From: Dehalococcoidia bacterium
Lineage (GTDB): Bacteria > Chloroflexota > Dehalococcoidia > UBA2979
Direction of reading: 5' to 3'
Length of the DNA stretch: 64,000 nt
NCBI GenBank assembly: GCA_965219085.1
Contig: OZ244720.1
Coordinates: 3,072,001-3,136,000, forward strand
Positions within the stretch are counted from its first letter, which is position 1; every line of letters starts with the position of its first letter. A program made the position numbers and the translations under genes. Positions 1-64,000 of the stretch are shown in pieces. Under the pieces are notes generated by a model that was given only the letters and a program-made list of their open reading frames with translations, ran no database searches and had not been told where the DNA came from.

Positions 1-1197
1 GCGGGGCTGGTCCAACGGATCGCCTCGCCCGAGGTCACGGAGACCGCCGACCCCGCCACACCTGCCGGCGCCGACGTTGCTCCGGACCAGCGGATAGTAA
101 GCGTGCACCCCGGCCTGCTCGAAGAGATCATCGAGATCCTCGAGGCGTATTTCGTCGAGCCCGACCGGCTCGACCGCCAGCTCTTGTACGACGGCGCCAT
201 CGACGGGCTCTTCCGAGCCCTCGGTGACTCCCACTCGGGCTACATCGACCCGCAGACGTGCGAGGTTCCTGCCGGGAACTGTCCGGGGCGTTCGAAGGCA
301 TTGGCGCGACGGTGGCACGCAAGGTGATTATGTCGTGATCGTCCACCTGCTACCCGGCACCCCGGCCGAGCGCGCCGGCCTCCGCGCCGGCGACGTCATC
401 GTGGCCGTCGATGGAGAGGATGCCGATCGCTGGAGCGTCGAGCAGGCGGTCTTGCGCATCCGTGGTGAGCGCGGAAGCGCTGTCGAACTCGCAGTGCGTC
501 ACACCGATGGCGCCGCGGAGACGATCACGATCGTGCGCGACAGCATCCTCGTGGCCTCCGTGGATACCGCCCCGCCCGGGGGCGTGTTACGAGACAGCGC
601 GGGCAACGAGGTTACGGACATCGGCTACATCCGGATTCGCAGCTTCACCGCCCGCACACCGCGGGAGCTCGCGGAGATGGTGGAGCAACTCGAGGATGGT
701 GGTGGGATCGGGGCGATCATCCTCGACGTGCGCGGCAACCCCGGTGGCCTGCTCAAGCAGACGGCGGAGACGGCCGACCTCTTCCTCGACACGGGCACGA
801 TCGTCGTGCAAGTGGACCGCGCTGGGGCCGAGTGGGTGTACCGCGCGGACCGCGGCACCGTGACCGACCTTCCGATTGCCATCGTGCAGGACGAGTTCTC
901 CGCGTCAGGCTCCGAGGTGCTCGCCGCGGCGATCCAGGAGAACGGCCGCGGCATCGTGGTGCGTGCGACCTCTTCGGCAAGGGTACCATCAACCGCGCGT
1001 GCTACCTGAGCAACGGGGGCGCCGTCTACGTCTCTACAGCCCGCTGGCTGACGCCCGACCGCAATCTCATCGAGGGCCGCGGCGTCATTCCGGACATCGA
1101 GGTGACGCTCGCAGCCGAGGACGTCGAGGCTGCTCGCGACCTGGCCGTGCTTCGCGCGATCGATGCCCTGCGTGCCCTCCAGGGTGGCGCTGCATAG
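1..1197 (+). pseudogene. S41 (CtpA/Prc-like) carboxyl-terminal peptidase, frameshifted paralog; 5' end lies outside the window
   Basis: Three overlapping ORFs (103-327, 224-1009, 832-1197) join into a PDZ + S41 protein (DVRGNPGG, SASGSE, FGKG) closely similar to the intact downstream copy; two frameshifts near 270-310 and 965. Confidence 0.85.
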
Positions 1198-1347
1198 CGA
1201 ATTCCAGCTCCTCGCTCGCACCCCTCCCGACGCTGGTGTCTCTGGACGGGCTGACGCAGCCCGCACCGGTGGTAAACTGACGATCGGAATCGCCCCCAAC
1301 CGCCGCGTCCGCCGGTGCAGGCGGACGGTCCCTCAAGGAGCTCGCGC

Positions 1348-2664
1348 ATGAACTCCAACCTCGTGCGGACGGCGCTCGTGGGCGTCCTCTCCGTCGTCAT
1401 CGCCGTCCTGCTCGTCGCGCTCGGCTTCCTCGCGCGCGTCGTGGTCGAGGGCGACCCCGAACCCGTCGAGCGGATCACCACGATCGAGGTCACCCCCACC
1501 GCCGACGACAGCGCGCCCGACAGTGCCGACGCGACCGACGACGACGACCTGGTGACTATCGATTCTGGCCTGCTCGAGGAGATCATCGAGATCCTCGAGG
1601 ACGACTTCGTCGAGCCCGACCGCATCGACCGCCAGTTGCTGTTCGAGGGCGCGATCAACGGCCTCTTCCAGGCCCTCGGCGACCCCCACTCGGTCTACAT
1701 CGACCCGCAGACGTACGCGGTTTCGCGCGACGACTTCAGCGGCGCGTTCGAGGGCATCGGCGCGACGGTGTCGCGGCAAGAGAATTATGTCGTGATCGTG
1801 CGCCCGCTGCCGAACACTCCCGCCGAGCGCGCCGGGGTCCAGGCCGGCGACATCATCCTCGCCGTCGACGGCGACGACGCCGAGGGCTGGAGCGTCGAGA
1901 AGGCCGTGCTGCGCATCCGCGGCCGCCGCGGCACCCCGGTCGACATCACCGTCCGCCACACCGACGGGACCGAGGAGACGATCACGATCGTGCGCGACAA
2001 CATCCTCGTCGCCTCCGTCGACAGCGCCCCACCCGGCGGCGTGCTGCGCGACAGCGCCGGCGATGAGGCCACGGACATCGGCTACATCCGGATTCGCAGC
2101 TTCACGTCCCGCACACCGCGGGAGCTCGCCGAAATGGTGCGTCAACTGGAGGACAGCGGCGAGATCGACGCGCTGATCATCGATGTGCGCTCGAATCCCG
2201 GCGGGCTGCTCGTCGAGACGGCGGAGACGGCCGACCTCTTCCTCGACGACGGTACGATCCTCGTGCAGGTGGACCGCAGCGGGACGGAGCAGGTCTACCG
2301 GGCCGACCGCAACGTCGTGACTGATCTCCCGATCGCGATCATCCAGGACGAGTTCTCGGCCTCGGGCTCCGAGGTCCTCGCCGCGGCGATCCAGGAGAAC
2401 GGGCGCGGGATCGTGGTGGGCGCCACGTCGTTCGGCAAGGGCACGGTCAACCAGGCGCGCGACCTCAGCAACGGCGGCGCCGTGTACGTCTCGATCGCCC
2501 GCTGGCTCACCCCCGACCGCAACCTCATAGAGGGGCGCGGCGTGGTCCCGGACATCGAGGTGACGCTGACCGCCGACGACATCGAGGCGGACCGCGACCT
2601 CGCGGTGTACCGGGCGATCGACGCCCTGCGCGCCATGCTGTCCTCGCCCGCACAGGGTTCGTAA
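1348..2664 (+). CDS. ctpA: S41 family carboxyl-terminal processing peptidase with N-terminal membrane anchor
   Basis: AAGGAG RBS at 1335-1340; TM helix; FEGIG PDZ motif; DVRSNPGG, SASGSE, SFGKG motifs. Confidence 0.9.
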   Translation: MNSNLVRTALVGVLSVVIAVLLVALGFLARVVVEGDPEPVERITTIEVTPTADDSAPDSADATDDDDLVTIDSGLLEEIIEILEDDFVEPDRIDRQLLFEGAINGLFQALGDPHSVYIDPQTYAVSRDDFSGAFEGIGATVSRQENYVVIVRPLPNTPAERAGVQAGDIILAVDGDDAEGWSVEKAVLRIRGRRGTPVDITVRHTDGTEETITIVRDNILVASVDSAPPGGVLRDSAGDEATDIGYIRIRSFTSRTPRELAEMVRQLEDSGEIDALIIDVRSNPGGLLVETAETADLFLDDGTILVQVDRSGTEQVYRADRNVVTDLPIAIIQDEFSASGSEVLAAAIQENGRGIVVGATSFGKGTVNQARDLSNGGAVYVSIARWLTPDRNLIEGRGVVPDIEVTLTADDIEADRDLAVYRAIDALRAMLSSPAQGS

Positions 2665-2774
2665 GCGCATACTGTACGGGTAGTTATGTCCCGTCACCTA
2701 CCCCTCGGGGTCCGCCCCCGGGGGTGCGGGCGCGTGGCGGCAAGGTGGCCCGGCGGGAGGGTGAGGCGAGCGCG

Positions 2775-3269
2775 GTGGCGAAGCGTTCCTCGACGAAGAA
2801 GCAGCCCGAGTTGCGCGAGGGTGGGACCGTCGCGACGAACCGTCGCGCCCGCTACGACTACACCATCGAGGCCACCCACGAAGCGGGCCTCGTGCTCACG
2901 GGTTCGGAGATCAAGTCGATTCGCGTCGGCCAGGCCAACATCGCCGAAGGCTTCGCCCGATTCGAGGACGGCGAGTTGTGGTTGCACAATGTGAACATCG
3001 CTCCCTACGCGCCGGCCGGGATGAACCACGAGCCGACACGGACGCGCAAGCTCCTGCTGCACCGCGGCGAGCTCGAGCGCCTGGAGCGGGCGCTGCGTGA
3101 GCAGCCCGGCATGACCGTTGTCCCGCTGCGGCTCTACCTGACCCGCGGCATGGCGAAGGTCGAGATCGGGCTTGTGCGTGGTCGTCGCCAGTACGATAAG
3201 CGGCAGGCGATCGCAAAGCGCGAGGCGGAGCGGACGATGCAGCGGGCGCTCAGACGAGACGCGCGCTAG
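2775..3269 (+). CDS. smpB: SsrA-binding protein SmpB
   Basis: NRRARYDY, EAGLVLTGSEIKSIR, RKLLLHR, YDKR motifs; directly upstream of tmRNA; GTG start chosen within ORF 2724-3269. Confidence 0.97.
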   Translation: MAKRSSTKKQPELREGGTVATNRRARYDYTIEATHEAGLVLTGSEIKSIRVGQANIAEGFARFEDGELWLHNVNIAPYAPAGMNHEPTRTRKLLLHRGELERLERALREQPGMTVVPLRLYLTRGMAKVEIGLVRGRRQYDKRQAIAKREAERTMQRALRRDAR

Positions 3270-3311
3270 CGGGCTTCCATCGACGCGGCTCACGTGGCAG
3301 CATAGATACAT

Positions 3312-3668
3312 GGGGACGAAAGGGGTCGACAGCGGTTAACGGACACGGTTTGCGGGTCGAGGCGCCACCAACCTCGTTAAACAGGTGGCACCTAAATAAC
3401 AGGCGATAACGAACTCGCCCTCGCCGCCTAGCTAGGCGGTGACGTCATCCCCGGCTCTTGCCTGGCGAGGTGGGAGATGGCGCCGAAATGCCGGGCTGCA
3501 ATCGCGGGCGCGCGTCACAGGCCCCGCGACCAAGACTACTGTGACTGGCCGGCAGTCTCCCTCGTCAGCGAAGGGATGCCGGTGAGAACCCACCGCTGAC
3601 TACACCCGTAGCAGATCCGTGACGAAGGCTTGCTGGACGGGGAGTTCAATTCTCCCCCGTCTCCACCA
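3312..3668 (+). ncRNA. ssrA: tmRNA, tag peptide (A)GDNELALAA
   Basis: 5' GGGGACG pairs with 3' CGTCTCC-ACCA; T-arm GGGAG-TTCAATT-CTCCC; tag reading frame 3402-3431 after the ATAAC resume signal. Confidence 0.97.
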
Positions 3669-5298
3669 ACTCCATACTCTGAGTTTCCCCCGACCTCGTC
3701 GGGGTCGACGAGGGCCGCCGGGCAGCCGGCGGCCATCTCGATCCCAGACTCAATCAGCGTCCTGAACGCCGGCACGGGTGCGATGCCGACGATGTGCCTG
3801 GACCCGATATCGACGTAGACGGCCTCGACGAGTGGCCGAAGTAAGCGCCGCCGCTCGTCAGCCTTGGCCGGGTCCCACAACTCGGGCAGGTTCTCGAGGA
3901 GCTGCGCGACCTGGTCGAGTTCGATCGTGGTGGAGAGCTGCGTCATGCGCAGCTGCGCGTCCAACTCATCGAGCTCCCGTTCGTACTCTTCCTCGCTGAT
4001 CGTCATGTCGCGATAGCTGCGACCCAGCCGGAGACGCTGAGCTTCCAGCTCGGCAACGCTCGGTCCCTCTTTCTTCACAGCCCGGCGCGCGATCTTCAGC
4101 TTCCAGTCCTGTGGGAGTACGAGTGAGCCGAAGAGGTCGCGGATCTGGACGTCGATCCGCGAAGCCCCGCACGACTTGTTATTCGTCTCGCATTCGTCAG
4201 CGTGGCGCTCGCGGTACAGAGGGTTTCCAGACCTATTGACGTCGACCTGCACCCGCTTCCAACAGTGGCCACAGCGGATCATGCCGGCAAGGAGGCCGCG
4301 CGGACCCCCAGCCTTACGGCGCCCCGGCCCCCGCTTCACTGTGCGGGTCTGGACGCGCTCGAAGAGGTCGCGCGCGATGATCCCATCGTGCTGGCCGGGG
4401 AATTCCTCGTCTTTGAGCTTCACGACGCCGAGATAGAACCGGAAGCTGAGCATGTCCCGCACTGAGAACCCGGTGAACAGCTTGCCCTTACGGGTGCGGA
4501 AGCCCTGGGCATTGAGCCCGCGCGCGATTGCACTGTACGTCTCGCCCGCCGCGCGCTTCGCGAACGCCGTCCGAACCGCCTCCGCCTCCTCCGGCACCGG
4601 ACAGGGGGTGCCGCTCTCATCGTCCTTGCGGTATCCGAACGGGATCGAGCCATTCTGGAGGCCCTGCTCGGCGCGCTGGCGCACTCCCTTCTGGACAGTC
4701 GGGCGAGCTGGGCAGAGAAGAATTCGGCGAACCCTCCAATCATCGTGAGCATCAACCGGCCCTCGGGAGTCGTGTAGTCGATGTTCTCCGTGACGCTAGC
4801 GAAGCCGACGCCGGCCATGCCCAAGATCTGCAGAGCTTCGGTCTGGACCTTCATGTTGCGTGCCCACCGGTCAATGGTGTGGACGATGACCACGTCGAAG
4901 TCGCCCAGTTGGGCGTCCTCCAGCAGCTGGCGCAGCTGAGGACGCTTCGAGAGCTTATCGGTGTGGGCGCTCACCGCTTCGGAGTAGATTCGGATGAGCT
5001 CGTACCCCTGCTGCTCGCAGTAGCGCGCGATCTCCACGCGCTGAGCATCGAGGGAGTATCCCTTCGTCTGGTCCTCCGTCGAGACCCGGATGTAGCCGAC
5101 AGCCCTGCCCTTGCTCCCTGGGGTCAGATGGGAGGGGCGAAGCGCGGCGCCCATCGGCTCCGCGAGGGCTTCGGATTCAGGCGCCCCGGCCGAATCCATG
5201 CTGATCTCGTAGGCCCCCTCGAACCGGAGTTGCTCGCGGTGGGCAAGAGCCGGAGTAGGCTCCGAGGAGCGGCTCTGGTTGGAGCTGTTCTTCCTCAT
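3536..5298 (-). pseudogene. Large serine recombinase (resolvase + recombinase + Zn ribbon), one frameshift near 4700; 3' end overlaps ssrA
   Basis: YIRVSTEDQ and DRWAR catalytic motifs in ORF 4420-5670; PFGY, YLG and CGHC in ORF 3536-4684; start codon uncertain. Confidence 0.88.
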
Positions 5299-6059
5299 GG
5301 TTTGTGTGTCCTTTCTGTTCTGGGCTACGTGCCTGCCGGGCGCCGGGGCGGCTCCTCGACTTGGCGAAGAGCAGCCCCGGTCACCCTTGCTGCTACCTGC
5401 TTGATTTGGTCGAACGCCACATATGCCAGTCGCTTGGACTCGCATGCGTGCGCTTCGACTCTCTACGCCGCCTCCAGGTCGTGCTGGTCGCTCGCACGCG
5501 TGCGCGCCGCCGGGTACTGGCGGTGCGCACCGTGCCTCGAGCGAGCGCCGCTTGAGGACCGTGAGGGCGATGTCGGCCCATTCAGCCTGGAGTTGTGCCA
5601 GGCGAGGGTCGACATCGCGGGGACGCGAACGTCGCGCGCTGTTGCGGCCGAGCTGGCCGGACCTACGCAAGGTGTGCCTTCGGCGCGACGTTCGGGCGGT
5701 CGTCCCTGCCGTCGCGAAGGGCTATCGTTTTGGTCGTGGACATGGAGTATCTCCTCCTCGTCTGCAGGCGGTCCGGCGTTCACGCGCCGGACTGCCGTTC
5801 CTGCGTGCTGGGGCATCACCTTGCGCCGCGCGCCAGGGTCGGTGGTCGCAGAAGAGACACACCGTCCCCTCGATGGCTCCGGGCTGATTCCTTTCGCTGT
5901 CGCCAGCCCGCGGCACAGGCCGGCCCGGTGCTTCCGAACTATCCGTCCCGCCCCGGTCCCAGTTGCTGGGCGGATCTGCGGTAGTCGGAGCACTTCCTCC
6001 GTTGCTGCCGACGGTCCAGCGTTGTAGCGCCACTCCGCCGACTGCTCCCTGCCAGGCCT

Positions 6060-6461
6060 TGCCCGGTTCTCCGGCGCCAGCATCCCGGTCGCGATCTGCG
6101 TGCTCAACAAGAACAAGCCCCCAGAACGCGATGGCAAGGTGCTGTTCATCGACGCGAACCAGGAGGGCGGCTTCCGCACCGGCAAGGCCCGCAACTTCCT
6201 CGACCCCGAGCACATCGCTCGGATCGCCGACGCGTACCGCGCGTTCAGCGACGAGGAGCGCTTCGCTCACGTCGCGGACATCGAGGAGATCGCGTCGAAC
6301 GACTACAACCTCAACATCAGCCGCTACGTGGACACGACCGAGCCGATCGACGTGCCGAGCGTCGAGGAGGCCCTGGCGCTGCTGCGCGAGGCGAGGAGCG
6401 GCGCGACCAGGCGGCGAGGCGGATGGATGATCTGCTCGCGGAGCTTGGGTATGCCCGATAG
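6060..6461 (+). pseudogene. hsdM: Type I R-M methyltransferase, C-terminal remnant
   Basis: IPVAICVLNKNK..VLFIDA..IASNDYNLNISRYVD..RMDDLLAELGY; N-terminal part with the catalytic motifs is absent. Confidence 0.85.
6419..6461 (+). repeat. hsdM 3'-end segment, copy 1 (direct repeat with 7293-7335)
   Basis: 35/43 nt identical to 7293-7335. Confidence 0.8.
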
Positions 6462-6577
6462 CACGGGCGGAGCGGTCTGCGCGAGAGTGTTCAGGCGGGG
6501 TCTTATCGTATGACGAACCTCCGCGCGGTGAAGGACGCTACAGGGGAAGCGATAGACGAGACGGAGGACACGGATCT

Positions 6578-7279
6578 GTGGCTACCCTGACAGCACTCCT
6601 GCATGAGCTTGAGCCGATGATTGCGCCGCTGGACGCATACCTTGGTCGGCTGGCGGCCGAGCTGACACCACTCCTGCGCGAGCTCCAGCCGATGTCTGAG
6701 GTACTGAGCGCGGATGCCCGCGCCAACACGCACGCAGAGTGCTACGTGGAGGCCGGCACCGCTGTCACGTATGACGATGCCGTGCTGCTCGCATTCGGAC
6801 TGATGGCATTCCGGCTCCCCTACACCGGGGATCAACGCGAGCCCGAAGAAGGCGACATCAGCACCGTGCGCGACTACGAGATGATGGCAGTCTGGTCGGA
6901 GCGAGCCGGCAAGCTCGAGTCGCTTGTCAAGGAATCTCGCTCCAGTCCTCTCGCCTTCCAGGCGCTGCAACGGGTCGTGGCCCGCATTCGCGAGACGGAC
7001 GAACCGATGCCGCGAGCCCTCTCCGAGTGGGCCTATGACGTCGCGACCGGCACTCGCGAGTGCCCGACGGCTGGGCCGGGTCGGAGCCCGTATACGAACC
7101 AGGTCCGCGACGCCGTGATCGTTCGAACCATCGGTGCGCTGGTGCATGCCGGGCTCACGGCAACGCGCAATGAGGCGTCGGAACCTGAGTCGGCCTGCGA
7201 CGCTGTCTCCCGAGCGCTTCAAGGCCACGGTGAGGAATTGGGATACGCGGCCGTGGCCAAGATCTGGAGCAGGCGGTAA
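6578..7279 (+). CDS. Hypothetical protein
   Basis: 233-aa ORF with GGAGG upstream, co-oriented with the operon; no family recognised. Confidence 0.6.
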   Translation: MATLTALLHELEPMIAPLDAYLGRLAAELTPLLRELQPMSEVLSADARANTHAECYVEAGTAVTYDDAVLLAFGLMAFRLPYTGDQREPEEGDISTVRDYEMMAVWSERAGKLESLVKESRSSPLAFQALQRVVARIRETDEPMPRALSEWAYDVATGTRECPTAGPGRSPYTNQVRDAVIVRTIGALVHAGLTATRNEASEPESACDAVSRALQGHGEELGYAAVAKIWSRR

Positions 7280-7292
7280 CGGCGGAAGCGAA

Positions 7293-7335
7293 GCGGATGG
7301 ACGAGCTGCTCGCCGGGCTTGGGTACACGCGGTAG
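7293..7335 (+). repeat. hsdM 3'-end segment, copy 2
   Basis: Encodes RMDELLAGLGYTR-stop, homologous to RMDDLLAELGYAR-stop. Confidence 0.8.
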
Positions 7336-7350
7336 GCGTACAATCAGTCG

Positions 7351-7589
7351 ATGCCGACGATCCTGAGGGAGGGGCCGTACCAGTTCTACTTGTGTCAGCC
7401 GACCGCGACGAGCCGCCTCACATACACGTGCGGCGCGACGATGGCTTCGCCAAGTTCTGGCTCACTCCTGAGGTGGTGTTGCAGAGCAGCGGCAACTTCG
7501 GCAGGGCGGAGGTGCGGCGCATCCAGACGATCGTCGAGAACAACCAGGCCATGTTCCTGCGGAGGTGGGATGGCTACTTCAATCGTTGA
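7351..7589 (+). pseudogene. DUF4160 protein (putative toxin), frameshifted
   Basis: MPTILREGPYQFY + SADRDEPPHIHVRRD..AKFWL across a frameshift near 7393. Confidence 0.8.
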
Positions 7590-7914
7590 GCTGGAAGTCC
7601 CCGGAGCCACGGGCCTGACCGTCAGCGAGGACACGCTCACCGCCGAGTTGTCCGACGGCCGCACCATCTCCGTGCCGCTCGCCTGGTACCCGCGACTGAT
7701 CCACGCGACTCCGGAGGAGCGCGGCCGGTGGGAACTGCACGCCGCGGGCCAGCACATCCACTGGCTCGATCTGGACGAGGATCTGAGCGTCGAGGGACTG
7801 CTCGCGGGCCGTCCCTCCGGCGAGGGCCGGGAGTCGTTCGGGCGCTGGCTCGAGGCGAAGCGCGCCGGCCGACCGCTCACACTCGACGCCCTCTTCGCCG
7901 CCGACGAGGGGTAG
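7570..7914 (+). CDS. DUF2442 protein (putative antitoxin)
   Basis: LSDGRTISVPLAWYPRL..IHWLDLDEDLSVEGLL; GGAGG RBS; paired with DUF4160. Confidence 0.88.
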   Translation: MATSIVELEVPGATGLTVSEDTLTAELSDGRTISVPLAWYPRLIHATPEERGRWELHAAGQHIHWLDLDEDLSVEGLLAGRPSGEGRESFGRWLEAKRAGRPLTLDALFAADEG

Positions 7915-7928
7915 CGGCAGCGCGGCCG

Positions 7929-8273
7929 ATGAAGTTGACGTACGCCGTCGTCTTCGAGCAGACCCCGAACAACTACTGCGCCTCCGTGCCTGACGTGCCG
8001 GGCTGCGTGGGCGGCGGCGACAGCTTGGACGAGATGCGGGCCACGATCCGGGAAGCCCTCGCATTCCACATCGAGGACCTGCTGGAGCAGGGCGAACCCC
8101 TCCCCGAGCCGAAGATGTCCGTCGACGACGCGATCGCCTACCACAACGAACCCATCCCCGCGGATGTCCGCGAGTCCTACGCCGAGTACGGCGACGACAC
8201 CCCGACGCTCTCGACGAGGTTCGAGTTCGTGGAAATCGAGGTCCCAGCTCCGCAGCCGGCTCAGGCGAGTTGA
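7929..8273 (+). CDS. HicB-family antitoxin (no adjacent hicA)
   Basis: YAVVFEQ..YCASVPDVPGC..G..IREALAFHIE. Confidence 0.8.
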   Translation: MKLTYAVVFEQTPNNYCASVPDVPGCVGGGDSLDEMRATIREALAFHIEDLLEQGEPLPEPKMSVDDAIAYHNEPIPADVRESYAEYGDDTPTLSTRFEFVEIEVPAPQPAQAS

Positions 8274-9507
8274 CGCTCGACGCCACCGATATCCCTGGCG
8301 GCTGGCGGGCCGTACGCCTCGGGGATGTGGCGACTCTTCGGAGGGAGCAAGTCAAGCCGGTGGAAGGCGATCCCCGGCCGTATATTGCCCTTGAGAACAT
8401 CGAGTCTGGCGGAGCGCTCAGCGGCTACGGGGCAGCGGGAGAGTCGATCAGCAACAAGACCGTCTTCTTCCGGGGCGACACCCTCTACGGGAAGCTTCGT
8501 CCGAACCTCCGCAAGGTCATCCGCGCTGACTTCGACGGGGTCTGCTCGACTGACATTCTCGCGGTCTACGCGCGTGAGGGGCTGGATGGCTCCTTCCTCA
8601 GTCAGTTGCTTCGCAGCGACCTCTTGCACGAGCGCGCCATGCGCGGGGTGGCCGGCACCAAGATGCCGCGCACGTCATGGAAGCATCTCGAACCGTTCAC
8701 GTACCCGCTCCCACCCCTGCCCGAACAGCGCGCCATCGCCGCCGTCCTCGACGGCATCGACGAGGCGATCGAGCGCACCGAGGAGGTCATCGCCGCCACG
8801 GAACACCTCCGCGACGCCCTGGTCCACGAGCTGCTGACCCGCGGCCTGCCCGGCCGGCACTCGGAGTGGGTGGACGTGCCCGGCCTCGGAACGGCGCCGG
8901 CGTGCTGGGACGTCGTGCGGCTGGGGGATGTGTGCGAAGTCACCTCGGGGTTCGCGATGGGACCGCGGCGCACCCCCCGAGATCACCCACGGCCATACCT
9001 CACCGTCGCGAACGTGCGCGCCGATCAAGTCACCGCAGGTGAACTCCGCTACATGGAACTCACAGACGCCGAGCACGCCTCACGCTCGCTCCGCGCGGGG
9101 GATCTTGTCGTAGTGGAGGGGCACGCGCAGGTCGCTCAACTCGGCCGCGCGGCGATCGTCCCTCCTGAAGCGGAGGGCTTCACTTTCCAAACCACTTGTT
9201 CAGGGTTCGCGTTCTCGAAGGTGGCGACCTCCGCTTCGTCGCCGCCTTCATCAACCGGCCGCGCGGACGGGCGTACTTTGCTTCCTTCGGCGGGACGACC
9301 AGCGGACTGAACACGGTGAGTGCGAGGAACGTTCGGCTCCTCCCCGTTCCGTGGCCAAGCGGCACGGAGCAGCAGGCCATTACCGCGGCCCTCACGGGCG
9401 TCGCCGACAGCGTCGAGCGGGCGCGTGAGGAGCGGGCGCGACTACAATCGTTGCAGGCGTCGGCGGCGGATGCACTGTTGACGGGGCGCGTGCGGGTTCC
9501 CCGATGA
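8270..9507 (+). pseudogene. hsdS: Type I R-M specificity subunit, frameshift near 9190
   Basis: W..VRLGDV, KLRPNLRK, PPLPEQRAIA, second TRD, EQQAI..LLTGRVRV. Confidence 0.9.
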
Positions 9508-9539
9508 GGTTCCCCGAAACACCAGGTTGACTGGACTCA

Positions 9540-10349
9540 ATGACTGACGAATCCGAGGCACGAGTCAGCGAGGACAGCGGGACCCGGCGGCTCATTGCGA
9601 GCGGGGCCGAGATCGCAGGTGGAGTCTCCACCGGCCTCGCAAGCGCGGCGACAGCCCTCATTCTAGGAGGACTCGAAGGCGCCGCCCTCGGAGGCGCGGC
9701 CAGCTCAAGTCTTTCACTCGGTCTGCGATGGCTCGGCGGAGAGCTATCGGCTCGACTCCTGAGCCCGCGAAAAGAGCAGCGCCCAGGCTACGTATACACG
9801 GTGGCGGCGGCGGAGATAGCTGAGCGCGTCAAGAACGGGGAGCCAGTTCGAGAAGATGGGTTCTTCGGTGAGTCGGGTCGAGGCAGATCCGAAGCCGAAG
9901 AAGTTTGGGAAAGCATTCTGATGAAGAGCCAACGCGAGCCAGAAGAGAGGAAACTGCCTTACATGGCACATCTACTCGCGAGCTTGGCGTTTGCAGAAGA
10001 AGTCGGTGCTCACATGGCTCACCAACTCACGAAGGCCGCCGACCAACTTACGTACCGGCAACCCTGCATCCTGAAGTTGATTGCACATCAGGAACGATAC
10101 AGTCTTCGCGAGGGTGACTACACAGAACTAGACGGCAAGGCCTCAGTGGGGCTACTCTAATTGACTCACGAATACCACGATCTCAGCAATATGAGGTATA
10201 TCTTGTCGCCAGGGCTCACGTCCGGGCTCGCCTATCTGAATCCAAGCGAGGTTACGCTGCAAGCAATGGGAGAAGTGACCGTCCGCCTCATGCGCCTGGA
10301 GGAGATCCCCGAGGAAGACATCACACCGATTGTCACGGAGCTGGCGTAA
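9540..10349 (+). pseudogene. Hypothetical lower-GC accessory gene with in-frame TAA at 10158-10160
   Basis: ORFs 9540-10160 and 10161-10349 are contiguous in one frame; visibly lower GC. Confidence 0.55.
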
Positions 10350-10357
10350 CTGATCCA

Positions 10358-10476
10358 ATGACCCCCGCTCGGAAGCTCAACGAACTCAACTCCGCCGAGA
10401 ACCCCGCGCGAACTCCTCGAGCGGCTCGGGTACGCGTACGTGGCGTGCGAGGCTCTGGCGGCGGAGCGCGAGGGCG
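10358..10476 (+). repeat. Orphan copy of the hsdR 5' end (direct repeat with 11137-11260)
   Basis: GCTCAACGAACTCAACTCCGCCGAGAACCCCGC and CTGGCGGCGGAGCGCGAGGGCG are shared with the hsdR start. Confidence 0.9.
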
Positions 10477-10488
10477 CAGGATAGCTGG

Positions 10489-10788
10489 ATGGGCCGCATG
10501 ACTCGCGACGAAGTCCTTGAGACGCTGCGGGCGCACCGCGAGACGCTCGCCAAACGGTTCGGCGTGCGGAGCCTCGCGCTCTTCGGCTCGTACGCGCGCG
10601 GCACGGCCACGGAGTCGAGCGACATCGACATCCTCGTCGGGTTCGACGGGCCGGCCACATCGAAGTCGTACTTCGGCCTGCAATTCTACCTCGAGGAGTT
10701 GTTCGGCCGACCGATCGATCTCGTGACGGACAAGGCGCTGCGGCCCCGGTTCCGCCCCTACGTCGAGCGCGAGGCGGTGGATGTCTGA
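10489..10788 (+). CDS. Minimal nucleotidyltransferase (MNT antitoxin)
   Basis: LFGSYARG..SDIDILV motif. Confidence 0.92.
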   Translation: MGRMTRDEVLETLRAHRETLAKRFGVRSLALFGSYARGTATESSDIDILVGFDGPATSKSYFGLQFYLEELFGRPIDLVTDKALRPRFRPYVEREAVDV

Positions 10789-11136
10789 TCCGGACGACGC
10801 GCGCGACTGGCGGCTCTACGTCGAGGACATGATCGAGTTCGGGCAACGGGTGGCCGCATATGCGCGCGGGATGGACCAGGAGGCGTTCATCGCCGACGGA
10901 CGCACGTACGACGCCACGCTACGCAACATCGAACTGATCGGCGAGTCGGCGACGCACGTCCCGGCCCCGGTACGCCAGGCGTATCCGGGGATCGAGTGGC
11001 AGCGAATCGTGGCGACCCGGAACCGGGTGGCTCACGCCTACCTCGGTATCGACGACGACGTCATCTGGGACATCATCCAGACCGACATCCCGGAACTACT
11101 CGTCGCGCTGAGGCGCCTGTTGGAGCAGGAGCGAGC

Positions 11137-11140
<4 letters not shown>
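10781..11140 (+). CDS. HEPN/DUF86 RNase toxin
   Basis: RNRVAHAY (Rx4HxY); overlaps MNT. Confidence 0.92.
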
Positions 11141-12390
<1,250 letters not shown>

Positions 12391-12392
12391 GG

Positions 12393-12438
12393 TGTAGTGT
12401 CCCGGGACACTACAGGTGTAACGTCTGTGGACGTTACA
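12393..12438. mobile_element. 46-bp IS481-like miniature element made of two 22-bp TGT..ACA palindromes
   Basis: TGTAGTGTCCCGGGACACTACA-GG-TGTAACGTCTGTGGACGTTACA; CCTAGG on the left, and on the right once the IS110 is removed. Confidence 0.6.
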
Positions 12439-12459
12439 CCTGATATGGAGTGACCGGCT

Positions 12460-12760
12460 GTCAAGCAGCACCGGCGGTGGTCGTGGCGATCCGGCTCCGG
12501 AACGGGGGGAGATGGACGAACGAGGGCGCTGCTTCGACGACGTGTCACTCTGATATTCGCGGGTTGCCTGTGGCCTTGCCGCATGACCGTGCTTCGCCGG
12601 GAGGGGTCGCCGTCTAGCATCGCGGGTTGACGGCGCCGGGCGCCGCTGCCGCATAGGTGTACCGCGCATCCTCCTGAGCCTGCCCTCGCTCATCCATCCT
12701 CTCCTGCTCCGGAACGGCGTACCGCCGTCTCCGCCCTCGCCGCGGACCGGGCGCGTTGTA
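12460..12760 (-). ncRNA. Predicted bridge/seek RNA region of the IS1111-type element (limits approximate)
   Basis: Two loops sharing ATGCGGCA..CAACCCGCGA, carrying segments that match the target and the donor junction. Confidence 0.75.
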
Positions 12761-13933
12761 TCAGGCCGCCGCCTGCTCCCGGGCGCCGGCCTTCGGCTCT
12801 CCCGCGGATGCGGGGATACGCCGCAGCACCGCCCACAGGTAGCCCGCAAGTTCGCGGGCGACGGCGGTGTTCGCCACGACCGACGGCTTGCCGTGAGCGG
12901 CCAGCCGCCGGTGGCGGCGATAGAGCCGGGTCTGCGCCCGGTCGGCCAGCACCACGGCCCAGCCCGGCTGGCCCTCCCGCCGCTTGCGCAGGGCTGCGCC
13001 GACCCGCGGCGGGTGGCGGTAGTGCCAGGCGCTCTCCACCAGGATGCGGCGCACGTGGCTGTTCCCTGTCTTCGTGATCGGCCCCCGCCGCTGGCGCGCC
13101 CCGCTGCTGTGCTCGCTCGGCGTCAGCCCGAGGTAGGACATCAGCTGCCGGGCGCTGCCGAAGCGCGTGACGTCGCCGAGTTCGGCCAGCACCGTCATCG
13201 CCGTCACCGTGTCGACCCCGCGGAAGCAGCGCAGCAGCCCCACCGCCTCGCGGTAGTCGTCGCTGGCGGCACACGCGGCCAGTTCCTGCTCCAGCGTGCG
13301 CAGCCGCTCCTCCACGCCCTCGAGCGCGCGCAGGTAGTCGTCGAAGGTGGCCTGCGCGGCCGGGTGTTCGAAGCGCAGCGTCAGCAGCCAGCGGCGGTGC
13401 CGCAGCGTCCAGTTCCGCCCGTCGTAGGCGATGCCGCGCCGCAGCAGCAGCTTCGCCAGGCGGTGGCGCGCCCGCGTGCGGTCGGTCACGGCGTCCTCGC
13501 GCGCCCGGCAGAGGTCGCGCACCGCCTCCTGGTCGATGGTCGGGGGATGCACCGCCGTGAGCAGGTCCGCGCGCAGCAGCTCGGCGAGCTTCCGTGCGTC
13601 GCGACGGTCGGTCTTGACGCGGTCGCCGGGTCGCCTGGGGATCAGCGCCGGGGCGATCACCCGGCATTCGACGCCCTCGGCCTCCAGCCGGCGCTGCAGC
13701 GCGAAGCCGCCCGGCCCGGCCTCGTAGCAGGCCACGAGCGGCCCCGGCGCCATGCGCCGCAGGCGCTGCGCGAGCCGCTTCACCGCCTTCGGCTCGTTCG
13801 CCAGCTGCCACTCCTCGGGCCGCTCGGCCCCCGGCGCCAGCACCGCCACGTGGATCGCCCGCGCGTGTGCATCCATCCCTGCGTATGTGGTAGTCATCTT
13901 CCTGACCGGCTCCTTTCGCATGCGGCTCTGCAT
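12761..13933 (-). CDS. IS110 family recombinase/transposase (start may be 13897)
   Basis: GMDAH, CYEAGP, VKTDRRDA (DEDD), GLTPSEHSSG, GPITKTGN. Confidence 0.96.
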   Translation of the reverse strand: MQSRMRKEPVRKMTTTYAGMDAHARAIHVAVLAPGAERPEEWQLANEPKAVKRLAQRLRRMAPGPLVACYEAGPGGFALQRRLEAEGVECRVIAPALIPRRPGDRVKTDRRDARKLAELLRADLLTAVHPPTIDQEAVRDLCRAREDAVTDRTRARHRLAKLLLRRGIAYDGRNWTLRHRRWLLTLRFEHPAAQATFDDYLRALEGVEERLRTLEQELAACAASDDYREAVGLLRCFRGVDTVTAMTVLAELGDVTRFGSARQLMSYLGLTPSEHSSGARQRRGPITKTGNSHVRRILVESAWHYRHPPRVGAALRKRREGQPGWAVVLADRAQTRLYRRHRRLAAHGKPSVVANTAVARELAGYLWAVLRRIPASAGEPKAGAREQAAA

Positions 13934-13992
13934 GCCTCGCGTCTGTAACCCGCGAGTTTGCGAACTCGGAGCCGGTCACTCCATACGGTCTA

Positions 13993-15171
13993 GGGATGGT
14001 CTGATCAGGTGGCGTGTCGGGCGCGGTGGGTATCGATCAGCGTGCCGAGCCGCGCTGCGGGGGGGCGATGCCGCGGTTCAGGGGGCGATCCCGCTCCCAT
14101 TCCGCTGCGGGATCGCCCGCACGAGCGATTCCGGACGCAGCGCTCCCGCGATCAGGCGAGTTGAGGCTCGGCTCGCAACAGGTTCGTGAAGCCGAGCAGC
14201 AGCATGAGACGCTGGCGGTTCTTCTCAAGACCCCGGTAGCGGACCTGCGCGTACCCGAAGTGCCGCTTCACGTAGAGAAACGGATGCTCAGCCTTGGCGC
14301 GCACCGAGGCCTTGCGCCGCTCCGCCTGCGCCTCCTCGCCCCCCGGCGCCAGCTGCCGCCTGAGACCCGGGCGCAGCGCCACCTGCCAGCTCACCTCCGA
14401 CCCCGCGTGCTCCGGGCGCTTCTCCACTCCCTGGTAGCCGGCGTCGCCCCACGCCTCCGTCTCGCCCCCGTGCAAGAGGCGATGCGCCTCGGTCACGTCG
14501 GAGACGTTCGCCGCCGTCGTGCTCACGCTGTGGACCAGCCCCGTCCGCGCATCCGTGCCGGTGTGCAGCTTCATCCCGAAGTACCACTGCCGGCCCTTGC
14601 TGGTCTGGTGCATCTCGGGGTCGCGCGCACGCTCGCGGTTCTTCGTCGATGACGGCGCGCTGATGATCGTGGAGTCCACGATCGTGCCCTCGCGCACCTG
14701 CAGACCCTGCCGTGCCAGGTGCGCGTTGATCGTCGCGAACAGCGCCGTTCCCAGCTGATGGCGCTCCAGCAGGTGGCGGAAGTTGAGGATCGTCGTCTCA
14801 TCGGGAATCGGCTCGGAGAGGCTGAGACCGGCGAACTCGAGCATCGAGCGGGAGTCGTAGAGTTCCTGCTCCATGCCGGGGTCGCTGAGGTTGAACCAGA
14901 GCTGCAGGCAGTGGATGCGCAGCATCACGCGCAGCGCGTAGGGGCGGCGTCCGCGGCCGCGCTTCGGGTAGACGGGCGCGATGCGCTGCTCCAGCTCAGC
15001 CCAGGGGACGAGCCCGTCCATGCGCTCGAGGAACGCCTGCCGCCTCGTCTTGACCTTCTTGTGCTCGTACTCGACGCTGCCGAACGAACGCTGCTGCATG
15101 GGCCGCCCCTCTCCGGGTCGCCCCATGATCGCATCTGCTCACCCGCTCAGGCGAGTTGTTCAGACCATCCC
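13993..15171 (-). mobile_element. IS5 family element, copy A1
   Basis: TIR GGGATGGTCTGA/TCAGACCATCCC, flanked by CTAG. Confidence 0.93.
14152..15099 (-). CDS. IS5 family transposase
   Basis: IPDETTILNFRHLLE, IVDSTII, WYFGMKLH, GDAGYQG, RAKAEHPF. Confidence 0.96.
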   Translation of the reverse strand: MQQRSFGSVEYEHKKVKTRRQAFLERMDGLVPWAELEQRIAPVYPKRGRGRRPYALRVMLRIHCLQLWFNLSDPGMEQELYDSRSMLEFAGLSLSEPIPDETTILNFRHLLERHQLGTALFATINAHLARQGLQVREGTIVDSTIISAPSSTKNRERARDPEMHQTSKGRQWYFGMKLHTGTDARTGLVHSVSTTAANVSDVTEAHRLLHGGETEAWGDAGYQGVEKRPEHAGSEVSWQVALRPGLRRQLAPGGEEAQAERRKASVRAKAEHPFLYVKRHFGYAQVRYRGLEKNRQRLMLLLGFTNLLRAEPQLA

Positions 15172-15173
15172 TA

Positions 15174-16352
15174 GTGTCCTGAGTTGTTAACGCGATAAAC
15201 AAGTGGGTATGATGTTGGTACAGCGGGGTGTTGCCCGTGTGGGGCAGACGCTGGAGTGTCATGAGTACCCGACTTGGCCGGCCGACGGTGGCGGTTGTAC
15301 TGAGCGACGATGAGCGTGAGACGCTGGAACGGTGGGCGCGCCGACCGACATCAGCTCAGGCGTTGGCGCTGCGCTGCCGGATCGTGCTTGCTGCGGCAGA
15401 AGGGACCCCGAATACCGAGATCGCCGCGGCGCTTGGTTGCCATCCGGTGACCGCGGGCAAATGGCGCAGACGCTTTGCGCAGCGGCGGCTCGATGGACTG
15501 AGCGATGAGCCGCGCCCCGGGGCGCCGCGCACGATCACCGATGCACAGGTGGAAGCGGTGATCGTCAAGACGCTGGAGGAGCAGCCTCCCAACGCGACGC
15601 ACTGGTCGACCAGATCGATGGCAGCCGCGCTCGGGATGTCGCAGTCGGCGATCTCCAGGATCTGGCGCGCCTTCGGCCTGAAGCCGCACCTCGTGGAGAG
15701 CTTCAAGCTGTCGCCCGACCCGCAGTTCATCGACAAGGTCCGTGACGTGGCCGGGCTCTATCTCAACCCGCCCGACGCGGCGGTTGTGCTGTGCGTGGAC
15801 GAGAAGACCCAGATCCAGGCACTCGACCGCACCGCCCCGATGCTGCCGATGATGCCGAGCGTTCCGCGACGCCAGACCCACGACTACGTCCGTCACGGCA
15901 CCACCAATCTCTACGCGGCGCTTGACGCCGCCTCGGGCCACGTGATCGCGGACATGACCCCGCGACACCGTGCCCGGGAGTTCAAGCAGTTCCTCACCCT
16001 CATCGACCGCAGCGTGCCCGACGCACTCGCGGTGCATATCGTGTTGGACAACGTCGCCACGCACCGCACCCCGGAGATCCAGCGCTGGCTCCGGCGTCAT
16101 CCCCGGTTCACGTTTCATTTCACCCCGACCTACAGCTCCTGGATGAACCTCGTGGAGCGCTGGTTCGCGGAGCTCACCACCAAATGGCTCAGGCGCGGCA
16201 CTCATCACGGCGTCGCTGACCTGATCCGTGCAGTGGAGGCCTGGGTCGCCGACTGGAACGAGCACCCGCGCCCCTTCATCTGGCACAAGACCGCCGACCA
16301 AATCTTCGACAACCTCACCGGATATCTCAATCGCATTCCCAACTCAGGACAC
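15174..16352 (+). mobile_element. IS630 family element
   Basis: TIR GTGTCCTGAGTT/AACTCAGGACAC, TA duplication within CTAG. Confidence 0.93.
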
Positions 16353-16355
16353 TAG
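15261..16355 (+). CDS. IS630 family transposase
   Basis: HWSTRSMA, VDEKTQIQAL, LDNVATH, SSWMNLVERWF. Confidence 0.96.
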   Translation: MSTRLGRPTVAVVLSDDERETLERWARRPTSAQALALRCRIVLAAAEGTPNTEIAAALGCHPVTAGKWRRRFAQRRLDGLSDEPRPGAPRTITDAQVEAVIVKTLEEQPPNATHWSTRSMAAALGMSQSAISRIWRAFGLKPHLVESFKLSPDPQFIDKVRDVAGLYLNPPDAAVVLCVDEKTQIQALDRTAPMLPMMPSVPRRQTHDYVRHGTTNLYAALDAASGHVIADMTPRHRAREFKQFLTLIDRSVPDALAVHIVLDNVATHRTPEIQRWLRRHPRFTFHFTPTYSSWMNLVERWFAELTTKWLRRGTHHGVADLIRAVEAWVADWNEHPRPFIWHKTADQIFDNLTGYLNRIPNSGH

Positions 16356-17055
16356 CAGGGTGCTGAAAAAGGGGCGGTCGTCTGGCAGGATAGGACTGGC
16401 GGCGGGGGCGTAGCCTGGAGGCAGCCCCATGCGAGGCGACGCTGAGCGTCAGACCAACATGTTGCTGGCGGTGACGCCGGACTCCTTCATCCCCGGCGAC
16501 CACCCGATTCGCCGCATCAAGCCGATCGTCGATGCCGCGCTGCGGCGGCTCTCGCCGCTGTTCGACACGATGTACGCAACGAGCGGGCGGCCCTCGATCC
16601 CGCCCGAGCACCTGCTCAAGGCGAGCCTGTTGATCGCGCTCTACTCGATCCGCAGCGAGCGCCAGTTCTGCGAGCGGCTGCGCTACGACCTGCTGTTCAA
16701 GTGGTTCTTGGACCTCAACATCTCAGACGAGCCGTTCGACGCCTCGAGCTTCTCCAAGAACCGCGAGCGCCTGCTCGCTGCCGATGTCGCGCGCGCCTTC
16801 TTCGCAGAGGTGGTGGCCGAGGCAAAGCGCCGCCGGCTGCTCTCCGCCGACCACTTCACGGTGGACGGGACGCTGCTGGAGGCCTGGGCCTCGCTCAAGA
16901 GCTACCGCTCGCGCGACGAGCAAGAGCCGCCGCCAGGCGGCGGGCGTAACCCGGACGTGGACTTCCGCGGGCGGAGGCGCAGCCGCGATACGCATAGTTC
17001 CGGCACCGACCCGCAGGCGCGGCTGTACACGAAGACACCCCAGGACGCTAAGGGG

Positions 17056-18279
17056 TCAAGCAGCGAGGTCCTCGTGGGTGTAACGGTGTCCCCAGGCGGT
17101 CGTCTCGTCGTAGGGCAAGCGGCGCTTCAGGCAGCCATGTAGGTAGCCGACGAGACGGTTGCCGAGGGCGCGGAGCGCCTGGTGGTGGAGGTCGCCCGCG
17201 GCGCGCCGCCGATCGTAGAACTCGCGGCAGCCGGGGCTGGCCTGCAGGGAGCACAGCGCCCACTGGTCGACTGCGTCGTAGAGGCGCCGGTTGCGGACGA
17301 AGCGGGCTTTCACGGTGTGCTTGCGGCCGGATGCTACCGTCAGCGGCGACGTGCCGGCGTAGTTCCTGCGGGACTTCGCCGACTCGTAGCGTTCGGGGTC
17401 ATCCCCGAACTCGCCAAGCACCCGGGCGCCGAGGACCACGCCGAGACCGGGCAGGGAACGGTAGATACCGGCGTCCGGGTGCTGCTCAAAATGGCTCGCG
17501 AGCTCGGCCTCGAGCTCCTTGATCTGACGGTTGATCTCGCCGATCACCCTCATTGCCGCACTGGTGCTCGCGGCGAATGCCTTGCTCACCGCGGGCGGAG
17601 CCTCGAGCTGCGGTGAGCGCAGCGCGTCGCGGACCTCGGCGGCGCGCCGCTCGATGTTGCGCCGGCGGCCGCCGCGGCGCAGCGCGGAGCGGATCTGGGT
17701 GATGCTCAGCCGCGCCGCCTCGCGCGGGCCAGGCGCTGTCGCCAGCACGCCCACCGCGTCGTCGTGCGCGAGGTCGGGGAAGGCCTCCAGCGCACCCGGA
17801 AAGTACTCCCTGAGCGCGTTGCGCAGCCGGTTGGTCTGGCGGACGCGGTCCCAGATCAACTGCTGGTGGGCGCGGGCGAGGATGCGCACCGCGGCGGCTT
17901 CGTCGCTGTCGCCGGCGACCTCCCGGTGGTTGTGCCGGTCGGTGCGGACGAGGTCGGCGAGCAGCTTCGCGTCGCCGGCGTCGGACTTGGCGCCGCCGAC
18001 GTGGTGGCGGTCGCGGTAACGCGACGCCGAGCGCGGGTTGATGGCGTAGACGTGGTAGCCGGCCGCGAGCAGTGCCGCGACCCAGGGGCCGCGGTCCGTC
18101 TCGATGCCGACGATCACCTCACCCGGCCCTGAGGCGTACCCGGCGACCAGTCCGTGCAGGGCAGTGATGCCCTCCACCCCTTCGGGCAGACGCCGGGCGG
18201 CGAGCCGCTCGCCCGCGTCGTTCATGAGATGGACGTCGTGGTGGTCTTCGGACCAGTCATCGCCCAGGTACAAGGCCAT
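17056..18279 (-). CDS. IS110 family recombinase/transposase
   Basis: GDDWSEDHHD, GIET, AKSDAGDA, YAGTSPLTVASG. Confidence 0.95.
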   Translation of the reverse strand: MALYLGDDWSEDHHDVHLMNDAGERLAARRLPEGVEGITALHGLVAGYASGPGEVIVGIETDRGPWVAALLAAGYHVYAINPRSASRYRDRHHVGGAKSDAGDAKLLADLVRTDRHNHREVAGDSDEAAAVRILARAHQQLIWDRVRQTNRLRNALREYFPGALEAFPDLAHDDAVGVLATAPGPREAARLSITQIRSALRRGGRRRNIERRAAEVRDALRSPQLEAPPAVSKAFAASTSAAMRVIGEINRQIKELEAELASHFEQHPDAGIYRSLPGLGVVLGARVLGEFGDDPERYESAKSRRNYAGTSPLTVASGRKHTVKARFVRNRRLYDAVDQWALCSLQASPGCREFYDRRRAAGDLHHQALRALGNRLVGYLHGCLKRRLPYDETTAWGHRYTHEDLAA

Positions 18280-18289
18280 CGTGTTTCAG

Positions 18290-18520
18290 TTCCTCTCCCG
18301 CTTCGCGCTGCTCGGTGCGACCCGGCGGGTTGGTTCCTGCGACGGCCTAATGGATCAGTGCTCGATGGCACGACACCCCATGAGTGCTGCAGAACAACCC
18401 GGAATACCAGCAGGGGCTCGGTCTTCGTGAAGCGGTCCAGAAGCCGCAGGGATCAGCTGAGAGCTCACCGGCTGGCAGGGTCCAGAACCAGTCTGCCAGA
18501 GAACCTCTGGCCGCTGGTCG
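18290..18520 (-). ncRNA. Predicted bridge RNA region of the nested IS110 (limits approximate)
   Basis: Four segments match left/right target and left/right donor in canonical order. Confidence 0.78.
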
Positions 18521-18780
18521 GGCCCCATTAGGGGTCGGGGCAGACGGCGAAACTGAGCTACATGGGCCATCTGCTGACCGAGAACCGCCACGGCCTGGTG
18601 CTGGACGTGGAGTTGACCGAGGCGAACGGGTACGCCGAGCGCGAGGCGGCGGTCACGATGCTGGAGCGCAGCGTGAGCGGCTGCGGGACGCTGGGCGCCG
18701 ACCGCGGCTACGACACGCGCGACTTCGTGGCGGAACTGCGCGCTCGCGGCGTGACGCCGCACGTGGCGCAAAACGACCGC

Positions 18781-20145
18781 GGTCACGTCCCTGCAAGTGG
18801 TGTAACAGCACCATCCTGATCATTTGCTAGCTGGCGGTCTGCAGTAGCACCTCCTCGCCTGAGGCGACCTCGGCCACGGCCGCCGGCAGCGGCTGCAGCA
18901 TCGTCATGTAGCGCCGCCCCTCCGCCCACTCGTCGTGCTGCTCGGCGAGCACGGCGCCGACCAGCCGCACGACGGCGGCACGGTTGGGGAAGATGCCGAC
19001 GACGTTGGTGCGCCGCCGGATCTCCTTGTTGAGCCGTTCCAGCGGGTTGTTCGACCAGACCTGCCGCCAGTGGGCGACCGGGAAGGCGGTGAATGCCAGG
19101 ATCTCCGGGTCGGCGTCGGCGAGCAGCGCCGCGGCTTCGGGGAAGCGCTCGGCGAGCTGCTCCACCACGCGGGCGTGTTGGGCCTGCACCTCGGCCGCCG
19201 AGGACTGCTCGTAGATCGTCCGCACCGTCGTCGCCACCAGCTTCTCGGCGCTCTTCGGCACCCGGGTCAGCAGGTTGCGCATGAAGTGCGTGCGGCAGCG
19301 CTGCCAGGAGGCGCCGGCGAAGACCGTCGCGATCGCCGCCCGCAGTCCCTGGTGGGCGTCCGAGGTCACGAGCTCGACCCCGGACAGGCCGCGCGCCACG
19401 AGGCCGCGCAGGAAGCCCAGCCAGAACGCCCCGTCCTCGGAGGTGCCGACGTCGATGCCCAGCAGCTCGCGCTTGCCGGAGGCGTTGACGGCGGTGGCGA
19501 CGACGACGCTCACCTGCACGACGCGGCCCTCCTCGCGCACGAGCTGGGTGAGCGCGTCGAGCCAGAGGTAGCGGTAGGGGCCTGAGTCGAGGGGCCGCTC
19601 GAGGAAGCTCGAGACGACCTCGTCGAGTTCAGCGCACATGCGCGAGACCTGGCTCTTGGAGATGCCGTCGCAGCCGAGCGAGCGCACGAGGTCGTCGACG
19701 CGGCGCGTCGAAACGCCCTCGACGTAGGCCTGCGTGACCACGGATACCAGGGCGCGCTCTGAGCGCCGCCGCGGCTCGAGCAGCGAGGGGAAGTAGCTGC
19801 CCTCGCGCAGCTTCGGGATGCCCAGTTCGATCGTGCCCACGCGCGTGTCCCAGCGCCGCGGCCGGTAGCCGTTGCGCCGGGTCAGGCGCGTCTCGCTGCG
19901 CTCGCCGTGAGCGGCGCCGATCTGCGCCGAGACCTCGGCGTCCATCACCGCCTGGGCGAGCAGCGCGACCGCCTCGCGCAGGAAGTCGAGGTCAGCTCCG
20001 TCCGTCTGCTTGCGCAGCAGTTCCAACAAGTCCACGCTCTCCTTGACCACAGTCGTCCTCCTCCACGTGACTCTTCTTCTTGTGAAGGATGGCGCTGTGG
20101 TCTCCTACGTCTACCTCCTGTGACACCACTTCCTGGGACGCTACT
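18781..20145 (-). mobile_element. IS256 family element
   Basis: Imperfect ~26-bp TIRs; 8-bp TSD ACGACCGC at 18773-18780 and 20146-20153. Confidence 0.92.
18827..20050 (-). CDS. IS256 family transposase
   Basis: RNGYR, IPKLREGSYFP, SDAHQGL, WQRCRTHF, NPLERLNKEIRRR. Confidence 0.96.
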   Translation of the reverse strand: MVKESVDLLELLRKQTDGADLDFLREAVALLAQAVMDAEVSAQIGAAHGERSETRLTRRNGYRPRRWDTRVGTIELGIPKLREGSYFPSLLEPRRRSERALVSVVTQAYVEGVSTRRVDDLVRSLGCDGISKSQVSRMCAELDEVVSSFLERPLDSGPYRYLWLDALTQLVREEGRVVQVSVVVATAVNASGKRELLGIDVGTSEDGAFWLGFLRGLVARGLSGVELVTSDAHQGLRAAIATVFAGASWQRCRTHFMRNLLTRVPKSAEKLVATTVRTIYEQSSAAEVQAQHARVVEQLAERFPEAAALLADADPEILAFTAFPVAHWRQVWSNNPLERLNKEIRRRTNVVGIFPNRAAVVRLVGAVLAEQHDEWAEGRRYMTMLQPLPAAVAEVASGEEVLLQTAS

Positions 20146-20649
20146 ACGACCGCGGCCGCCGCAGCGCCGTGGATGGGCGCACCACGCGGCATCGCGGCTA
20201 CAGGCAGAGTCAGAAGCGACGCAAGATCGTGGAGCAGGTCTTCGGCTGGATGAAGACCGTGGGCGGCGGGCGCAAGCTGCGTTTCGTGGGCCGCGAGCGC
20301 AACCGCTGTTGGCTGGAGCTCACCGCCGCCGCCTACAACCTCGTGCGCATGGCCAGGCTCGGAGACCGCCGCGGCGTAGGCGCAGTGCGCCCTCCGCCCC
20401 GCCAGGGAGCCCTCAGAGGCCCCCGGGGGCCGGTCAGGAGGCCACGATCACGAACCCGGAGGCGGCCTCAAGCCGCCTCTCGCCACTCCGAGACCCCGGA
20501 AGGCGCTTCTTCAGCACCCTGCTAGCCGATATGCCGCCGCACGAGCCGCCCGGAACGCAGGCCGGAGGCGGTCCCTGCGCGCGACCGCGATCACGGCGGT
20601 CCTGGGTGCGCTCGCTTTCGCGTTTGCGCTGTGGGGAGTGCTGCCGGTA

Positions 20650-20910
20650 TCGGGTAACCGCCACGCTTGCCGAAGACCGCGGCGTGAGCCTTTGCTGGAC
20701 CGCTCCGGCGGAGGACGCTGACAGCGTCAAGCGGCTACGAGATCCTGCGCGCGGTGGGCGAGGGCGAACTGACCACCCTCGTGGCCGACACCCGGTCCAC
20801 CGCGACCGCATACACGGACGTTACCGCGACCGAGGCCGGGGTGAACTACGCCTACCGCGTGATCGCCCTGCGCGACGGGGTGAAGGGCCAACAGCAGTCG
20901 AACAAGACAT
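20650..20910 (+). pseudogene. Isolated fibronectin type III domain remnant
   Basis: VSLCWTAPAEDADSV / GYEILR..TAYTDVTATEAGVNYAYRVIALR, with a frameshift. Confidence 0.7.
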
Positions 20911-21874
20911 CGGTCGACCCTGTTCGCGGGCACACGCCTGGTGGTTCTCGCTGATGGCAGCGAAGTGGCCCTTGATGTTTATCGAGGCCCGTTGAAGCAG
21001 ACGAAACTCGACCTCGTGGCTCCGGACGACCGTCTGGCACGCCGCGGAAGCAGGCGACGGTCACCGTATCCAGTGCACCCGCGCATGTTGTAGCTGTAGA
21101 CCTTGTCGTCGCTCGCGTCGGCGACGTACATGGCGCATCGGCCAGACCCAACCCGTGCAGGTCGGCGTCCTCCGCCGGAGCGGTCCAGCTCAGGCTCGTC
21201 TTCATTGGCCTACCGGAACAACCTGTATGCACCCACAGAGTAAGTCGGCGCAAAGGATGCAAGTCGTGCAGGTTGGCTGTGCGTGCATGACCCGGCGGCC
21301 GTAGCGCGAAGCGACCGCCAGAGCAAACGTACCTGTCCCGGTTGCAGAAGGGCTCACCCCGGAGCAAACAAACTTGCCTCTCCGTTGTGTCGCTCGGCAC
21401 TTACGAGCTAGGTCGAGAGATCGTGAAGATGTAACGAGAATCGCGACAAGATCGTCCTGCGGCGGATGGCGGCCGTCCCCATTCCGGGCCGCAACGGGGA
21501 AGCATCGACCTTGCGCTTGGCGGACCAGTTCCTGGTGCCTGAAGCGAACGCCGCGGGGCTGCGCTTGCCCATTGCGGCAACGGCCGAACTGGCGCCCGCC
21601 CCCGATGCTTGTCCCGGTCCTGACCGGGGGTGAGTCATGATCGGCTCCCGGCGTCCTTGCGCCGCTCCCGCTGGTGCTCACCGGACTGGCGGCCCTCGCC
21701 GGCCTGGTGTTCATCCCCTGAGTTGTCCAGGCCCAAGCCAGGAGCTGACCGCTACCGCGGCCGCCACTCGCGCCAAAGCTTGCCGAACCCGGGGCGGGAC
21801 AAGGACGTGGTGGTGCGTTCCAGTCCCCGTCGGGAGCCCAAAGCGAGCCGCGATCAGGGGCTGCGGCTGAACCC

Positions 21875-24800
21875 ATGAGGAGCATGCCGCGCTGCGCCGG
21901 GTTGCCGCTTGCAAGGGGCTGCGCTCTGTTGGCCGTGCTGCTGTCGCTCGTGCTCGAGAGCGGCGGAGCAGGGGCACAGACGTCCGTCGCCGCCCCCACG
22001 ATCGAGTCGATTACCCCGGCCGACGGCTCGCTCAGCGTGGCCTGGACCGCGCCCACCGGCGTGACGGGCATCACCGCCTACGACCTGCGCCACATCCGCA
22101 GTGACGCGCCCGACAAGGCAGACGCCAACTGGACAGAGATCGAGGACATCTGGACGGCCGGCTCCGGCGACCTGACGTACACCCTCAGCGGCCTCGACAA
22201 CGGCGTCGGCTACGACGTGCAGCTGCGCACGGTCACCACGACCGACGGCGCGTGGTCAGGGACGTCGACCGGCACGCCCCAGATCCCCGGTCCCGTCATC
22301 ACCTCGGTCGTCGTCGGTGACGAGGCGCTGACGGTCGTCTGGACGGCGCCCGTGGTCGCCGCGACGACTGCGATCGGCGCCTACGATGTGCGCTACATCG
22401 AGAGCTCGGCTGCGGATAAGACCGACGACCAATGGACAGTCGTCGAGGACTTCTGGACCTCCGGGAGTCTGTACGGTGTGCTCGCCGGACTGACCAACAC
22501 CACGGGCTATGACGTACAGGTGCGCGTCGTTGCCGCGACCGACGGCGCCTGGTCGGCGACGGCCACAGGAACCCCTGCCGAGCACGGCGGCACGACTGCG
22601 ACAGCCACGGCCCTCACGCTCGGCACGCCTCTGGGTGGAACCATCGATCCGGGAACCGATGAGGACTACTTCCAGCTCGTGTTGAGCAGCGCGGCCACCA
22701 TTCTGATCCGGACCTCCGGCGACCTCGACACCGTGGGGGAGCTCCAGGACAGCGGCGGGACGGAGCTTGAAAGCAACAACGACGGCCGGCTCCCGCAGAG
22801 CCCGAAGAACTTCGTCATCTGGCGCGTCGCTAGTGCAGGGACTTACTACGTCAAGGTGTCCAGCAACGACGGCGCTACTGGGGCGTACGTCCTGCACGCC
22901 ATCGCGATAGAGGACACCACTGCGACGTCCAATGCCATCACGGTCACCCCCGACAGCTCTACGCTGGCTCTGGCTGATCACTCCAAGGACACGGACTATT
23001 TCAAGCTCACGTTGGCGGAAACCACCGAGCTCGTGATGCGCACATCGGGCCCCATTCACGATACCGAGATAGAGATCCTCGACAACAGCGCAGCTCAGAT
23101 TGCCGAGAACGACTACGGCCTGCTCCCGCCACGAACCCAGCACGCTGCTGTGCGAGCGAGCCTCGGGGCTGGGACGTACTTCATCAAGGTCAGGTCGCAG
23201 TCCGCGCACAACACCGGGCCCTACACCCTCCATGTCGATGCTCTCGCCGAGCCTGGCGATGCGACCACCGATGCAGTTCCATTGGTTCTGCACCATGCGG
23301 AAGGGGGGAACATCGACCCTGCAAGCGATGCGGATTACTTCCGTATCGACCTCAGCGAGACCACACACGTACGACTCCGGGCCGTGAGCGAAACCGTGGA
23401 CATCGACGGGTCGCTGCTCGACAGCGGCGGGCAGCCAATCCAGGCCAACATCTATGAAGAGACGCTGCTGAGCGGCGAGGCGATGGCGTTTACGTTCCGC
23501 GCAACCCTGAGTGCGGGGACGTACTACATCAAGGTGAACCGGTCCGGCGGAGCGGACACCGGACCCTACGCGATCCTGCTCGTCGACGACGCGAATCTGG
23601 AGAGGCTGCTGGACCAGTGCTCTGGACTCGACACCACCGTCAGCGACCCGCTCTACGGATGCCAGTGGAACCTGAAGAACACGGGCCAGTTCGGGGGAAC
23701 GGCCGGCGAGGACATCAATGTCGAACCGGTGTGGAACGGCGGAAACCTGGGTGCCGGCATCAACGTGGTGATAGTTGATACGTACCTGGACCACCGGCAT
23801 GAAGACCTGACGACTGACCAGTCAAGAAGCCACGAGTACCACACCCAGTCCGGCTCCGGCTACTCGACCTTCCTGCACGGTACGGAGGTGGCGGGAATTG
23901 TTGCAGCGCGCGATAACAGCCTCGGCGTGAGGGGAGTAGCGCCACGGGCAACCCTCATTGAGCACGCGGGGCTCGGACTGTCCATCAGTATCGGTCCAGA
24001 CCCGGACAAGCCGGACGCCATGACCCGCAACATGGACGTAGCGGCCGTGTCCAACAACAGCTGGTCGGGAAGCCTCGGCCCCGGGCCAGAGACCGCCCCG
24101 GACGCCTGGGAGACGGCACTGCTCACGGGTGTGACCGAAGGCTATGGGGCAAAAGGCGTCTTCTATGTGTTCTCGTCGGGCAACGAGGCGCAGTTCGGGA
24201 GTAACGCAAACCTCGACGAGTACATTAACCTTCGCCTGGTGACGGTGGTCTGCGCCGTCAACGACCTGGGGCAGCGCAGTGCGTATTCGGAGGAGGGCGC
24301 GAACCTCTGGGTCTGCGCCCCCTCCGATGACCCCACCCGGGACCGCCCGGGGATCTTCACGACTGCCGGCTACAGCGCTTACACCGACAGCTTTGGCGGG
24401 ACCTCCGCAGCGGCTCCGACCGTCTCGGGCGTGGCAGCACTGGTGCGCGCGGCCCACACGAGCCTGACGTGGCGGGACGTGAAGCTGATTCTCGCCGCCT
24501 CGGCGCGCAAGAACGACGCGAGCAACAGCGGATGGGAACAGGGCGCTCTCGAGTACGGCTCGAGCAGTCTGCGCTACGACTTCAACCACGAGTACGGATT
24601 CGGCGTCGTCGACGCAGGCGCCGCAGTGACGCTGGCCGACGGATGGACGAATCTCCCGCCCGCGATCCAGGCAACCGTCGAGTGGGATGGCGCCAGTGTG
24701 GTGATCCCCGACCTCGTGGACCCCAACATCCCGCTCGGCATCACATGGACGATGGTCGTGGGCCCCGAGGTGGAGTTCACCGAGTTCGTGCAAGTCAACC

Positions 24801-27800
24801 TTGAGTTCGTCGAGGTAAGCACTGGACTCGACGTGCCGCAGTTCCGGGAACTGGATGTGACGCTGGAGTCCCCGTCGGGCGCGGTCTCCGTGCTGGCGCC
24901 GGCCGTTACCGACGGTGTGACGTGCAGCTCCGAGGGTTCCTGCGGGCTGGAGGGCGGGCTCCGCCTTGGCTCAGCCAGGCATCTGGGCGAGAACCCCGAG
25001 GGTGCGTGGAAACTGCGCGTCTTCGACCGCGTCACCGGCAGTACACCGGGCACGCTCAAGTCGTGGAGTCTCACCGTGTACGGGCACAGGTCCAGCCCGG
25101 CTGCCCCGGTCATTGACTCGGTGACCGCGGGCAGCGAGTCGCTCACCGCCACCTGGACCGCCCCGAGCAACACTGGCGCGTCCGACATCACCGCCTACGA
25201 CGTGCGTTCCATCCGCAGCGACGCGACCGACAAGTCCGACAGCGAGTGGACAGTCGTGGACGACGCCTGGACCAGCGGTGACTTCGACTACACCATCAGC
25301 GGGCTGACCGGGAACGTGCAGTACGACGTACAGGTGCGTGCGGTCAACGCCGAGGGCGACGGCCTCTGGTCCGCCACCGAAACCGGCACCCCGACGACAG
25401 ACAAGGCCCCGACCATCGACTCGCTGACGCCCGGGGACCGCGCGGTCACCGTTGAGTGGACGGCCCCTACCAATGCCACTCTGGGAACGGTCACCTCCTA
25501 CGACCTGCGCTACATCCGCAGCGACGCCTCGGACAAGGCAGACGCCCGCTGGACTGTGATCACCTCGATCTGGACCGCCGGCTCGCTCGATTACACCCTC
25601 AACCCGACGCCCAGCCTCGTCAACGGGGTGTCCTACGACATGCAGGTACGGGCGGTAGTGGGGACCGACCAACACCCCTGGTCGGGCGTCCGCACCGCCA
25701 CACCGCGCACCACACCCGGCACTCCGACGATCGGCACCATCACCGGGACCGACGGTTCGCTCACCGTCGAGTGGAGCGCGCCCGCGAGCGACGGCGGGGC
25801 CAACATCACCGCCTACGACGTGCGCCACATCCGCAGCGATGCCACCGACAAGTCCGATGACCAGTGGACGGTCGTGGACGACGCCTGGACCCCTGCCAGC
25901 AGCACTCCGGAGTACACGGTGAGCGGACTTACGACGGACGTGCAGTACGACGTGCAGGTGCGCGCGGTGAACGCCGCGGGCGACGGTCTCTGGTCGGCGA
26001 CCGGGACCGGCACGCCGCGGACCCCGCCCGGGGCGCCCGAGGCGGTGCAGGTCTACGTCTATGTGACGGGCAAGCTGGAGGTGCGCTGGTCGGCGGCGGC
26101 ATCCCCGTCGATCACGGGCTTCAAGGTGCAGTGGCGTTCAGGCACGGAGGAGTGGGACGAGTCGCGCTCCGACGAGGTCGACCCGGCGACCGCCCACGTG
26201 GAGTGGTGGCCGAAGCCGGACAGCCGCCGCTACCGGCATACGCTGGACGGGCTCACGAATGGCGCCGAGTACGAGGTGCGGGTGATTGCGTCCAATACCG
26301 GCGTGGACGGCGAGGCGTCTGCCGTGGCTACCGGGACGCCGCGGTCCGACTCCACACACGCCCAGGCGGCAACGTTCATCGAGAACGAACTGGTCAGCGT
26401 ATACGAGGACGCCAATCCGTGGCTCCGGGTCGCGTTCGACTGGATCGACGCCGCCAGCACGGATGGCGACCCATACGGCACCAGTTCCGGAATCGAATTC
26501 GAACTCGGAAGCGCGACCTGGGGGTTAGTCGTTCATTCGTGCTTCAACAGCGCCGGCGCGAAGTTGCACGACTCGCTTTGGGACAGGTGGGCGCGGCACT
26601 GCCAGATCACCCGGATGTATATCGAATGGGATTTCGTGCATGTGATCCCGCTCATCACCCACGAACTCGCGCACGTGATGACGCTGACGAACCGTCTGGA
26701 TGGCTCGCCCGAGGCACCGCTCGCCATCGCGCAGCTGTACTTCGCCCGGGCCGACATCGGCTGCGAGGGCTGGCTGCCCGCGCGAGAGTTGCTGGCCGAC
26801 ATGCTCATGGTGAGTGTGTTCGGCGATGCCGGATTGCGGGTGGCTGGCTACATTCGGGGGAGCTATTGCAGCACGGATGAAGATCAAGTGGAGGAGGCGC
26901 TGGGAGTCGTCCGCACGGCGCTGGCGGGCGAGATGCCGGCGTGGTTGGCCGAGACCTACCAGGACGGCGAAGGCAACCTCGATCTGGAGCAACTGTGGTC
27001 CCACATCAAGGCCGAGGGGGACCCTTCCCCGGTGATGAGGGATCTGATGCGCGGCGCCTTCGGCGGCCTCTGCAGATCCGACGCGCTGTGGAACAATGCG
27101 ATACGCATTCCGTGGCGGGACGGTGGCTGCGTGCCCCAGGCGCCCCCGGGCCTGGATGCTGTCGCCACCGTAGACGGCGTCATGACGGTGTCCTGGCAGT
27201 CGCCCGACAACGACGGGGGCTCACGGATTAGCGGCTACAAGGTGCAGTGGAAGTCCGGCGCGCAGGACTACGACACCTCCCGCGAGGCGTCGGTGACCGA
27301 CCTCGCGGACCTCTCGCACACGATCGAGGGCCTGTCCCACGGCGTCGACTACACGATCCGGATCCTGGCCTACAACATCAACGGGGACGGCCCCGCCTCC
27401 GAGGTGACCAGGACCGCGGTGGGGCTCGAAGCCGCCCTCGGGACGCTGACCCTGGCCGGCACGACGCTCTACCCCGCCTTCAGCAGCACCACGAGCTCGT
27501 ATGCGGCAGTGACGGGCCATGCCGCCACGCAGATCACGATCGCCGCCACGGCGGCGGATGCCGACGCCACCGTCGCGTTCCTCGACGTCGACGGCAACGC
27601 CCTCACGGACGCCGGCGCGGCCGACGAGTTCCAGGTGAACCTGTCGGTGGGCGCCAACGTCATCCAGGTCCGGGTGACGGCGCAGGACGGCGTCGCCTCT
27701 ACCTACACCGTGACCGTCACGCGGGCGGACGAGAACACCTCGCTGAGCCCGCCGGCGAGCGATCCCGTCGCCGCGTTCCCGTCGTCTGCCCGTTATACGA

Positions 27801-30800
27801 TCACCTTCCGGGGCGACTGGACCACCGATGTCACGCCGGAGGGGCGACCGGGCGGGGCCCACTTCTCTCCGCTCATCGGCGGGGTGCACAACGCCGGCGT
27901 CACCTTCCTCGTGAGCGGAGAGGCGGCGAGCGCCGGAATCGAGTCGATGGCGGAAGTTGGACAGACGGCTCAACTCCGCAGCGAGGTCAATACGGCGATC
28001 GACGCCAGCCCGGCGACGGCCCTCGCCGTCATCAGCCCGTCCGGCAACATCAGTCCGACTGGCTTGAAGACGGTGAGCAACGTGGAGCTCACGACCGAGT
28101 TCCCGCGGGTCACGCTCACGACGATGATCGCGCCGAGCCACGACTGGTTCGTCGGCGTCTCCGGGCTGCCCCTGCTCGACGCGCAGGGCGACTGGCTGAC
28201 GTGGCTCCGCGTTTTTCTGTATCCGTGGGATGCCGGCACCGAGGAGGGCGACGACTTCTCGCTCAGCCCCAGCGTCGACACCAGCCCGCGCGGCGTCATC
28301 CACAGCATCCGCGGGACGGGCAAGTTCACGACCAGGCGGATCGCGAGTCTCACGTTCACGCTGCAGTCGATCTCACCATCCTTCCCGGACACCGAGACCG
28401 GCGCCCGCACCATCCCTGAGAACACCGCCTCGGGTCAGGACATCGGCGAACCGCTCGTCGCCACGGATCCCGACAGCGGCGACTCGCTGAGCTACTCGCT
28501 GGGCGGACCCGACGCGGGCTCCTTCGCGATCGTGGCCTCGACGGGTCAGCTGCGAACGAGGGCCGCCCTCGACTACGAGACCGCGTCCAGCTACTCCGTC
28601 GCGGTGACCGCCACGGACACGAGCGGGCTGAGCGACACCATCGACGTGACGATCACGGTCACCAACGTCGAGGAAGCAGGTGTTGTTTCGCTCTGGCCGG
28701 TGCAGCCGCGAGTGGGGACCGTGCTGCGGGCGAGCCTAAGCGACCCCGACGGGGGCGTGCGGTCGGTGTTCTGGCGGTGGCAGCGGTCATCGGACCAGGC
28801 CTCCTGGGCCAGCGTGTCCGGTAGCGGCGCACGCTACACGCCGAAGAGCGCTGACGAGGGGATGTACATCCGGGCCCGTGCGACCTACGCGGACGGAGAG
28901 GGCACGGGCAAGAGCGCCGAGGCCGAATCGGGCCAAACCGTCGGCGCGCGTGAGGGCGCGCCCGGGATCACCGTCGTCACGCTCGTCTCCGGCCTCAGCA
29001 TTCCCTGGGATCTCGCCTTCGCTCCCGACGGGACGATGCTGCTCACGGAGCGTGGCGGAGCGCTCAAGGCCCGGCTCACCGGCGGCACGGTCCAGACCGT
29101 GACGGCGGACTTCAGCGACCTGTTCGTGAGCGGGGAGGCCGGACTGATGGCGATCCTCGTCGATCCCGGATTCGCCTCCAACCGGCGGTTCTACACCTGC
29201 CAGGCGCACACCGGGCGCGTCGTGCAGGTGATCGCCTGGACCATGAACTCGGACTACACCGCGGCCACGCGTGTCGCGGATCCCCTCGTCGGGGGCATCC
29301 CCGCGGCCAGCATCCACAACGGTTGCCGGCTGCGCTTCGGCCCGCACGGGTTCCTCTGGATCGCGACGGGAGACGCTGCATCCGGGACGGTACCGCAGGA
29401 CCTCAGCTCGCTGGGCGGGAAGGTGCTCCGCGTCGATGCGTCGACGGGCGTCGGCGCGCCCGGGAACCCGTTCGCCGCCTCGGCGCGCGTCTACACCCAC
29501 GGCCACCGCAATCCGCAGGGCCTCGCTCGCCGCCCCGGCACGAACCAGATGTGGTCGGTCGAGCACGGGCCGACTGTGGACGACGAGATCAACCTGCTGA
29601 CCTCGGGCGGCAACTACGGATGGGATCCGGTACCCGGCTACGACCAGTCCGTTCCCATGACCGACCGCGTGAAGTTCCCCGACGCGGTCGAGGCCAGATG
29701 GTCGTCCGGCGACCCGACGCTGGCGACCAGCGGCGGCATCTTCCTCCACGGCCCCGACTGGGAGGAGTGGAGCGGCCGGCTCGCGGTCGCCACGCTCAAG
29801 ACCCGGTCGCTCCGGATCTTCGAGTTCACCGCGGCCGGGAGGTTCGTGAGCCAGGTGGTCGTGCCCGAGCTCGACGGTACCTACGGGCGCCTCCGGACCC
29901 CCATGCTGGGCCGCGGGGGCGCGCTCTACCTCACCACATCGAACGGCGGAGGCGCGGACCGCATTCTCAAGGTCGTCCCCAGCCGGCCGCCGGCGTTTGC
30001 GGCCACCACGGACACCCAGGAGGTGGCGGAGAACAACAGCACGTCGGCGGTCGTCGCCACCGTCACCGCCACCGACCCGGACGGCGAACAGCTCACCTAC
30101 ACGCTCGGTGGGCGTGACGCGGACGCTTTCACCGTCGCGAACCCGGCCGCCGGAGGACTGCGAGCCAACGTCCAGTTCGACCACGAGACGCGGAGTTCGT
30201 ACGAGGTCGTTGTGACCGCTACGGACCCCTACGGCCTGAGCGACAGCGTCACGTTGACCGTCACCGTGACCAACGTCGACGAGCCCGCGGATATCTCGTT
30301 CGTGGCGACGGGCGGCGTCACCGTGAACAACAACGCGCTCACCGTGGCCGAGAACCATGACGGCACGCTCGCCACCTTCAGCGCGAACGACCCGGAGAAC
30401 GACCAGACCCTCACGTACGAGTGGTCGGTGGGCGGGACGGATCGCCTCGACTTCGCCCTCACCGCCGCCGGCGTGCTCTCCTTCGTGAACGTCCCCGACC
30501 ACGAGCGCCCCGCCGACTCGGGCGGGAACAACGTCTACGGCATCACGGTCAGCGCCCGCGACAGCGACGGCAAGACGGGCAGCCTCGCCCTCACCGTCAC
30601 CGTCGACCCCGTCAACGAGCCGCCCGCGATCAGCGGCGACGCCAGGCCGGGCGTCGAGGAAGGCGGCACGCTCCTCGTCGGGACGTACCGGGCGTCGGAC
30701 CCCGAGAGCGCCACCATCGCCTGGCAACCGCTCGCCGGGAGCGACAGCGAGCAGTTCAACTTCACGTCCCCGAACGGGAGGCTGGAGTTCAAGGCAGCCC

Positions 30801-33800
30801 CGGACTACGAGGACGCGACCGACTTCGGCCCGAACAACGTCTACGACGTGACGCTGAGTGTCTCGGCCGGTGCCCACACCACGACATTGGCTGTCGCCGT
30901 CAGCGTCACGAACAGGGAAGAGCCCGGGATGCTCGCGCTGCCCGCAACGCGGCCGCAGGCCGAGGCGGACTACACCGCCACCCTCGGCGACCCCGACGGC
31001 GTGCGGTCGACGGCGTGGACGTGGGAGCGCTCGACAAGCCGCGGCGGCCCCTGGACGGCCGTCACCGGGGCCGCCGACAGCACCACGACGAGCGTCTACA
31101 CGCCCGTCGCGGGAGATATCGGCTACTACCTGCGCGCGACCGCCGCATACACCGACGGCCACGGGCCGAACAAGAGCCTCGTCGCCGTGTCCACCAACTC
31201 GGTCCTGGCAGCCCCCGTCGTCAACAACCCGCCGACGTTCACGGAGGCGAACCCGACCCGCAGCATCGCCGAGAACGCACGGGCGGATGCCCCGGTCGGG
31301 GAACGCGTCACCGCCAGCGATCCCGACCCGGGCAACACGGTGGGGTACGAGCTCGAGCCCGCATCGGATCTGTTCACGATCGACGGCGCCAGTGGCCAGA
31401 TCCGGGTGAAGGAGGCAGCATCGCTCGACCACGAGACGGCGCCCTCGCACACGGTCACCGTCAAGGCCAGCGACAGCTCCAATGCGTTCGACACCGTCGA
31501 GGTCACGATCACGGTCACGGACGTGAACGAGCCGCCGGACGCCGTCGCCGATGCCCCCGGCAGTTTCGACGAGGACACCGAGATCACCATCGACGTCCTC
31601 GCCAACGACAGCGACCCCGAGCAGGACCCGAGCGAGTTGCTGCTGACGGTGGTCACCCCGCCGCTCAACGGACGCGCGAGCGTGAATGAACCCGCGAGTG
31701 CGGGCGATCGCCGCACGATTACCTACGAGCCCAACGCCGACTACCACGGCGCGGACACGTTCACCTACCGGGCCCGGGACACCGGCAGCCCGTCACTCTC
31801 GAACATCGCCACCGTCTCCGTGGAGGTGGACCCAGTGAACGACGCGCCCGCGTTCGCGTCGCAGGCCGCGACCCGCAGCGTGCCGGAGAGCGCGGAGGCC
31901 GGCGATCACGTCGGCGCGCCCGTGACGGCGACGGATGTCGACGAGAACGACACGCTCGCGTACAGCCTCTCGGGCCCCGACGTGTTTTCGTTCGTCATCG
32001 ACGCCGACGGCCAGATCACGGTCGGCACGGGGGTCACGTTCGACGCCGCCGCGACGCCCGAGTACGCCGTCACGGTCGAGGCCCGCGATCGCGCAGGCGC
32101 CCCGGCGAGCATCGACGTGACCATCACCGTCACGGCCGGGCCGGTCGTCAGTGGCGGTGGCTTCGTTGGCGGTGGCGGCGGCGGCCCCACAGGCCCGACA
32201 CCAAGCGAGGTCGAGTTCGAGTGGAACGTCAAGCGCGACATCGAAGCGCTCGACTCGAGCCACGACTCGCCCACCGGCTCCTGGTCCAATGGCTCCATCC
32301 TCTGGCTCCTCGAGAACGGCTCGGGCGCCGACGACGCCATCTACGCCTACGACCTCGAGACAGGCGGGCGTGTCGAGGACTTCGAGTTCGACCTCGACGC
32401 AACCAACCGCGCGCCTCGCGGTGTCTGGTCCCACACGAGCGTGGTCTGGGTCTCCGACAGCGGCCAGAACCGCCTCTTCGCCTACGACCTGGAGAGCGGC
32501 GAGCGCCTCCCGGAGCGCGACATCGCGCTCGCCGAGCGCAACCGCGCCGCCCGCGGCATCTGGTCCAACGGCGAGCGGATGTATGTGCTCGACGGCGGCA
32601 AGGACAGCCTCTTCGCCTACGACCTGGAGAGCGGCGAGCTGCTCGCCGAGTTCGCCTTGGACGACGCCAACGGTGACCCCCACGGCATCTGGTCCGACAG
32701 CGTCACGGTCTGGGTCTCCGACCACGGCGCCAAGCGGCTGTTCGCCTACCGGCTGCCCGTGCTGCCGGACGACGATGAAGCCTCCGATGGGGAAGACAAG
32801 GAACTCGAACGCGTCCGTGACGAAGAGTTCGGAGGGTCCCGGGAACTGACGAAGGCCAGCAACAACAGCCCACGGGGCATCTGGTCTGGCGGCGACGTGA
32901 TGTACGTGGCCGACGAGAGCGACGACAAGGTCTACAGCTACAACATGCCCGACGCGATCGACGCCCGCCTCGCCTCGCTCACGCTCAGCGGCGTCGACAT
33001 CGGGGAGTTCCTGCCGCGCCGCACGGACTACGAAGGCGACATCGCCGAGGGCGTGACGGAGACGACCGTCGACGCGGTGGCGGTGCAGCGCCGCGTGGAT
33101 GTCGCCATCGATCCGCCCGATGCCGACGAGGAGGCGGACGGCTACCAGGTGGCCCTCCAGGACCTCGGCGAGATCACCATCACCGCCAGCTCGGCGGACG
33201 GCAGCCGCAAGAAGGTCTACCGCGTTAGCTTCCCGGAGGCGGCGTGGGACCCGGCCCGCGATCCCTGGCCCCACTGCCTGCGCGGCGCGGTCGCCGAGGG
33301 GTTCAGCCTCGTCGTCTTCGAGGGTGGCAGCATCGAGGACCTCGATGCCTGCGCGGAGGGCCGGGAGATCGTGACCCTCTACGCCCTGCATGAGGGCGTC
33401 TACCGCTCCTTCATCCTCGGGGGTCCGGACTTCGTCAACCGCGAGTTCGCTGAGCTGTTCGCCGACGGGCTCCCGGTCATGACGCCGCTGGTCGCCGGCA
33501 GCAACGGACCGCCCTCGGCGGACCCGTTCGGGGATGGCCTTGACGCCGCTGGGCCGCAGCCGTGGCCGGAGTGCCTGCGCGGGGACGTTGTCGAGGGCTT
33601 CAGCCTCGCGGTCTACGAGGGAGGCAGCGTCGAGGAACTGGAGGCGTGCGCCGAGAGCCAGCAGGTCACGGCCCTCTACGCCCTGCACGGCGGCGAGTGG
33701 GTCTCCTACATCCTCGGAGCTCCGGAGTTCGCGAACGCGGGGTTCCGGGAGCTGTTCCCGGACGGCCTGCCGGTCCTCATGCCGCTGGTCGCCAGGAGCG

Positions 33801-33823
33801 AGGGACCGGCCGCGGCCAACTGA
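21875..33823 (+). CDS. Giant secreted multidomain protein: Fn3 repeats, PPC-like domains, S8 protease + P-domain, HExxH domain, spondin_N, cadherin repeats, PQQ/GSDH-type propeller, second propeller, duplicated C-terminal domain
   Basis: 3982-aa uninterrupted ORF; signal peptide (AGA-Q); S8 residues VIVD/HGT/SGN/GTSAAAP; HELAH; MIAPSHDWF..WDAGTE; LDYE/LDHE cadherin motifs; HNGCRLRFGP..GHRNPQG..EHG..DEIN. Confidence 0.92.
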   Translation: MRSMPRCAGLPLARGCALLAVLLSLVLESGGAGAQTSVAAPTIESITPADGSLSVAWTAPTGVTGITAYDLRHIRSDAPDKADANWTEIEDIWTAGSGDLTYTLSGLDNGVGYDVQLRTVTTTDGAWSGTSTGTPQIPGPVITSVVVGDEALTVVWTAPVVAATTAIGAYDVRYIESSAADKTDDQWTVVEDFWTSGSLYGVLAGLTNTTGYDVQVRVVAATDGAWSATATGTPAEHGGTTATATALTLGTPLGGTIDPGTDEDYFQLVLSSAATILIRTSGDLDTVGELQDSGGTELESNNDGRLPQSPKNFVIWRVASAGTYYVKVSSNDGATGAYVLHAIAIEDTTATSNAITVTPDSSTLALADHSKDTDYFKLTLAETTELVMRTSGPIHDTEIEILDNSAAQIAENDYGLLPPRTQHAAVRASLGAGTYFIKVRSQSAHNTGPYTLHVDALAEPGDATTDAVPLVLHHAEGGNIDPASDADYFRIDLSETTHVRLRAVSETVDIDGSLLDSGGQPIQANIYEETLLSGEAMAFTFRATLSAGTYYIKVNRSGGADTGPYAILLVDDANLERLLDQCSGLDTTVSDPLYGCQWNLKNTGQFGGTAGEDINVEPVWNGGNLGAGINVVIVDTYLDHRHEDLTTDQSRSHEYHTQSGSGYSTFLHGTEVAGIVAARDNSLGVRGVAPRATLIEHAGLGLSISIGPDPDKPDAMTRNMDVAAVSNNSWSGSLGPGPETAPDAWETALLTGVTEGYGAKGVFYVFSSGNEAQFGSNANLDEYINLRLVTVVCAVNDLGQRSAYSEEGANLWVCAPSDDPTRDRPGIFTTAGYSAYTDSFGGTSAAAPTVSGVAALVRAAHTSLTWRDVKLILAASARKNDASNSGWEQGALEYGSSSLRYDFNHEYGFGVVDAGAAVTLADGWTNLPPAIQATVEWDGASVVIPDLVDPNIPLGITWTMVVGPEVEFTEFVQVNLEFVEVSTGLDVPQFRELDVTLESPSGAVSVLAPAVTDGVTCSSEGSCGLEGGLRLGSARHLGENPEGAWKLRVFDRVTGSTPGTLKSWSLTVYGHRSSPAAPVIDSVTAGSESLTATWTAPSNTGASDITAYDVRSIRSDATDKSDSEWTVVDDAWTSGDFDYTISGLTGNVQYDVQVRAVNAEGDGLWSATETGTPTTDKAPTIDSLTPGDRAVTVEWTAPTNATLGTVTSYDLRYIRSDASDKADARWTVITSIWTAGSLDYTLNPTPSLVNGVSYDMQVRAVVGTDQHPWSGVRTATPRTTPGTPTIGTITGTDGSLTVEWSAPASDGGANITAYDVRHIRSDATDKSDDQWTVVDDAWTPASSTPEYTVSGLTTDVQYDVQVRAVNAAGDGLWSATGTGTPRTPPGAPEAVQVYVYVTGKLEVRWSAAASPSITGFKVQWRSGTEEWDESRSDEVDPATAHVEWWPKPDSRRYRHTLDGLTNGAEYEVRVIASNTGVDGEASAVATGTPRSDSTHAQAATFIENELVSVYEDANPWLRVAFDWIDAASTDGDPYGTSSGIEFELGSATWGLVVHSCFNSAGAKLHDSLWDRWARHCQITRMYIEWDFVHVIPLITHELAHVMTLTNRLDGSPEAPLAIAQLYFARADIGCEGWLPARELLADMLMVSVFGDAGLRVAGYIRGSYCSTDEDQVEEALGVVRTALAGEMPAWLAETYQDGEGNLDLEQLWSHIKAEGDPSPVMRDLMRGAFGGLCRSDALWNNAIRIPWRDGGCVPQAPPGLDAVATVDGVMTVSWQSPDNDGGSRISGYKVQWKSGAQDYDTSREASVTDLADLSHTIEGLSHGVDYTIRILAYNINGDGPASEVTRTAVGLEAALGTLTLAGTTLYPAFSSTTSSYAAVTGHAATQITIAATAADADATVAFLDVDGNALTDAGAADEFQVNLSVGANVIQVRVTAQDGVASTYTVTVTRADENTSLSPPASDPVAAFPSSARYTITFRGDWTTDVTPEGRPGGAHFSPLIGGVHNAGVTFLVSGEAASAGIESMAEVGQTAQLRSEVNTAIDASPATALAVISPSGNISPTGLKTVSNVELTTEFPRVTLTTMIAPSHDWFVGVSGLPLLDAQGDWLTWLRVFLYPWDAGTEEGDDFSLSPSVDTSPRGVIHSIRGTGKFTTRRIASLTFTLQSISPSFPDTETGARTIPENTASGQDIGEPLVATDPDSGDSLSYSLGGPDAGSFAIVASTGQLRTRAALDYETASSYSVAVTATDTSGLSDTIDVTITVTNVEEAGVVSLWPVQPRVGTVLRASLSDPDGGVRSVFWRWQRSSDQASWASVSGSGARYTPKSADEGMYIRARATYADGEGTGKSAEAESGQTVGAREGAPGITVVTLVSGLSIPWDLAFAPDGTMLLTERGGALKARLTGGTVQTVTADFSDLFVSGEAGLMAILVDPGFASNRRFYTCQAHTGRVVQVIAWTMNSDYTAATRVADPLVGGIPAASIHNGCRLRFGPHGFLWIATGDAASGTVPQDLSSLGGKVLRVDASTGVGAPGNPFAASARVYTHGHRNPQGLARRPGTNQMWSVEHGPTVDDEINLLTSGGNYGWDPVPGYDQSVPMTDRVKFPDAVEARWSSGDPTLATSGGIFLHGPDWEEWSGRLAVATLKTRSLRIFEFTAAGRFVSQVVVPELDGTYGRLRTPMLGRGGALYLTTSNGGGADRILKVVPSRPPAFAATTDTQEVAENNSTSAVVATVTATDPDGEQLTYTLGGRDADAFTVANPAAGGLRANVQFDHETRSSYEVVVTATDPYGLSDSVTLTVTVTNVDEPADISFVATGGVTVNNNALTVAENHDGTLATFSANDPENDQTLTYEWSVGGTDRLDFALTAAGVLSFVNVPDHERPADSGGNNVYGITVSARDSDGKTGSLALTVTVDPVNEPPAISGDARPGVEEGGTLLVGTYRASDPESATIAWQPLAGSDSEQFNFTSPNGRLEFKAAPDYEDATDFGPNNVYDVTLSVSAGAHTTTLAVAVSVTNREEPGMLALPATRPQAEADYTATLGDPDGVRSTAWTWERSTSRGGPWTAVTGAADSTTTSVYTPVAGDIGYYLRATAAYTDGHGPNKSLVAVSTNSVLAAPVVNNPPTFTEANPTRSIAENARADAPVGERVTASDPDPGNTVGYELEPASDLFTIDGASGQIRVKEAASLDHETAPSHTVTVKASDSSNAFDTVEVTITVTDVNEPPDAVADAPGSFDEDTEITIDVLANDSDPEQDPSELLLTVVTPPLNGRASVNEPASAGDRRTITYEPNADYHGADTFTYRARDTGSPSLSNIATVSVEVDPVNDAPAFASQAATRSVPESAEAGDHVGAPVTATDVDENDTLAYSLSGPDVFSFVIDADGQITVGTGVTFDAAATPEYAVTVEARDRAGAPASIDVTITVTAGPVVSGGGFVGGGGGGPTGPTPSEVEFEWNVKRDIEALDSSHDSPTGSWSNGSILWLLENGSGADDAIYAYDLETGGRVEDFEFDLDATNRAPRGVWSHTSVVWVSDSGQNRLFAYDLESGERLPERDIALAERNRAARGIWSNGERMYVLDGGKDSLFAYDLESGELLAEFALDDANGDPHGIWSDSVTVWVSDHGAKRLFAYRLPVLPDDDEASDGEDKELERVRDEEFGGSRELTKASNNSPRGIWSGGDVMYVADESDDKVYSYNMPDAIDARLASLTLSGVDIGEFLPRRTDYEGDIAEGVTETTVDAVAVQRRVDVAIDPPDADEEADGYQVALQDLGEITITASSADGSRKKVYRVSFPEAAWDPARDPWPHCLRGAVAEGFSLVVFEGGSIEDLDACAEGREIVTLYALHEGVYRSFILGGPDFVNREFAELFADGLPVMTPLVAGSNGPPSADPFGDGLDAAGPQPWPECLRGDVVEGFSLAVYEGGSVEELEACAESQQVTALYALHGGEWVSYILGAPEFANAGFRELFPDGLPVLMPLVARSEGPAAAN

Positions 33824-33864
33824 CCGTTGCACAGGGATGGCAGCGGAGTCGGTCGCGGACTCGG

Positions 33865-34140
33865 CGGCCAGACGCAGCCCGTGCAGGTCGTATTCATGGC
33901 CTACCGGAACACCCTCCAGGCCAGCGCCCTCAAGCTGGTGGCGAAGAAGCTGCAAAGCTCCCTCGCCGTCGAGGGCGAGCTCCCCGAGGACGGTCTCGCC
34001 GCCTACGGGGACGACGGCGATGACCTGATGCTGGCGCTCGCCAGGAAGATCGACGCCGGGGAAGGGGGCGAGGAGTCCGTGGAGGATGTGGGACAGCTCG
34101 CCAACTCGCTCACCGTCACCGTCACCGGGCCGGGCCAGTA
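33865..34140 (+). pseudogene. C-terminal fragment of an SNF2-like helicase
   Basis: GQTQPVQVVFMAYRNTLQASALKLVAKK..VEGELP, the region following helicase motif VI. Confidence 0.7.
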
Positions 34141-34336
34141 GGGGGCGACAAGACGGGAAACTCTTCCGGCTGTGCACTGGGGGAGGTTGCGGGAGGCCCC
34201 ACGACGTGCGGAACGCCGGCCCGCTCTCGTCGTTCCGCACGTCGCGCTGGCGCATGCAGGAAGCTGTCGCGCGGCGCGATCTCAGCCGTCCGGTACCCGT
34301 GAGCCGCCCTTGCGCCAGACCCGGCCCCGGACGCCA

Positions 34337-34514
34337 CGGCCTCGGACTCGAATGCCATTGTCTTGCCGGCACCCGGTTCAGCGATCAGCACGTACGCTGC
34401 GGTGTTTGCATAGTCGCTCAGCGGCGCCGAGCGCTCGTTCACGCCGCGCGTCGCCTCGCCTTCGTTGACTACCGTGCATGTCCTCGGGGCCACGTAGGGC
34501 GCTGCTGTGTTCAT
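34337..34514 (-). pseudogene. N-terminal fragment of a P-loop (NACHT/STAND-like) NTPase
   Basis: AYVLIAEPGAGKT Walker A, then similarity is lost. Confidence 0.55.
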
Positions 34515-34585
34515 CGCGCTGCCCGAATCGCTGGACCCCGAGTTCCGAACCGCGCAGTGCCTCTTGGCAGCCTGCAGGGCTTCTA

Positions 34586-35640
34586 GGGATGGTCTGAACA
34601 ACTCGCCTGAGCGGGTGAACGGATGCGATCATGGGGCGACCCGGAGAGGGGCGACCCATGCAGCAGCGTTCGTTCGGCAGCGTCGAGTACGAGCACAAGA
34701 AGGTCAAGACGAGGCGGCAGGCGTTCCTCGAGCGCATGGACAGGCTCGTCCCCTGGGACGAGCTGGAGCAGCGCATCGCGCCCGTCTACCCGAAGCCGGG
34801 CCGCGGGCGCCGCCCCTACCCGCTGCGCGTGATGCTGCGCATCCACTGCCTGCAGCTCTGGTTCAACCTCAGCGACCCCGGCATGGAGCAGGAACTCTAC
34901 GACTCCCGTTCGATGCTCGAGTTCGCCGGTCTCAGCCTCTCCGAGCCGATTCCCGATGAGACGACGATCCTCAACTTCCGCCACCTGCTGGAGCGTCATC
35001 AGTTGGGAACGGCGCTGTTCGCGACGATCAACGCGCACCTCGCAGCGCGCGGTCTGCAGGTGCGCGAGGGCACGATCGTGGACTCCACGATCATCAGCGC
35101 GCCGTCGTCGACGAAGAACCGCGAGCGTGCGCGCGACCCCGAGATGCATCAGACCAGCAAGGGCCGGCAGTGGTACTTCGGGATGAAGCTGCACACCGGC
35201 ACGGATGCGCGGACGGGGCTGGTCCACAGCGTGAGCACGACGGCGGCGAACGTCTCCGACGTGACCGAGGCGCATCGCCTGTTGCACGGCGGCGAGACGG
35301 AGGCGTGGGGCGATGCCGGCTACCAGGGAGTGGAGAAGCGCCCGGAGCACGCGGGGTCGGAGGTGAGCTGGCAGGTGGCGATGCGCCCGGGTCTCAGGCG
35401 GCAGCTGGCGCCGGGGGGCGAGGAGGCGCAGGCGGAGCGGCGCAAGGCCTCGGTGCGCGCGAAGGCTGAGCATCCGTTTCTCTACGTGAAGCGGCACTTC
35501 GGGTACGCGCAGGTGCGCTACCGCGGTCTTGAGAAGAACCGCCAGCGTCTCATGCTGCTGCTCGGCTTCACGAACCTGTTGCGCGCTGAGCCTCAGCTCG
35601 CGTGATCGCGGGAGCGCTGCGTCCCGAATCGCCCGCCGGA
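34586..35640 (+). mobile_element. IS5 family element, copy A2, right TIR missing
   Basis: CTAG-GGATGGTCTGAACA left end; diverges from A1 about 30 bp after the stop codon. Confidence 0.88.
34658..35605 (+). CDS. IS5 family transposase
   Basis: Nearly identical protein to 14152-15099. Confidence 0.96.
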   Translation: MQQRSFGSVEYEHKKVKTRRQAFLERMDRLVPWDELEQRIAPVYPKPGRGRRPYPLRVMLRIHCLQLWFNLSDPGMEQELYDSRSMLEFAGLSLSEPIPDETTILNFRHLLERHQLGTALFATINAHLAARGLQVREGTIVDSTIISAPSSTKNRERARDPEMHQTSKGRQWYFGMKLHTGTDARTGLVHSVSTTAANVSDVTEAHRLLHGGETEAWGDAGYQGVEKRPEHAGSEVSWQVAMRPGLRRQLAPGGEEAQAERRKASVRAKAEHPFLYVKRHFGYAQVRYRGLEKNRQRLMLLLGFTNLLRAEPQLA

Positions 35641-35659
35641 GCGCTTCCGGAGCGACATG

Positions 35660-35810
35660 GAGGCGAGACCACCCATGGACCGCGCTCCATACTGGCTTTG
35701 GCTCCAGTCGCGAGTTCGGCTAGGAGCGGCATTGCGTCAGCTATGGCTCGGGAGAAGCCCGCACCCAGGATAAACAGTTCTTCTCGTAGCGTGTCTCGCG
35801 GGTGCACCAT
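35660..35810 (-). pseudogene. N-terminal fragment of a SIR2-like protein
   Basis: LFILGAGFSRAI..MPL motif; truncated against IS5. Confidence 0.6.
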
Positions 35811-36227
35811 AGGTGATCCACCCCCTCCGAGTGGCAGCGACGGACTGGCGGCAACTACTCTCCCCTGGGAGCGGCGGACAGTCTGTGTCCTGATCCAGAG
35901 TAGTTCGGAATGTTGCCGATCGTGCTAGCGATGTCAAGGACGGAAGGCACAGGCGGTGGCAGGGCCTGCAGGCCTAGAACCGACCCGTGAACCGTGGGTA
36001 GCCGACCCACGCCGATTCGGCGGTGCGTGCGCTCCTGCATGCGACGCGGGATACTCCGGCGGGGCTGCGGGAGTCGCTTGAGAGCCGATTGTCGGAGCGA
36101 CGGTGCGACCGGCCTCAGAACGAGAGCGACGCGAAGGACGGGGCGCATCCCCGTTCGCACGAGCGGCGTCGGCATCCCCGGGTGTTCGTGCCGTAGTGAG
36201 ATTGGAACGCCGGTAGGCTCGCCGCCG

Positions 36228-37489
36228 TCATGCTTCAGCGTCGGGCGGGAATCCAGGAACGTCCCCTCGAGGGTCATCGGCTTCATCCGGGGTGAGTTCG
36301 GCGAGCCTGTCGAAGTCCTGCTCCGCCTCGTCGGCCTTCCCCAGCCACTGCCGGCCCACCCCTCTCGCGAAGAGGGCGCCATGGTCGTCGGGGTTGATCT
36401 CCAGGATGGCGCTGAAGTCCTCGTTGGCGCCGAGACGCATGCGGGCGACTCCCCTGGCGACGCGCACCCTGGAGTCGTCGGGGTCGGTCGCGATGACCTT
36501 GCTGAAGTCCTCGATGGCCCGGTCGTACTGACCGAGGTTGTCATGGGCAACCCCCCTGGCGGCGAGGGTCTCCAGATTCTCGGGGTCGAGGCGCAGTGAC
36601 CGGTCGAAGTCCTCGATCGCCTCGGCCGGTCTCTCCAGGTTGCCGCGGGCGACGCCCCGGCTGTGGAGGGCGCCGGCGTTGTCCGGGTCGAGCTCCAGGG
36701 CGGCATCAAGGTCCCGGAGCGCGCTCTCGTACTCGCCGAGATTGAGCTTCGTGACTGCCCTCGCGCAGCGCGAGAGGTTGCTGAGCGGCTCCAGCTCGAT
36801 GGCGCTGCGAAGTCCTTGATCGCCCGCTTGAAGTCGCCCAGATCGCGGTAGGCGAGGCCCCGGTGGTGGTAGGCGGCCGCGAGACCGGGGGCGATCTCGA
36901 TCGCCCCGCTCAGATCCTCCACCGCCCGGGCCGGCTCGCCCAGTTCGGCGTAGGTGTTTCCGCGGTTGTAGTAGGGGTTGGGATCGGCAGGGTCGGGGCC
37001 GATCGCCGTGTCGAAGTCTTTGAGCGCGGCGGCCATGTCGCCTAGCTGGGCGAGGGAGGCGCCGCGGCTGTAGTGCGCGACGGCATCACCCGGATCGAGC
37101 AGGATGGCAATGTCGTAGTCTCCCACCGCCGCGCGGTGCTCCCCCAGCTCGGCACTGGCATGTCCGCGGTAGTGGTGGGCCTCGGCGTCACCGGGCGACA
37201 GCTGCAGGGCCTTGCCGAAGTCCTCCTTCGCGCGACGGTCGTCGCCCAGTTGCTGATGCAGCAGCCCCCTCGCGGACAGCGCGGTAGCGTCGTCGGGATT
37301 GGCCGAGTCTGGGTTGAGGCGCTCCAGCAGCTGCCGCAGCTTCTGCTGACTGAAGTCGTCCAGCACCCCATGGTGTCTGCCTTGGTCGTCCGGTCGCTCC
37401 TGCCCATCCTTCCGGTCGTGCTCTCCACGCCTCGCTGTGCTCCTCTGTCCTTCTCTCGGCGTCCCGCCGTCGGGCCGGTCTGTCCCCAT
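36228..37489 (-). pseudogene. Tetratricopeptide repeat protein, frameshifted
   Basis: Repeated A..RG......G....A..D...A....P units continuing over frameshifts near 36805 and 36420. Confidence 0.85.
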
Positions 37490-37592
37490 AGCGCCGCGCC
37501 CCCAAAATAGCACACCCGTTCTCACCGTTGCAGAGTGCGCGCAGCTGCTCTGCCGCGCGGTTGAGAGAAGCGCACACGGGTACCGACTAGCT

Positions 37593-39150
37593 GAGGCTGT
37601 CGCACGGAGTGGCGTGGGTGGAGTGCCAAGAGGGCAGCCGGTCGGCAGTGGGCGCGGAGCGGTCGTGTCTGGCGGGGCAGGCGCGCTACGCGGCAGCGGC
37701 GGCGGTAGCCCGGTCTCCTCGTCGGGGGTTGCTGTTCGCTGGCCGGGGTGACGGGCGCGCCCGACGATAGAGCTTCTTGAGGTTGTGGGTGGCGGCGATC
37801 AGCTTCCATTCGCTGGCGCACGCGACGATCCCGCGCCGCATGAAGCGGCGGATGCCGCGGTTCTCCTTGATGTCGCCGAAGACGGGTTCGATCATCCAGC
37901 GCCGCTGCTCGTAGAGACGCCGGCCACGCTGCGTCGCCAGCTTGCGATCCATCCGTTCACGTACGGAGAGCCCGGCAGGGATGCGCCCGCGCGGCGGCGC
38001 TGCGCGGGCGCGCCGGTTGCGGTCGCTGCGGGTCGCGAGCAGCAACTCCGGACCCCTGCCTTCGGCCTGCCGCACGTTCGCCTCGGAGTAGTAGCCGGCG
38101 TCGGCCAGCAGCACGCGCGGCGGCCCGCAGTGTGCGGCCTGCAGGTGGGGTTCGTTGCCTCGATCATCGGCTGTAGTTCGTGCATGTCCGTCGCCGCACG
38201 TGTCACCTCGGCCACGACGATGATCTGGTCGCTACTCGTCACCGCCTGCACGTTGTAGCCCTGGAAGTAGCCGTGATAGTCGCGCACCACGCGGCTGTCC
38301 GGGTCAGTGACGTTCACCTTCGCACCCGGGCCGGGCTGCGGCGGCTGCGGGCGGCGCCCGCGCCGGTCCTTCTGCGCGCGGCTCCTGAGGCGTTCCTCGT
38401 AGTCCTCCTGGCGCTCCCGCTCACGGGCCGCCAGCCGCTCCCGCGCCTCGCGCAGCCGCTGCAGGCGCTCCCCGCGGTCCCTGAACCCCGCAGGCAACTC
38501 GTCGCCCCGCGCGTCGCCGCGCGCGTGCTCCTCGGCGTCCACCCGCTCCGCCTCGGCGAGGATGCGCCGCACCTCGGCCTCAAGCTCCGCATCCGTGCGG
38601 TTGCGCTCACGGCTGGCGTTCGCGCGGAGTTTGGTGCCGTCGAGCGCGACCACGCCGACCCGCAACAGACCCGCCTCGGCGCACAGCCTGAGCACCCCGG
38701 CGAACAGTCCCGCCAGCGCTTGCTCGTGCTGCTGGCGGAAGCGGCAGATCGTGGCGTGGTCGGGCTGCTGGTTCGCGGTCAGCACGCGGAAGGCGATGTC
38801 CTCGCGGCAGCGCCGTTCGATCTGGCGGCTCGAGCGCTCGCCCTCGCAGTAGGCATAGAGCAGGAGCGCGACCATCATTGAGGGCTCGTACGCCTTCCGC
38901 CCCCAACCGTCCTCGCGGTAGCGCGCGTAGAACGCCGTGAGATCGAGCTGGCTGACCGCATCGAGCACGAACCACGCGAGGTGGTCCTCGGGCAGCCAGT
39001 CGCGGAGGCTGGCGGGCATCAGGTATTGCTGGTCACGCTCGCACGGCAGGAAGCGCTGGGTCACGGCGGCACCCCGGAATCACTCCGCCCCCGCCGCCCC
39101 GCTCATCCTACTGTGATGCCACCTCGCTCGGGGGTTTGTGCGACAGCCTC
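37593..39150 (-). mobile_element. IS1182 family element; transposase 37686-39064 frameshifted near 38130
   Basis: TIR GAGGCTGTCGCAC/GTGCGACAGCCTC; PDHATICRFR, LDGTKLRANAS, ADAGY, IEPVFGDIK. Confidence 0.9.
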
Positions 39151-39286
39151 TAGAGGGCCGCACCCTCACGTAAGGGGGATCCCCGCCTCGGTGCTTCGAC
39201 TCCAGTGAGGGAACCCACCTCAGCGAAGCGACGGCAAGCTCGCAGCCCACGAGTAGCGCAGCGTTTCGTGCTGATTGGAAAACCCA

Positions 39287-40100
39287 GAACTCCGTCTCGT
39301 ACCAGCAAATCGTCGGGAACTCGATGAGGTCGAGGCCGGTCTGCACCAGCCGCGGGTGGCAGACCAGCACGTCGACGCCCTCCTCGACCCGCTGCGCCAC
39401 CCATGCCTCGCGGCGCTCGGGAGGGACCGCGTCCGCCTTCATCACCGCGACCCTGAAGCCGTGGCGGCCGAGGAACTCCTCCATGCGCCCGGTGATGTCG
39501 CGCGTGCCCGTGTGGGTCGCGTAGACGAGCACCCGGCGGCCCGCCAGCCGCTCGGCGGCGACGAGGTCGACGAGCGCCTGCTCCTTCGGGTAGAGCTTTC
39601 CCTCCGGCAAGGGCGGGACCTGCACGAGCAGCTCCTCGCTCTCCGGGTCGAAGACCGTCTCGCCGCGCGTGCAGCCGTCCGGGTAGGCCAGGAGCGTCTG
39701 CAGGTAGGTCGCGGGCAGCCTCCGCGAGCCCTTCGAGAGCGCGTCCGCGAGCGCCGCCCGCAGCGTCTCGAAGAGCGTGTCGTAGCCGCTGCGCTGCGAG
39801 AGCTCCGTCGCGCCCGCCTCCGTGTCCATCGACGAGAGCAGCACGCGCTCCTCGTACGGCGGCAGCCCCGACGCGACGTCCGAGAGCCGCAGGAACACCG
39901 AGTTGCCGATCAGGTGGAAGAGCGCGGCGGGGGCGAGCCCCGGCCGCTCCCTGATCACCTTCCGGTACTTGCGGCGGCGGCTGGTGCGCCCGTCCTTCTC
40001 GGCGATGTCGTCGTCGCGGCCGATCGTGTGCTCGACGAAGCCGTAGCGCTCGATCCAGCGGCCCTCCTCGGAGCGCCCGAACTCCGTGCGGATCTCCGGG
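39287..40100 (-). pseudogene. Internal fragment of an SNF2-like helicase (HelicC)
   Basis: LYPKEQALVDLV..RRVLVYATHT..LVQTGLDLIEFPTICWYETEF; truncated at both ends. Confidence 0.75.
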
Positions 40101-40205
40101 ACTCCAGTGCCTGCGCTCGTGTCGACGGCGGACGCCGCTCGCCTGGGCGCATCGGCGAGTCACCCCGGCGCGCGGGCCGAACAGCGAGGGCTCTCGGGCT
40201 CTAGC

Positions 40206-40660
40206 TGTAGTTCCCACGTAGGTTGTTGCAGGTGAGGGGCCCCGCCTGCTGCTGTGTGTGTAGCAAGCACCAGTAGCAGGGGAGGAGCCTCTCGTGGCAC
40301 ATCGTAACGCGCGTCTGACGCCGGTCACCCGGCTGGAGTTGGTTCGCGAGGTGGAGGCCGGCTGGTCCCAGGCGGAGGTCGCGCGGCGCTTCCGGGTCTC
40401 CCCTCCCGACCGTCGGGAAGTGGGTACGGCGCTTCCGCGAGGCGGGAGCGGACGGGCTCGACGATCGCAACTCGGCGCCGCAGCGTCACCCCCGGCGCAC
40501 CGCACCCGAGCTGGAGCGGCGCATCTGCGCCGTGCGCCGCAGCCAGGGGTTCGGGCCGCACCGCATCGCCTGGGCGCTCGGGCTCGCCCGCTCTACCGTC
40601 TACGCCGTGCTCAAGCGCTTCGGCCTCAATCGCCTCGACCAGCTGCATCGCGTGAGCAGG
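40206..40660 (+). mobile_element. Truncated IS481 family element (left end + N-terminal transposase)
   Basis: TCTAGC then TGTAGTTCCC end; MAHRNARLTP..W..RFR..GLDDR..GPHRIA..STVYAVL. Confidence 0.88.
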
Positions 40661-42415
40661 CGTGGGAATGACAACTCCATTTGGGAGCGCCAGGCGAACT
40701 GGTGCGTGGGCAGGAGGTGCAAGTCCTCTGCGGCGAAGGAGCAAGTCACTCCACGCCGCTCCGCGAGCCGTGCGCGGGTCATCGTGAGGTGGGTCGTGAA
40801 GCGTCGGTAGCGGGGTATGTGGGCGGAGCTATCGAGCATCGAAAGGGCAATCTGGAGCGCCGAGGCCCTCCATTTGGTCGAAGGCAACACCGGCGGCGGC
40901 GCTACGGGCGAGTCGTCGTCGGGCTCCACGGTGTCGAAGAACTCAGGCACGCATACACGTCCAGCACCGGGACCTGGGAAGGCTGCGCGCCGTCCCGGCG
41001 GGTCGTACGCCGGGACCGCATCGGGAAGGGAGGCAACCGAAGCCGATGATGGACGGAGCGCAGCAGTCTGACGCGGGCGTAGTAGCGAGGAAGGCGGCGA
41101 ACAAAGGGGCGCGAGTCCCGGCGGAGCCGCTGGACCGAAGGGCCGCGGCCGAGAGGAATCCGCGACGCACGGGCACGGTCCGGACGCAGAGCCGGGGAGC
41201 GGTGTCACCCGGGGCGGAGCGGATACGGCAGTTCGTAAAGGAGAAGCCGGGGGAGAGGCTCACCGCGCTCCTGCACCACATCACGCCGGAGGCGCTGCGG
41301 GAGGCGTACCTCGCGTTGAAGCGAGACGCGGCCCCGGGCGTGGACGGAGTGAGGTGGCGCGAGTCCGGGGACGGGCTGGACGAGCGGCTGCTCGACCTGC
41401 ACGGCCGCGTGCAGAGGGGAGCGTACCGGGCGAAACCCGTGAGGCGGGTCGAGATAGCCAAGCCTGACGGGGGCGTACGGCCGCTCGGTATCGCGTCGCT
41501 GGAGGACAAGATCGTCCAGCGAGCGGTGGTGGAGCAGATCCTGAATCCGATCTACGAGTCGGAGTTCTACGGCTTCAGCTACGGGTTCCGGCAGGGGCGT
41601 TCGGCGCACGACGCACTGGACGCGCTGGCCTACGCGGTGGACCGGCGCAAGGTCGGCTGGATCGTGGAGGTGGACATCCGCGAGTACTTCGAGCGCATCG
41701 ACCGGGAGCAGCTGATGGCGTTCCTGGAGATGCGGATCGGGGACCGGCGGGTGCTACGCCTGACCCGGAAGTGGCTGAACGCCGGCGTCATCGACGCGGG
41801 GCTTGCGGTCGACTTCGTGCGGGGGACGCCGCAGGGGGCGGTGATATCGCCGCTGCTGGCGAACGTCTACCTGCACCACGTGCTCGACCGCTGGTTTGCG
41901 CAACAGTGGCGACCGCGGGAGGTCTGGGGCGAGGCGTACATCGTGCGGTATGCCGATGACTTCGTCCTGGGGTTCCAGTACCGCAGTGATGCGGTGCGGT
42001 TCATGGAGGCGGTGCGGGAGCGGTTGGCAGCGTTCGGGCTGGAGTTGCACCCGGAGAAGACCCGTCTTGTGGAGTTCGGCAGGTTCGCGGAAGCGAACCG
42101 GCGGCAGCGCGGGGAGCGGCGACCGGATACGTTCGACTTCCTTGGGTTCACGCACTACTGCCGGACAACGCATGAGGGGCGGTTCGGACTGGGGCGCAAG
42201 CCCGTTGCGAAGCGGATGCGCCGCACGCTGCAGGCGGTCAAGGCCGAACTGCGGCGACGCATGCACGCGGACCCGGTGGTGACGGGGCGGTGACTTGGAC
42301 GGGTATTGCGTGGGTGGCTGGGCTACTACGCGGTGCCGACGAGCGCGCCGTCGCTGTCACGGTTCGTGCGGTTTCTGAGGCGGCTCTGGATGCGAGTCCT
42401 CCGCCGGAGTCACAG
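40660..42415 (+). mobile_element. Group II intron, 3'-truncated (5' end approximate)
   Basis: Domain I-like GGTGCAAGTCC and GAAGGCAACAC upstream of the RT; no domain V/VI seen after the ORF. Confidence 0.8.
41046..42415 (+). pseudogene. ltrA: Group II intron reverse transcriptase/maturase, frameshifted near 42290 and truncated in domain X
   Basis: APGVDG, RPLGIA, SYGFR, GTPQG..SPLLAN, RYADD, FDFLGF, then LRGWLGYY in the next frame. Confidence 0.92.
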
Positions 42416-43835
42416 CGGGGCTACTTCCCGCTCCTCGGCGACCTCTCGCTGACGGAGATGCACCGGGTGCATATCGGGCGCCTCGCGCTCGGCGGCGAAT
42501 GCCACGTAGAAAGCGTCGACGGATGTGCCGAACGCAGCCTCGAAGCTTCGGCGCCAGTCTCCGGACGAGCCCAGGGACTGGAAGAACGTGATGAACGCCG
42601 AGCCACCGGTAGAGGATGCGTCGCCCTGAATCGCCGCTGCCTGTTCCTCCAGCGACTCCACAGCCAGCGCGCTGAGGCTGTCCGCGGACGGTCCGGCCCT
42701 ACGATACGGCGCCTCGCCTTCGAGTTGATCGAGGGGTGGAAGCGAGTTCGCCCGGACGTGTGCCCGCCGGTCCACACGCAGCTGCGCTGCGTTTGTCTCG
42801 CCTCGCGCCTGCTGGTCCAGGCCGCTCGCGTAGGCGGAGGCACCCTTCGACAGCCAGGCCGGGACGGCGTGATCGCCTGCCCACTGCCGCTGGAGCAGGT
42901 ATGAGTACTCGCGGATGAGCACAGGCCCGGTCGCGGCCTCCTCTACGACCGGGCGACCCAACACGATCTCGCTACGGGTGGTCGTGACGAGTCCGGAGAG
43001 TCGTGGATCGAGGACCACCGAGAACTCCGGTGGGAGGATCCCGTACTGTTCGGCATAGAGGCCAACACCGAGGCCGTAGCGCCCGGATCTCGGCCTGGTG
43101 CTCGTCTGGGACGTCGCCGGCAACTACGAACTGCGTGCGCGCAGTCCCTGACTGCCACCAGCGCGCGTCCGGGGACAACTCGACCCAGAGCGCGTCGCCC
43201 AGGTACAGCTCGCGCAGCGTGTTGGCGGAGTCCGTCCATCCCGGTCTGTATTGCTCGTACCGTTGCGTTCCCGCGTTCCACAGGGAGAGTCTGGTCAGCG
43301 CGTCCCCGAACCGGGCGACTGTCTCCTCGACCGGCATCCCCTCGCGGCCGGTCCAGCCGACGAGGCTCCGGCCCGCGTGCAGAGACAGCAACACGGGATC
43401 CTCGACCACCGGCCGCGTCCACTGCACTGTTGCCGTGCCGCCGATGTACATCCACACGCCCAGACCCGGCGTGAGCGGCGGGAGACGGCGGTTCGACGGA
43501 TTGTTGCGGGTTGCCCACCCGTATCGCTGATGCTCGCCAAGCCAGACGTAGACGCGCTCCAACTCCGGGACGGCCTCGAACAGCTCGGAGACGGGCGTCT
43601 CCGGTCCGAGCCACCCGAGCATGTTCCAGCCGGGCTGCAGCTCCGTCGTGACCACGTCGCCGCGAGGGCTCGTGACCGGATCCGCCCACGCGGGACGGGC
43701 ACTGGAGGTGAGCGCCACGCTGAGCACGAAGAGGACGAGGGCAGCGCGGAGCGTGTTGGCGAGACGCCTCAATAGGGTCGTTCCCTCACGGCAAGCAGCT
43801 GCGCATCGCCTGGGAGCGCGGCACCTCGCCTGCAC
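42416..43835 (-). pseudogene. Secreted protein with repeated PGWN-type domains; frameshifted and C-terminally truncated
   Basis: Signal peptide (AWA-D); LQPGWNMLGW and LHAGRSLVGW repeats; continues in ORF 42410-43123. Confidence 0.65.
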
Positions 43836-43934
43836 GGAGTATACGAACGAGCCTCGCCCCGCGGATTCGCGGCTGAGCGCGCGCCGCCCCCGACGTTCAG
43901 CGTCGGGGGCGGCCCTCGTCGGGCCTGGTCGGCG

Positions 43935-44663
43935 CTAGCCTTGAGCCCGCCGTCGCCTCCCAGTGACGGCCCTTGCCGCCAGCACCACCACGACCGCCGC
44001 GACCGCGACCGCGGCAAGAGCGCTCGCGCCGCTGTCACGTTCCGTGGCCAGGACGCCGTGGCCCGTCACCGGCTGCGCGGGTGCTGCGGCGCTCCCCGTC
44101 GTGCTCGCCATGAGTTGCCGCGGCTCCGTGCTCGTGAAGTCGATATCCCAGACGAACGCGCCATCCTCGATGCGGTCGGCGTTATGTTCGCCGATCTCGC
44201 CCGGCAGCTGGACACGCACACGCCCCCACGCGCCCGCGAGCAGTTCCGGTGGTGGCGGCGCCTCCGTGCCCGAGGGGTCGGCCGTTGGGGCCAGGACGGT
44301 GGCGAATCGCCATCCGCCCTCGCCGTCCGGCTGCAGTTCGAAGTCGGTCGCGAGGGCGTCGGACTCCGACGAACCCATCAGCAGCCCCAGCTGCTGGAGG
44401 TTTGCGAACGGCACCGCCATCTGGATGCCGGTGAAGCCATCTTCGCTGTACTCGCTGATTTCGGCCCCCGGCAGGCCGCCTTCGTCGAGATCGAGGGCCT
44501 GCTCGGTGGTGCTGCCGGTCATCGCCGTGAACTGGTCGCTGATGGCGACGAGCGCGCTCATCACGCCCGATCCGTCCGCGTTCACGGTGAACCCGAGCTC
44601 GTAGCGGATGCAGCCGACCATGGAGAAGGCTGTCACGGCCAGCAACAGGGTGAGCACTCGCAT
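43935..44663 (-). CDS. LppM/DUF3153-like lipoprotein with C-terminal hydrophobic anchor
   Basis: Lipobox MVGC; VNADGSG; LPGEI..HNAD..W. Confidence 0.75.
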   Translation of the reverse strand: MRVLTLLLAVTAFSMVGCIRYELGFTVNADGSGVMSALVAISDQFTAMTGSTTEQALDLDEGGLPGAEISEYSEDGFTGIQMAVPFANLQQLGLLMGSSESDALATDFELQPDGEGGWRFATVLAPTADPSGTEAPPPPELLAGAWGRVRVQLPGEIGEHNADRIEDGAFVWDIDFTSTEPRQLMASTTGSAAAPAQPVTGHGVLATERDSGASALAAVAVAAVVVVLAARAVTGRRRRAQG

Positions 44664-44841
44664 CCGGCGGATCGCAGCTCTCGTTGGTCCCATATCGGCA
44701 CTCCCATCCGTGCGCGCGCAATCCATATTACGACGAGGAGAGCACAGGTAGCAGGCACCCCGAGGCATCGTCGCTCTGCCGCGGGCGAGACGGCGCGGCG
44801 CGGGGTTGCTACCGTCTGCACGTCGGGAGAGGAGCGCCGCG

Positions 44842-45903
44842 ATGCGCGTGACAGCGATGTATGACCTGCGAGGCGTGATGGGCGACGCCACCGAGTGGGC
44901 GCGGCGGCACGAGGAACTCGGCTTCGACGCCATCCACTTCCCCGAGGTGGCCCGCAACCCGTTCACGTCGCTCACGCTCGCTGCCGAGCACACCGAGTCG
45001 ATCCGCGTCGGCACGAGCGTGGCGATCGCCTTCGCGCGCTCGCCATACGTGATGGCGAACCTGGGCTGGGACCTGCAGGAGTACTCCGGGGGACGGTTGC
45101 TGCTCGGCCTCGGCTCGCAGGTGAAGGGCCACAACGAGCGGCGCTTCTCCGTGCCCTGGGGTCCGCCCACCGCGCGCCTGCGCGAGTACGTCGGGACGAT
45201 GCGCGCGATCTGGCACACATGGCGCACCGGCGAGCGCCCCTCCTACGAGGGCGAGTACTACCGCTACACGCTGGACAGCTACGTGTTCAATCCGGGCCCC
45301 ATCGACTACCCCGACCCGCGGATCGCCATCGCGGCGGTGCGCCCTCGCAACACCGCGCTCGGCGCCGAGATCGCCGACGGCGTGATGTGGCACGGGATGC
45401 TGAGCTGGGCGTACCGGGACCAGGTGCTGCTGCCCGCCATCGAGGAGGGCGCACGTGCCGGGGGCAAGGACCCGAAGGACCTCGTCATCTCCGGTGGTGG
45501 CTTCGTCATCACGGCCCGCGACGAGGAGCGTCTGCAGGCGACACTCGGTGAGGCGCGGCGGCAGATCGCCTTCTACGCCTCGACGCGCACGTACCAGGAC
45601 AGCATCAAGATGGCGGGGTTCGAGGACGAGGGCGCGCTGCTGCACCGCCTCTCGATGGAGCAGCGCTGGGCGGAGATGGCGAAGATCGTCGACGACGACT
45701 TCATGGAGCAGTTCTCCATCGTCGCGACGTGGGACGAGCTGCCCGCGAAGATGGCGGAGCGCTACGCCGGCGTGAACACCGAGGTCGGCTTCGGCGCGGC
45801 TATCGAGACACCCGAGGACGCCGAGCACGCCCGCGAGGTGATCGAGCACCTACGCGCGATCCCGGCCTACGGCGAGGTGGAGCCGGCGGCCGTCTCCCGG
45901 TAG
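44842..45903 (+). CDS. F420-dependent LLM class oxidoreductase (TIGR03617-like)
   Basis: GTSVAIAFARSP, LGLGSQVKGHNERRFS, IAFYASTRTY. Confidence 0.9.
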   Translation: MRVTAMYDLRGVMGDATEWARRHEELGFDAIHFPEVARNPFTSLTLAAEHTESIRVGTSVAIAFARSPYVMANLGWDLQEYSGGRLLLGLGSQVKGHNERRFSVPWGPPTARLREYVGTMRAIWHTWRTGERPSYEGEYYRYTLDSYVFNPGPIDYPDPRIAIAAVRPRNTALGAEIADGVMWHGMLSWAYRDQVLLPAIEEGARAGGKDPKDLVISGGGFVITARDEERLQATLGEARRQIAFYASTRTYQDSIKMAGFEDEGALLHRLSMEQRWAEMAKIVDDDFMEQFSIVATWDELPAKMAERYAGVNTEVGFGAAIETPEDAEHAREVIEHLRAIPAYGEVEPAAVSR

Positions 45904-45924
45904 GTGACTGCGCCCTGAGCAGAG

Positions 45925-46170
45925 CTACGCGGCCGCGAACCGACCGACTGGACGCAGCGCCTCGCGGATCAGCGCCTCGTCGCTCGCGTCGATTCCCTCG
46001 AGCGAGACACCCCGGCTGACCGCGAGGAACTCGTACGCAAAGACGTTGCCCGCTCGATCAAGGTGAGCGATGCGCGTCTCGTCGAGGCGTTTGCCGCGCG
46101 CCTCACCACCCTCGGCGGTTCGGAGCGCGAGGAAGATCACATCGGCTTCGGAGTCGTAGCGGAGCTGCAT
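45925..46170 (-). CDS. DUF2283 family small protein
   Basis: MQLRYDSEADVIFLAL..D..G..YEFL. Confidence 0.7.
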   Translation of the reverse strand: MQLRYDSEADVIFLALRTAEGGEARGKRLDETRIAHLDRAGNVFAYEFLAVSRGVSLEGIDASDEALIREALRPVGRFAAA

Positions 46171-46203
46171 GCCGACCTGGTGCGCAGGTAGCGTCGAGGG
46201 GCG

Positions 46204-46653
46204 CTACGCGCGGGAAGGCAGCAGCACCATGCCCGTCGCGCGGGTCGCCATGCCCTCGCGGTCGTTCTGGATCGAGAGCTCGATCTCGACGACGTTGCCG
46301 TCCTCGGTCTGCTCCTTGCCGACGACCTCACCGCTCACCACGATCGTATCGTCCGGCATGTTCATACGGCGCATCTCGAAGTGGAGCTTGCGCACCCAGC
46401 CATCGGGGCCGGCGTAGTCGGAGAGCAGCCGGTAGAGGTTCGCGCGCGTCCAGCCGGTGTTGTAGAAGATCGTGCGGTGACCGCCCGACTGGGCGAACGG
46501 CGGGTCGTGGTGGACGGCGTAGAAGTCCTGCGAGCCGCTGACCTGCTTCACCATCTCGGTCCACGTGAGCTCGTAGCTGAAGCCCGCGATCTCGTCGCCG
46601 ACCTCCACGTCCTCGAAGTAGGTCTGCGGCAGCGGGTCGAGCTTGACGGCCAT
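46204..46653 (-). CDS. MaoC-family dehydratase
   Basis: YFEDVEVGD, SQDFYAVHHD. Confidence 0.85.
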   Translation of the reverse strand: MAVKLDPLPQTYFEDVEVGDEIAGFSYELTWTEMVKQVSGSQDFYAVHHDPPFAQSGGHRTIFYNTGWTRANLYRLLSDYAGPDGWVRKLHFEMRRMNMPDDTIVVSGEVVGKEQTEDGNVVEIELSIQNDREGMATRATGMVLLPSRA

Positions 46654-46679
46654 GATGTGTCCTCCCTCGCGAGGTGCGC

Positions 46680-47255
46680 TTACTTGGTCTGCAGGCCGAG
46701 CGGGTCGGGGTCGGCTTCGACCTCGGCCGGCTCGCGGTGGCGCAGGCCGGTGTTGCGGCTCATGGCCACCAGTTCGTCGTCCTGGTTGTAGAAGCGCGTC
46801 TCGTTCACGATCCAGATGGCGTTCGGATCGAGGCGGATGGGCTTCACGAACACGTCGGCCACCGAGGGCTGCGACCACAGCCGGTCGCCGATCCTGATCG
46901 GCCGCAGGAACTCCCACGTCGTGCTCAAGTTGATGGCGCGATCACCGAGCGCCGGCACGTCGAGCTCATCGTCGCCGCGGTCCGGCAGCGCCTGGCCCCC
47001 GTTCCAGGACGGCCACGTGCCGTCGCCGGCGAAGTAGTCCGCCATCACGCCGGGGGCGATGTTGTCGCCGTACTGGCTGTCGCGGCCGTACGCGGGGTCG
47101 ATGAACAGCGGGTTGGCGCCGTAGCACATGTGCTCATGGCGCCGAATGGGGTCATGCTCGACCGGGTAGAGCCCGTCGGAGCGCTCGCCCATCCTGCCGA
47201 TGTAGTCGGCGCGGATCTGGTCGATGTCGAAGTCTTCCGGGGCGACCTTGCCCAT
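46680..47255 (-). CDS. MaoC N-terminal/FAS1-like dehydratase partner
   Basis: NPLF.D..Y..IAP, WEFLRPIRIGDRL, NQDDELVA. Confidence 0.85.
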   Translation of the reverse strand: MGKVAPEDFDIDQIRADYIGRMGERSDGLYPVEHDPIRRHEHMCYGANPLFIDPAYGRDSQYGDNIAPGVMADYFAGDGTWPSWNGGQALPDRGDDELDVPALGDRAINLSTTWEFLRPIRIGDRLWSQPSVADVFVKPIRLDPNAIWIVNETRFYNQDDELVAMSRNTGLRHREPAEVEADPDPLGLQTK

Positions 47256-47350
47256 GCGCCTCCCCTTTCGTGTAGTGCTCGATTGCGGCGCCAGCATACC
47301 GTATGACGCCCGGTGATGGCTCGGTAGTCATGGGTCGTACGCCCCGCTCG

Positions 47351-48958
47351 CTACTGGATGCGCCAGAGCTCGCTCTCGGGGAAGAACACGAACCAGCCGA
47401 GCCAGAAGGCGATGTGCCCGTTGATGCGCTCCAGGCGTTCGCCCGAGGGGCCGACGAGCGCCTCCTCGGTCACCGTCCACGCTCCCCCATCCTCGTCGAG
47501 GATGGTGTCGGGATCGGGCCCCGGCGAGAAGCTGTTGCGCCCGCGCTCGAACGATCGGACCTCGCCCCCGTAGTCGTAGTTCGGCCACGGGATGCGCAGC
47601 ACGATGTCCTCGACGTCGGCGAGGCCGCGCGTGGCGACGAGCACGATCGGCGAGCCGGCGAAATCGTCGTTGAGGACCTGCTCCCGCGCGAGGTCGTCGA
47701 TGACCCAGGCCTTGCGGATGCCGCCGAGGCGCAGCCCGTAGACGCGCTGCTTGGGGTGCAGTTCGTCGCTCTGCCGGAACACCGGGAAGCGAATCTCGTT
47801 GGTGCGGAAGTAGTCGCCATAGGGCTGCCCGAAGATCTCGTAGAGGCGGTCGTGGCCGGTCCGGACGTCCAGCACCTCGGTCTCCGGGTGCTGTCCGAGC
47901 CAGTCGCGCCACGAGGTCGTCACGACGGGCAGGAGCTCGAGCTGTAGCGGGTCGGCGCCGGCTGCCGGTTCCACGGCGAGGGGACCGATCACGGGCCTGC
48001 CGGTGAACTGGTTCCACAGCGTGCGCGTCGTGCGGTCGTACATCAGCTTGTTGCTGCGGTAGAGCAGGCCCGAGGTGCCGAAGACGTAGGTGTTCCCGTC
48101 GGGCGCGCGGCCATCAAACGCGATGGCCGCTCCGCAGAGCGTGCAGTAGGCGAGCGAGACCGGGACGCCGCCGACCACGTCGTTGGAGAGTTCGTGCCAG
48201 TCCATGATGCGCACCGGGTACGCCATCGCCTCGCCGTTCAGCGCGATGCCGAAGACAGGTTCGTTGGGATCGAGGTAGCTGGCGTCGTCGGGGCTCAGGC
48301 GCCTCGGGTTGTCGAGACTCGGGATCCCGTCGACGCGCACCCCGCCCCACAGCACCTCTTCGACGCGGATGGTCGCGGGCGCGTCGGGCGCGAGGAATCC
48401 CGCGAACAGCGGGTCGATGCGCGAGATCAGCTGGCCCTTCCAACCGGTGAAGCCCGGCGGCGGTTCCAGGTCGGTGCGGGCGTACCAGTCGAACCACCCG
48501 TACCAGTGCGGCCCCAGGTCCACGCCGGACAGCGCGATGAGCGCGTCCTGGATGACGCGCAGCGATTCGATCCCCTGCACACTGCGATTGAAGCTGGCGC
48601 GGATGATCTCGATGAACGGGGCGATGAACCGGTAGTCCCGCGCTTCGAGGATGCGGTCGGTCGTGGTGATGGTGAGCTCGAGATTCCTGCCGGCTTCCAG
48701 CAGGTTCTCGAGCAGCTGGCGCGCCTCGGCGTCCGGGATGGCGGGCGTCGGCGTCGGCTCGGGCGTGGGCGCCGCCGCGGTAGCCTCGACCGCCTCCTCG
48801 ACCGTCTCCGCGACCGCCTCCTCGACCGGCTCCTCGGCGGGCTCGTCGCCCGTGCAGGCGGCGACGAACAGCAGGGCGAGCGCGAGCGCGGCGACGGCGA
48901 GTCGCCGCAGGGTCGAGATTGTGCTGGGGCCAGAACGCCCGTCGGGTCGAGCGCGCAC
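47351..48958 (-). CDS. DUF3179 domain lipoprotein (start uncertain)
   Basis: Lipobox VAAC; GGVRVDGIPSL, YCTLC, SGLLYRSNKLMYDRTT. Confidence 0.88.
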   Translation of the reverse strand: MRARPDGRSGPSTISTLRRLAVAALALALLFVAACTGDEPAEEPVEEAVAETVEEAVEATAAAPTPEPTPTPAIPDAEARQLLENLLEAGRNLELTITTTDRILEARDYRFIAPFIEIIRASFNRSVQGIESLRVIQDALIALSGVDLGPHWYGWFDWYARTDLEPPPGFTGWKGQLISRIDPLFAGFLAPDAPATIRVEEVLWGGVRVDGIPSLDNPRRLSPDDASYLDPNEPVFGIALNGEAMAYPVRIMDWHELSNDVVGGVPVSLAYCTLCGAAIAFDGRAPDGNTYVFGTSGLLYRSNKLMYDRTTRTLWNQFTGRPVIGPLAVEPAAGADPLQLELLPVVTTSWRDWLGQHPETEVLDVRTGHDRLYEIFGQPYGDYFRTNEIRFPVFRQSDELHPKQRVYGLRLGGIRKAWVIDDLAREQVLNDDFAGSPIVLVATRGLADVEDIVLRIPWPNYDYGGEVRSFERGRNSFSPGPDPDTILDEDGGAWTVTEEALVGPSGERLERINGHIAFWLGWFVFFPESELWRIQ

Positions 48959-49035
48959 GGGCGCTCCTCTCAGGAGCGGGGTGGCAACGCCTGCGCTACC
49001 AGCGTATCACCGGCGCGGGTGCGTCCTCGTGCGGG

Positions 49036-49362
49036 CTAGCGGACGAGGGCCCGTTCGACCGTCTCGGCGAGCCAGGCGTTCAGGCTCTTGCCCTCGGCCC
49101 GGGCCGTCTCAGTAGCCGCCCGGTGCAGTTCGGGTTGGATCCTCAACGGGATCTTGCCTGAGTAGGACTTGTCCGGAGTCCGCCCTCGTTCGGCGCACAC
49201 CTTGAGGTATTCGTCCACGGACGCTGCGAACGCCTCGTTCAATTCGGGGACCGAGGTTCCCTGGAACGTGATGACGTCGCGCGTGCCGACCACCTCGCCG
49301 TGGAACAGCCCCGCCTCGTCGTCGAACACGACCGCAGCGCGGTACCCGCCGTACTCCAACAT
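49036..49362 (-). CDS. hicB: HicB family antitoxin
   Basis: YGGYRA..FHGEV..DVITF..SVDEYL..YSGKIPLRI.PELH. Confidence 0.9.
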   Translation of the reverse strand: MLEYGGYRAAVVFDDEAGLFHGEVVGTRDVITFQGTSVPELNEAFAASVDEYLKVCAERGRTPDKSYSGKIPLRIQPELHRAATETARAEGKSLNAWLAETVERALVR

Positions 49363-49373
49363 GTGCCTGGCCC

Positions 49374-49620
49374 CTACTCGCTAGGCCGAACCCCTGCCGC
49401 TGCGAGGAACCTCCGTACCGCCGCTACCGATCCCTTGTTGGTTTCTTTGCGCGGATGGGGGCGGTGGAAGATGGCGATCACTCCGTTCAGCTCGACCGCC
49501 ACGCGGGAGCTGGCCCGCTCCTCCACATCCGCGCCGCACGCTCGCAGAAGCGACTCGATGTCGTCCCGGCGGATGCCCGCCTGCACCGGCTGCCGAAAGA
49601 CAGCCGGTGGCGAGTGACGG
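49374..49620 (-). pseudogene. hicA: HicA family toxin, 5' end lost
   Basis: DIESLL..G..E..SRV..FHRPHP; no usable start codon before the upstream gene stop. Confidence 0.75.
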
Positions 49621-49624
49621 CGCG

Positions 49625-50038
49625 CTACGCAGGCTCGAACACCGGGATCGGGTACTCGCCCTCGTCTTGCTCCTCGAACGCCACGCGCACGCGCATCCCG
49701 CACTCGATGTCCTGCGTCGGGTCGTCGATGCCGACGACGTTCGTGAAGACACGGAACCCCTCGTCGAGGTCCACGTACGCGACGGCGTACGCGCCGAGGT
49801 CTGCGAAACGCGGATTCCTGTTCTGGCGTACCACCGAGTAGGTGTAGACCGTGCCCTCGCCGCTAGACGTGTGCGACGCGAGGTCACCTGATCCACAGCT
49901 CGTGCAGTGCAGCCGGGGCGTGAACACGACCTCCTCGCAGGCGTTGCATTGCTGGTAGCGCAGTTCGCGCTGCTGGACGCCCTCCCAGTACGAGGCGGTG
50001 TTCGGCTCGGGGAATCGTGGTTGTGGTCGGTTTGGCAT
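49625..50038 (-). CDS. Zn-ribbon/OB-fold (DUF35) protein
   Basis: CNAC..CTSC, GTVYTYSVV, VDLDEG; follows thiolase. Confidence 0.9.
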   Translation of the reverse strand: MPNRPQPRFPEPNTASYWEGVQQRELRYQQCNACEEVVFTPRLHCTSCGSGDLASHTSSGEGTVYTYSVVRQNRNPRFADLGAYAVAYVDLDEGFRVFTNVVGIDDPTQDIECGMRVRVAFEEQDEGEYPIPVFEPA

Positions 50039-50079
50039 TGCTGTTCTCCCGTTGTGTTGGCTGGTCGGAGCGGTCGACG

Positions 50080-51282
50080 CTAGTCGCGCGCGAGGATGAC
50101 GGTGCCGCCGGAGTGCGACCCGCCCAGCGTGCCGCCGGTGCCGTGCGCCACCGCCAGGCTCGCGCCGTCGACCTGCGAGGTCGACTCGCCACGCAGCTGC
50201 CGCGCCGACTCGAGCAGCAGGAAGAGCCCGCGCATGCCCGGGTGGTTCGAGGACAGACCGCCGCCGTCGGTGTTGAGCGTTGGCTTCAGCCGGTTGTCGA
50301 AGCGCAGCCGGCCACCCTGCACGAAGTCGCCGATCTCGCCCTTGCCGCAGAACCCGAGGTCCTCGAGACACGCCGCCGTGGTGATCGAGAACGAGTCGTA
50401 GATCATCGCGATGTCGATCTCGTCCGGCGTGATGCCGGCCTGCCCGTAGGCGATCGGCGCGCTCTGCGCGCCCGCGGTGGTGGTGATGTCGCCGCCGTTC
50501 TCGCGGTACTTCGTGGCCTCGCCCGTGCCGAGGATCCAGACGGGCGGCTTGTTGATGTCCTGCACCACCTCGGGCGAGACGATCACGAGCGCGCCGCCGC
50601 CGTCGCTGACCATGCAGCATTCGAGGAGGTGCAGCGGGTCGGCGATGACGCGCGAGTCGAGCACCTCGTCGATCGTGATCTCGCTGACGGGGTGGACCGC
50701 GCCGAACTCGAGGTCGTTCATCGCCTTGACGGCCTCGGGGTTGCGCATCGCGTGCGCGCGGGTGACCACGGAGAGCTCGGCGAAGGCCTCCTCGGGCGTG
50801 CCGTACTCGTGCATGTGCCGCATCTTCACCATCGCGTAGCCGGAGATGAGCGTGAGGCCGTACGGGTCTTCCATGTTGCCCTGCCAGTTGGCGGGGCCCT
50901 GGCCGGTCATGCCGCCCGTGCCGATGGCGCGGCGCTCGGAGTGCGACGTCGAGCCGTAGCTGAGCACCGCGATCTTGCACGCGCCCGCGGCGATGTCGCG
51001 CAGGGCGTGCGCGGTCTGGAACTCGAACGCCGAGCCACCGACCTGCGTGGTGTCCGTGACGGTGGGGTTGATGCCCATGTAGGCGGCCATGCCGAGGCCG
51101 CCGCCGCCCTCGCCCTCGTCGCAGTCGTAGAGGCCGTCGACGTCGGACCATTCGAGGCCGGCGTCCTGTAGGGCCGCGCGGATCGACTCGATCTTGATCT
51201 GCATCGAGTTGACGCCGGGTGCGACGCGCAACGGGTATTCGTGGATGCCGGCGATTGCCGCCAGGCGACTCTGGGTGGCCAT
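50080..51282 (-). CDS. SCP2-type thiolase family protein
   Basis: HAMRNP, DGGGA, YDSF, NTDGG.L..HPG. Confidence 0.9.
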   Translation of the reverse strand: MATQSRLAAIAGIHEYPLRVAPGVNSMQIKIESIRAALQDAGLEWSDVDGLYDCDEGEGGGGLGMAAYMGINPTVTDTTQVGGSAFEFQTAHALRDIAAGACKIAVLSYGSTSHSERRAIGTGGMTGQGPANWQGNMEDPYGLTLISGYAMVKMRHMHEYGTPEEAFAELSVVTRAHAMRNPEAVKAMNDLEFGAVHPVSEITIDEVLDSRVIADPLHLLECCMVSDGGGALVIVSPEVVQDINKPPVWILGTGEATKYRENGGDITTTAGAQSAPIAYGQAGITPDEIDIAMIYDSFSITTAACLEDLGFCGKGEIGDFVQGGRLRFDNRLKPTLNTDGGGLSSNHPGMRGLFLLLESARQLRGESTSQVDGASLAVAHGTGGTLGGSHSGGTVILARD

Positions 51283-51380
51283 ACGTGACTCCTTCGACGG
51301 GCGCCGCGAGGATGCGACGCGTTACGCCGCGCACTACAGCACTCGCACGCGAGCGCGTCAACGCCGGGCCAGAGATCACG

Positions 51381-51698
51381 CTACGTGGTGCGGACAGGCT
51401 CCACGGAAGCCAGGCGCTGGGAGAGCCGATCGCTCGCGACCTCAAGTTCGTACTGAGTCTGCAGGCCCATCCAAAACTCGGCGCTGTTACCGAAGTACCT
51501 TGAGAGCAGCAGCGCTGTTTCCGCGGTGATGGAGCGTTCTCCGTGCACGATCGCGTGGACGCGGCGCGCGTCAACGCCAATCGCCTTGGCGAGCCGGTAC
51601 TGGCTGATGTTCATGGGGATGAGGAACTCCTCGTTGAGGATTTCCCCAGGGTGGATGGGAGGCAGCCTGCTCTCTTGGAGTGCCGTTGTGATGGTCAT
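51381..51698 (-). CDS. higA: HigA antitoxin
   Basis: PIHPGEILNEEFL..ITAETALLL..FWMGLQ. Confidence 0.93.
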   Translation of the reverse strand: MTITTALQESRLPPIHPGEILNEEFLIPMNISQYRLAKAIGVDARRVHAIVHGERSITAETALLLSRYFGNSAEFWMGLQTQYELEVASDRLSQRLASVEPVRTT

Positions 51699-51723
51699 GG
51701 TAGTCCCGCTTTCCGCTCCGGTC

Positions 51724-52005
51724 TCAATGGTAGTCGACGATCTCGACTCCATAAGGGTTCCCGTCGATCCATACGAAACAGATACGCCATTGGTCATTGA
51801 TGCGGATACTGTGCTGACCCGCACGATCCCCTGAGAGCGCCTGCAGGCGATTCCCTGGAGGTACTCTCAGGTCATTCAAGTATCGAGCTCGATTCAGCAT
51901 TGTTAGTTTCCGCTGCGCGCGCAACTGAATGTCAGGAGGTATCTTCCTGACACGTCGCCGCTCAGCAACTGACTGAGTGTCCCGGTCCCGGAAGCTCCCG
52001 ATCAC
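51724..52005 (-). CDS. higB: HigB (RelE/ParE family) toxin
   Basis: DLRVPPGNRL..GQHSIRINDQWRICF..IVDYH. Confidence 0.93.
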   Translation of the reverse strand: MIGSFRDRDTQSVAERRRVRKIPPDIQLRAQRKLTMLNRARYLNDLRVPPGNRLQALSGDRAGQHSIRINDQWRICFVWIDGNPYGVEIVDYH

Positions 52006-52028
52006 AAGCCAATACTAGCGCAACGCAC

Positions 52029-52049
52029 TAATAGCGTATACCACTATTA
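52029..52049. promoter_or_regulatory. Putative HigA operator / AT-rich divergent promoter
   Basis: TAATAG-N9-CTATTA inverted repeat overlapping TATAAT. Confidence 0.5.
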
Positions 52050-52126
52050 TAATCAGGATGTGTGGCGGCGCGGCAAGGGATCGACCCCGCCTTGCTCGCC
52101 CCGCGAGCCACGGCTACGGTTCGGCG

Positions 52127-52765
52127 ATGCGCGTGGGTCTCATCTCCGATACGCACCTGCCCTCCCTCATCCGCCACCTCGACGGGCTCGGGCCGGAGCC
52201 TGCCGCGTTCCTCGCCAGCGTCGACCTGATCCTGCACGCCGGCGACATCAGCACCCGCACCGTGCTCGATTGGTGCGAGCAGTTCGCACCCGTCCTCGCC
52301 GCCCGCGGCAACCACGATGTGTTCGACGACCCCCGCCTGGCCGACCGCCAGGTGCTCGAACTCGAGGGCTGGCGGATCGGCATGACACACGACCTGCGCC
52401 CGCGAGCCGCCTCCCCCGCCGAGCTGGCCGCCCTGCACTTCGACGGGGCCGACCTCGACGTGATGATCGCGGGCGACACGCACGTCGAGTGGCTGACGCA
52501 TCGCGAGGGCGTGGTGCTGATGAACTCGGGCAGCCCGAACTTGCCCCACAACAAGGAGACGCGGCTCGGCACCGTCGGCCTGCTCGAACTCGAACGCGGG
52601 CGCCTGCACGCCGAGATCGTGATGCTGGGCGAGACGACGGGGCGGCTCAATCCCGGCACGCCCCAGCACCTCGAGATCGAGGACGGCAGCGTCATCAGCC
52701 ACTCCTATGGCGATGGCGGCTCGCCCGTGGCCCCGGATACGGCGTCCGGCGCCGGCGACGGGTAG
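52127..52765 (+). CDS. YfcE-like metallophosphoesterase
   Basis: SDTH, HAGD, GNHD, GDTH, NSGS. Confidence 0.9.
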   Translation: MRVGLISDTHLPSLIRHLDGLGPEPAAFLASVDLILHAGDISTRTVLDWCEQFAPVLAARGNHDVFDDPRLADRQVLELEGWRIGMTHDLRPRAASPAELAALHFDGADLDVMIAGDTHVEWLTHREGVVLMNSGSPNLPHNKETRLGTVGLLELERGRLHAEIVMLGETTGRLNPGTPQHLEIEDGSVISHSYGDGGSPVAPDTASGAGDG

Positions 52766-52774
52766 GCCGGAGCG

Positions 52775-53539
52775 GTGGCGGCCTCCAGGCCCGGCTTGAG
52801 ACAGCAGAGCACGACGGGGCGAGACCGCGTCGACGTTGGCGACGCCACCATCGAGTACGAGGTGCGGCGCAGCGCCCGCCGGAAGAAGACGGTCGAGATC
52901 ACGGTCGAGGATGGCTCCGTCCGCGTCGCCGCGCCGTCGTCGATGCCGGACCGCGAGCTGCGAGACATCGTTCGGGCGCGAGCTCCGTGGATCCTGCGCC
53001 ACGTGGCCGGGGCGACCCCGGAGACGCCACCGGACCCATTCGTGAGCGGCGGAACGCTGCCATACCTGGGCCGCAACATTCGCATCGTCGTCGAGACCGC
53101 CGAGGCGCCCGCGGTGGAGCTGCGATTCGACCACTCGCGGTTCCGGATCGCGGTGCCGGCGGGCCTCGATGCCGCCGAGCGCGACGCCCAGATCCGGAGC
53201 GCGGCGGTCGCGTGGTACAAGGCTCGCGCTGCCGAGCGGCTGACGGCCTGCGTCGAGCGCTGGTGGCCCCGGCTGGGTCGCGAAGCACCGTCGCGCGTGC
53301 TCGTCCGCGACCAGCGGCGGCGCTGGGGAAGCTGCGCGCATGACGGGACGCTGCGCTTCAGCTGGCGGGTGATGATGCTGGAGCCGGCGCTCATCGAGTA
53401 CGTCGTGGTCCACGAGCTGGCGCACCTCACGGCGCCGAACCACTCGCCCGAGTTCTGGGCCGCAGTCTCTGCCGCGCTGCCTGACGTGCCGGACTTGCGC
53501 CGACGCCTGCGTGAGGTGGGCTCGACACTCCCGCTGTAG
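52775..53539 (+). CDS. YgjP-like (DUF45) zinc metallohydrolase
   Basis: RWGSC, YVVVHELAH..NHSPEFW. Confidence 0.92.
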   Translation: MAASRPGLRQQSTTGRDRVDVGDATIEYEVRRSARRKKTVEITVEDGSVRVAAPSSMPDRELRDIVRARAPWILRHVAGATPETPPDPFVSGGTLPYLGRNIRIVVETAEAPAVELRFDHSRFRIAVPAGLDAAERDAQIRSAAVAWYKARAAERLTACVERWWPRLGREAPSRVLVRDQRRRWGSCAHDGTLRFSWRVMMLEPALIEYVVVHELAHLTAPNHSPEFWAAVSAALPDVPDLRRRLREVGSTLPL

Positions 53540-53694
53540 TCGCCGGGCTGGGACACTCGGACCGGCAACCCCAATCACGAACCGGTTGTGGGGTGGTTTG
53601 CCGAGCAGTCGGTAGCCGCGCCACAGCGTGGGCACTCTGCGGACGAGGCCTGGACCGGAAGACCGCGCCGGCCGAGTAGACATGCAGAGGTTGG

Positions 53695-55190
53695 TTGATG
53701 TTCAGCCCGGTCGTCGTCGTCGTGTTCGTCGCGTACTTCCTGGCGCTCGTCGGCATCGCCGTCGTGCGCGCGCGGCGCATGGACGCCATGTCCGACTACG
53801 TCCTCGGCGGCCGACGCATGAGCAGCTTCACGTCCGGGCTCAGCACGAGCGTGTCGACCACGAGCGGATGGACGATGCTGGCGCTGCCCGCGCTCGCCTT
53901 CACCGAGGGCGCCAACATCCTCTGGCTCGTCGGCTTCCTCGCGGTGGGCGTCTGGCTCAACTGGACGTTCGTCGCCAGGCGGCTGCGGCGCTACACGATC
54001 GCTGCCGAGGACTCGCTGACCGTCCCGGAGTTCTTTGAGCGGCGCTTCGCCCACCGGAGCGGAGCACTGCGCACCGTTGCCGGGTCCTCACGATCTTCTT
54101 CATCGTCTTCTACACCAACTCGGGCCTGATCGCGGGCGCGGACCTGATGGGCTCCGTGTTCGAGATCGACCTCAATCCCGGGATCTGGATCACGCTGTTC
54201 GCGGTCACCTCGTACACGTTCATCGGCGGCTTCCTCGCTGTGTCGCGGACCGACGTATTCCAGGCGGTGCTGATGCTCGCGGGCCTCATCATCGTGCCCA
54301 TCGCGCTGCTCGTGGTTGCCGACGAGCCGTTCCGCGAGGTCGGCGGAGACGCGGGCGGATTCTTCAACCCGTTCACCGACCCCGGCGGCAAGCTCGTGAC
54401 GCCGATGTTCCTCATCGGCCTGGCGGGCTGGGGATGGGCGCCGTTGGCTCGCAGCGCGTGTTGCAGCGCTTCATGGCGGTGGAGAGCGAGGCAAAGATCA
54501 ACGAGAGCCGCAACATCTCGTTCGCCTGGATCGTGGTGATCTACGCGCTCAGCTTCCTGCTCGGGCTGCTCGCCCACCCAGCCCTCGAGGCGGCCGGCGT
54601 GGTGACGACGGATCCCGAGCTGGCCTACTTCGCCGTCGCCGACCACTTCTTCCCGGTGCTGATCGGCGGACTGCTGCTCTCGGCGGTGATGAGCACGGCC
54701 GACTCGCAACTGCTGCTCGGCTCCGCGGCCGCCTCGAACGACCTGCCGTTCGTGCGAGGGGTGAGCGCATCGCTCGATACGCGGGGGCAGGTCTGGCTGG
54801 GGCGCGCCTCGCTCGTCGTCATCGGCGTGCTGTCCGGCCTCCTCACGGTCGCGTTCCCCGACTCGATCCTCAACCTCGTCGCGTACGCGTGGGGCGGGAT
54901 GGGAGCGGCGTTCGGGCCGGTGGTGGTGCTCTCGCTTTACTGGCGACGGTTCAACGCGGCGGGGGCGATGGCCGGGCTCCTGGTCGGGTTCGCGGTGGCC
55001 ACGCTCTGGCAGTTCGGCCTCGAGGGCGGCCCGCAGGGCGTCTTCGACATCATGTCCGGCACGCCGGGGTGCGTCTTCGCCACGATCGCGGCGGTCGTGG
55101 TCACGCTCCGCACCGCGCCGCCGTCCGCGGACGTCGTCGCGACGTTCGACGCGGTCGTCGGACGCGCGGCGTCGAGTCGTTGCCGTGGCT
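53695..55190 (+). pseudogene. putP: Sodium/proline symporter, frameshifted (end approximate)
   Basis: DYVLGGR..SGW, FIGGFLAVSRTDVFQ, MSTADSQLL, YAWGGMGAAFGP spread over three ORFs. Confidence 0.85.
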
Positions 55191-55195
55191 GGTGG

Positions 55196-55978
55196 CTACG
55201 CCTCGGCGAGCACCGACCGGTCGTAGAGGATGTTGCCGGTGTAGCCGCTCGGCTCCTGCTGGCAGATCCAGACCGTCGCCTCGCCCATGGGGTCGGCGGC
55301 CTCGAAGTTGAGGTCCGGGTTCTCCAGGTCGTTGCCGGCGAAGAGCAGGCCGGGCGTGCGGTACCCGCTCTCCGGCGAGAGCACGTTGACGGCGATGTTG
55401 TCGTCCTGCAGCTCGACGGCCTGCGACTGCGAGAAGTGTTCGAGGCCGGCCTTGATGCCGCCGTAGAGCAGGTCGCCGCCGCGGCGCACCTCGTCGCCGT
55501 AGGGGCCGGGACCGGGCGGGATCGCGCCGCGCGAGGAGATGTTGATGATGTGTCCGCCACCGCCCTCGCGCATGTGCGGGACGACGGCCCGCATCATCAT
55601 GATGTAGCCGATGTAGTTGACCTCGAGGCTGAGGTGGATGTGGCGCTCGCGCGCGCTCTCGATGGTGCCGGGGATGAAGATGGCGGCGTTGTTGACGAGC
55701 ACGTCGATGCGGCCCCACTCCTCGACGACACGCTGGGCGCAGGCCTGGATGCTCTCAGCGTCGCGGAGGTTGAGGACCACCGGCATGGCCGTGCCGCCGG
55801 CCTCGGTGATCGACTCGGTGACCGAGTGGATGGTGCCCGGCAGGCGCGCGTCCTGCACGGTCTCGGTGCGAGCGGCGACGGCGGTCCTGGCGCCGGCAGC
55901 GGCGAGGTGGCGAGCGATATCGGCGCCGATTCCGCGGCTCGCGCCGGCGACGATGGCGACCTTCCCGTCAAGCGACAT
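55196..55978 (-). CDS. SDR family oxidoreductase
   Basis: GASRGIG, NNAA, YGGIK. Confidence 0.92.
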   Translation of the reverse strand: MSLDGKVAIVAGASRGIGADIARHLAAAGARTAVAARTETVQDARLPGTIHSVTESITEAGGTAMPVVLNLRDAESIQACAQRVVEEWGRIDVLVNNAAIFIPGTIESARERHIHLSLEVNYIGYIMMMRAVVPHMREGGGGHIINISSRGAIPPGPGPYGDEVRRGGDLLYGGIKAGLEHFSQSQAVELQDDNIAVNVLSPESGYRTPGLLFAGNDLENPDLNFEAADPMGEATVWICQQEPSGYTGNILYDRSVLAEA

Positions 55979-56194
55979 GTGATCCTCCTCGGGTGCGTCG
56001 AGGCGCGATGGTTCGCCGCGCCTCGGGTGAATGTCCGCGTCGGCTGGCGAGTCTAGCCCGATCCAGTCGCCAGCACACCTTCGACGTGCAGCGATGGGCG
56101 CGTCTGATAGCTTGGATGCAGCTCGCAACGCGCGTCTGGAGTTCACCCGTGTCCGCATCAACCCGTCCGCCGCGACCTCGAGACCGTAGTCGCG

Positions 56195-56337
56195 AGCCCT
56201 GGTGGGAGTCGCTGCCCGACACGTCGTCCCCTGCATTCGCCGCCGAGGCGCGTCGACAATCGCTTATGGCCGCGAACAGCGCGTATGCCGAGAGTGATCA
56301 GGCGTTCGTTGACTCGATCTCCGACTGGCCTGACTGA
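56195..56337 (+). pseudogene. DUF3018 (MazE-like antitoxin) C-terminal remnant
   Basis: PDTSSPAFAAEARRQS..DQAFVDSISDW. Confidence 0.6.
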
Positions 56338-56384
56338 GGCGCATCCAACACCCCGCACCTACCACCATCCCCTACACTCCCCCC

Positions 56385-57764
56385 ATGACCCCCACCGGCA
56401 GGCAGCCGCGACGACGCGGCGATGCGCCGCCCGGGCTCCAACGCGACCTCTTCACCGGCGACGAGCCCCGCCTCCCCGAGGGCGCCGTCGGCGACGCGCG
56501 GCGTGGCTCCGCCCCGCTCGCCACGCGCCAGCGCCCCAGGGACCTCGACGACTTCGTGGGACAGGAGGCGGTGGTCGGGCCGGGGAGTCCGCTGCGAGGG
56601 ATGATCGAGCGCGACGAGACGCCCTCGCTCGTGCTCTGGGGGCCACCCGGCTCCGGGAAGACGACGCTCGCCGCCATCATCGCGCGGCGCACGCAGCGCT
56701 ACTTCGAGCCCCTGTCCGCCGTCGACGCCGGCGTCGCTGACATCCGGCGCGTCGTCGCCGAGGCGCGGCAGCGGCGTTCGGTGGGCGGCGTCGAGACCAT
56801 CTTGTTCATCGATGAACTGCACCGCTTCAACCGCGCGCAGCAGGACCACGTGCTCCCCCACGTCGAGGACGGCACGGTTACGTTCATCGGCGCGACGACG
56901 GAGAACCCGTCGTTTTATGTCGTGGCTCCGCTGATCTCGCGCGCGCGCGTGTTCAAGCTCGAACTGCTCTCCGACGACGACCTCCGCACGATCGTGACGC
57001 GCGCGCTCGAACGCGACGCGCAGCTCGGCGAACTCGACCTCGACGTAGCGGACGACGGGATCGACGCTATCGTCCGGCTCGCGGGCGGCGACGCGCGCGC
57101 GGCGCTCAACCTGCTCGAGCTCGCGGCTACCTCAACGCGGCCCGGCGCAGACGGCGTGCGTCATGTGACGCGCGAGGTGGTTGAGGCCACCGGACAGCGC
57201 CCGACGGTGCTCTACGACCGCGCGGGCGACGCCCACTACGACCACATCTCCGCCTACATCAAGTCGGTCCGCGACTCCGACCCGGACGGGGCGCTCTACT
57301 GGCTCGCGCGCATGCTCGAGGCCGGCGAGGACCCGCTGTTCGTGGCGCGACGGATGGTGATCCTCGCCGCCGAGGACGTCGGGCTCGCCGACCCGCAGGC
57401 GCTCGTCGTCGCGGTGTCGGGGCAGCAGGCGGCGCATTTCCTCGGCATGCCGGAGGCGCGCCTGCCGCTCGCCGAGGTGACCGTGTACCTCGCCCGCGCG
57501 CCGAAGTCGAACTCGGCCTACGCGGCCTACACGCGCGCCGCCGCCGATGTCGAGCGCACCCGCAACGACCCCGTGCCGGTGCACCTCCGCAATGCCGCCA
57601 CCAACCTCATGCGCGACTTCGGCTACGGCGGGGGCTACCGCTACGCGCACGACTTTGAGGGACACGTCGTCCCCGACCAGACGCACCGCCCGCCCTCGGC
57701 CGAGGCGAACGTCTACTACGAGCCGGGCATGCTCGGCGACGAGGCGAGGCCGCGCGACGCGTAG
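56385..57764 (+). CDS. rarA: Replication-associated recombination protein A
   Basis: WGPPGSGKTT, FIDELHRFN, GATTENP, SAYIKSVR.SD.D. Confidence 0.95.
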   Translation: MTPTGRQPRRRGDAPPGLQRDLFTGDEPRLPEGAVGDARRGSAPLATRQRPRDLDDFVGQEAVVGPGSPLRGMIERDETPSLVLWGPPGSGKTTLAAIIARRTQRYFEPLSAVDAGVADIRRVVAEARQRRSVGGVETILFIDELHRFNRAQQDHVLPHVEDGTVTFIGATTENPSFYVVAPLISRARVFKLELLSDDDLRTIVTRALERDAQLGELDLDVADDGIDAIVRLAGGDARAALNLLELAATSTRPGADGVRHVTREVVEATGQRPTVLYDRAGDAHYDHISAYIKSVRDSDPDGALYWLARMLEAGEDPLFVARRMVILAAEDVGLADPQALVVAVSGQQAAHFLGMPEARLPLAEVTVYLARAPKSNSAYAAYTRAAADVERTRNDPVPVHLRNAATNLMRDFGYGGGYRYAHDFEGHVVPDQTHRPPSAEANVYYEPGMLGDEARPRDA

Positions 57765-57765
57765 C

Positions 57766-58881
57766 TCAGGCTGCCTCGCCCCCACCGAGGATCGCCGGTG
57801 GCATGGCCGCCTCGAAGGCTGCTTGCTCGGCGCGCCGCCGCGCGATCTCGTCGGGCGCGGGGACAGCTCCGCCCTCCAGCGCCGCGATCAGTTCGGCGCG
57901 AGCAAGGGAGAAGACATCGCCGGCCTCGTGGAGCGCACCGCGAGCCTTGAGGTGCTCGCCGAGCCGCAGCCACATCCGCCGCCCGGCCGCCACGAGGCGC
58001 TCGGTGGGCTCCTCCAATGCAGCGAGGGCGAGCGCGTGCTCCAGCGCCGCCGGCAGCAGCGCCATGAGGTTCGCGACCGCCGGATCGCTCGCCGAGGCAG
58101 CGATCTCTGCCGTGGCCGCCCGACGCTGCGCAAGGCGCGCCCGCTGCACGTCGGGTGGGCTCGGCGTGTCTGGCAGCGCGGCCGCCTCGCGGATGGCGCG
58201 CGTGAGCATGGCTCGGTTCTCGCGCCATGAGGGCACGTCCTGGCGGTAGCCCGGCGTCGTGTCGCCGAAGTCACGCTGTGCGCGCTCGAGCCCCTGCATG
58301 TACTCGCGCTGGCCGCCCGTCGGCCCGAAGGTTTGCGAGAGCCTGCTGCCCTGGCTGCGCAGCAGCCGGCTCATCTCCCAGACGGCGATCGCGCGCCGCG
58401 ACTCCCGCGACGGGATCGCCTCGATGAGCGCCCGCGCGTCGTCGCGACGCCCCTCGCCGAAGTGCGTCGCGAACGCGTCCGTGAGCGCCGCGGCCGCGCG
58501 CCCGGTCGGGCCAAGGATGTCGCGACGCATGCGCTGAGAGATGGCCGCCCACTCGTCGATGCGGGCGCCGAGCGCGGCAGCCCACCCACGCTCGCCGACC
58601 GCGCCCGGCTCGAGGCCATCCAGGGCGAGGGCAAGCGCCTCGACGCGCGGCAGCCACTCCTCCTCCAGTCGGTCGAGGGTCGTGGCGCCTCCACCGTCGC
58701 CGTCGTCCTCGTCGCGAAGATACATGTAGCCGCCGACTGCTACGGCGTCGTCGCCGAGCATCTCGGCGTAGAGCTCGGCGATCAGCGGCGGGTGGGACTG
58801 CGGGTCGCGCTCGCAGGCGAGACGCCAGCGGTCTGCCGCCAGGGCGGGATCAGGCAACTCGAACGAGACCTCGACGCTCAT
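57766..58881 (-). CDS. Hypothetical protein resembling the helical middle region of PEP-utilising/rifampin phosphotransferase-like enzymes
   Basis: 371-aa ORF; G..L...G.L....DVF.L...EL motif. Confidence 0.5.
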   Translation of the reverse strand: MSVEVSFELPDPALAADRWRLACERDPQSHPPLIAELYAEMLGDDAVAVGGYMYLRDEDDGDGGGATTLDRLEEEWLPRVEALALALDGLEPGAVGERGWAAALGARIDEWAAISQRMRRDILGPTGRAAAALTDAFATHFGEGRRDDARALIEAIPSRESRRAIAVWEMSRLLRSQGSRLSQTFGPTGGQREYMQGLERAQRDFGDTTPGYRQDVPSWRENRAMLTRAIREAAALPDTPSPPDVQRARLAQRRAATAEIAASASDPAVANLMALLPAALEHALALAALEEPTERLVAAGRRMWLRLGEHLKARGALHEAGDVFSLARAELIAALEGGAVPAPDEIARRRAEQAAFEAAMPPAILGGGEAA

Positions 58882-59052
58882 CCTGGCTCCAGGCTTCCGG
58901 CCACCGTCGGCCGCTGCACGCGTGCTCGCGCCATGCTAATGCGGTCGGGCGCACAACGGGAGCATCGCGCACAGGCATCCGCCGCCCCGGCGGTGATACC
59001 CTCCGCAATGCGTATCGTGACTGACGACACAGAACGCACGGGCGAGGTGGAA

Positions 59053-60267
59053 ATGACGACATCGGATGCGGGGGCCCTCCAGCTCGGTGCTCCGGAGCGG
59101 GTGAGCACCGTCGAGGCGATCGACGAGTTCCGGCGGGGGCGTCCCGTCATCATCGTCGACGACGAGGGCCGCGAGAACGAGGGCGATCTGTGCATCCCCG
59201 CGCAGTTCATCGATACGCAGATGGTCGCGTTCATGACGACCCGCGCGCGCGGCCTCGTCTGTGTCGCCATGGGCGGCGAGCGCCTCGACGCGATGAACGT
59301 GCCGCTGATGACCGGCCGCAACACGTCGCCGCTGTCGAAGCAGTTCACCGTCTCCGTCGAGGCCCGCGACGGTGTCTCCACCGGAGCATCGGCCGCCGAC
59401 CGCGCCCGCACGATCCAGGTCCTCGTCGACCCCAACTCGACGCCCGAACTGCTGACGCGGCCCGGCCACATCTTCCCGCTGCGCGCCCGCGACGGCGGGG
59501 TACTCGTGCGCGCGGGACACACCGAGGCGTCCGTGGATCTGGCTCGGCTCGCCGGCTGCACGCCCGCGGCCGTCATCTGCGAAATGCTGCAGGACGACGG
59601 CTCCGTCGCGCGCACACCGGACCTCATCGCGTTCGCGCGCGAGCACGACCTCAAGATCGTCACCGTCAACGACGTGATCGCGCACCGTCTGCGCACCGAC
59701 ACGCTCATCGAGCGCGTCACCGAGGCAGACCTGCCGAGCCGCTTCGGCGACTTCACGGCGGTCGGCTACCGCACCCTCATCGACACCCGCGAGCACATCG
59801 CCTTCGTGCTCGGGGACATCACCACGCCCGAGCCGGTGCTCGTCCGCGTCCACGACCAATGCGTGACCGGCGACGTGTTCCGCTCGCTAAGCTGTGACTG
59901 TGGTTACCAGTTGCGCGCCTCGATGGACCTCGTGCGTGAGGCGGGCCGGGGGGTCGTTGTGTACCTCTACCAGCAGGGGCGCGCCGTGGGTCTGCACCAG
60001 AAGGGCATTCAGCCCGCCGCGGCGGGTGACGGCGAGGCCATGGCGCCGATCGAGGCGCTTGGCCTGCCCGACTACGGGATCGGCATGCAAATCCTCGTCG
60101 ACCTGGGCGTGCGGCGGATGCGGCTCATCACCGACAACCCCGTGAAGCGCTCCGGTCTGGACGCATACGGGCTTGAGATCTCCGAACTCGTACCCCTCGC
60201 CGAGCGGACGCGCGAGCAGCGCGAGGAAGCGCTCAGCGCCGCCCGTGGAGACGACGAGGGCGCGTAG
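59053..60267 (+). CDS. ribBA: DHBP synthase fused to a GTP cyclohydrolase II-like domain
   Basis: DDEGRENEGD, FTVSV, RPGHIFPL, GHTEA; C..GD..CDC. Confidence 0.92.
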   Translation: MTTSDAGALQLGAPERVSTVEAIDEFRRGRPVIIVDDEGRENEGDLCIPAQFIDTQMVAFMTTRARGLVCVAMGGERLDAMNVPLMTGRNTSPLSKQFTVSVEARDGVSTGASAADRARTIQVLVDPNSTPELLTRPGHIFPLRARDGGVLVRAGHTEASVDLARLAGCTPAAVICEMLQDDGSVARTPDLIAFAREHDLKIVTVNDVIAHRLRTDTLIERVTEADLPSRFGDFTAVGYRTLIDTREHIAFVLGDITTPEPVLVRVHDQCVTGDVFRSLSCDCGYQLRASMDLVREAGRGVVVYLYQQGRAVGLHQKGIQPAAAGDGEAMAPIEALGLPDYGIGMQILVDLGVRRMRLITDNPVKRSGLDAYGLEISELVPLAERTREQREEALSAARGDDEGA

Positions 60268-60343
60268 CACCGTAGTGCCACGCGCCCGCATGCGTCTCGG
60301 CTGCGCTGGCAGACGCCCGCGCGCCGGGATCAGTCGACCTGCA

Positions 60344-60862
60344 TCAGTCGATCAGCGCCGCGATCACCTCGTCGATGACGGCGTCCGCCTTCGCGTGCAA
60401 CTCGTCGTCCGTCGCATCCTGGATCGGGTGCTGGACGAACGCGCGCTGCATCGCAGGCAGACCGAGTGAGACGGCCTGGGCCTCGGCGGCGTCGACGAAC
60501 TCGTTCGAGGCCATCATCACCGAGGGCATGCCCTGAATCTCGAACCAGACTGTGTCGTGCACACTGCACGTCGTACACGACCCTCAGTCGGCAAGCGCTT
60601 CGATGACGAAGTCCACCTCCTCCATCATCTGGCGCCGCAGCGGCTCTGGCGCGGGCTTCGCGAAGGTCGGCTTCATGTAGCGCTTCACGCTCACCTCGGG
60701 CAGCCGCTCGCCTATCAGCATCTCGATGCGGTCGAGCAGGACGTCGCCCTTTGGCTTGCTGATGTCGAGCAGCCCAACCGTCCCGGTGATGTGCTCGGGC
60801 CGCTCCGTGAGCTGCCGTCCAATCGGTTCCCGTTCGTCCGTCGGGTCAAGAATCGTCGTCAT
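60344..60862 (-). CDS. UGSC family selenoprotein (UGA at 60584-60586 read as Sec)
   Basis: ORFs 60584-60862 and 60344-60562 are in frame: ALAD-U-GSCTTCSVHD; hairpin follows the UGA. Confidence 0.85.
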
Positions 60863-62430
60863 ACGACCTCCTCGATCTTCCTGTTGTCCAATCCGCTCGC
60901 CCAGCCCGGGAAGATCGAAGTGAACTTCCCGGCCCCACTACCGGCCACGACGATGTGGATGCGGTCGGGCGATTCGAACTTTGGTATGAGTTCGTCGAGC
61001 TGCGCATCGCTTGGTCCGTTCGGGCCAAAGCTCTCCGGCGGGATCCCCGCCCCGGCGCGCTCGTCGATCAGAAGCTCGCGCACCGGCCGGTGCGTGAGCT
61101 CCCACAGCCGCCGCTGCAGGTCGGTGCGCGTCCAACCATCGCGCGCGATGGTGTCGACGTGTTCGGGGCAGATCACCATCAGCACCTCGCCCGACCTCGA
61201 CCGCGGGTGGCTGATTGCCTGGAGCGACATCGCGAGGCTGCCCGCAAGCCCCTCGGCGGTACGCGACGTCTGGTCGACGCTCACCAGCGGCCCGGGCGAC
61301 GCGGGGAATACGGAGACCACGCTGTCCGCGGCGTCGTAGCCGTGCTCGACGTGGAACGGCTTCCAGGGACTGCGTTCTTCCCGTTCGGCGAACGCCAGCG
61401 TGAACTTCGCCGGGGATCCGAGCATCGAGCGTTCGGTGCCGCCGGGCTTCGCCCCGCCGACGTTGCGCAGCACGAGCCGCACGGCGCGCCCGATCGTTGC
61501 GTTCGCGCGGTTGCCTTGCCCGAGCGCGCCCAGTCCGGAGTTCATCCCGATGCGGTCGCGGATCGGGCCGTTGACGATCACCGCCGGCGAGGCGCCCATC
61601 GTCGTGGCCATCACGCCGTGCGCGTTGAACTGCTCGGTGCACACGGCTTCGACGGCGGCGATCACGACCGGCAGGTACTCGGGCTTGCAGCCGGCGAGCA
61701 CTGCGTTGATCGCGATCTTCTCGATGGTCGCCTCGCCCATATTCGGCGGGACGATGGCCACCACCTCCTGCGCGTCGCGACGGGTGCCGCCCAGCATCCG
61801 CAGTACGCGTTCCGGACTCGGCGCCACCACGGGCAGCCCGTCGGTGAAGCCCTGGTCGAACATGAACTCGTCGACGTCGTCGGCGCTGCCGACCTCGATG
61901 CGCCGCGCGCGCAGCGGGCTACCCTCGGCCTCCGCGGCGAGCCGCTCGGCGATGCCGGGCTCAAGGGTCCGCGAGCCGCAGCCGGGCTGCGAGACCGGGT
62001 AGCGCTCCCAGTCCACGTCGCCCGCGTCGGCGTCCGTGAGGTCCGCGAGCCTGCCGTACAGCATGCGCCAGTCCTCGCGGCCGAATCCGACGAAGCGGTC
62101 GACCTCGGCGCCGTCGGCGTCGGTCAGGATCACGGTCGGCACCGTCTCGAGGTCGTAGCGGTACGAGACATCGAGCTCGGAGTCGTCGAGTAACGGTAAC
62201 GTCAGCGCGTGGCGGTCGACGAGGATCGCGTTGCCCTCGGTATCCTGGCCGATCGCCAGCACGTCGACCTCGCCGCCGAAGGCGCGATGCGCGCCCTCGA
62301 TCAGCGGCATCGAAGTGCCGCACGTGGGGCAGTCTTCCTTGACGAAGGCGAGGAGCGTCGGGCGGCCGGTCGGGAACGCACGCTCCTCGCTGCGTTGGTC
62401 GCGCAATGCGAAGCCAGGCAGTTCGGTCAC
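60859..62430 (-). CDS. Thioredoxin-like (CPTC) domain fused to a UGSC-associated domain
   Basis: KEDCPTC; FTDGLPVVAPSPERV, KIAINAVLAGC, NRANATIGRA; overlaps the selenoprotein start. Confidence 0.8.
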   Translation of the reverse strand: MTELPGFALRDQRSEERAFPTGRPTLLAFVKEDCPTCGTSMPLIEGAHRAFGGEVDVLAIGQDTEGNAILVDRHALTLPLLDDSELDVSYRYDLETVPTVILTDADGAEVDRFVGFGREDWRMLYGRLADLTDADAGDVDWERYPVSQPGCGSRTLEPGIAERLAAEAEGSPLRARRIEVGSADDVDEFMFDQGFTDGLPVVAPSPERVLRMLGGTRRDAQEVVAIVPPNMGEATIEKIAINAVLAGCKPEYLPVVIAAVEAVCTEQFNAHGVMATTMGASPAVIVNGPIRDRIGMNSGLGALGQGNRANATIGRAVRLVLRNVGGAKPGGTERSMLGSPAKFTLAFAEREERSPWKPFHVEHGYDAADSVVSVFPASPGPLVSVDQTSRTAEGLAGSLAMSLQAISHPRSRSGEVLMVICPEHVDTIARDGWTRTDLQRRLWELTHRPVRELLIDERAGAGIPPESFGPNGPSDAQLDELIPKFESPDRIHIVVAGSGAGKFTSIFPGWASGLDNRKIEEVV

Positions 62431-62506
62431 GGCGACCTCCTTACCGACACCATCCCGTCCGCGTGCATTCTAACCATGTTGGGGAAGGCGCGTGGCGGCG
62501 TCGGGT

Positions 62507-62911
62507 TCAGGTGGTCGCGTCGAGGCGATCGAGCTGGCCCGGCCAGTCGAGGAGTCGGCGGTCCGCGGTCAGGAGTTGGCAGTCGGGGATGGTGAGGGCG
62601 GTAGCGGTGATGATCCGGTCCCCAGGGTCGCCGTGCATGCCCGGGATCAACCCCGCCCGCGCCGCGATTTCCCCGCTGACGGGGACCTCGATGAGACCGT
62701 CGGAGAGGAGTTCGGCGCGCCACCGGTGGACGTCGATGTCGACGTCGAGCCGCTCCTTGCTGACGAGCATAGCCACCTCCCAGAACGTCAGAGTCGACAC
62801 CGCGGCCTCACCGGCCGGCCACACTCGATCGAGTATCGAGCGAGTGCGCCGGCCAAGCTGCGGTCTGTCGAGGCGCAACCAGAGCAGGACGTGCGTGTCG
62901 AGCAGGATCAC
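62507..62911 (-). CDS. vapC: VapC PIN-domain toxin
   Basis: LLDTHVLLW, WEV, HGDPGDRII, LLTAD. Confidence 0.93.
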   Translation of the reverse strand: MILLDTHVLLWLRLDRPQLGRRTRSILDRVWPAGEAAVSTLTFWEVAMLVSKERLDVDIDVHRWRAELLSDGLIEVPVSGEIAARAGLIPGMHGDPGDRIITATALTIPDCQLLTADRRLLDWPGQLDRLDATT

Positions 62912-63219
62912 TGGTACTGCGGCAGATCGGGGTTGAGCACGCGATCCGGGTCAGCGAGGACGTCTACCTCCTCCTCGTCGATTGGGCTGATGATGTCACC
63001 GAGGATGCGCATCCGACCCTTGTCGGCGCCCCACGGCGCCTTGAGCGGCTGCTGATACGGCGTCAACTTCGCCACCGGTTTCCCCCGTTTCGTGATGATG
63101 ATCTCCTGCCCCGTCTCGGCGACTTCGTCCATGAGTCGCAGGCACGTCGCCTTGAACTCGGACGCCTTGATGTAGCGCGCCGTGCTGTACACGCCGACGA
63201 GTTCGCGTACCTCAGCCAT
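62908..63219 (-). CDS. Phd/YefM family antitoxin
   Basis: ASEFKATCLRLMDEV..IITKRGKPVAKL. Confidence 0.92.
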   Translation of the reverse strand: MAEVRELVGVYSTARYIKASEFKATCLRLMDEVAETGQEIIITKRGKPVAKLTPYQQPLKAPWGADKGRMRILGDIISPIDEEEVDVLADPDRVLNPDLPQYQ

Positions 63220-63243
63220 GGCGACCTCCTCTCCTCACGAACC

Positions 63244-63257
63244 ATGGTCATGACTAT
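63244..63257. promoter_or_regulatory. Putative Phd operator
   Basis: Near-perfect palindrome ATGGTCATGACTAT just upstream of the antitoxin. Confidence 0.45.
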
Positions 63258-63359
63258 AGTCTCGTATCCATGGATGCGCAAGCCTCCCGCGTGCGTGAGA
63301 GCCTAGCTCCGAGGGCTGGTAGGCTCGGTTGAGCCTCTGACGAGACTGGAGCTTCGCGA

Positions 63360-64000
63360 GTGAAACTGCTGTCGGCGCCGCGCGTCTTCTACGGCTGGTG
63401 GATCGTTCTCGCGGGCTTCGCCATCCAGTGGACCGTGGGCGCGCTCATGCTGCACCCGTTCGGGATCTACGTGGTCGAGTTCGAGGAAGAGTTCGGCTGG
63501 AACCGCACCAAGCTCTCCGTCGCCTTCTCGCTCGCGCGCGTCGAAGACGGCCTCCTCGGCCCGCTCCAGGGCTGGATGATCGACAGGTTCGGGCCGCGCG
63601 CCGTGATACGTGTGGGGGTGGTCCTCTTCGCGCTCGGGTTCGTCGCGTTCAGCATGATGAACTCGCTGCTGATGTTCTATCTGACGTTTCTGCTCATGGC
63701 GATCGGCGCTGCCCTCGCCGGCTTCCTCTCTGTCACGACCGCCGTCGTCAACTGGTTCGTGCGACGCCGCACGCTCGCCGTGAGCCTTGCGCTCATCGGT
63801 GTGGCGGGCGGCGGTTTCGCCGCACCGGGCATCGCCCTGTTGATCGAGGAGATCGGCTGGCGTGGTACGGCCCTCGTCTCGGCCGCCATCGTCGCGATCA
63901 TCGGACTGCCCGCGGCGCAACTCGTGCGGCATCGCCCCGAGCCGTATGGCTTGCAGCCCGACGGCGACTCCGCGCCGCCGCCGGCCTCCGCTGACGACGA
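63360..64000 (+). CDS. MFS transporter (partial, runs off the window)
   Basis: GTG start, FYGWWIV, FGWNRT, GWMIDRFGPR, NWFVRRR; absent from the ORF track because there is no stop. Confidence 0.9.
   Translation, partial: MKLLSAPRVFYGWWIVLAGFAIQWTVGALMLHPFGIYVVEFEEEFGWNRTKLSVAFSLARVEDGLLGPLQGWMIDRFGPRAVIRVGVVLFALGFVAFSMMNSLLMFYLTFLLMAIGAALAGFLSVTTAVVNWFVRRRTLAVSLALIGVAGGGFAAPGIALLIEEIGWRGTALVSAAIVAIIGLPAAQLVRHRPEPYGLQPDGDSAPPPASADD

Follow-up and report, generated by a model that had tools for sequence, protein, structure and literature searches.

IS4321/IS5075 insert in the ends of Tn21, where their target lies inside a 38-bp repeat, and IS621 targets REP sequences. IS110/IS1111 recombinases are under development as programmable genome-insertion tools; their natural choice and change of targets are poorly charted. 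The described systems closest to the element reported here are the seekRNA IS1111 elements ISEc11, ISPa11, ISKpn4 and ISPst6 (Siddiquee et al., 2024, PMC11187229) and IS621 of the IS110 group, with its bridge RNA (Durrant et al., 2024, PMC11208160). The former study gives a C-terminal GL-P----S(t)G motif for the IS1111 group (PMC11187229).

The window, the whole 64-kb stretch of DNA analysed here, contains an element whose anatomy (inverted repeats, extensions and a long 3' non-coding region) is the IS1111 pattern of PMC11187229. The element and its flanks comprise the following features.

12388 to 12391, no strand assigned: CTAG bounding the IS481-type remnant on the hsdR side; on the opposite strand it makes up a vacant TACACCTAG
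12392 to 12439, no strand assigned: 48-bp remnant comprising the palindrome GTGTAGTGTCCCGGGACACTACA, which reuses the IS481-type inverted-repeat tip, and a second palindrome, GGTGTAACGTCTGTGGACGTTACAC
12440 to 12441, no strand assigned: CT core, left copy, from the empty-site comparison
12442 to 13989, minus strand: IS1111-group element of the IS110 family, intact, 1548 bp between two CT cores
12445 to 12459, no strand assigned: subterminal inverted repeat ATGGAGTGACCGGCT, read directly and preceded by a 3-nt terminal extension (12442-12444)
12459 to 12464, minus strand: TTGACA, 17 nt from the 3' end of the element and kept in the three relatives printed
12483 to 12728, minus strand: the portion of the 3' non-coding region that is structured (seekRNA / bridge RNA), with two stem-internal loop-stem modules inside a long closing stem
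12761 to 13897, minus strand: transposase gene, with a DEDD/RuvC-like domain, a Transposase_20 domain and a GLTPSEHSSG motif
13970 to 13984, no strand assigned: subterminal inverted repeat, identical to 12445-12459 in reverse complement, with a 5-nt extension ACGGT (13985-13989) after it
13990 to 13993, no strand assigned: right copy of the CT core (13990-91) plus AG (13992-93), which together with the left CT form the split CTAG
13994 to 15170, minus strand: IS5-family element with GGATGGTCTGA.. ends, the right flank of the element and outside the guide's specification

The left junction reads GTTACAC-CT(12440-41)-GATATGG and the right junction CCATACGGT-CT(13990-91)-AGGGATGG. Subterminal inverted repeats of ~11-13 bp with asymmetric extensions of 7 and 3 bp were taken as the mark of the IS1111 group; here the repeat is perfect over 15 bp and the extensions are ACGGT+CT (7 nt, core included) and GAT (3 nt). 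Translation of the transposase gene, which starts at 13897 or at an upstream ATG at 13933, shows the group motif GL-P----S(t)G in the form listed above. The protein matched NF033542, 'IS110 family RNA-guided transposase', with 256.5 bits (cut-off 140), and contains the domains PF01548 (E 2.8e-20) and PF02371 (E 2.1e-22). The non-coding region extends for 322 nt downstream of tnp (12442-12763), compared with 92 nt upstream (13898-13989). The TTGACA hexamer may represent the -35 box of a promoter formed at the circle junction; no convincing -10 box was seen across that junction. For the integrated copy, a promoter and terminator scan of 12380-14010 on both strands gave no site, and in particular no sigma-70-type promoter.

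From its sequence and fold, the structured region is predicted to be a guide RNA, which would be produced from the minus strand and carry two pairs of guide words.

12654 to 12661, minus strand: loop 1, 5' guide UACACCUA (TACACCTA as DNA), reading in the sense of its target, TACAC + CT + A
12614 to 12619, minus strand: loop 1, 3' guide UGCUAG, complement of CT+AGCA
12585 to 12590, minus strand: loop 2, 5' guide ACGGUC, matching the element end ACGGT and the C of the core
12550 to 12556, minus strand: loop 2, 3' guide AUAUCAG, complement of CT+GATAT at the other element end

That loop 1 reads the target and loop 2 the element's own ends is strongly supported. Around the 3' guide of loop 1, the minus strand reads (A)TGCTAG at 12620-12614. 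Within the window, the loop scaffold ATGCGGCA..CAACCCGCGA has exactly two occurrences, both on the minus strand (12557-12584 and 12620-12654), and the pair was matched in none of 100 dinucleotide-preserving shuffles. An RNAalifold consensus of 14 variants has 61 pairs, with compensatory changes in 11, and leaves both loop-1 guide words unpaired inside an internal loop. An Rfam scan of 12000-14500 (E up to 1) matched no family. Contigs assembled from two metatranscriptome runs fall on parts of tnp only (13215-13549, 12850-13222 and 13554-13703) and are uninformative, either way, on expression of the non-coding region.

The guide variant UACACCUA / UGCUAG was seen three times, each time in the same genome. 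Identity between copies 1 and 2 is 99.6%, and each has an open frame of 390 aa. Copy 1 adjoins the 48-bp palindromic remnant, which is built of IS481-type inverted-repeat words and whose last five nucleotides, TACAC (12435-12439), are the left target; no IS481 element is present there. Copy 2 adjoins the tip of a full-length IS481-family element, and for this copy a vacant paralogous site exists (G000:C1:1670609-1670631), which reads ..GGGACACTACAC-CT-AGGGATGGTCTGAAC.. and has flanks identical to those of copy 2 (~40 nt compared on each side). Insertion was therefore precise, with a single CT on each side, and the occupied and empty sites differ by a clean insertion of 1548 bp plus CT. Copy 3 is truncated and joined to a 167-bp fragment of an IS481 end, oriented as a deletion would leave it; this copy has lost its left flank, and its link to IS481 depends on that assumed deletion. 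The positions matched at every readable site are TACAC-CT-AG at copies 1 and 2 and CT-AG onward at copy 3, whose right flank CT-AGCAGC fits the 3' guide. The last two bases of that guide, CA, are matched at one of the three sites and unmatched at copies 1 and 2.

In eight related genomes, close relatives retain loop 2 and the element ends and differ in their loop-1 words. Seven loop-1 variants, from G000, G004, G068, G076, G077, G078, G080, G082 and G085, were compared; searching at order level added no genome to the 99 reached at family level. The left flank matched the element's own guide at five of five positions at 27 of 31 distinct sites, a count that keeps G000 copy 4 as a mismatch, whereas the guides of other variants were perfect in one of 217 comparisons. 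On the right, the first two bases past the core agree at nearly all sites (table judged by eye). Loop 2 and the ends are invariant among the six closest forms aligned, and in more distant relatives they vary together. Because loop-1 word and flank co-vary while loop 2 and ends stay fixed, and because of the NF033542 match and the IS1111-group anatomy, the reading of this element as RNA-guided is strongly supported. The natural sites suggest a strict match of left guide and core, with the right guide matched over 2-4 bases only, which bears on off-target prediction in this subgroup. A first-pass annotation of this DNA gave coordinates for the junctions and guide words that were all correct. It had described two loops on a common scaffold, restoration of the target on removal with one CT core, and programming by a guide RNA, for which it looked to folding and to guide/flank co-variation; the scaffold count, the empty paralogous site, the transposase match, the unpaired loop-1 guides and the comparison of own with foreign guides all agree with this description.

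We consider it likely that this is an RNA-guided IS1111-group IS that targets the junction between an IS481-type end and CTAG. The RNA-guided IS1111 type is known; the kind of target appears to be new. The 3' non-coding region would encode a seekRNA / bridge RNA whose duplicated scaffold holds two internal loops. Its donor loop (ACGGUC / AUAUCAG) would pair with both strands of the abutted ends, ..ACGGT-CT-GATAT.., in the excised circle, and its target loop (UACACCUA / UGCUAG) with both strands of TACAC-CT-AG(CA). Strand exchange at the CT core by the DEDD transposase would then give a single landing orientation with CT on each side, and insertion would split the CTAG immediately outside the IS481 end. 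The anatomy, the agreement of guides with flanks, the precision of insertion and the location of the sites are observed; production of the RNA, circle formation, the chemistry and any selective reason for the choice of target are inferred. The empty paralogous site and the near identity of two copies are the sole, indirect evidence for a circular intermediate and for transposition to the programmed site.

The flanking IS481-type element has the features of its family, namely TGT..ACA inverted repeats, NCTAGN flanks and a stop inside the target. The IS481-family element beside copy 2 (L002:556-1524) encodes a DDE transposase (NF033577, 327.6 bits, cut-off 224); the IS481 reading frame ends ..HYT-TAG, with its stop lying in CTAG, and one IS481-type copy is flanked by a perfect GCTAGC duplication. 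Similar inverted repeats, an NCTAGN duplication and an in-target stop codon are found in IS481-family elements of Actinobacteria (ISLxc2, ISLxx4; PMC2516522). CTAG+N stands before each of the 12 IS481-type tips, with the CTAG split by the element at the occupied tip; where N is G, as at four of the tips, the opposite strand reads TACAC. Insertion of copy 2 turns the TAG stop codon of the IS481 transposase into TGA, so the IS481 gene remains whole. The four vacant TACACCTAG 9-mers of this genome all lie at IS481-type ends or remnants, two of them at short inverted-repeat-like remnants, one of which is unconfirmed as IS481-derived. At this last site, a vacant perfect 11-mer (G000:C1:1428196) adjoins dapA and a 37-nt inverted-repeat-like stretch that a pattern search allowing three mismatches found in none of the 98 other family genomes. 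These sites support the conclusion that loop 1 is set to a word found, in this genome, only where an IS481-type end or remnant meets CTAG. Since the 9-mer occurs only where such an end (..ACTACA) or short remnant meets its bordering CTAG, IS481 activity would make the landing sites, and the element may be said to 'parasitise' IS481 footprints.

The claim of the first-pass annotation that the target is an IS481 terminus plus CTAG holds in this genome, for copies 1-3 and for the four vacant 9-mers. On its proposed check, a collection of all copies, three copies stand at IS481-type ends or remnants, all in a single genome, and public scans added none. An exact-pattern GTACACCTATGCGGCANCGNCG scan of species-representative genomes and metagenome contigs, from which the window's own genome was possibly left out, found no further copies. 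Its matches, one in genome contigs and two in metagenome contigs, are chance occurrences in unrelated DNA, with no likeness beyond the pattern, and two look like coding sequence.

The same insertions would be seen if the guide specified a mere 9-11-nt word and the link to IS481 were incidental, with no adaptation to IS481; we regard this as unlikely. CTAG is ~7-fold under-represented in the genome (1277 seen, 9191 expected), and most CTAGs with conserved neighbours are IS borders, so on this account any target containing CTAG falls in IS pile-ups. Indeed, five IS families lie head to tail at 12388-20520 of the window, with CTAG between them. Moreover, IS481 supplies just 4-5 bases of the target, TACA(C), the 9-mer is not over-represented (~7.7 expected from base composition; four vacant and two split seen), and close variants occur with the non-CTAG targets CTACAG-CT-AC and CTCACC-CT-AA. 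However, all three insertions and all four vacant 9-mers are at IS481-type ends or remnants, and two sibling variants are also set to the last five nucleotides of other CTAG-flanked IS ends, which makes accident unlikely. The left guide GCCTG matches the end of an IS5/IS1182-like IS and of its MITE (three of three copies in G076), and the left guide GGACA matches an IS630-type end, in a repeat remnant (G004). Beside these two variants, no full IS481 element (G076) and no full IS630 element (G004) was found, only inverted-repeat remnants of 26 nt and 44 nt. The incidental account and targeting of IS481 junctions differ solely in whether the choice of target was selected for.

Both intact copies also adjoin an IS5-family end (CTAG-GGATGGTCTGA), and their right flanks both read AGGGATGGTCTGA, diverging after 13 nt. 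It is nevertheless very improbable that the IS5 end is the real target. The 3' guide specifies CTAGCA, whereas an IS5 end would supply CTAGGG; copy 3 has CT-AGCAGCGCC on its right, with no IS5 end; and across all variants the left-side word is the constant part of the match. Of the 21 IS5-type ends listed, the element is present at two and TACAC precedes one more, the vacant paralogue; the other 18 neither follow TACAC nor carry the element. We give very little credence to an origin of the copies by duplication or recombination of flanking ISs, or to protein recognition of the palindromic remnant, without RNA guidance. In favour of such an origin, copies 2 and 3 are 4 kb apart among ISs, G000 copy 4 is a chimera (its left part an exact duplicate of copy 5, its guide loop from an element that shares 89% identity with the window copy and has different words), and the palindrome to the left of copy 1 can form a hairpin. 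Against it, copies 1 and 2 have unlike left flanks and face different ends of their IS5 neighbours, comparison with the empty paralogous site reveals a clean insertion, and protein recognition alone leaves the guide-flank co-variation over 31 sites unexplained.

A 1506-bp IS110-group element has in turn inserted into members of this lineage, always at a single point of the conserved donor-loop scaffold. The insertion point is identical in two different host variants (G000, G076), and a truncated copy is present in G004. In the G000 copy, the 5' non-coding region of the invader carries GATATTCGC, the 9 nt immediately left of its own insertion point. Tentatively, and with slightly less than even confidence, we suggest that the lineage specialises in the borders of other ISs by swapping its 5-nt left guide among the ends of various CTAG-flanked ISs, with scaffold and donor loop unchanged in close relatives, and, being itself invaded, forms part of a three-level hierarchy of mobile elements. 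If so, two of the three levels would locate their host element by guide RNA. The locus offers a clean natural series of near-identical scaffolds that vary at the guide positions and have separate sets of insertion sites. The target rule it suggests, multi-copy and harmless sites made by other ISs at the rare CTAG, would extend the known case of IS4321/IS5075 in Tn21 ends.

Like IS4321/IS5075, the element described here is an IS1111-family element aimed at the terminus of another mobile element. The host of IS4321/IS5075 is the repeat of a Tn3-family transposon, whereas here it is an IS end and the adjoining CTAG; in contrast to the Tn21 case, the cut falls 1 nt beyond the IS481 end, and the IS481 element stays whole. 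With ISEc11, ISPa11, ISKpn4 and ISPst6 (PMC11187229), our element shares a DEDD transposase with the GL-P----SG motif, inverted repeats that are subterminal and extended by 7 nt and 3 nt, a long non-coding region 3' of tnp, an RNA with one word per target strand, the top-strand word leading, and close relatives that are naturally reprogrammed. It differs from them in its target, the junction of an IS481-type end and CTAG, in its transposase of ~378 aa compared with 330-350 aa, and in that its RNA, circle and transposition are predictions. With the bridge RNA of IS621 (PMC11208160), it has in common two internal loops for target and donor, a left and a right guide per loop around a CT core, and separate programming of target and donor; the RNA of IS621 lies upstream of the recombinase gene and that of our element downstream. 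Compared with IS621, the right-side guide of our element is matched over 2-4 nt past the core at its natural sites.

The element spans 1548 bp between its two junctions, and the positions given for it in the first-pass annotation were exact when checked against the sequence.

Features of the element in the window
12440-41, plus strand: left junction CT, reading GACGTTACAC-CT-GATATGGAGTG
12445-12459 and 13970-13984: perfect subterminal inverted repeat of 15 bp
12761-13933 as listed, likely start 13897, minus strand: transposase open frame with PF01548 and PF02371 matches
13990-91, plus strand: right junction CT, reading CACTCCATACGGT-CT-AGGGATGG

Against NCBIfam NF033542 ('IS110 family RNA-guided transposase') the transposase scores 256.5 bits (cut-off 140), and its translation contains GLTPSEHSSG, in agreement with the GL-P----S(t)G motif that passages of PMC11187229 quote for IS1111-family transposases. 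Beyond the repeats the ends extend by 3 nt on one side and by 5 nt plus the CT core on the other, corresponding to the '7 and 3' extensions by which the same passages characterise that family (PMC11187229). The non-coding region downstream of the transposase gene measures 322 nt, against 92 nt upstream. It is in this 3' region, on the minus strand, that the scaffold ATGCGGCA..CAACCCGCGA occurs twice; none of 100 shuffled sequences contained a match. Folded alone (z = -2.5) and as an RNAalifold consensus over 14 variants, the RNA is predicted to take the same shape, two modules within a long closing stem, each built of an outer stem, an internal loop, an inner stem UGCGG/CCGCG and a hairpin. 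Compensatory changes occur at 11 of the 61 consensus pairs. Both guide words of module 1 are unpaired in the predicted fold; in the RNAalifold consensus, GUCAU, which is part of the 5' word of module 2, pairs with GUGAC. An Rfam scan of the element region gave no matching family.

We then compared guides with insertion sites among relatives. The sample was the family, 99 genomes including the window's own (G000), and an order-level search gave the identical 99. G000 holds five copies or fragments of the element, and its non-coding region has close relatives in G004, G068, G076, G077, G078, G080, G082 and G085. Loop 2, which reads the element ends, is constant together with those ends among the six closest aligned forms; in G004 and in G082/G085, whose elements are more distant, both change jointly, the words ACUGUC / AUACAAG, for example, accompanying the ends ACAGT / TGTAT. 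Loop 1, the target-reading loop, is variable, and the flanks vary with it.

Left word of loop 1 and the flank at which it is found
TACAC: TACAC-CT-AG
TACAG: CTACAG-CT-AC
(C)TCACC: CCTCACC-CT-AA
GGGAC: GGGAC-CT-GG
GCCTG: GCCTG-CT-AG
GGACA: GGACA-CT-AG
GACCT: GACCT-CT-AG

A script scored 31 distinct combinations of a guide with its 14-nt left flank: 27 flanks matched their own guide at five of five positions and the remaining four at 4, 4, 3 and 2; the lowest is the chimeric copy 4 of G000, which was included. Left flanks set against the guides of other variants gave one perfect match in 217. To the right, with the table read by eye, the first two bases past the core agree at nearly all sites, and agreement falls off further out (2-4 consecutive matches). 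One public DNA run (X7) contains two alleles of the region, one with the guide words of the window and one with those of the G076a variant. In the loop-1 module (12614-12661) the two differ only at 12617, 12619, 12654, 12655, 12660, 12661 and 12646, all of them guide positions except 12646. The first-pass annotation had staked its guide RNA on words that are neither buried in stems nor indifferent to their targets, and this stands: the loop-1 words are unpaired and the flanks co-vary. That the element is an IS1111-group element guided by RNA as described is, in our view, close to certain.

Copy 4 (C1:3172964-3175997 of G000) is chimeric; on the left it shares with copy 5 an identical sequence that includes a nested IS110 element and 601 bp of flank, and the remainder has just 89% identity to the window copy, with loop-1 words (AAGCA-CU / rc CTGATGT) that do not fit the flanks of copy 4. 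G082 and G085 carry a 1.99-kb relative (L066-L075, L093, L099; 69% identical) with two seekRNA modules in tandem, between which lies a 138-bp duplicate of a section of the transposase gene. The target loop of module 1 fits the observed sites GGGAC-CT-GG. Among the donor words, AUAUGAG of module 2 is the only one to match the present element end, and the 'target' loop of that module has AUAUCAG, the donor word of the window's element.

At copy 2 the left flank is formed by the tip of a 1.07-kb IS481-family element (322-aa frame; NF033577 at 327.6 bits, cut-off 224). An unoccupied paralogous locus reads ..GTCCCGGGACACTACAC-CT-AGGGATGGTCTGAAC.. and has the same flanks, about 40 nt on each side, as copy 2, so the insertion was precise. 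By fuzzy search G000 has 12 IS481-type tips, all preceded by CTAG plus one base, and at the occupied tip this CTAG is split by the element. The base after CTAG is C in seven, G in four and A in one; the four G tips read TACAC on the opposite strand, and the site of copy 2 is one of them. One IS481-type copy has a perfect GCTAGC duplication. The IS481-type transposase frame (L002:556-1524 and G000:C1:1670620-1670622) ends ..HYT-TAG without a stop of its own, the stop codon lying inside the flanking CTAG. For ISLxc2 and ISLxx4, IS481 members from Actinobacteria, PMC2516522 describes inverted repeats of similar sequence, duplication of NCTAGN and a stop codon that lies inside the target. Insertion of copy 2 turns the IS481 stop into TGA (core T plus GA of the element), and the IS481 gene remains whole.

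The left neighbour of the window copy (copy 1) is not a whole IS481 but a 48-bp stretch bounded by CTAG (12392-12439). It consists of two palindromes, the first being two IS481 repeat tips fused at the palindromic GTCCCGGGAC. From copy 3 the last ~370 nt are missing, and the final 167 bp of an IS481-type element adjoin it in an order and orientation that fit a deletion that removed the junction; the right flank of copy 3, CT-AGCAGC, fits the 3' guide over CTAGCA. Four further occurrences of TACACCTAG in G000 are vacant.

Vacant occurrences of TACACCTAG
Site 1: at the full IS481 of the empty site
Site 2: at the outer end of the IS481 fragment adjoining copy 3
Site 3, window 12388-12396: on the far side of the 48-bp remnant
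Site 4, G000:C1:1428196-1428206: extends to the perfect 11-mer TACACCTAGCA

Site 4 lies between the dapA stop codon and a 150-bp MITE, adjoining a 37-nt stretch that merely resembles an IS481 repeat; an origin of this stretch as such a repeat was looked for and not confirmed. Base composition predicts about 7.7 such 9-mers, so the argument rests on their location and not their number. We regard IS481-type ends plus CTAG as the probable natural target class of the element.

An improbable alternative target is an IS5-family end (GGATGGTCTGA; NF033581), which both intact copies, 1 and 2, also adjoin. However, the guide word is CTAGCA and not the CTAGGG of the IS5 end, the flank of copy 3 is not IS5, and of the 21 listed IS5-type ends only the two occupied ends and the vacant paralogue follow TACAC or carry the element, leaving 18 that do neither. 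A simpler cause of the adjacency is that several IS types in G000 are all bordered by CTAG: IS481-type, IS5-type, IS630-type and, in great abundance, an IS5/IS1182-like element together with its MITEs. IS630 inserts at CTAG, duplicating TA, and IS5-type elements duplicate YTAR. CTAG is about 7-fold under-represented in G000 (1277 seen, 9191 by base composition at GC 0.698), and its visible share at IS ends comprises ~44 ends of the IS5/IS1182-like element and the 150-bp MITEs, 21 IS5-type and 12 IS481-type ends. The window itself contains such a train (12388-20524), in the order hsdR', CTAG, remnant, CT-element-CT-AG, IS5, CTAG, IS630, CTAG, IS5/IS1182-like, the last member being broken by a third IS110-family element and an IS256-family element.

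Elements interrupting the last member of the train
17056-18279, minus strand: IS110-family transposase gene, 191.6 bits
18827-20050: IS256-family element

The train truncates hsdR (10996-12387), the C-terminal part of which is absent from the downstream ORFs that were checked, and a 3982-aa open reading frame (21875-33823, plus strand) lies just past the train. The combined reading, an RNA-guided IS1111-group element with IS481-type ends plus CTAG as its targets, we hold to be likely.

Among the sibling variants, the G076 variant (guide GCCTG) has rc(CAGGCTGCT..), the end of the IS5/IS1182-like element, to its left in all three copies (one MITE, one full-length end, one of 9 nt only), and the G004 variant (guide GGACA) adjoins a 44-nt IS630-type repeat remnant. 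TACAG variants lie mostly within an IS1380-family transposase gene (NF033539, 332.4 bits), and one G077 copy sits exactly in a protein motif repeated ~35 times in G000. This lineage thus usually lands in multi-copy DNA, which is often the border of another IS. The word CTACAGCTACAACATGCC recurs at ~35 places in G000 within that many-gene motif (..KVYSYNMPDAIDARL..).

Examples of the CTACAGCTACAACATGCC motif
G000 C1:594075
Window, ~21090 and 32932

The seekRNA gene is itself a landing place. One point of the donor-loop scaffold (CTGATATTCGC|GGGTTGCC), equivalent to 12560/12561 in the window copy, is the insertion site of a 1506-bp IS110-group element whose 419-aa transposase scores 158.2 bits against NF033542.

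Occurrences of the nested element
G000: C1:1083100-1084605 and 3174362-3175867 (L118)
G076: L080, L122, L123
G004: L082

Its hosts in G000 and G076 are two distinct variants, and its G004 copy is truncated. The 5' non-coding region of a G000 copy contains GATATTCGC, the 9 nt that immediately precede its insertion point on the left. The arrangement has the look of one RNA-guided IS targeting the guide-RNA gene of another.

That IS1111-family members land in the ends of another mobile element is already known; IS4321 and IS5075 reportedly do so in Tn21-family repeats. A literature search of main texts found neither IS110 nor IS1111 linked to IS481 ends or CTAG; in the one paper that names bridge RNA, IS110 and IS481 together, IS481 occurs only in a list of IS families. 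PMC11187229 and PMC11208160 already describe RNA-guided target choice, natural reprogramming and, for the IS1111 group, an RNA encoded at the 3' side. The mechanism class is therefore known, and what is new in this element is the type of target, probably an IS481 end plus CTAG.
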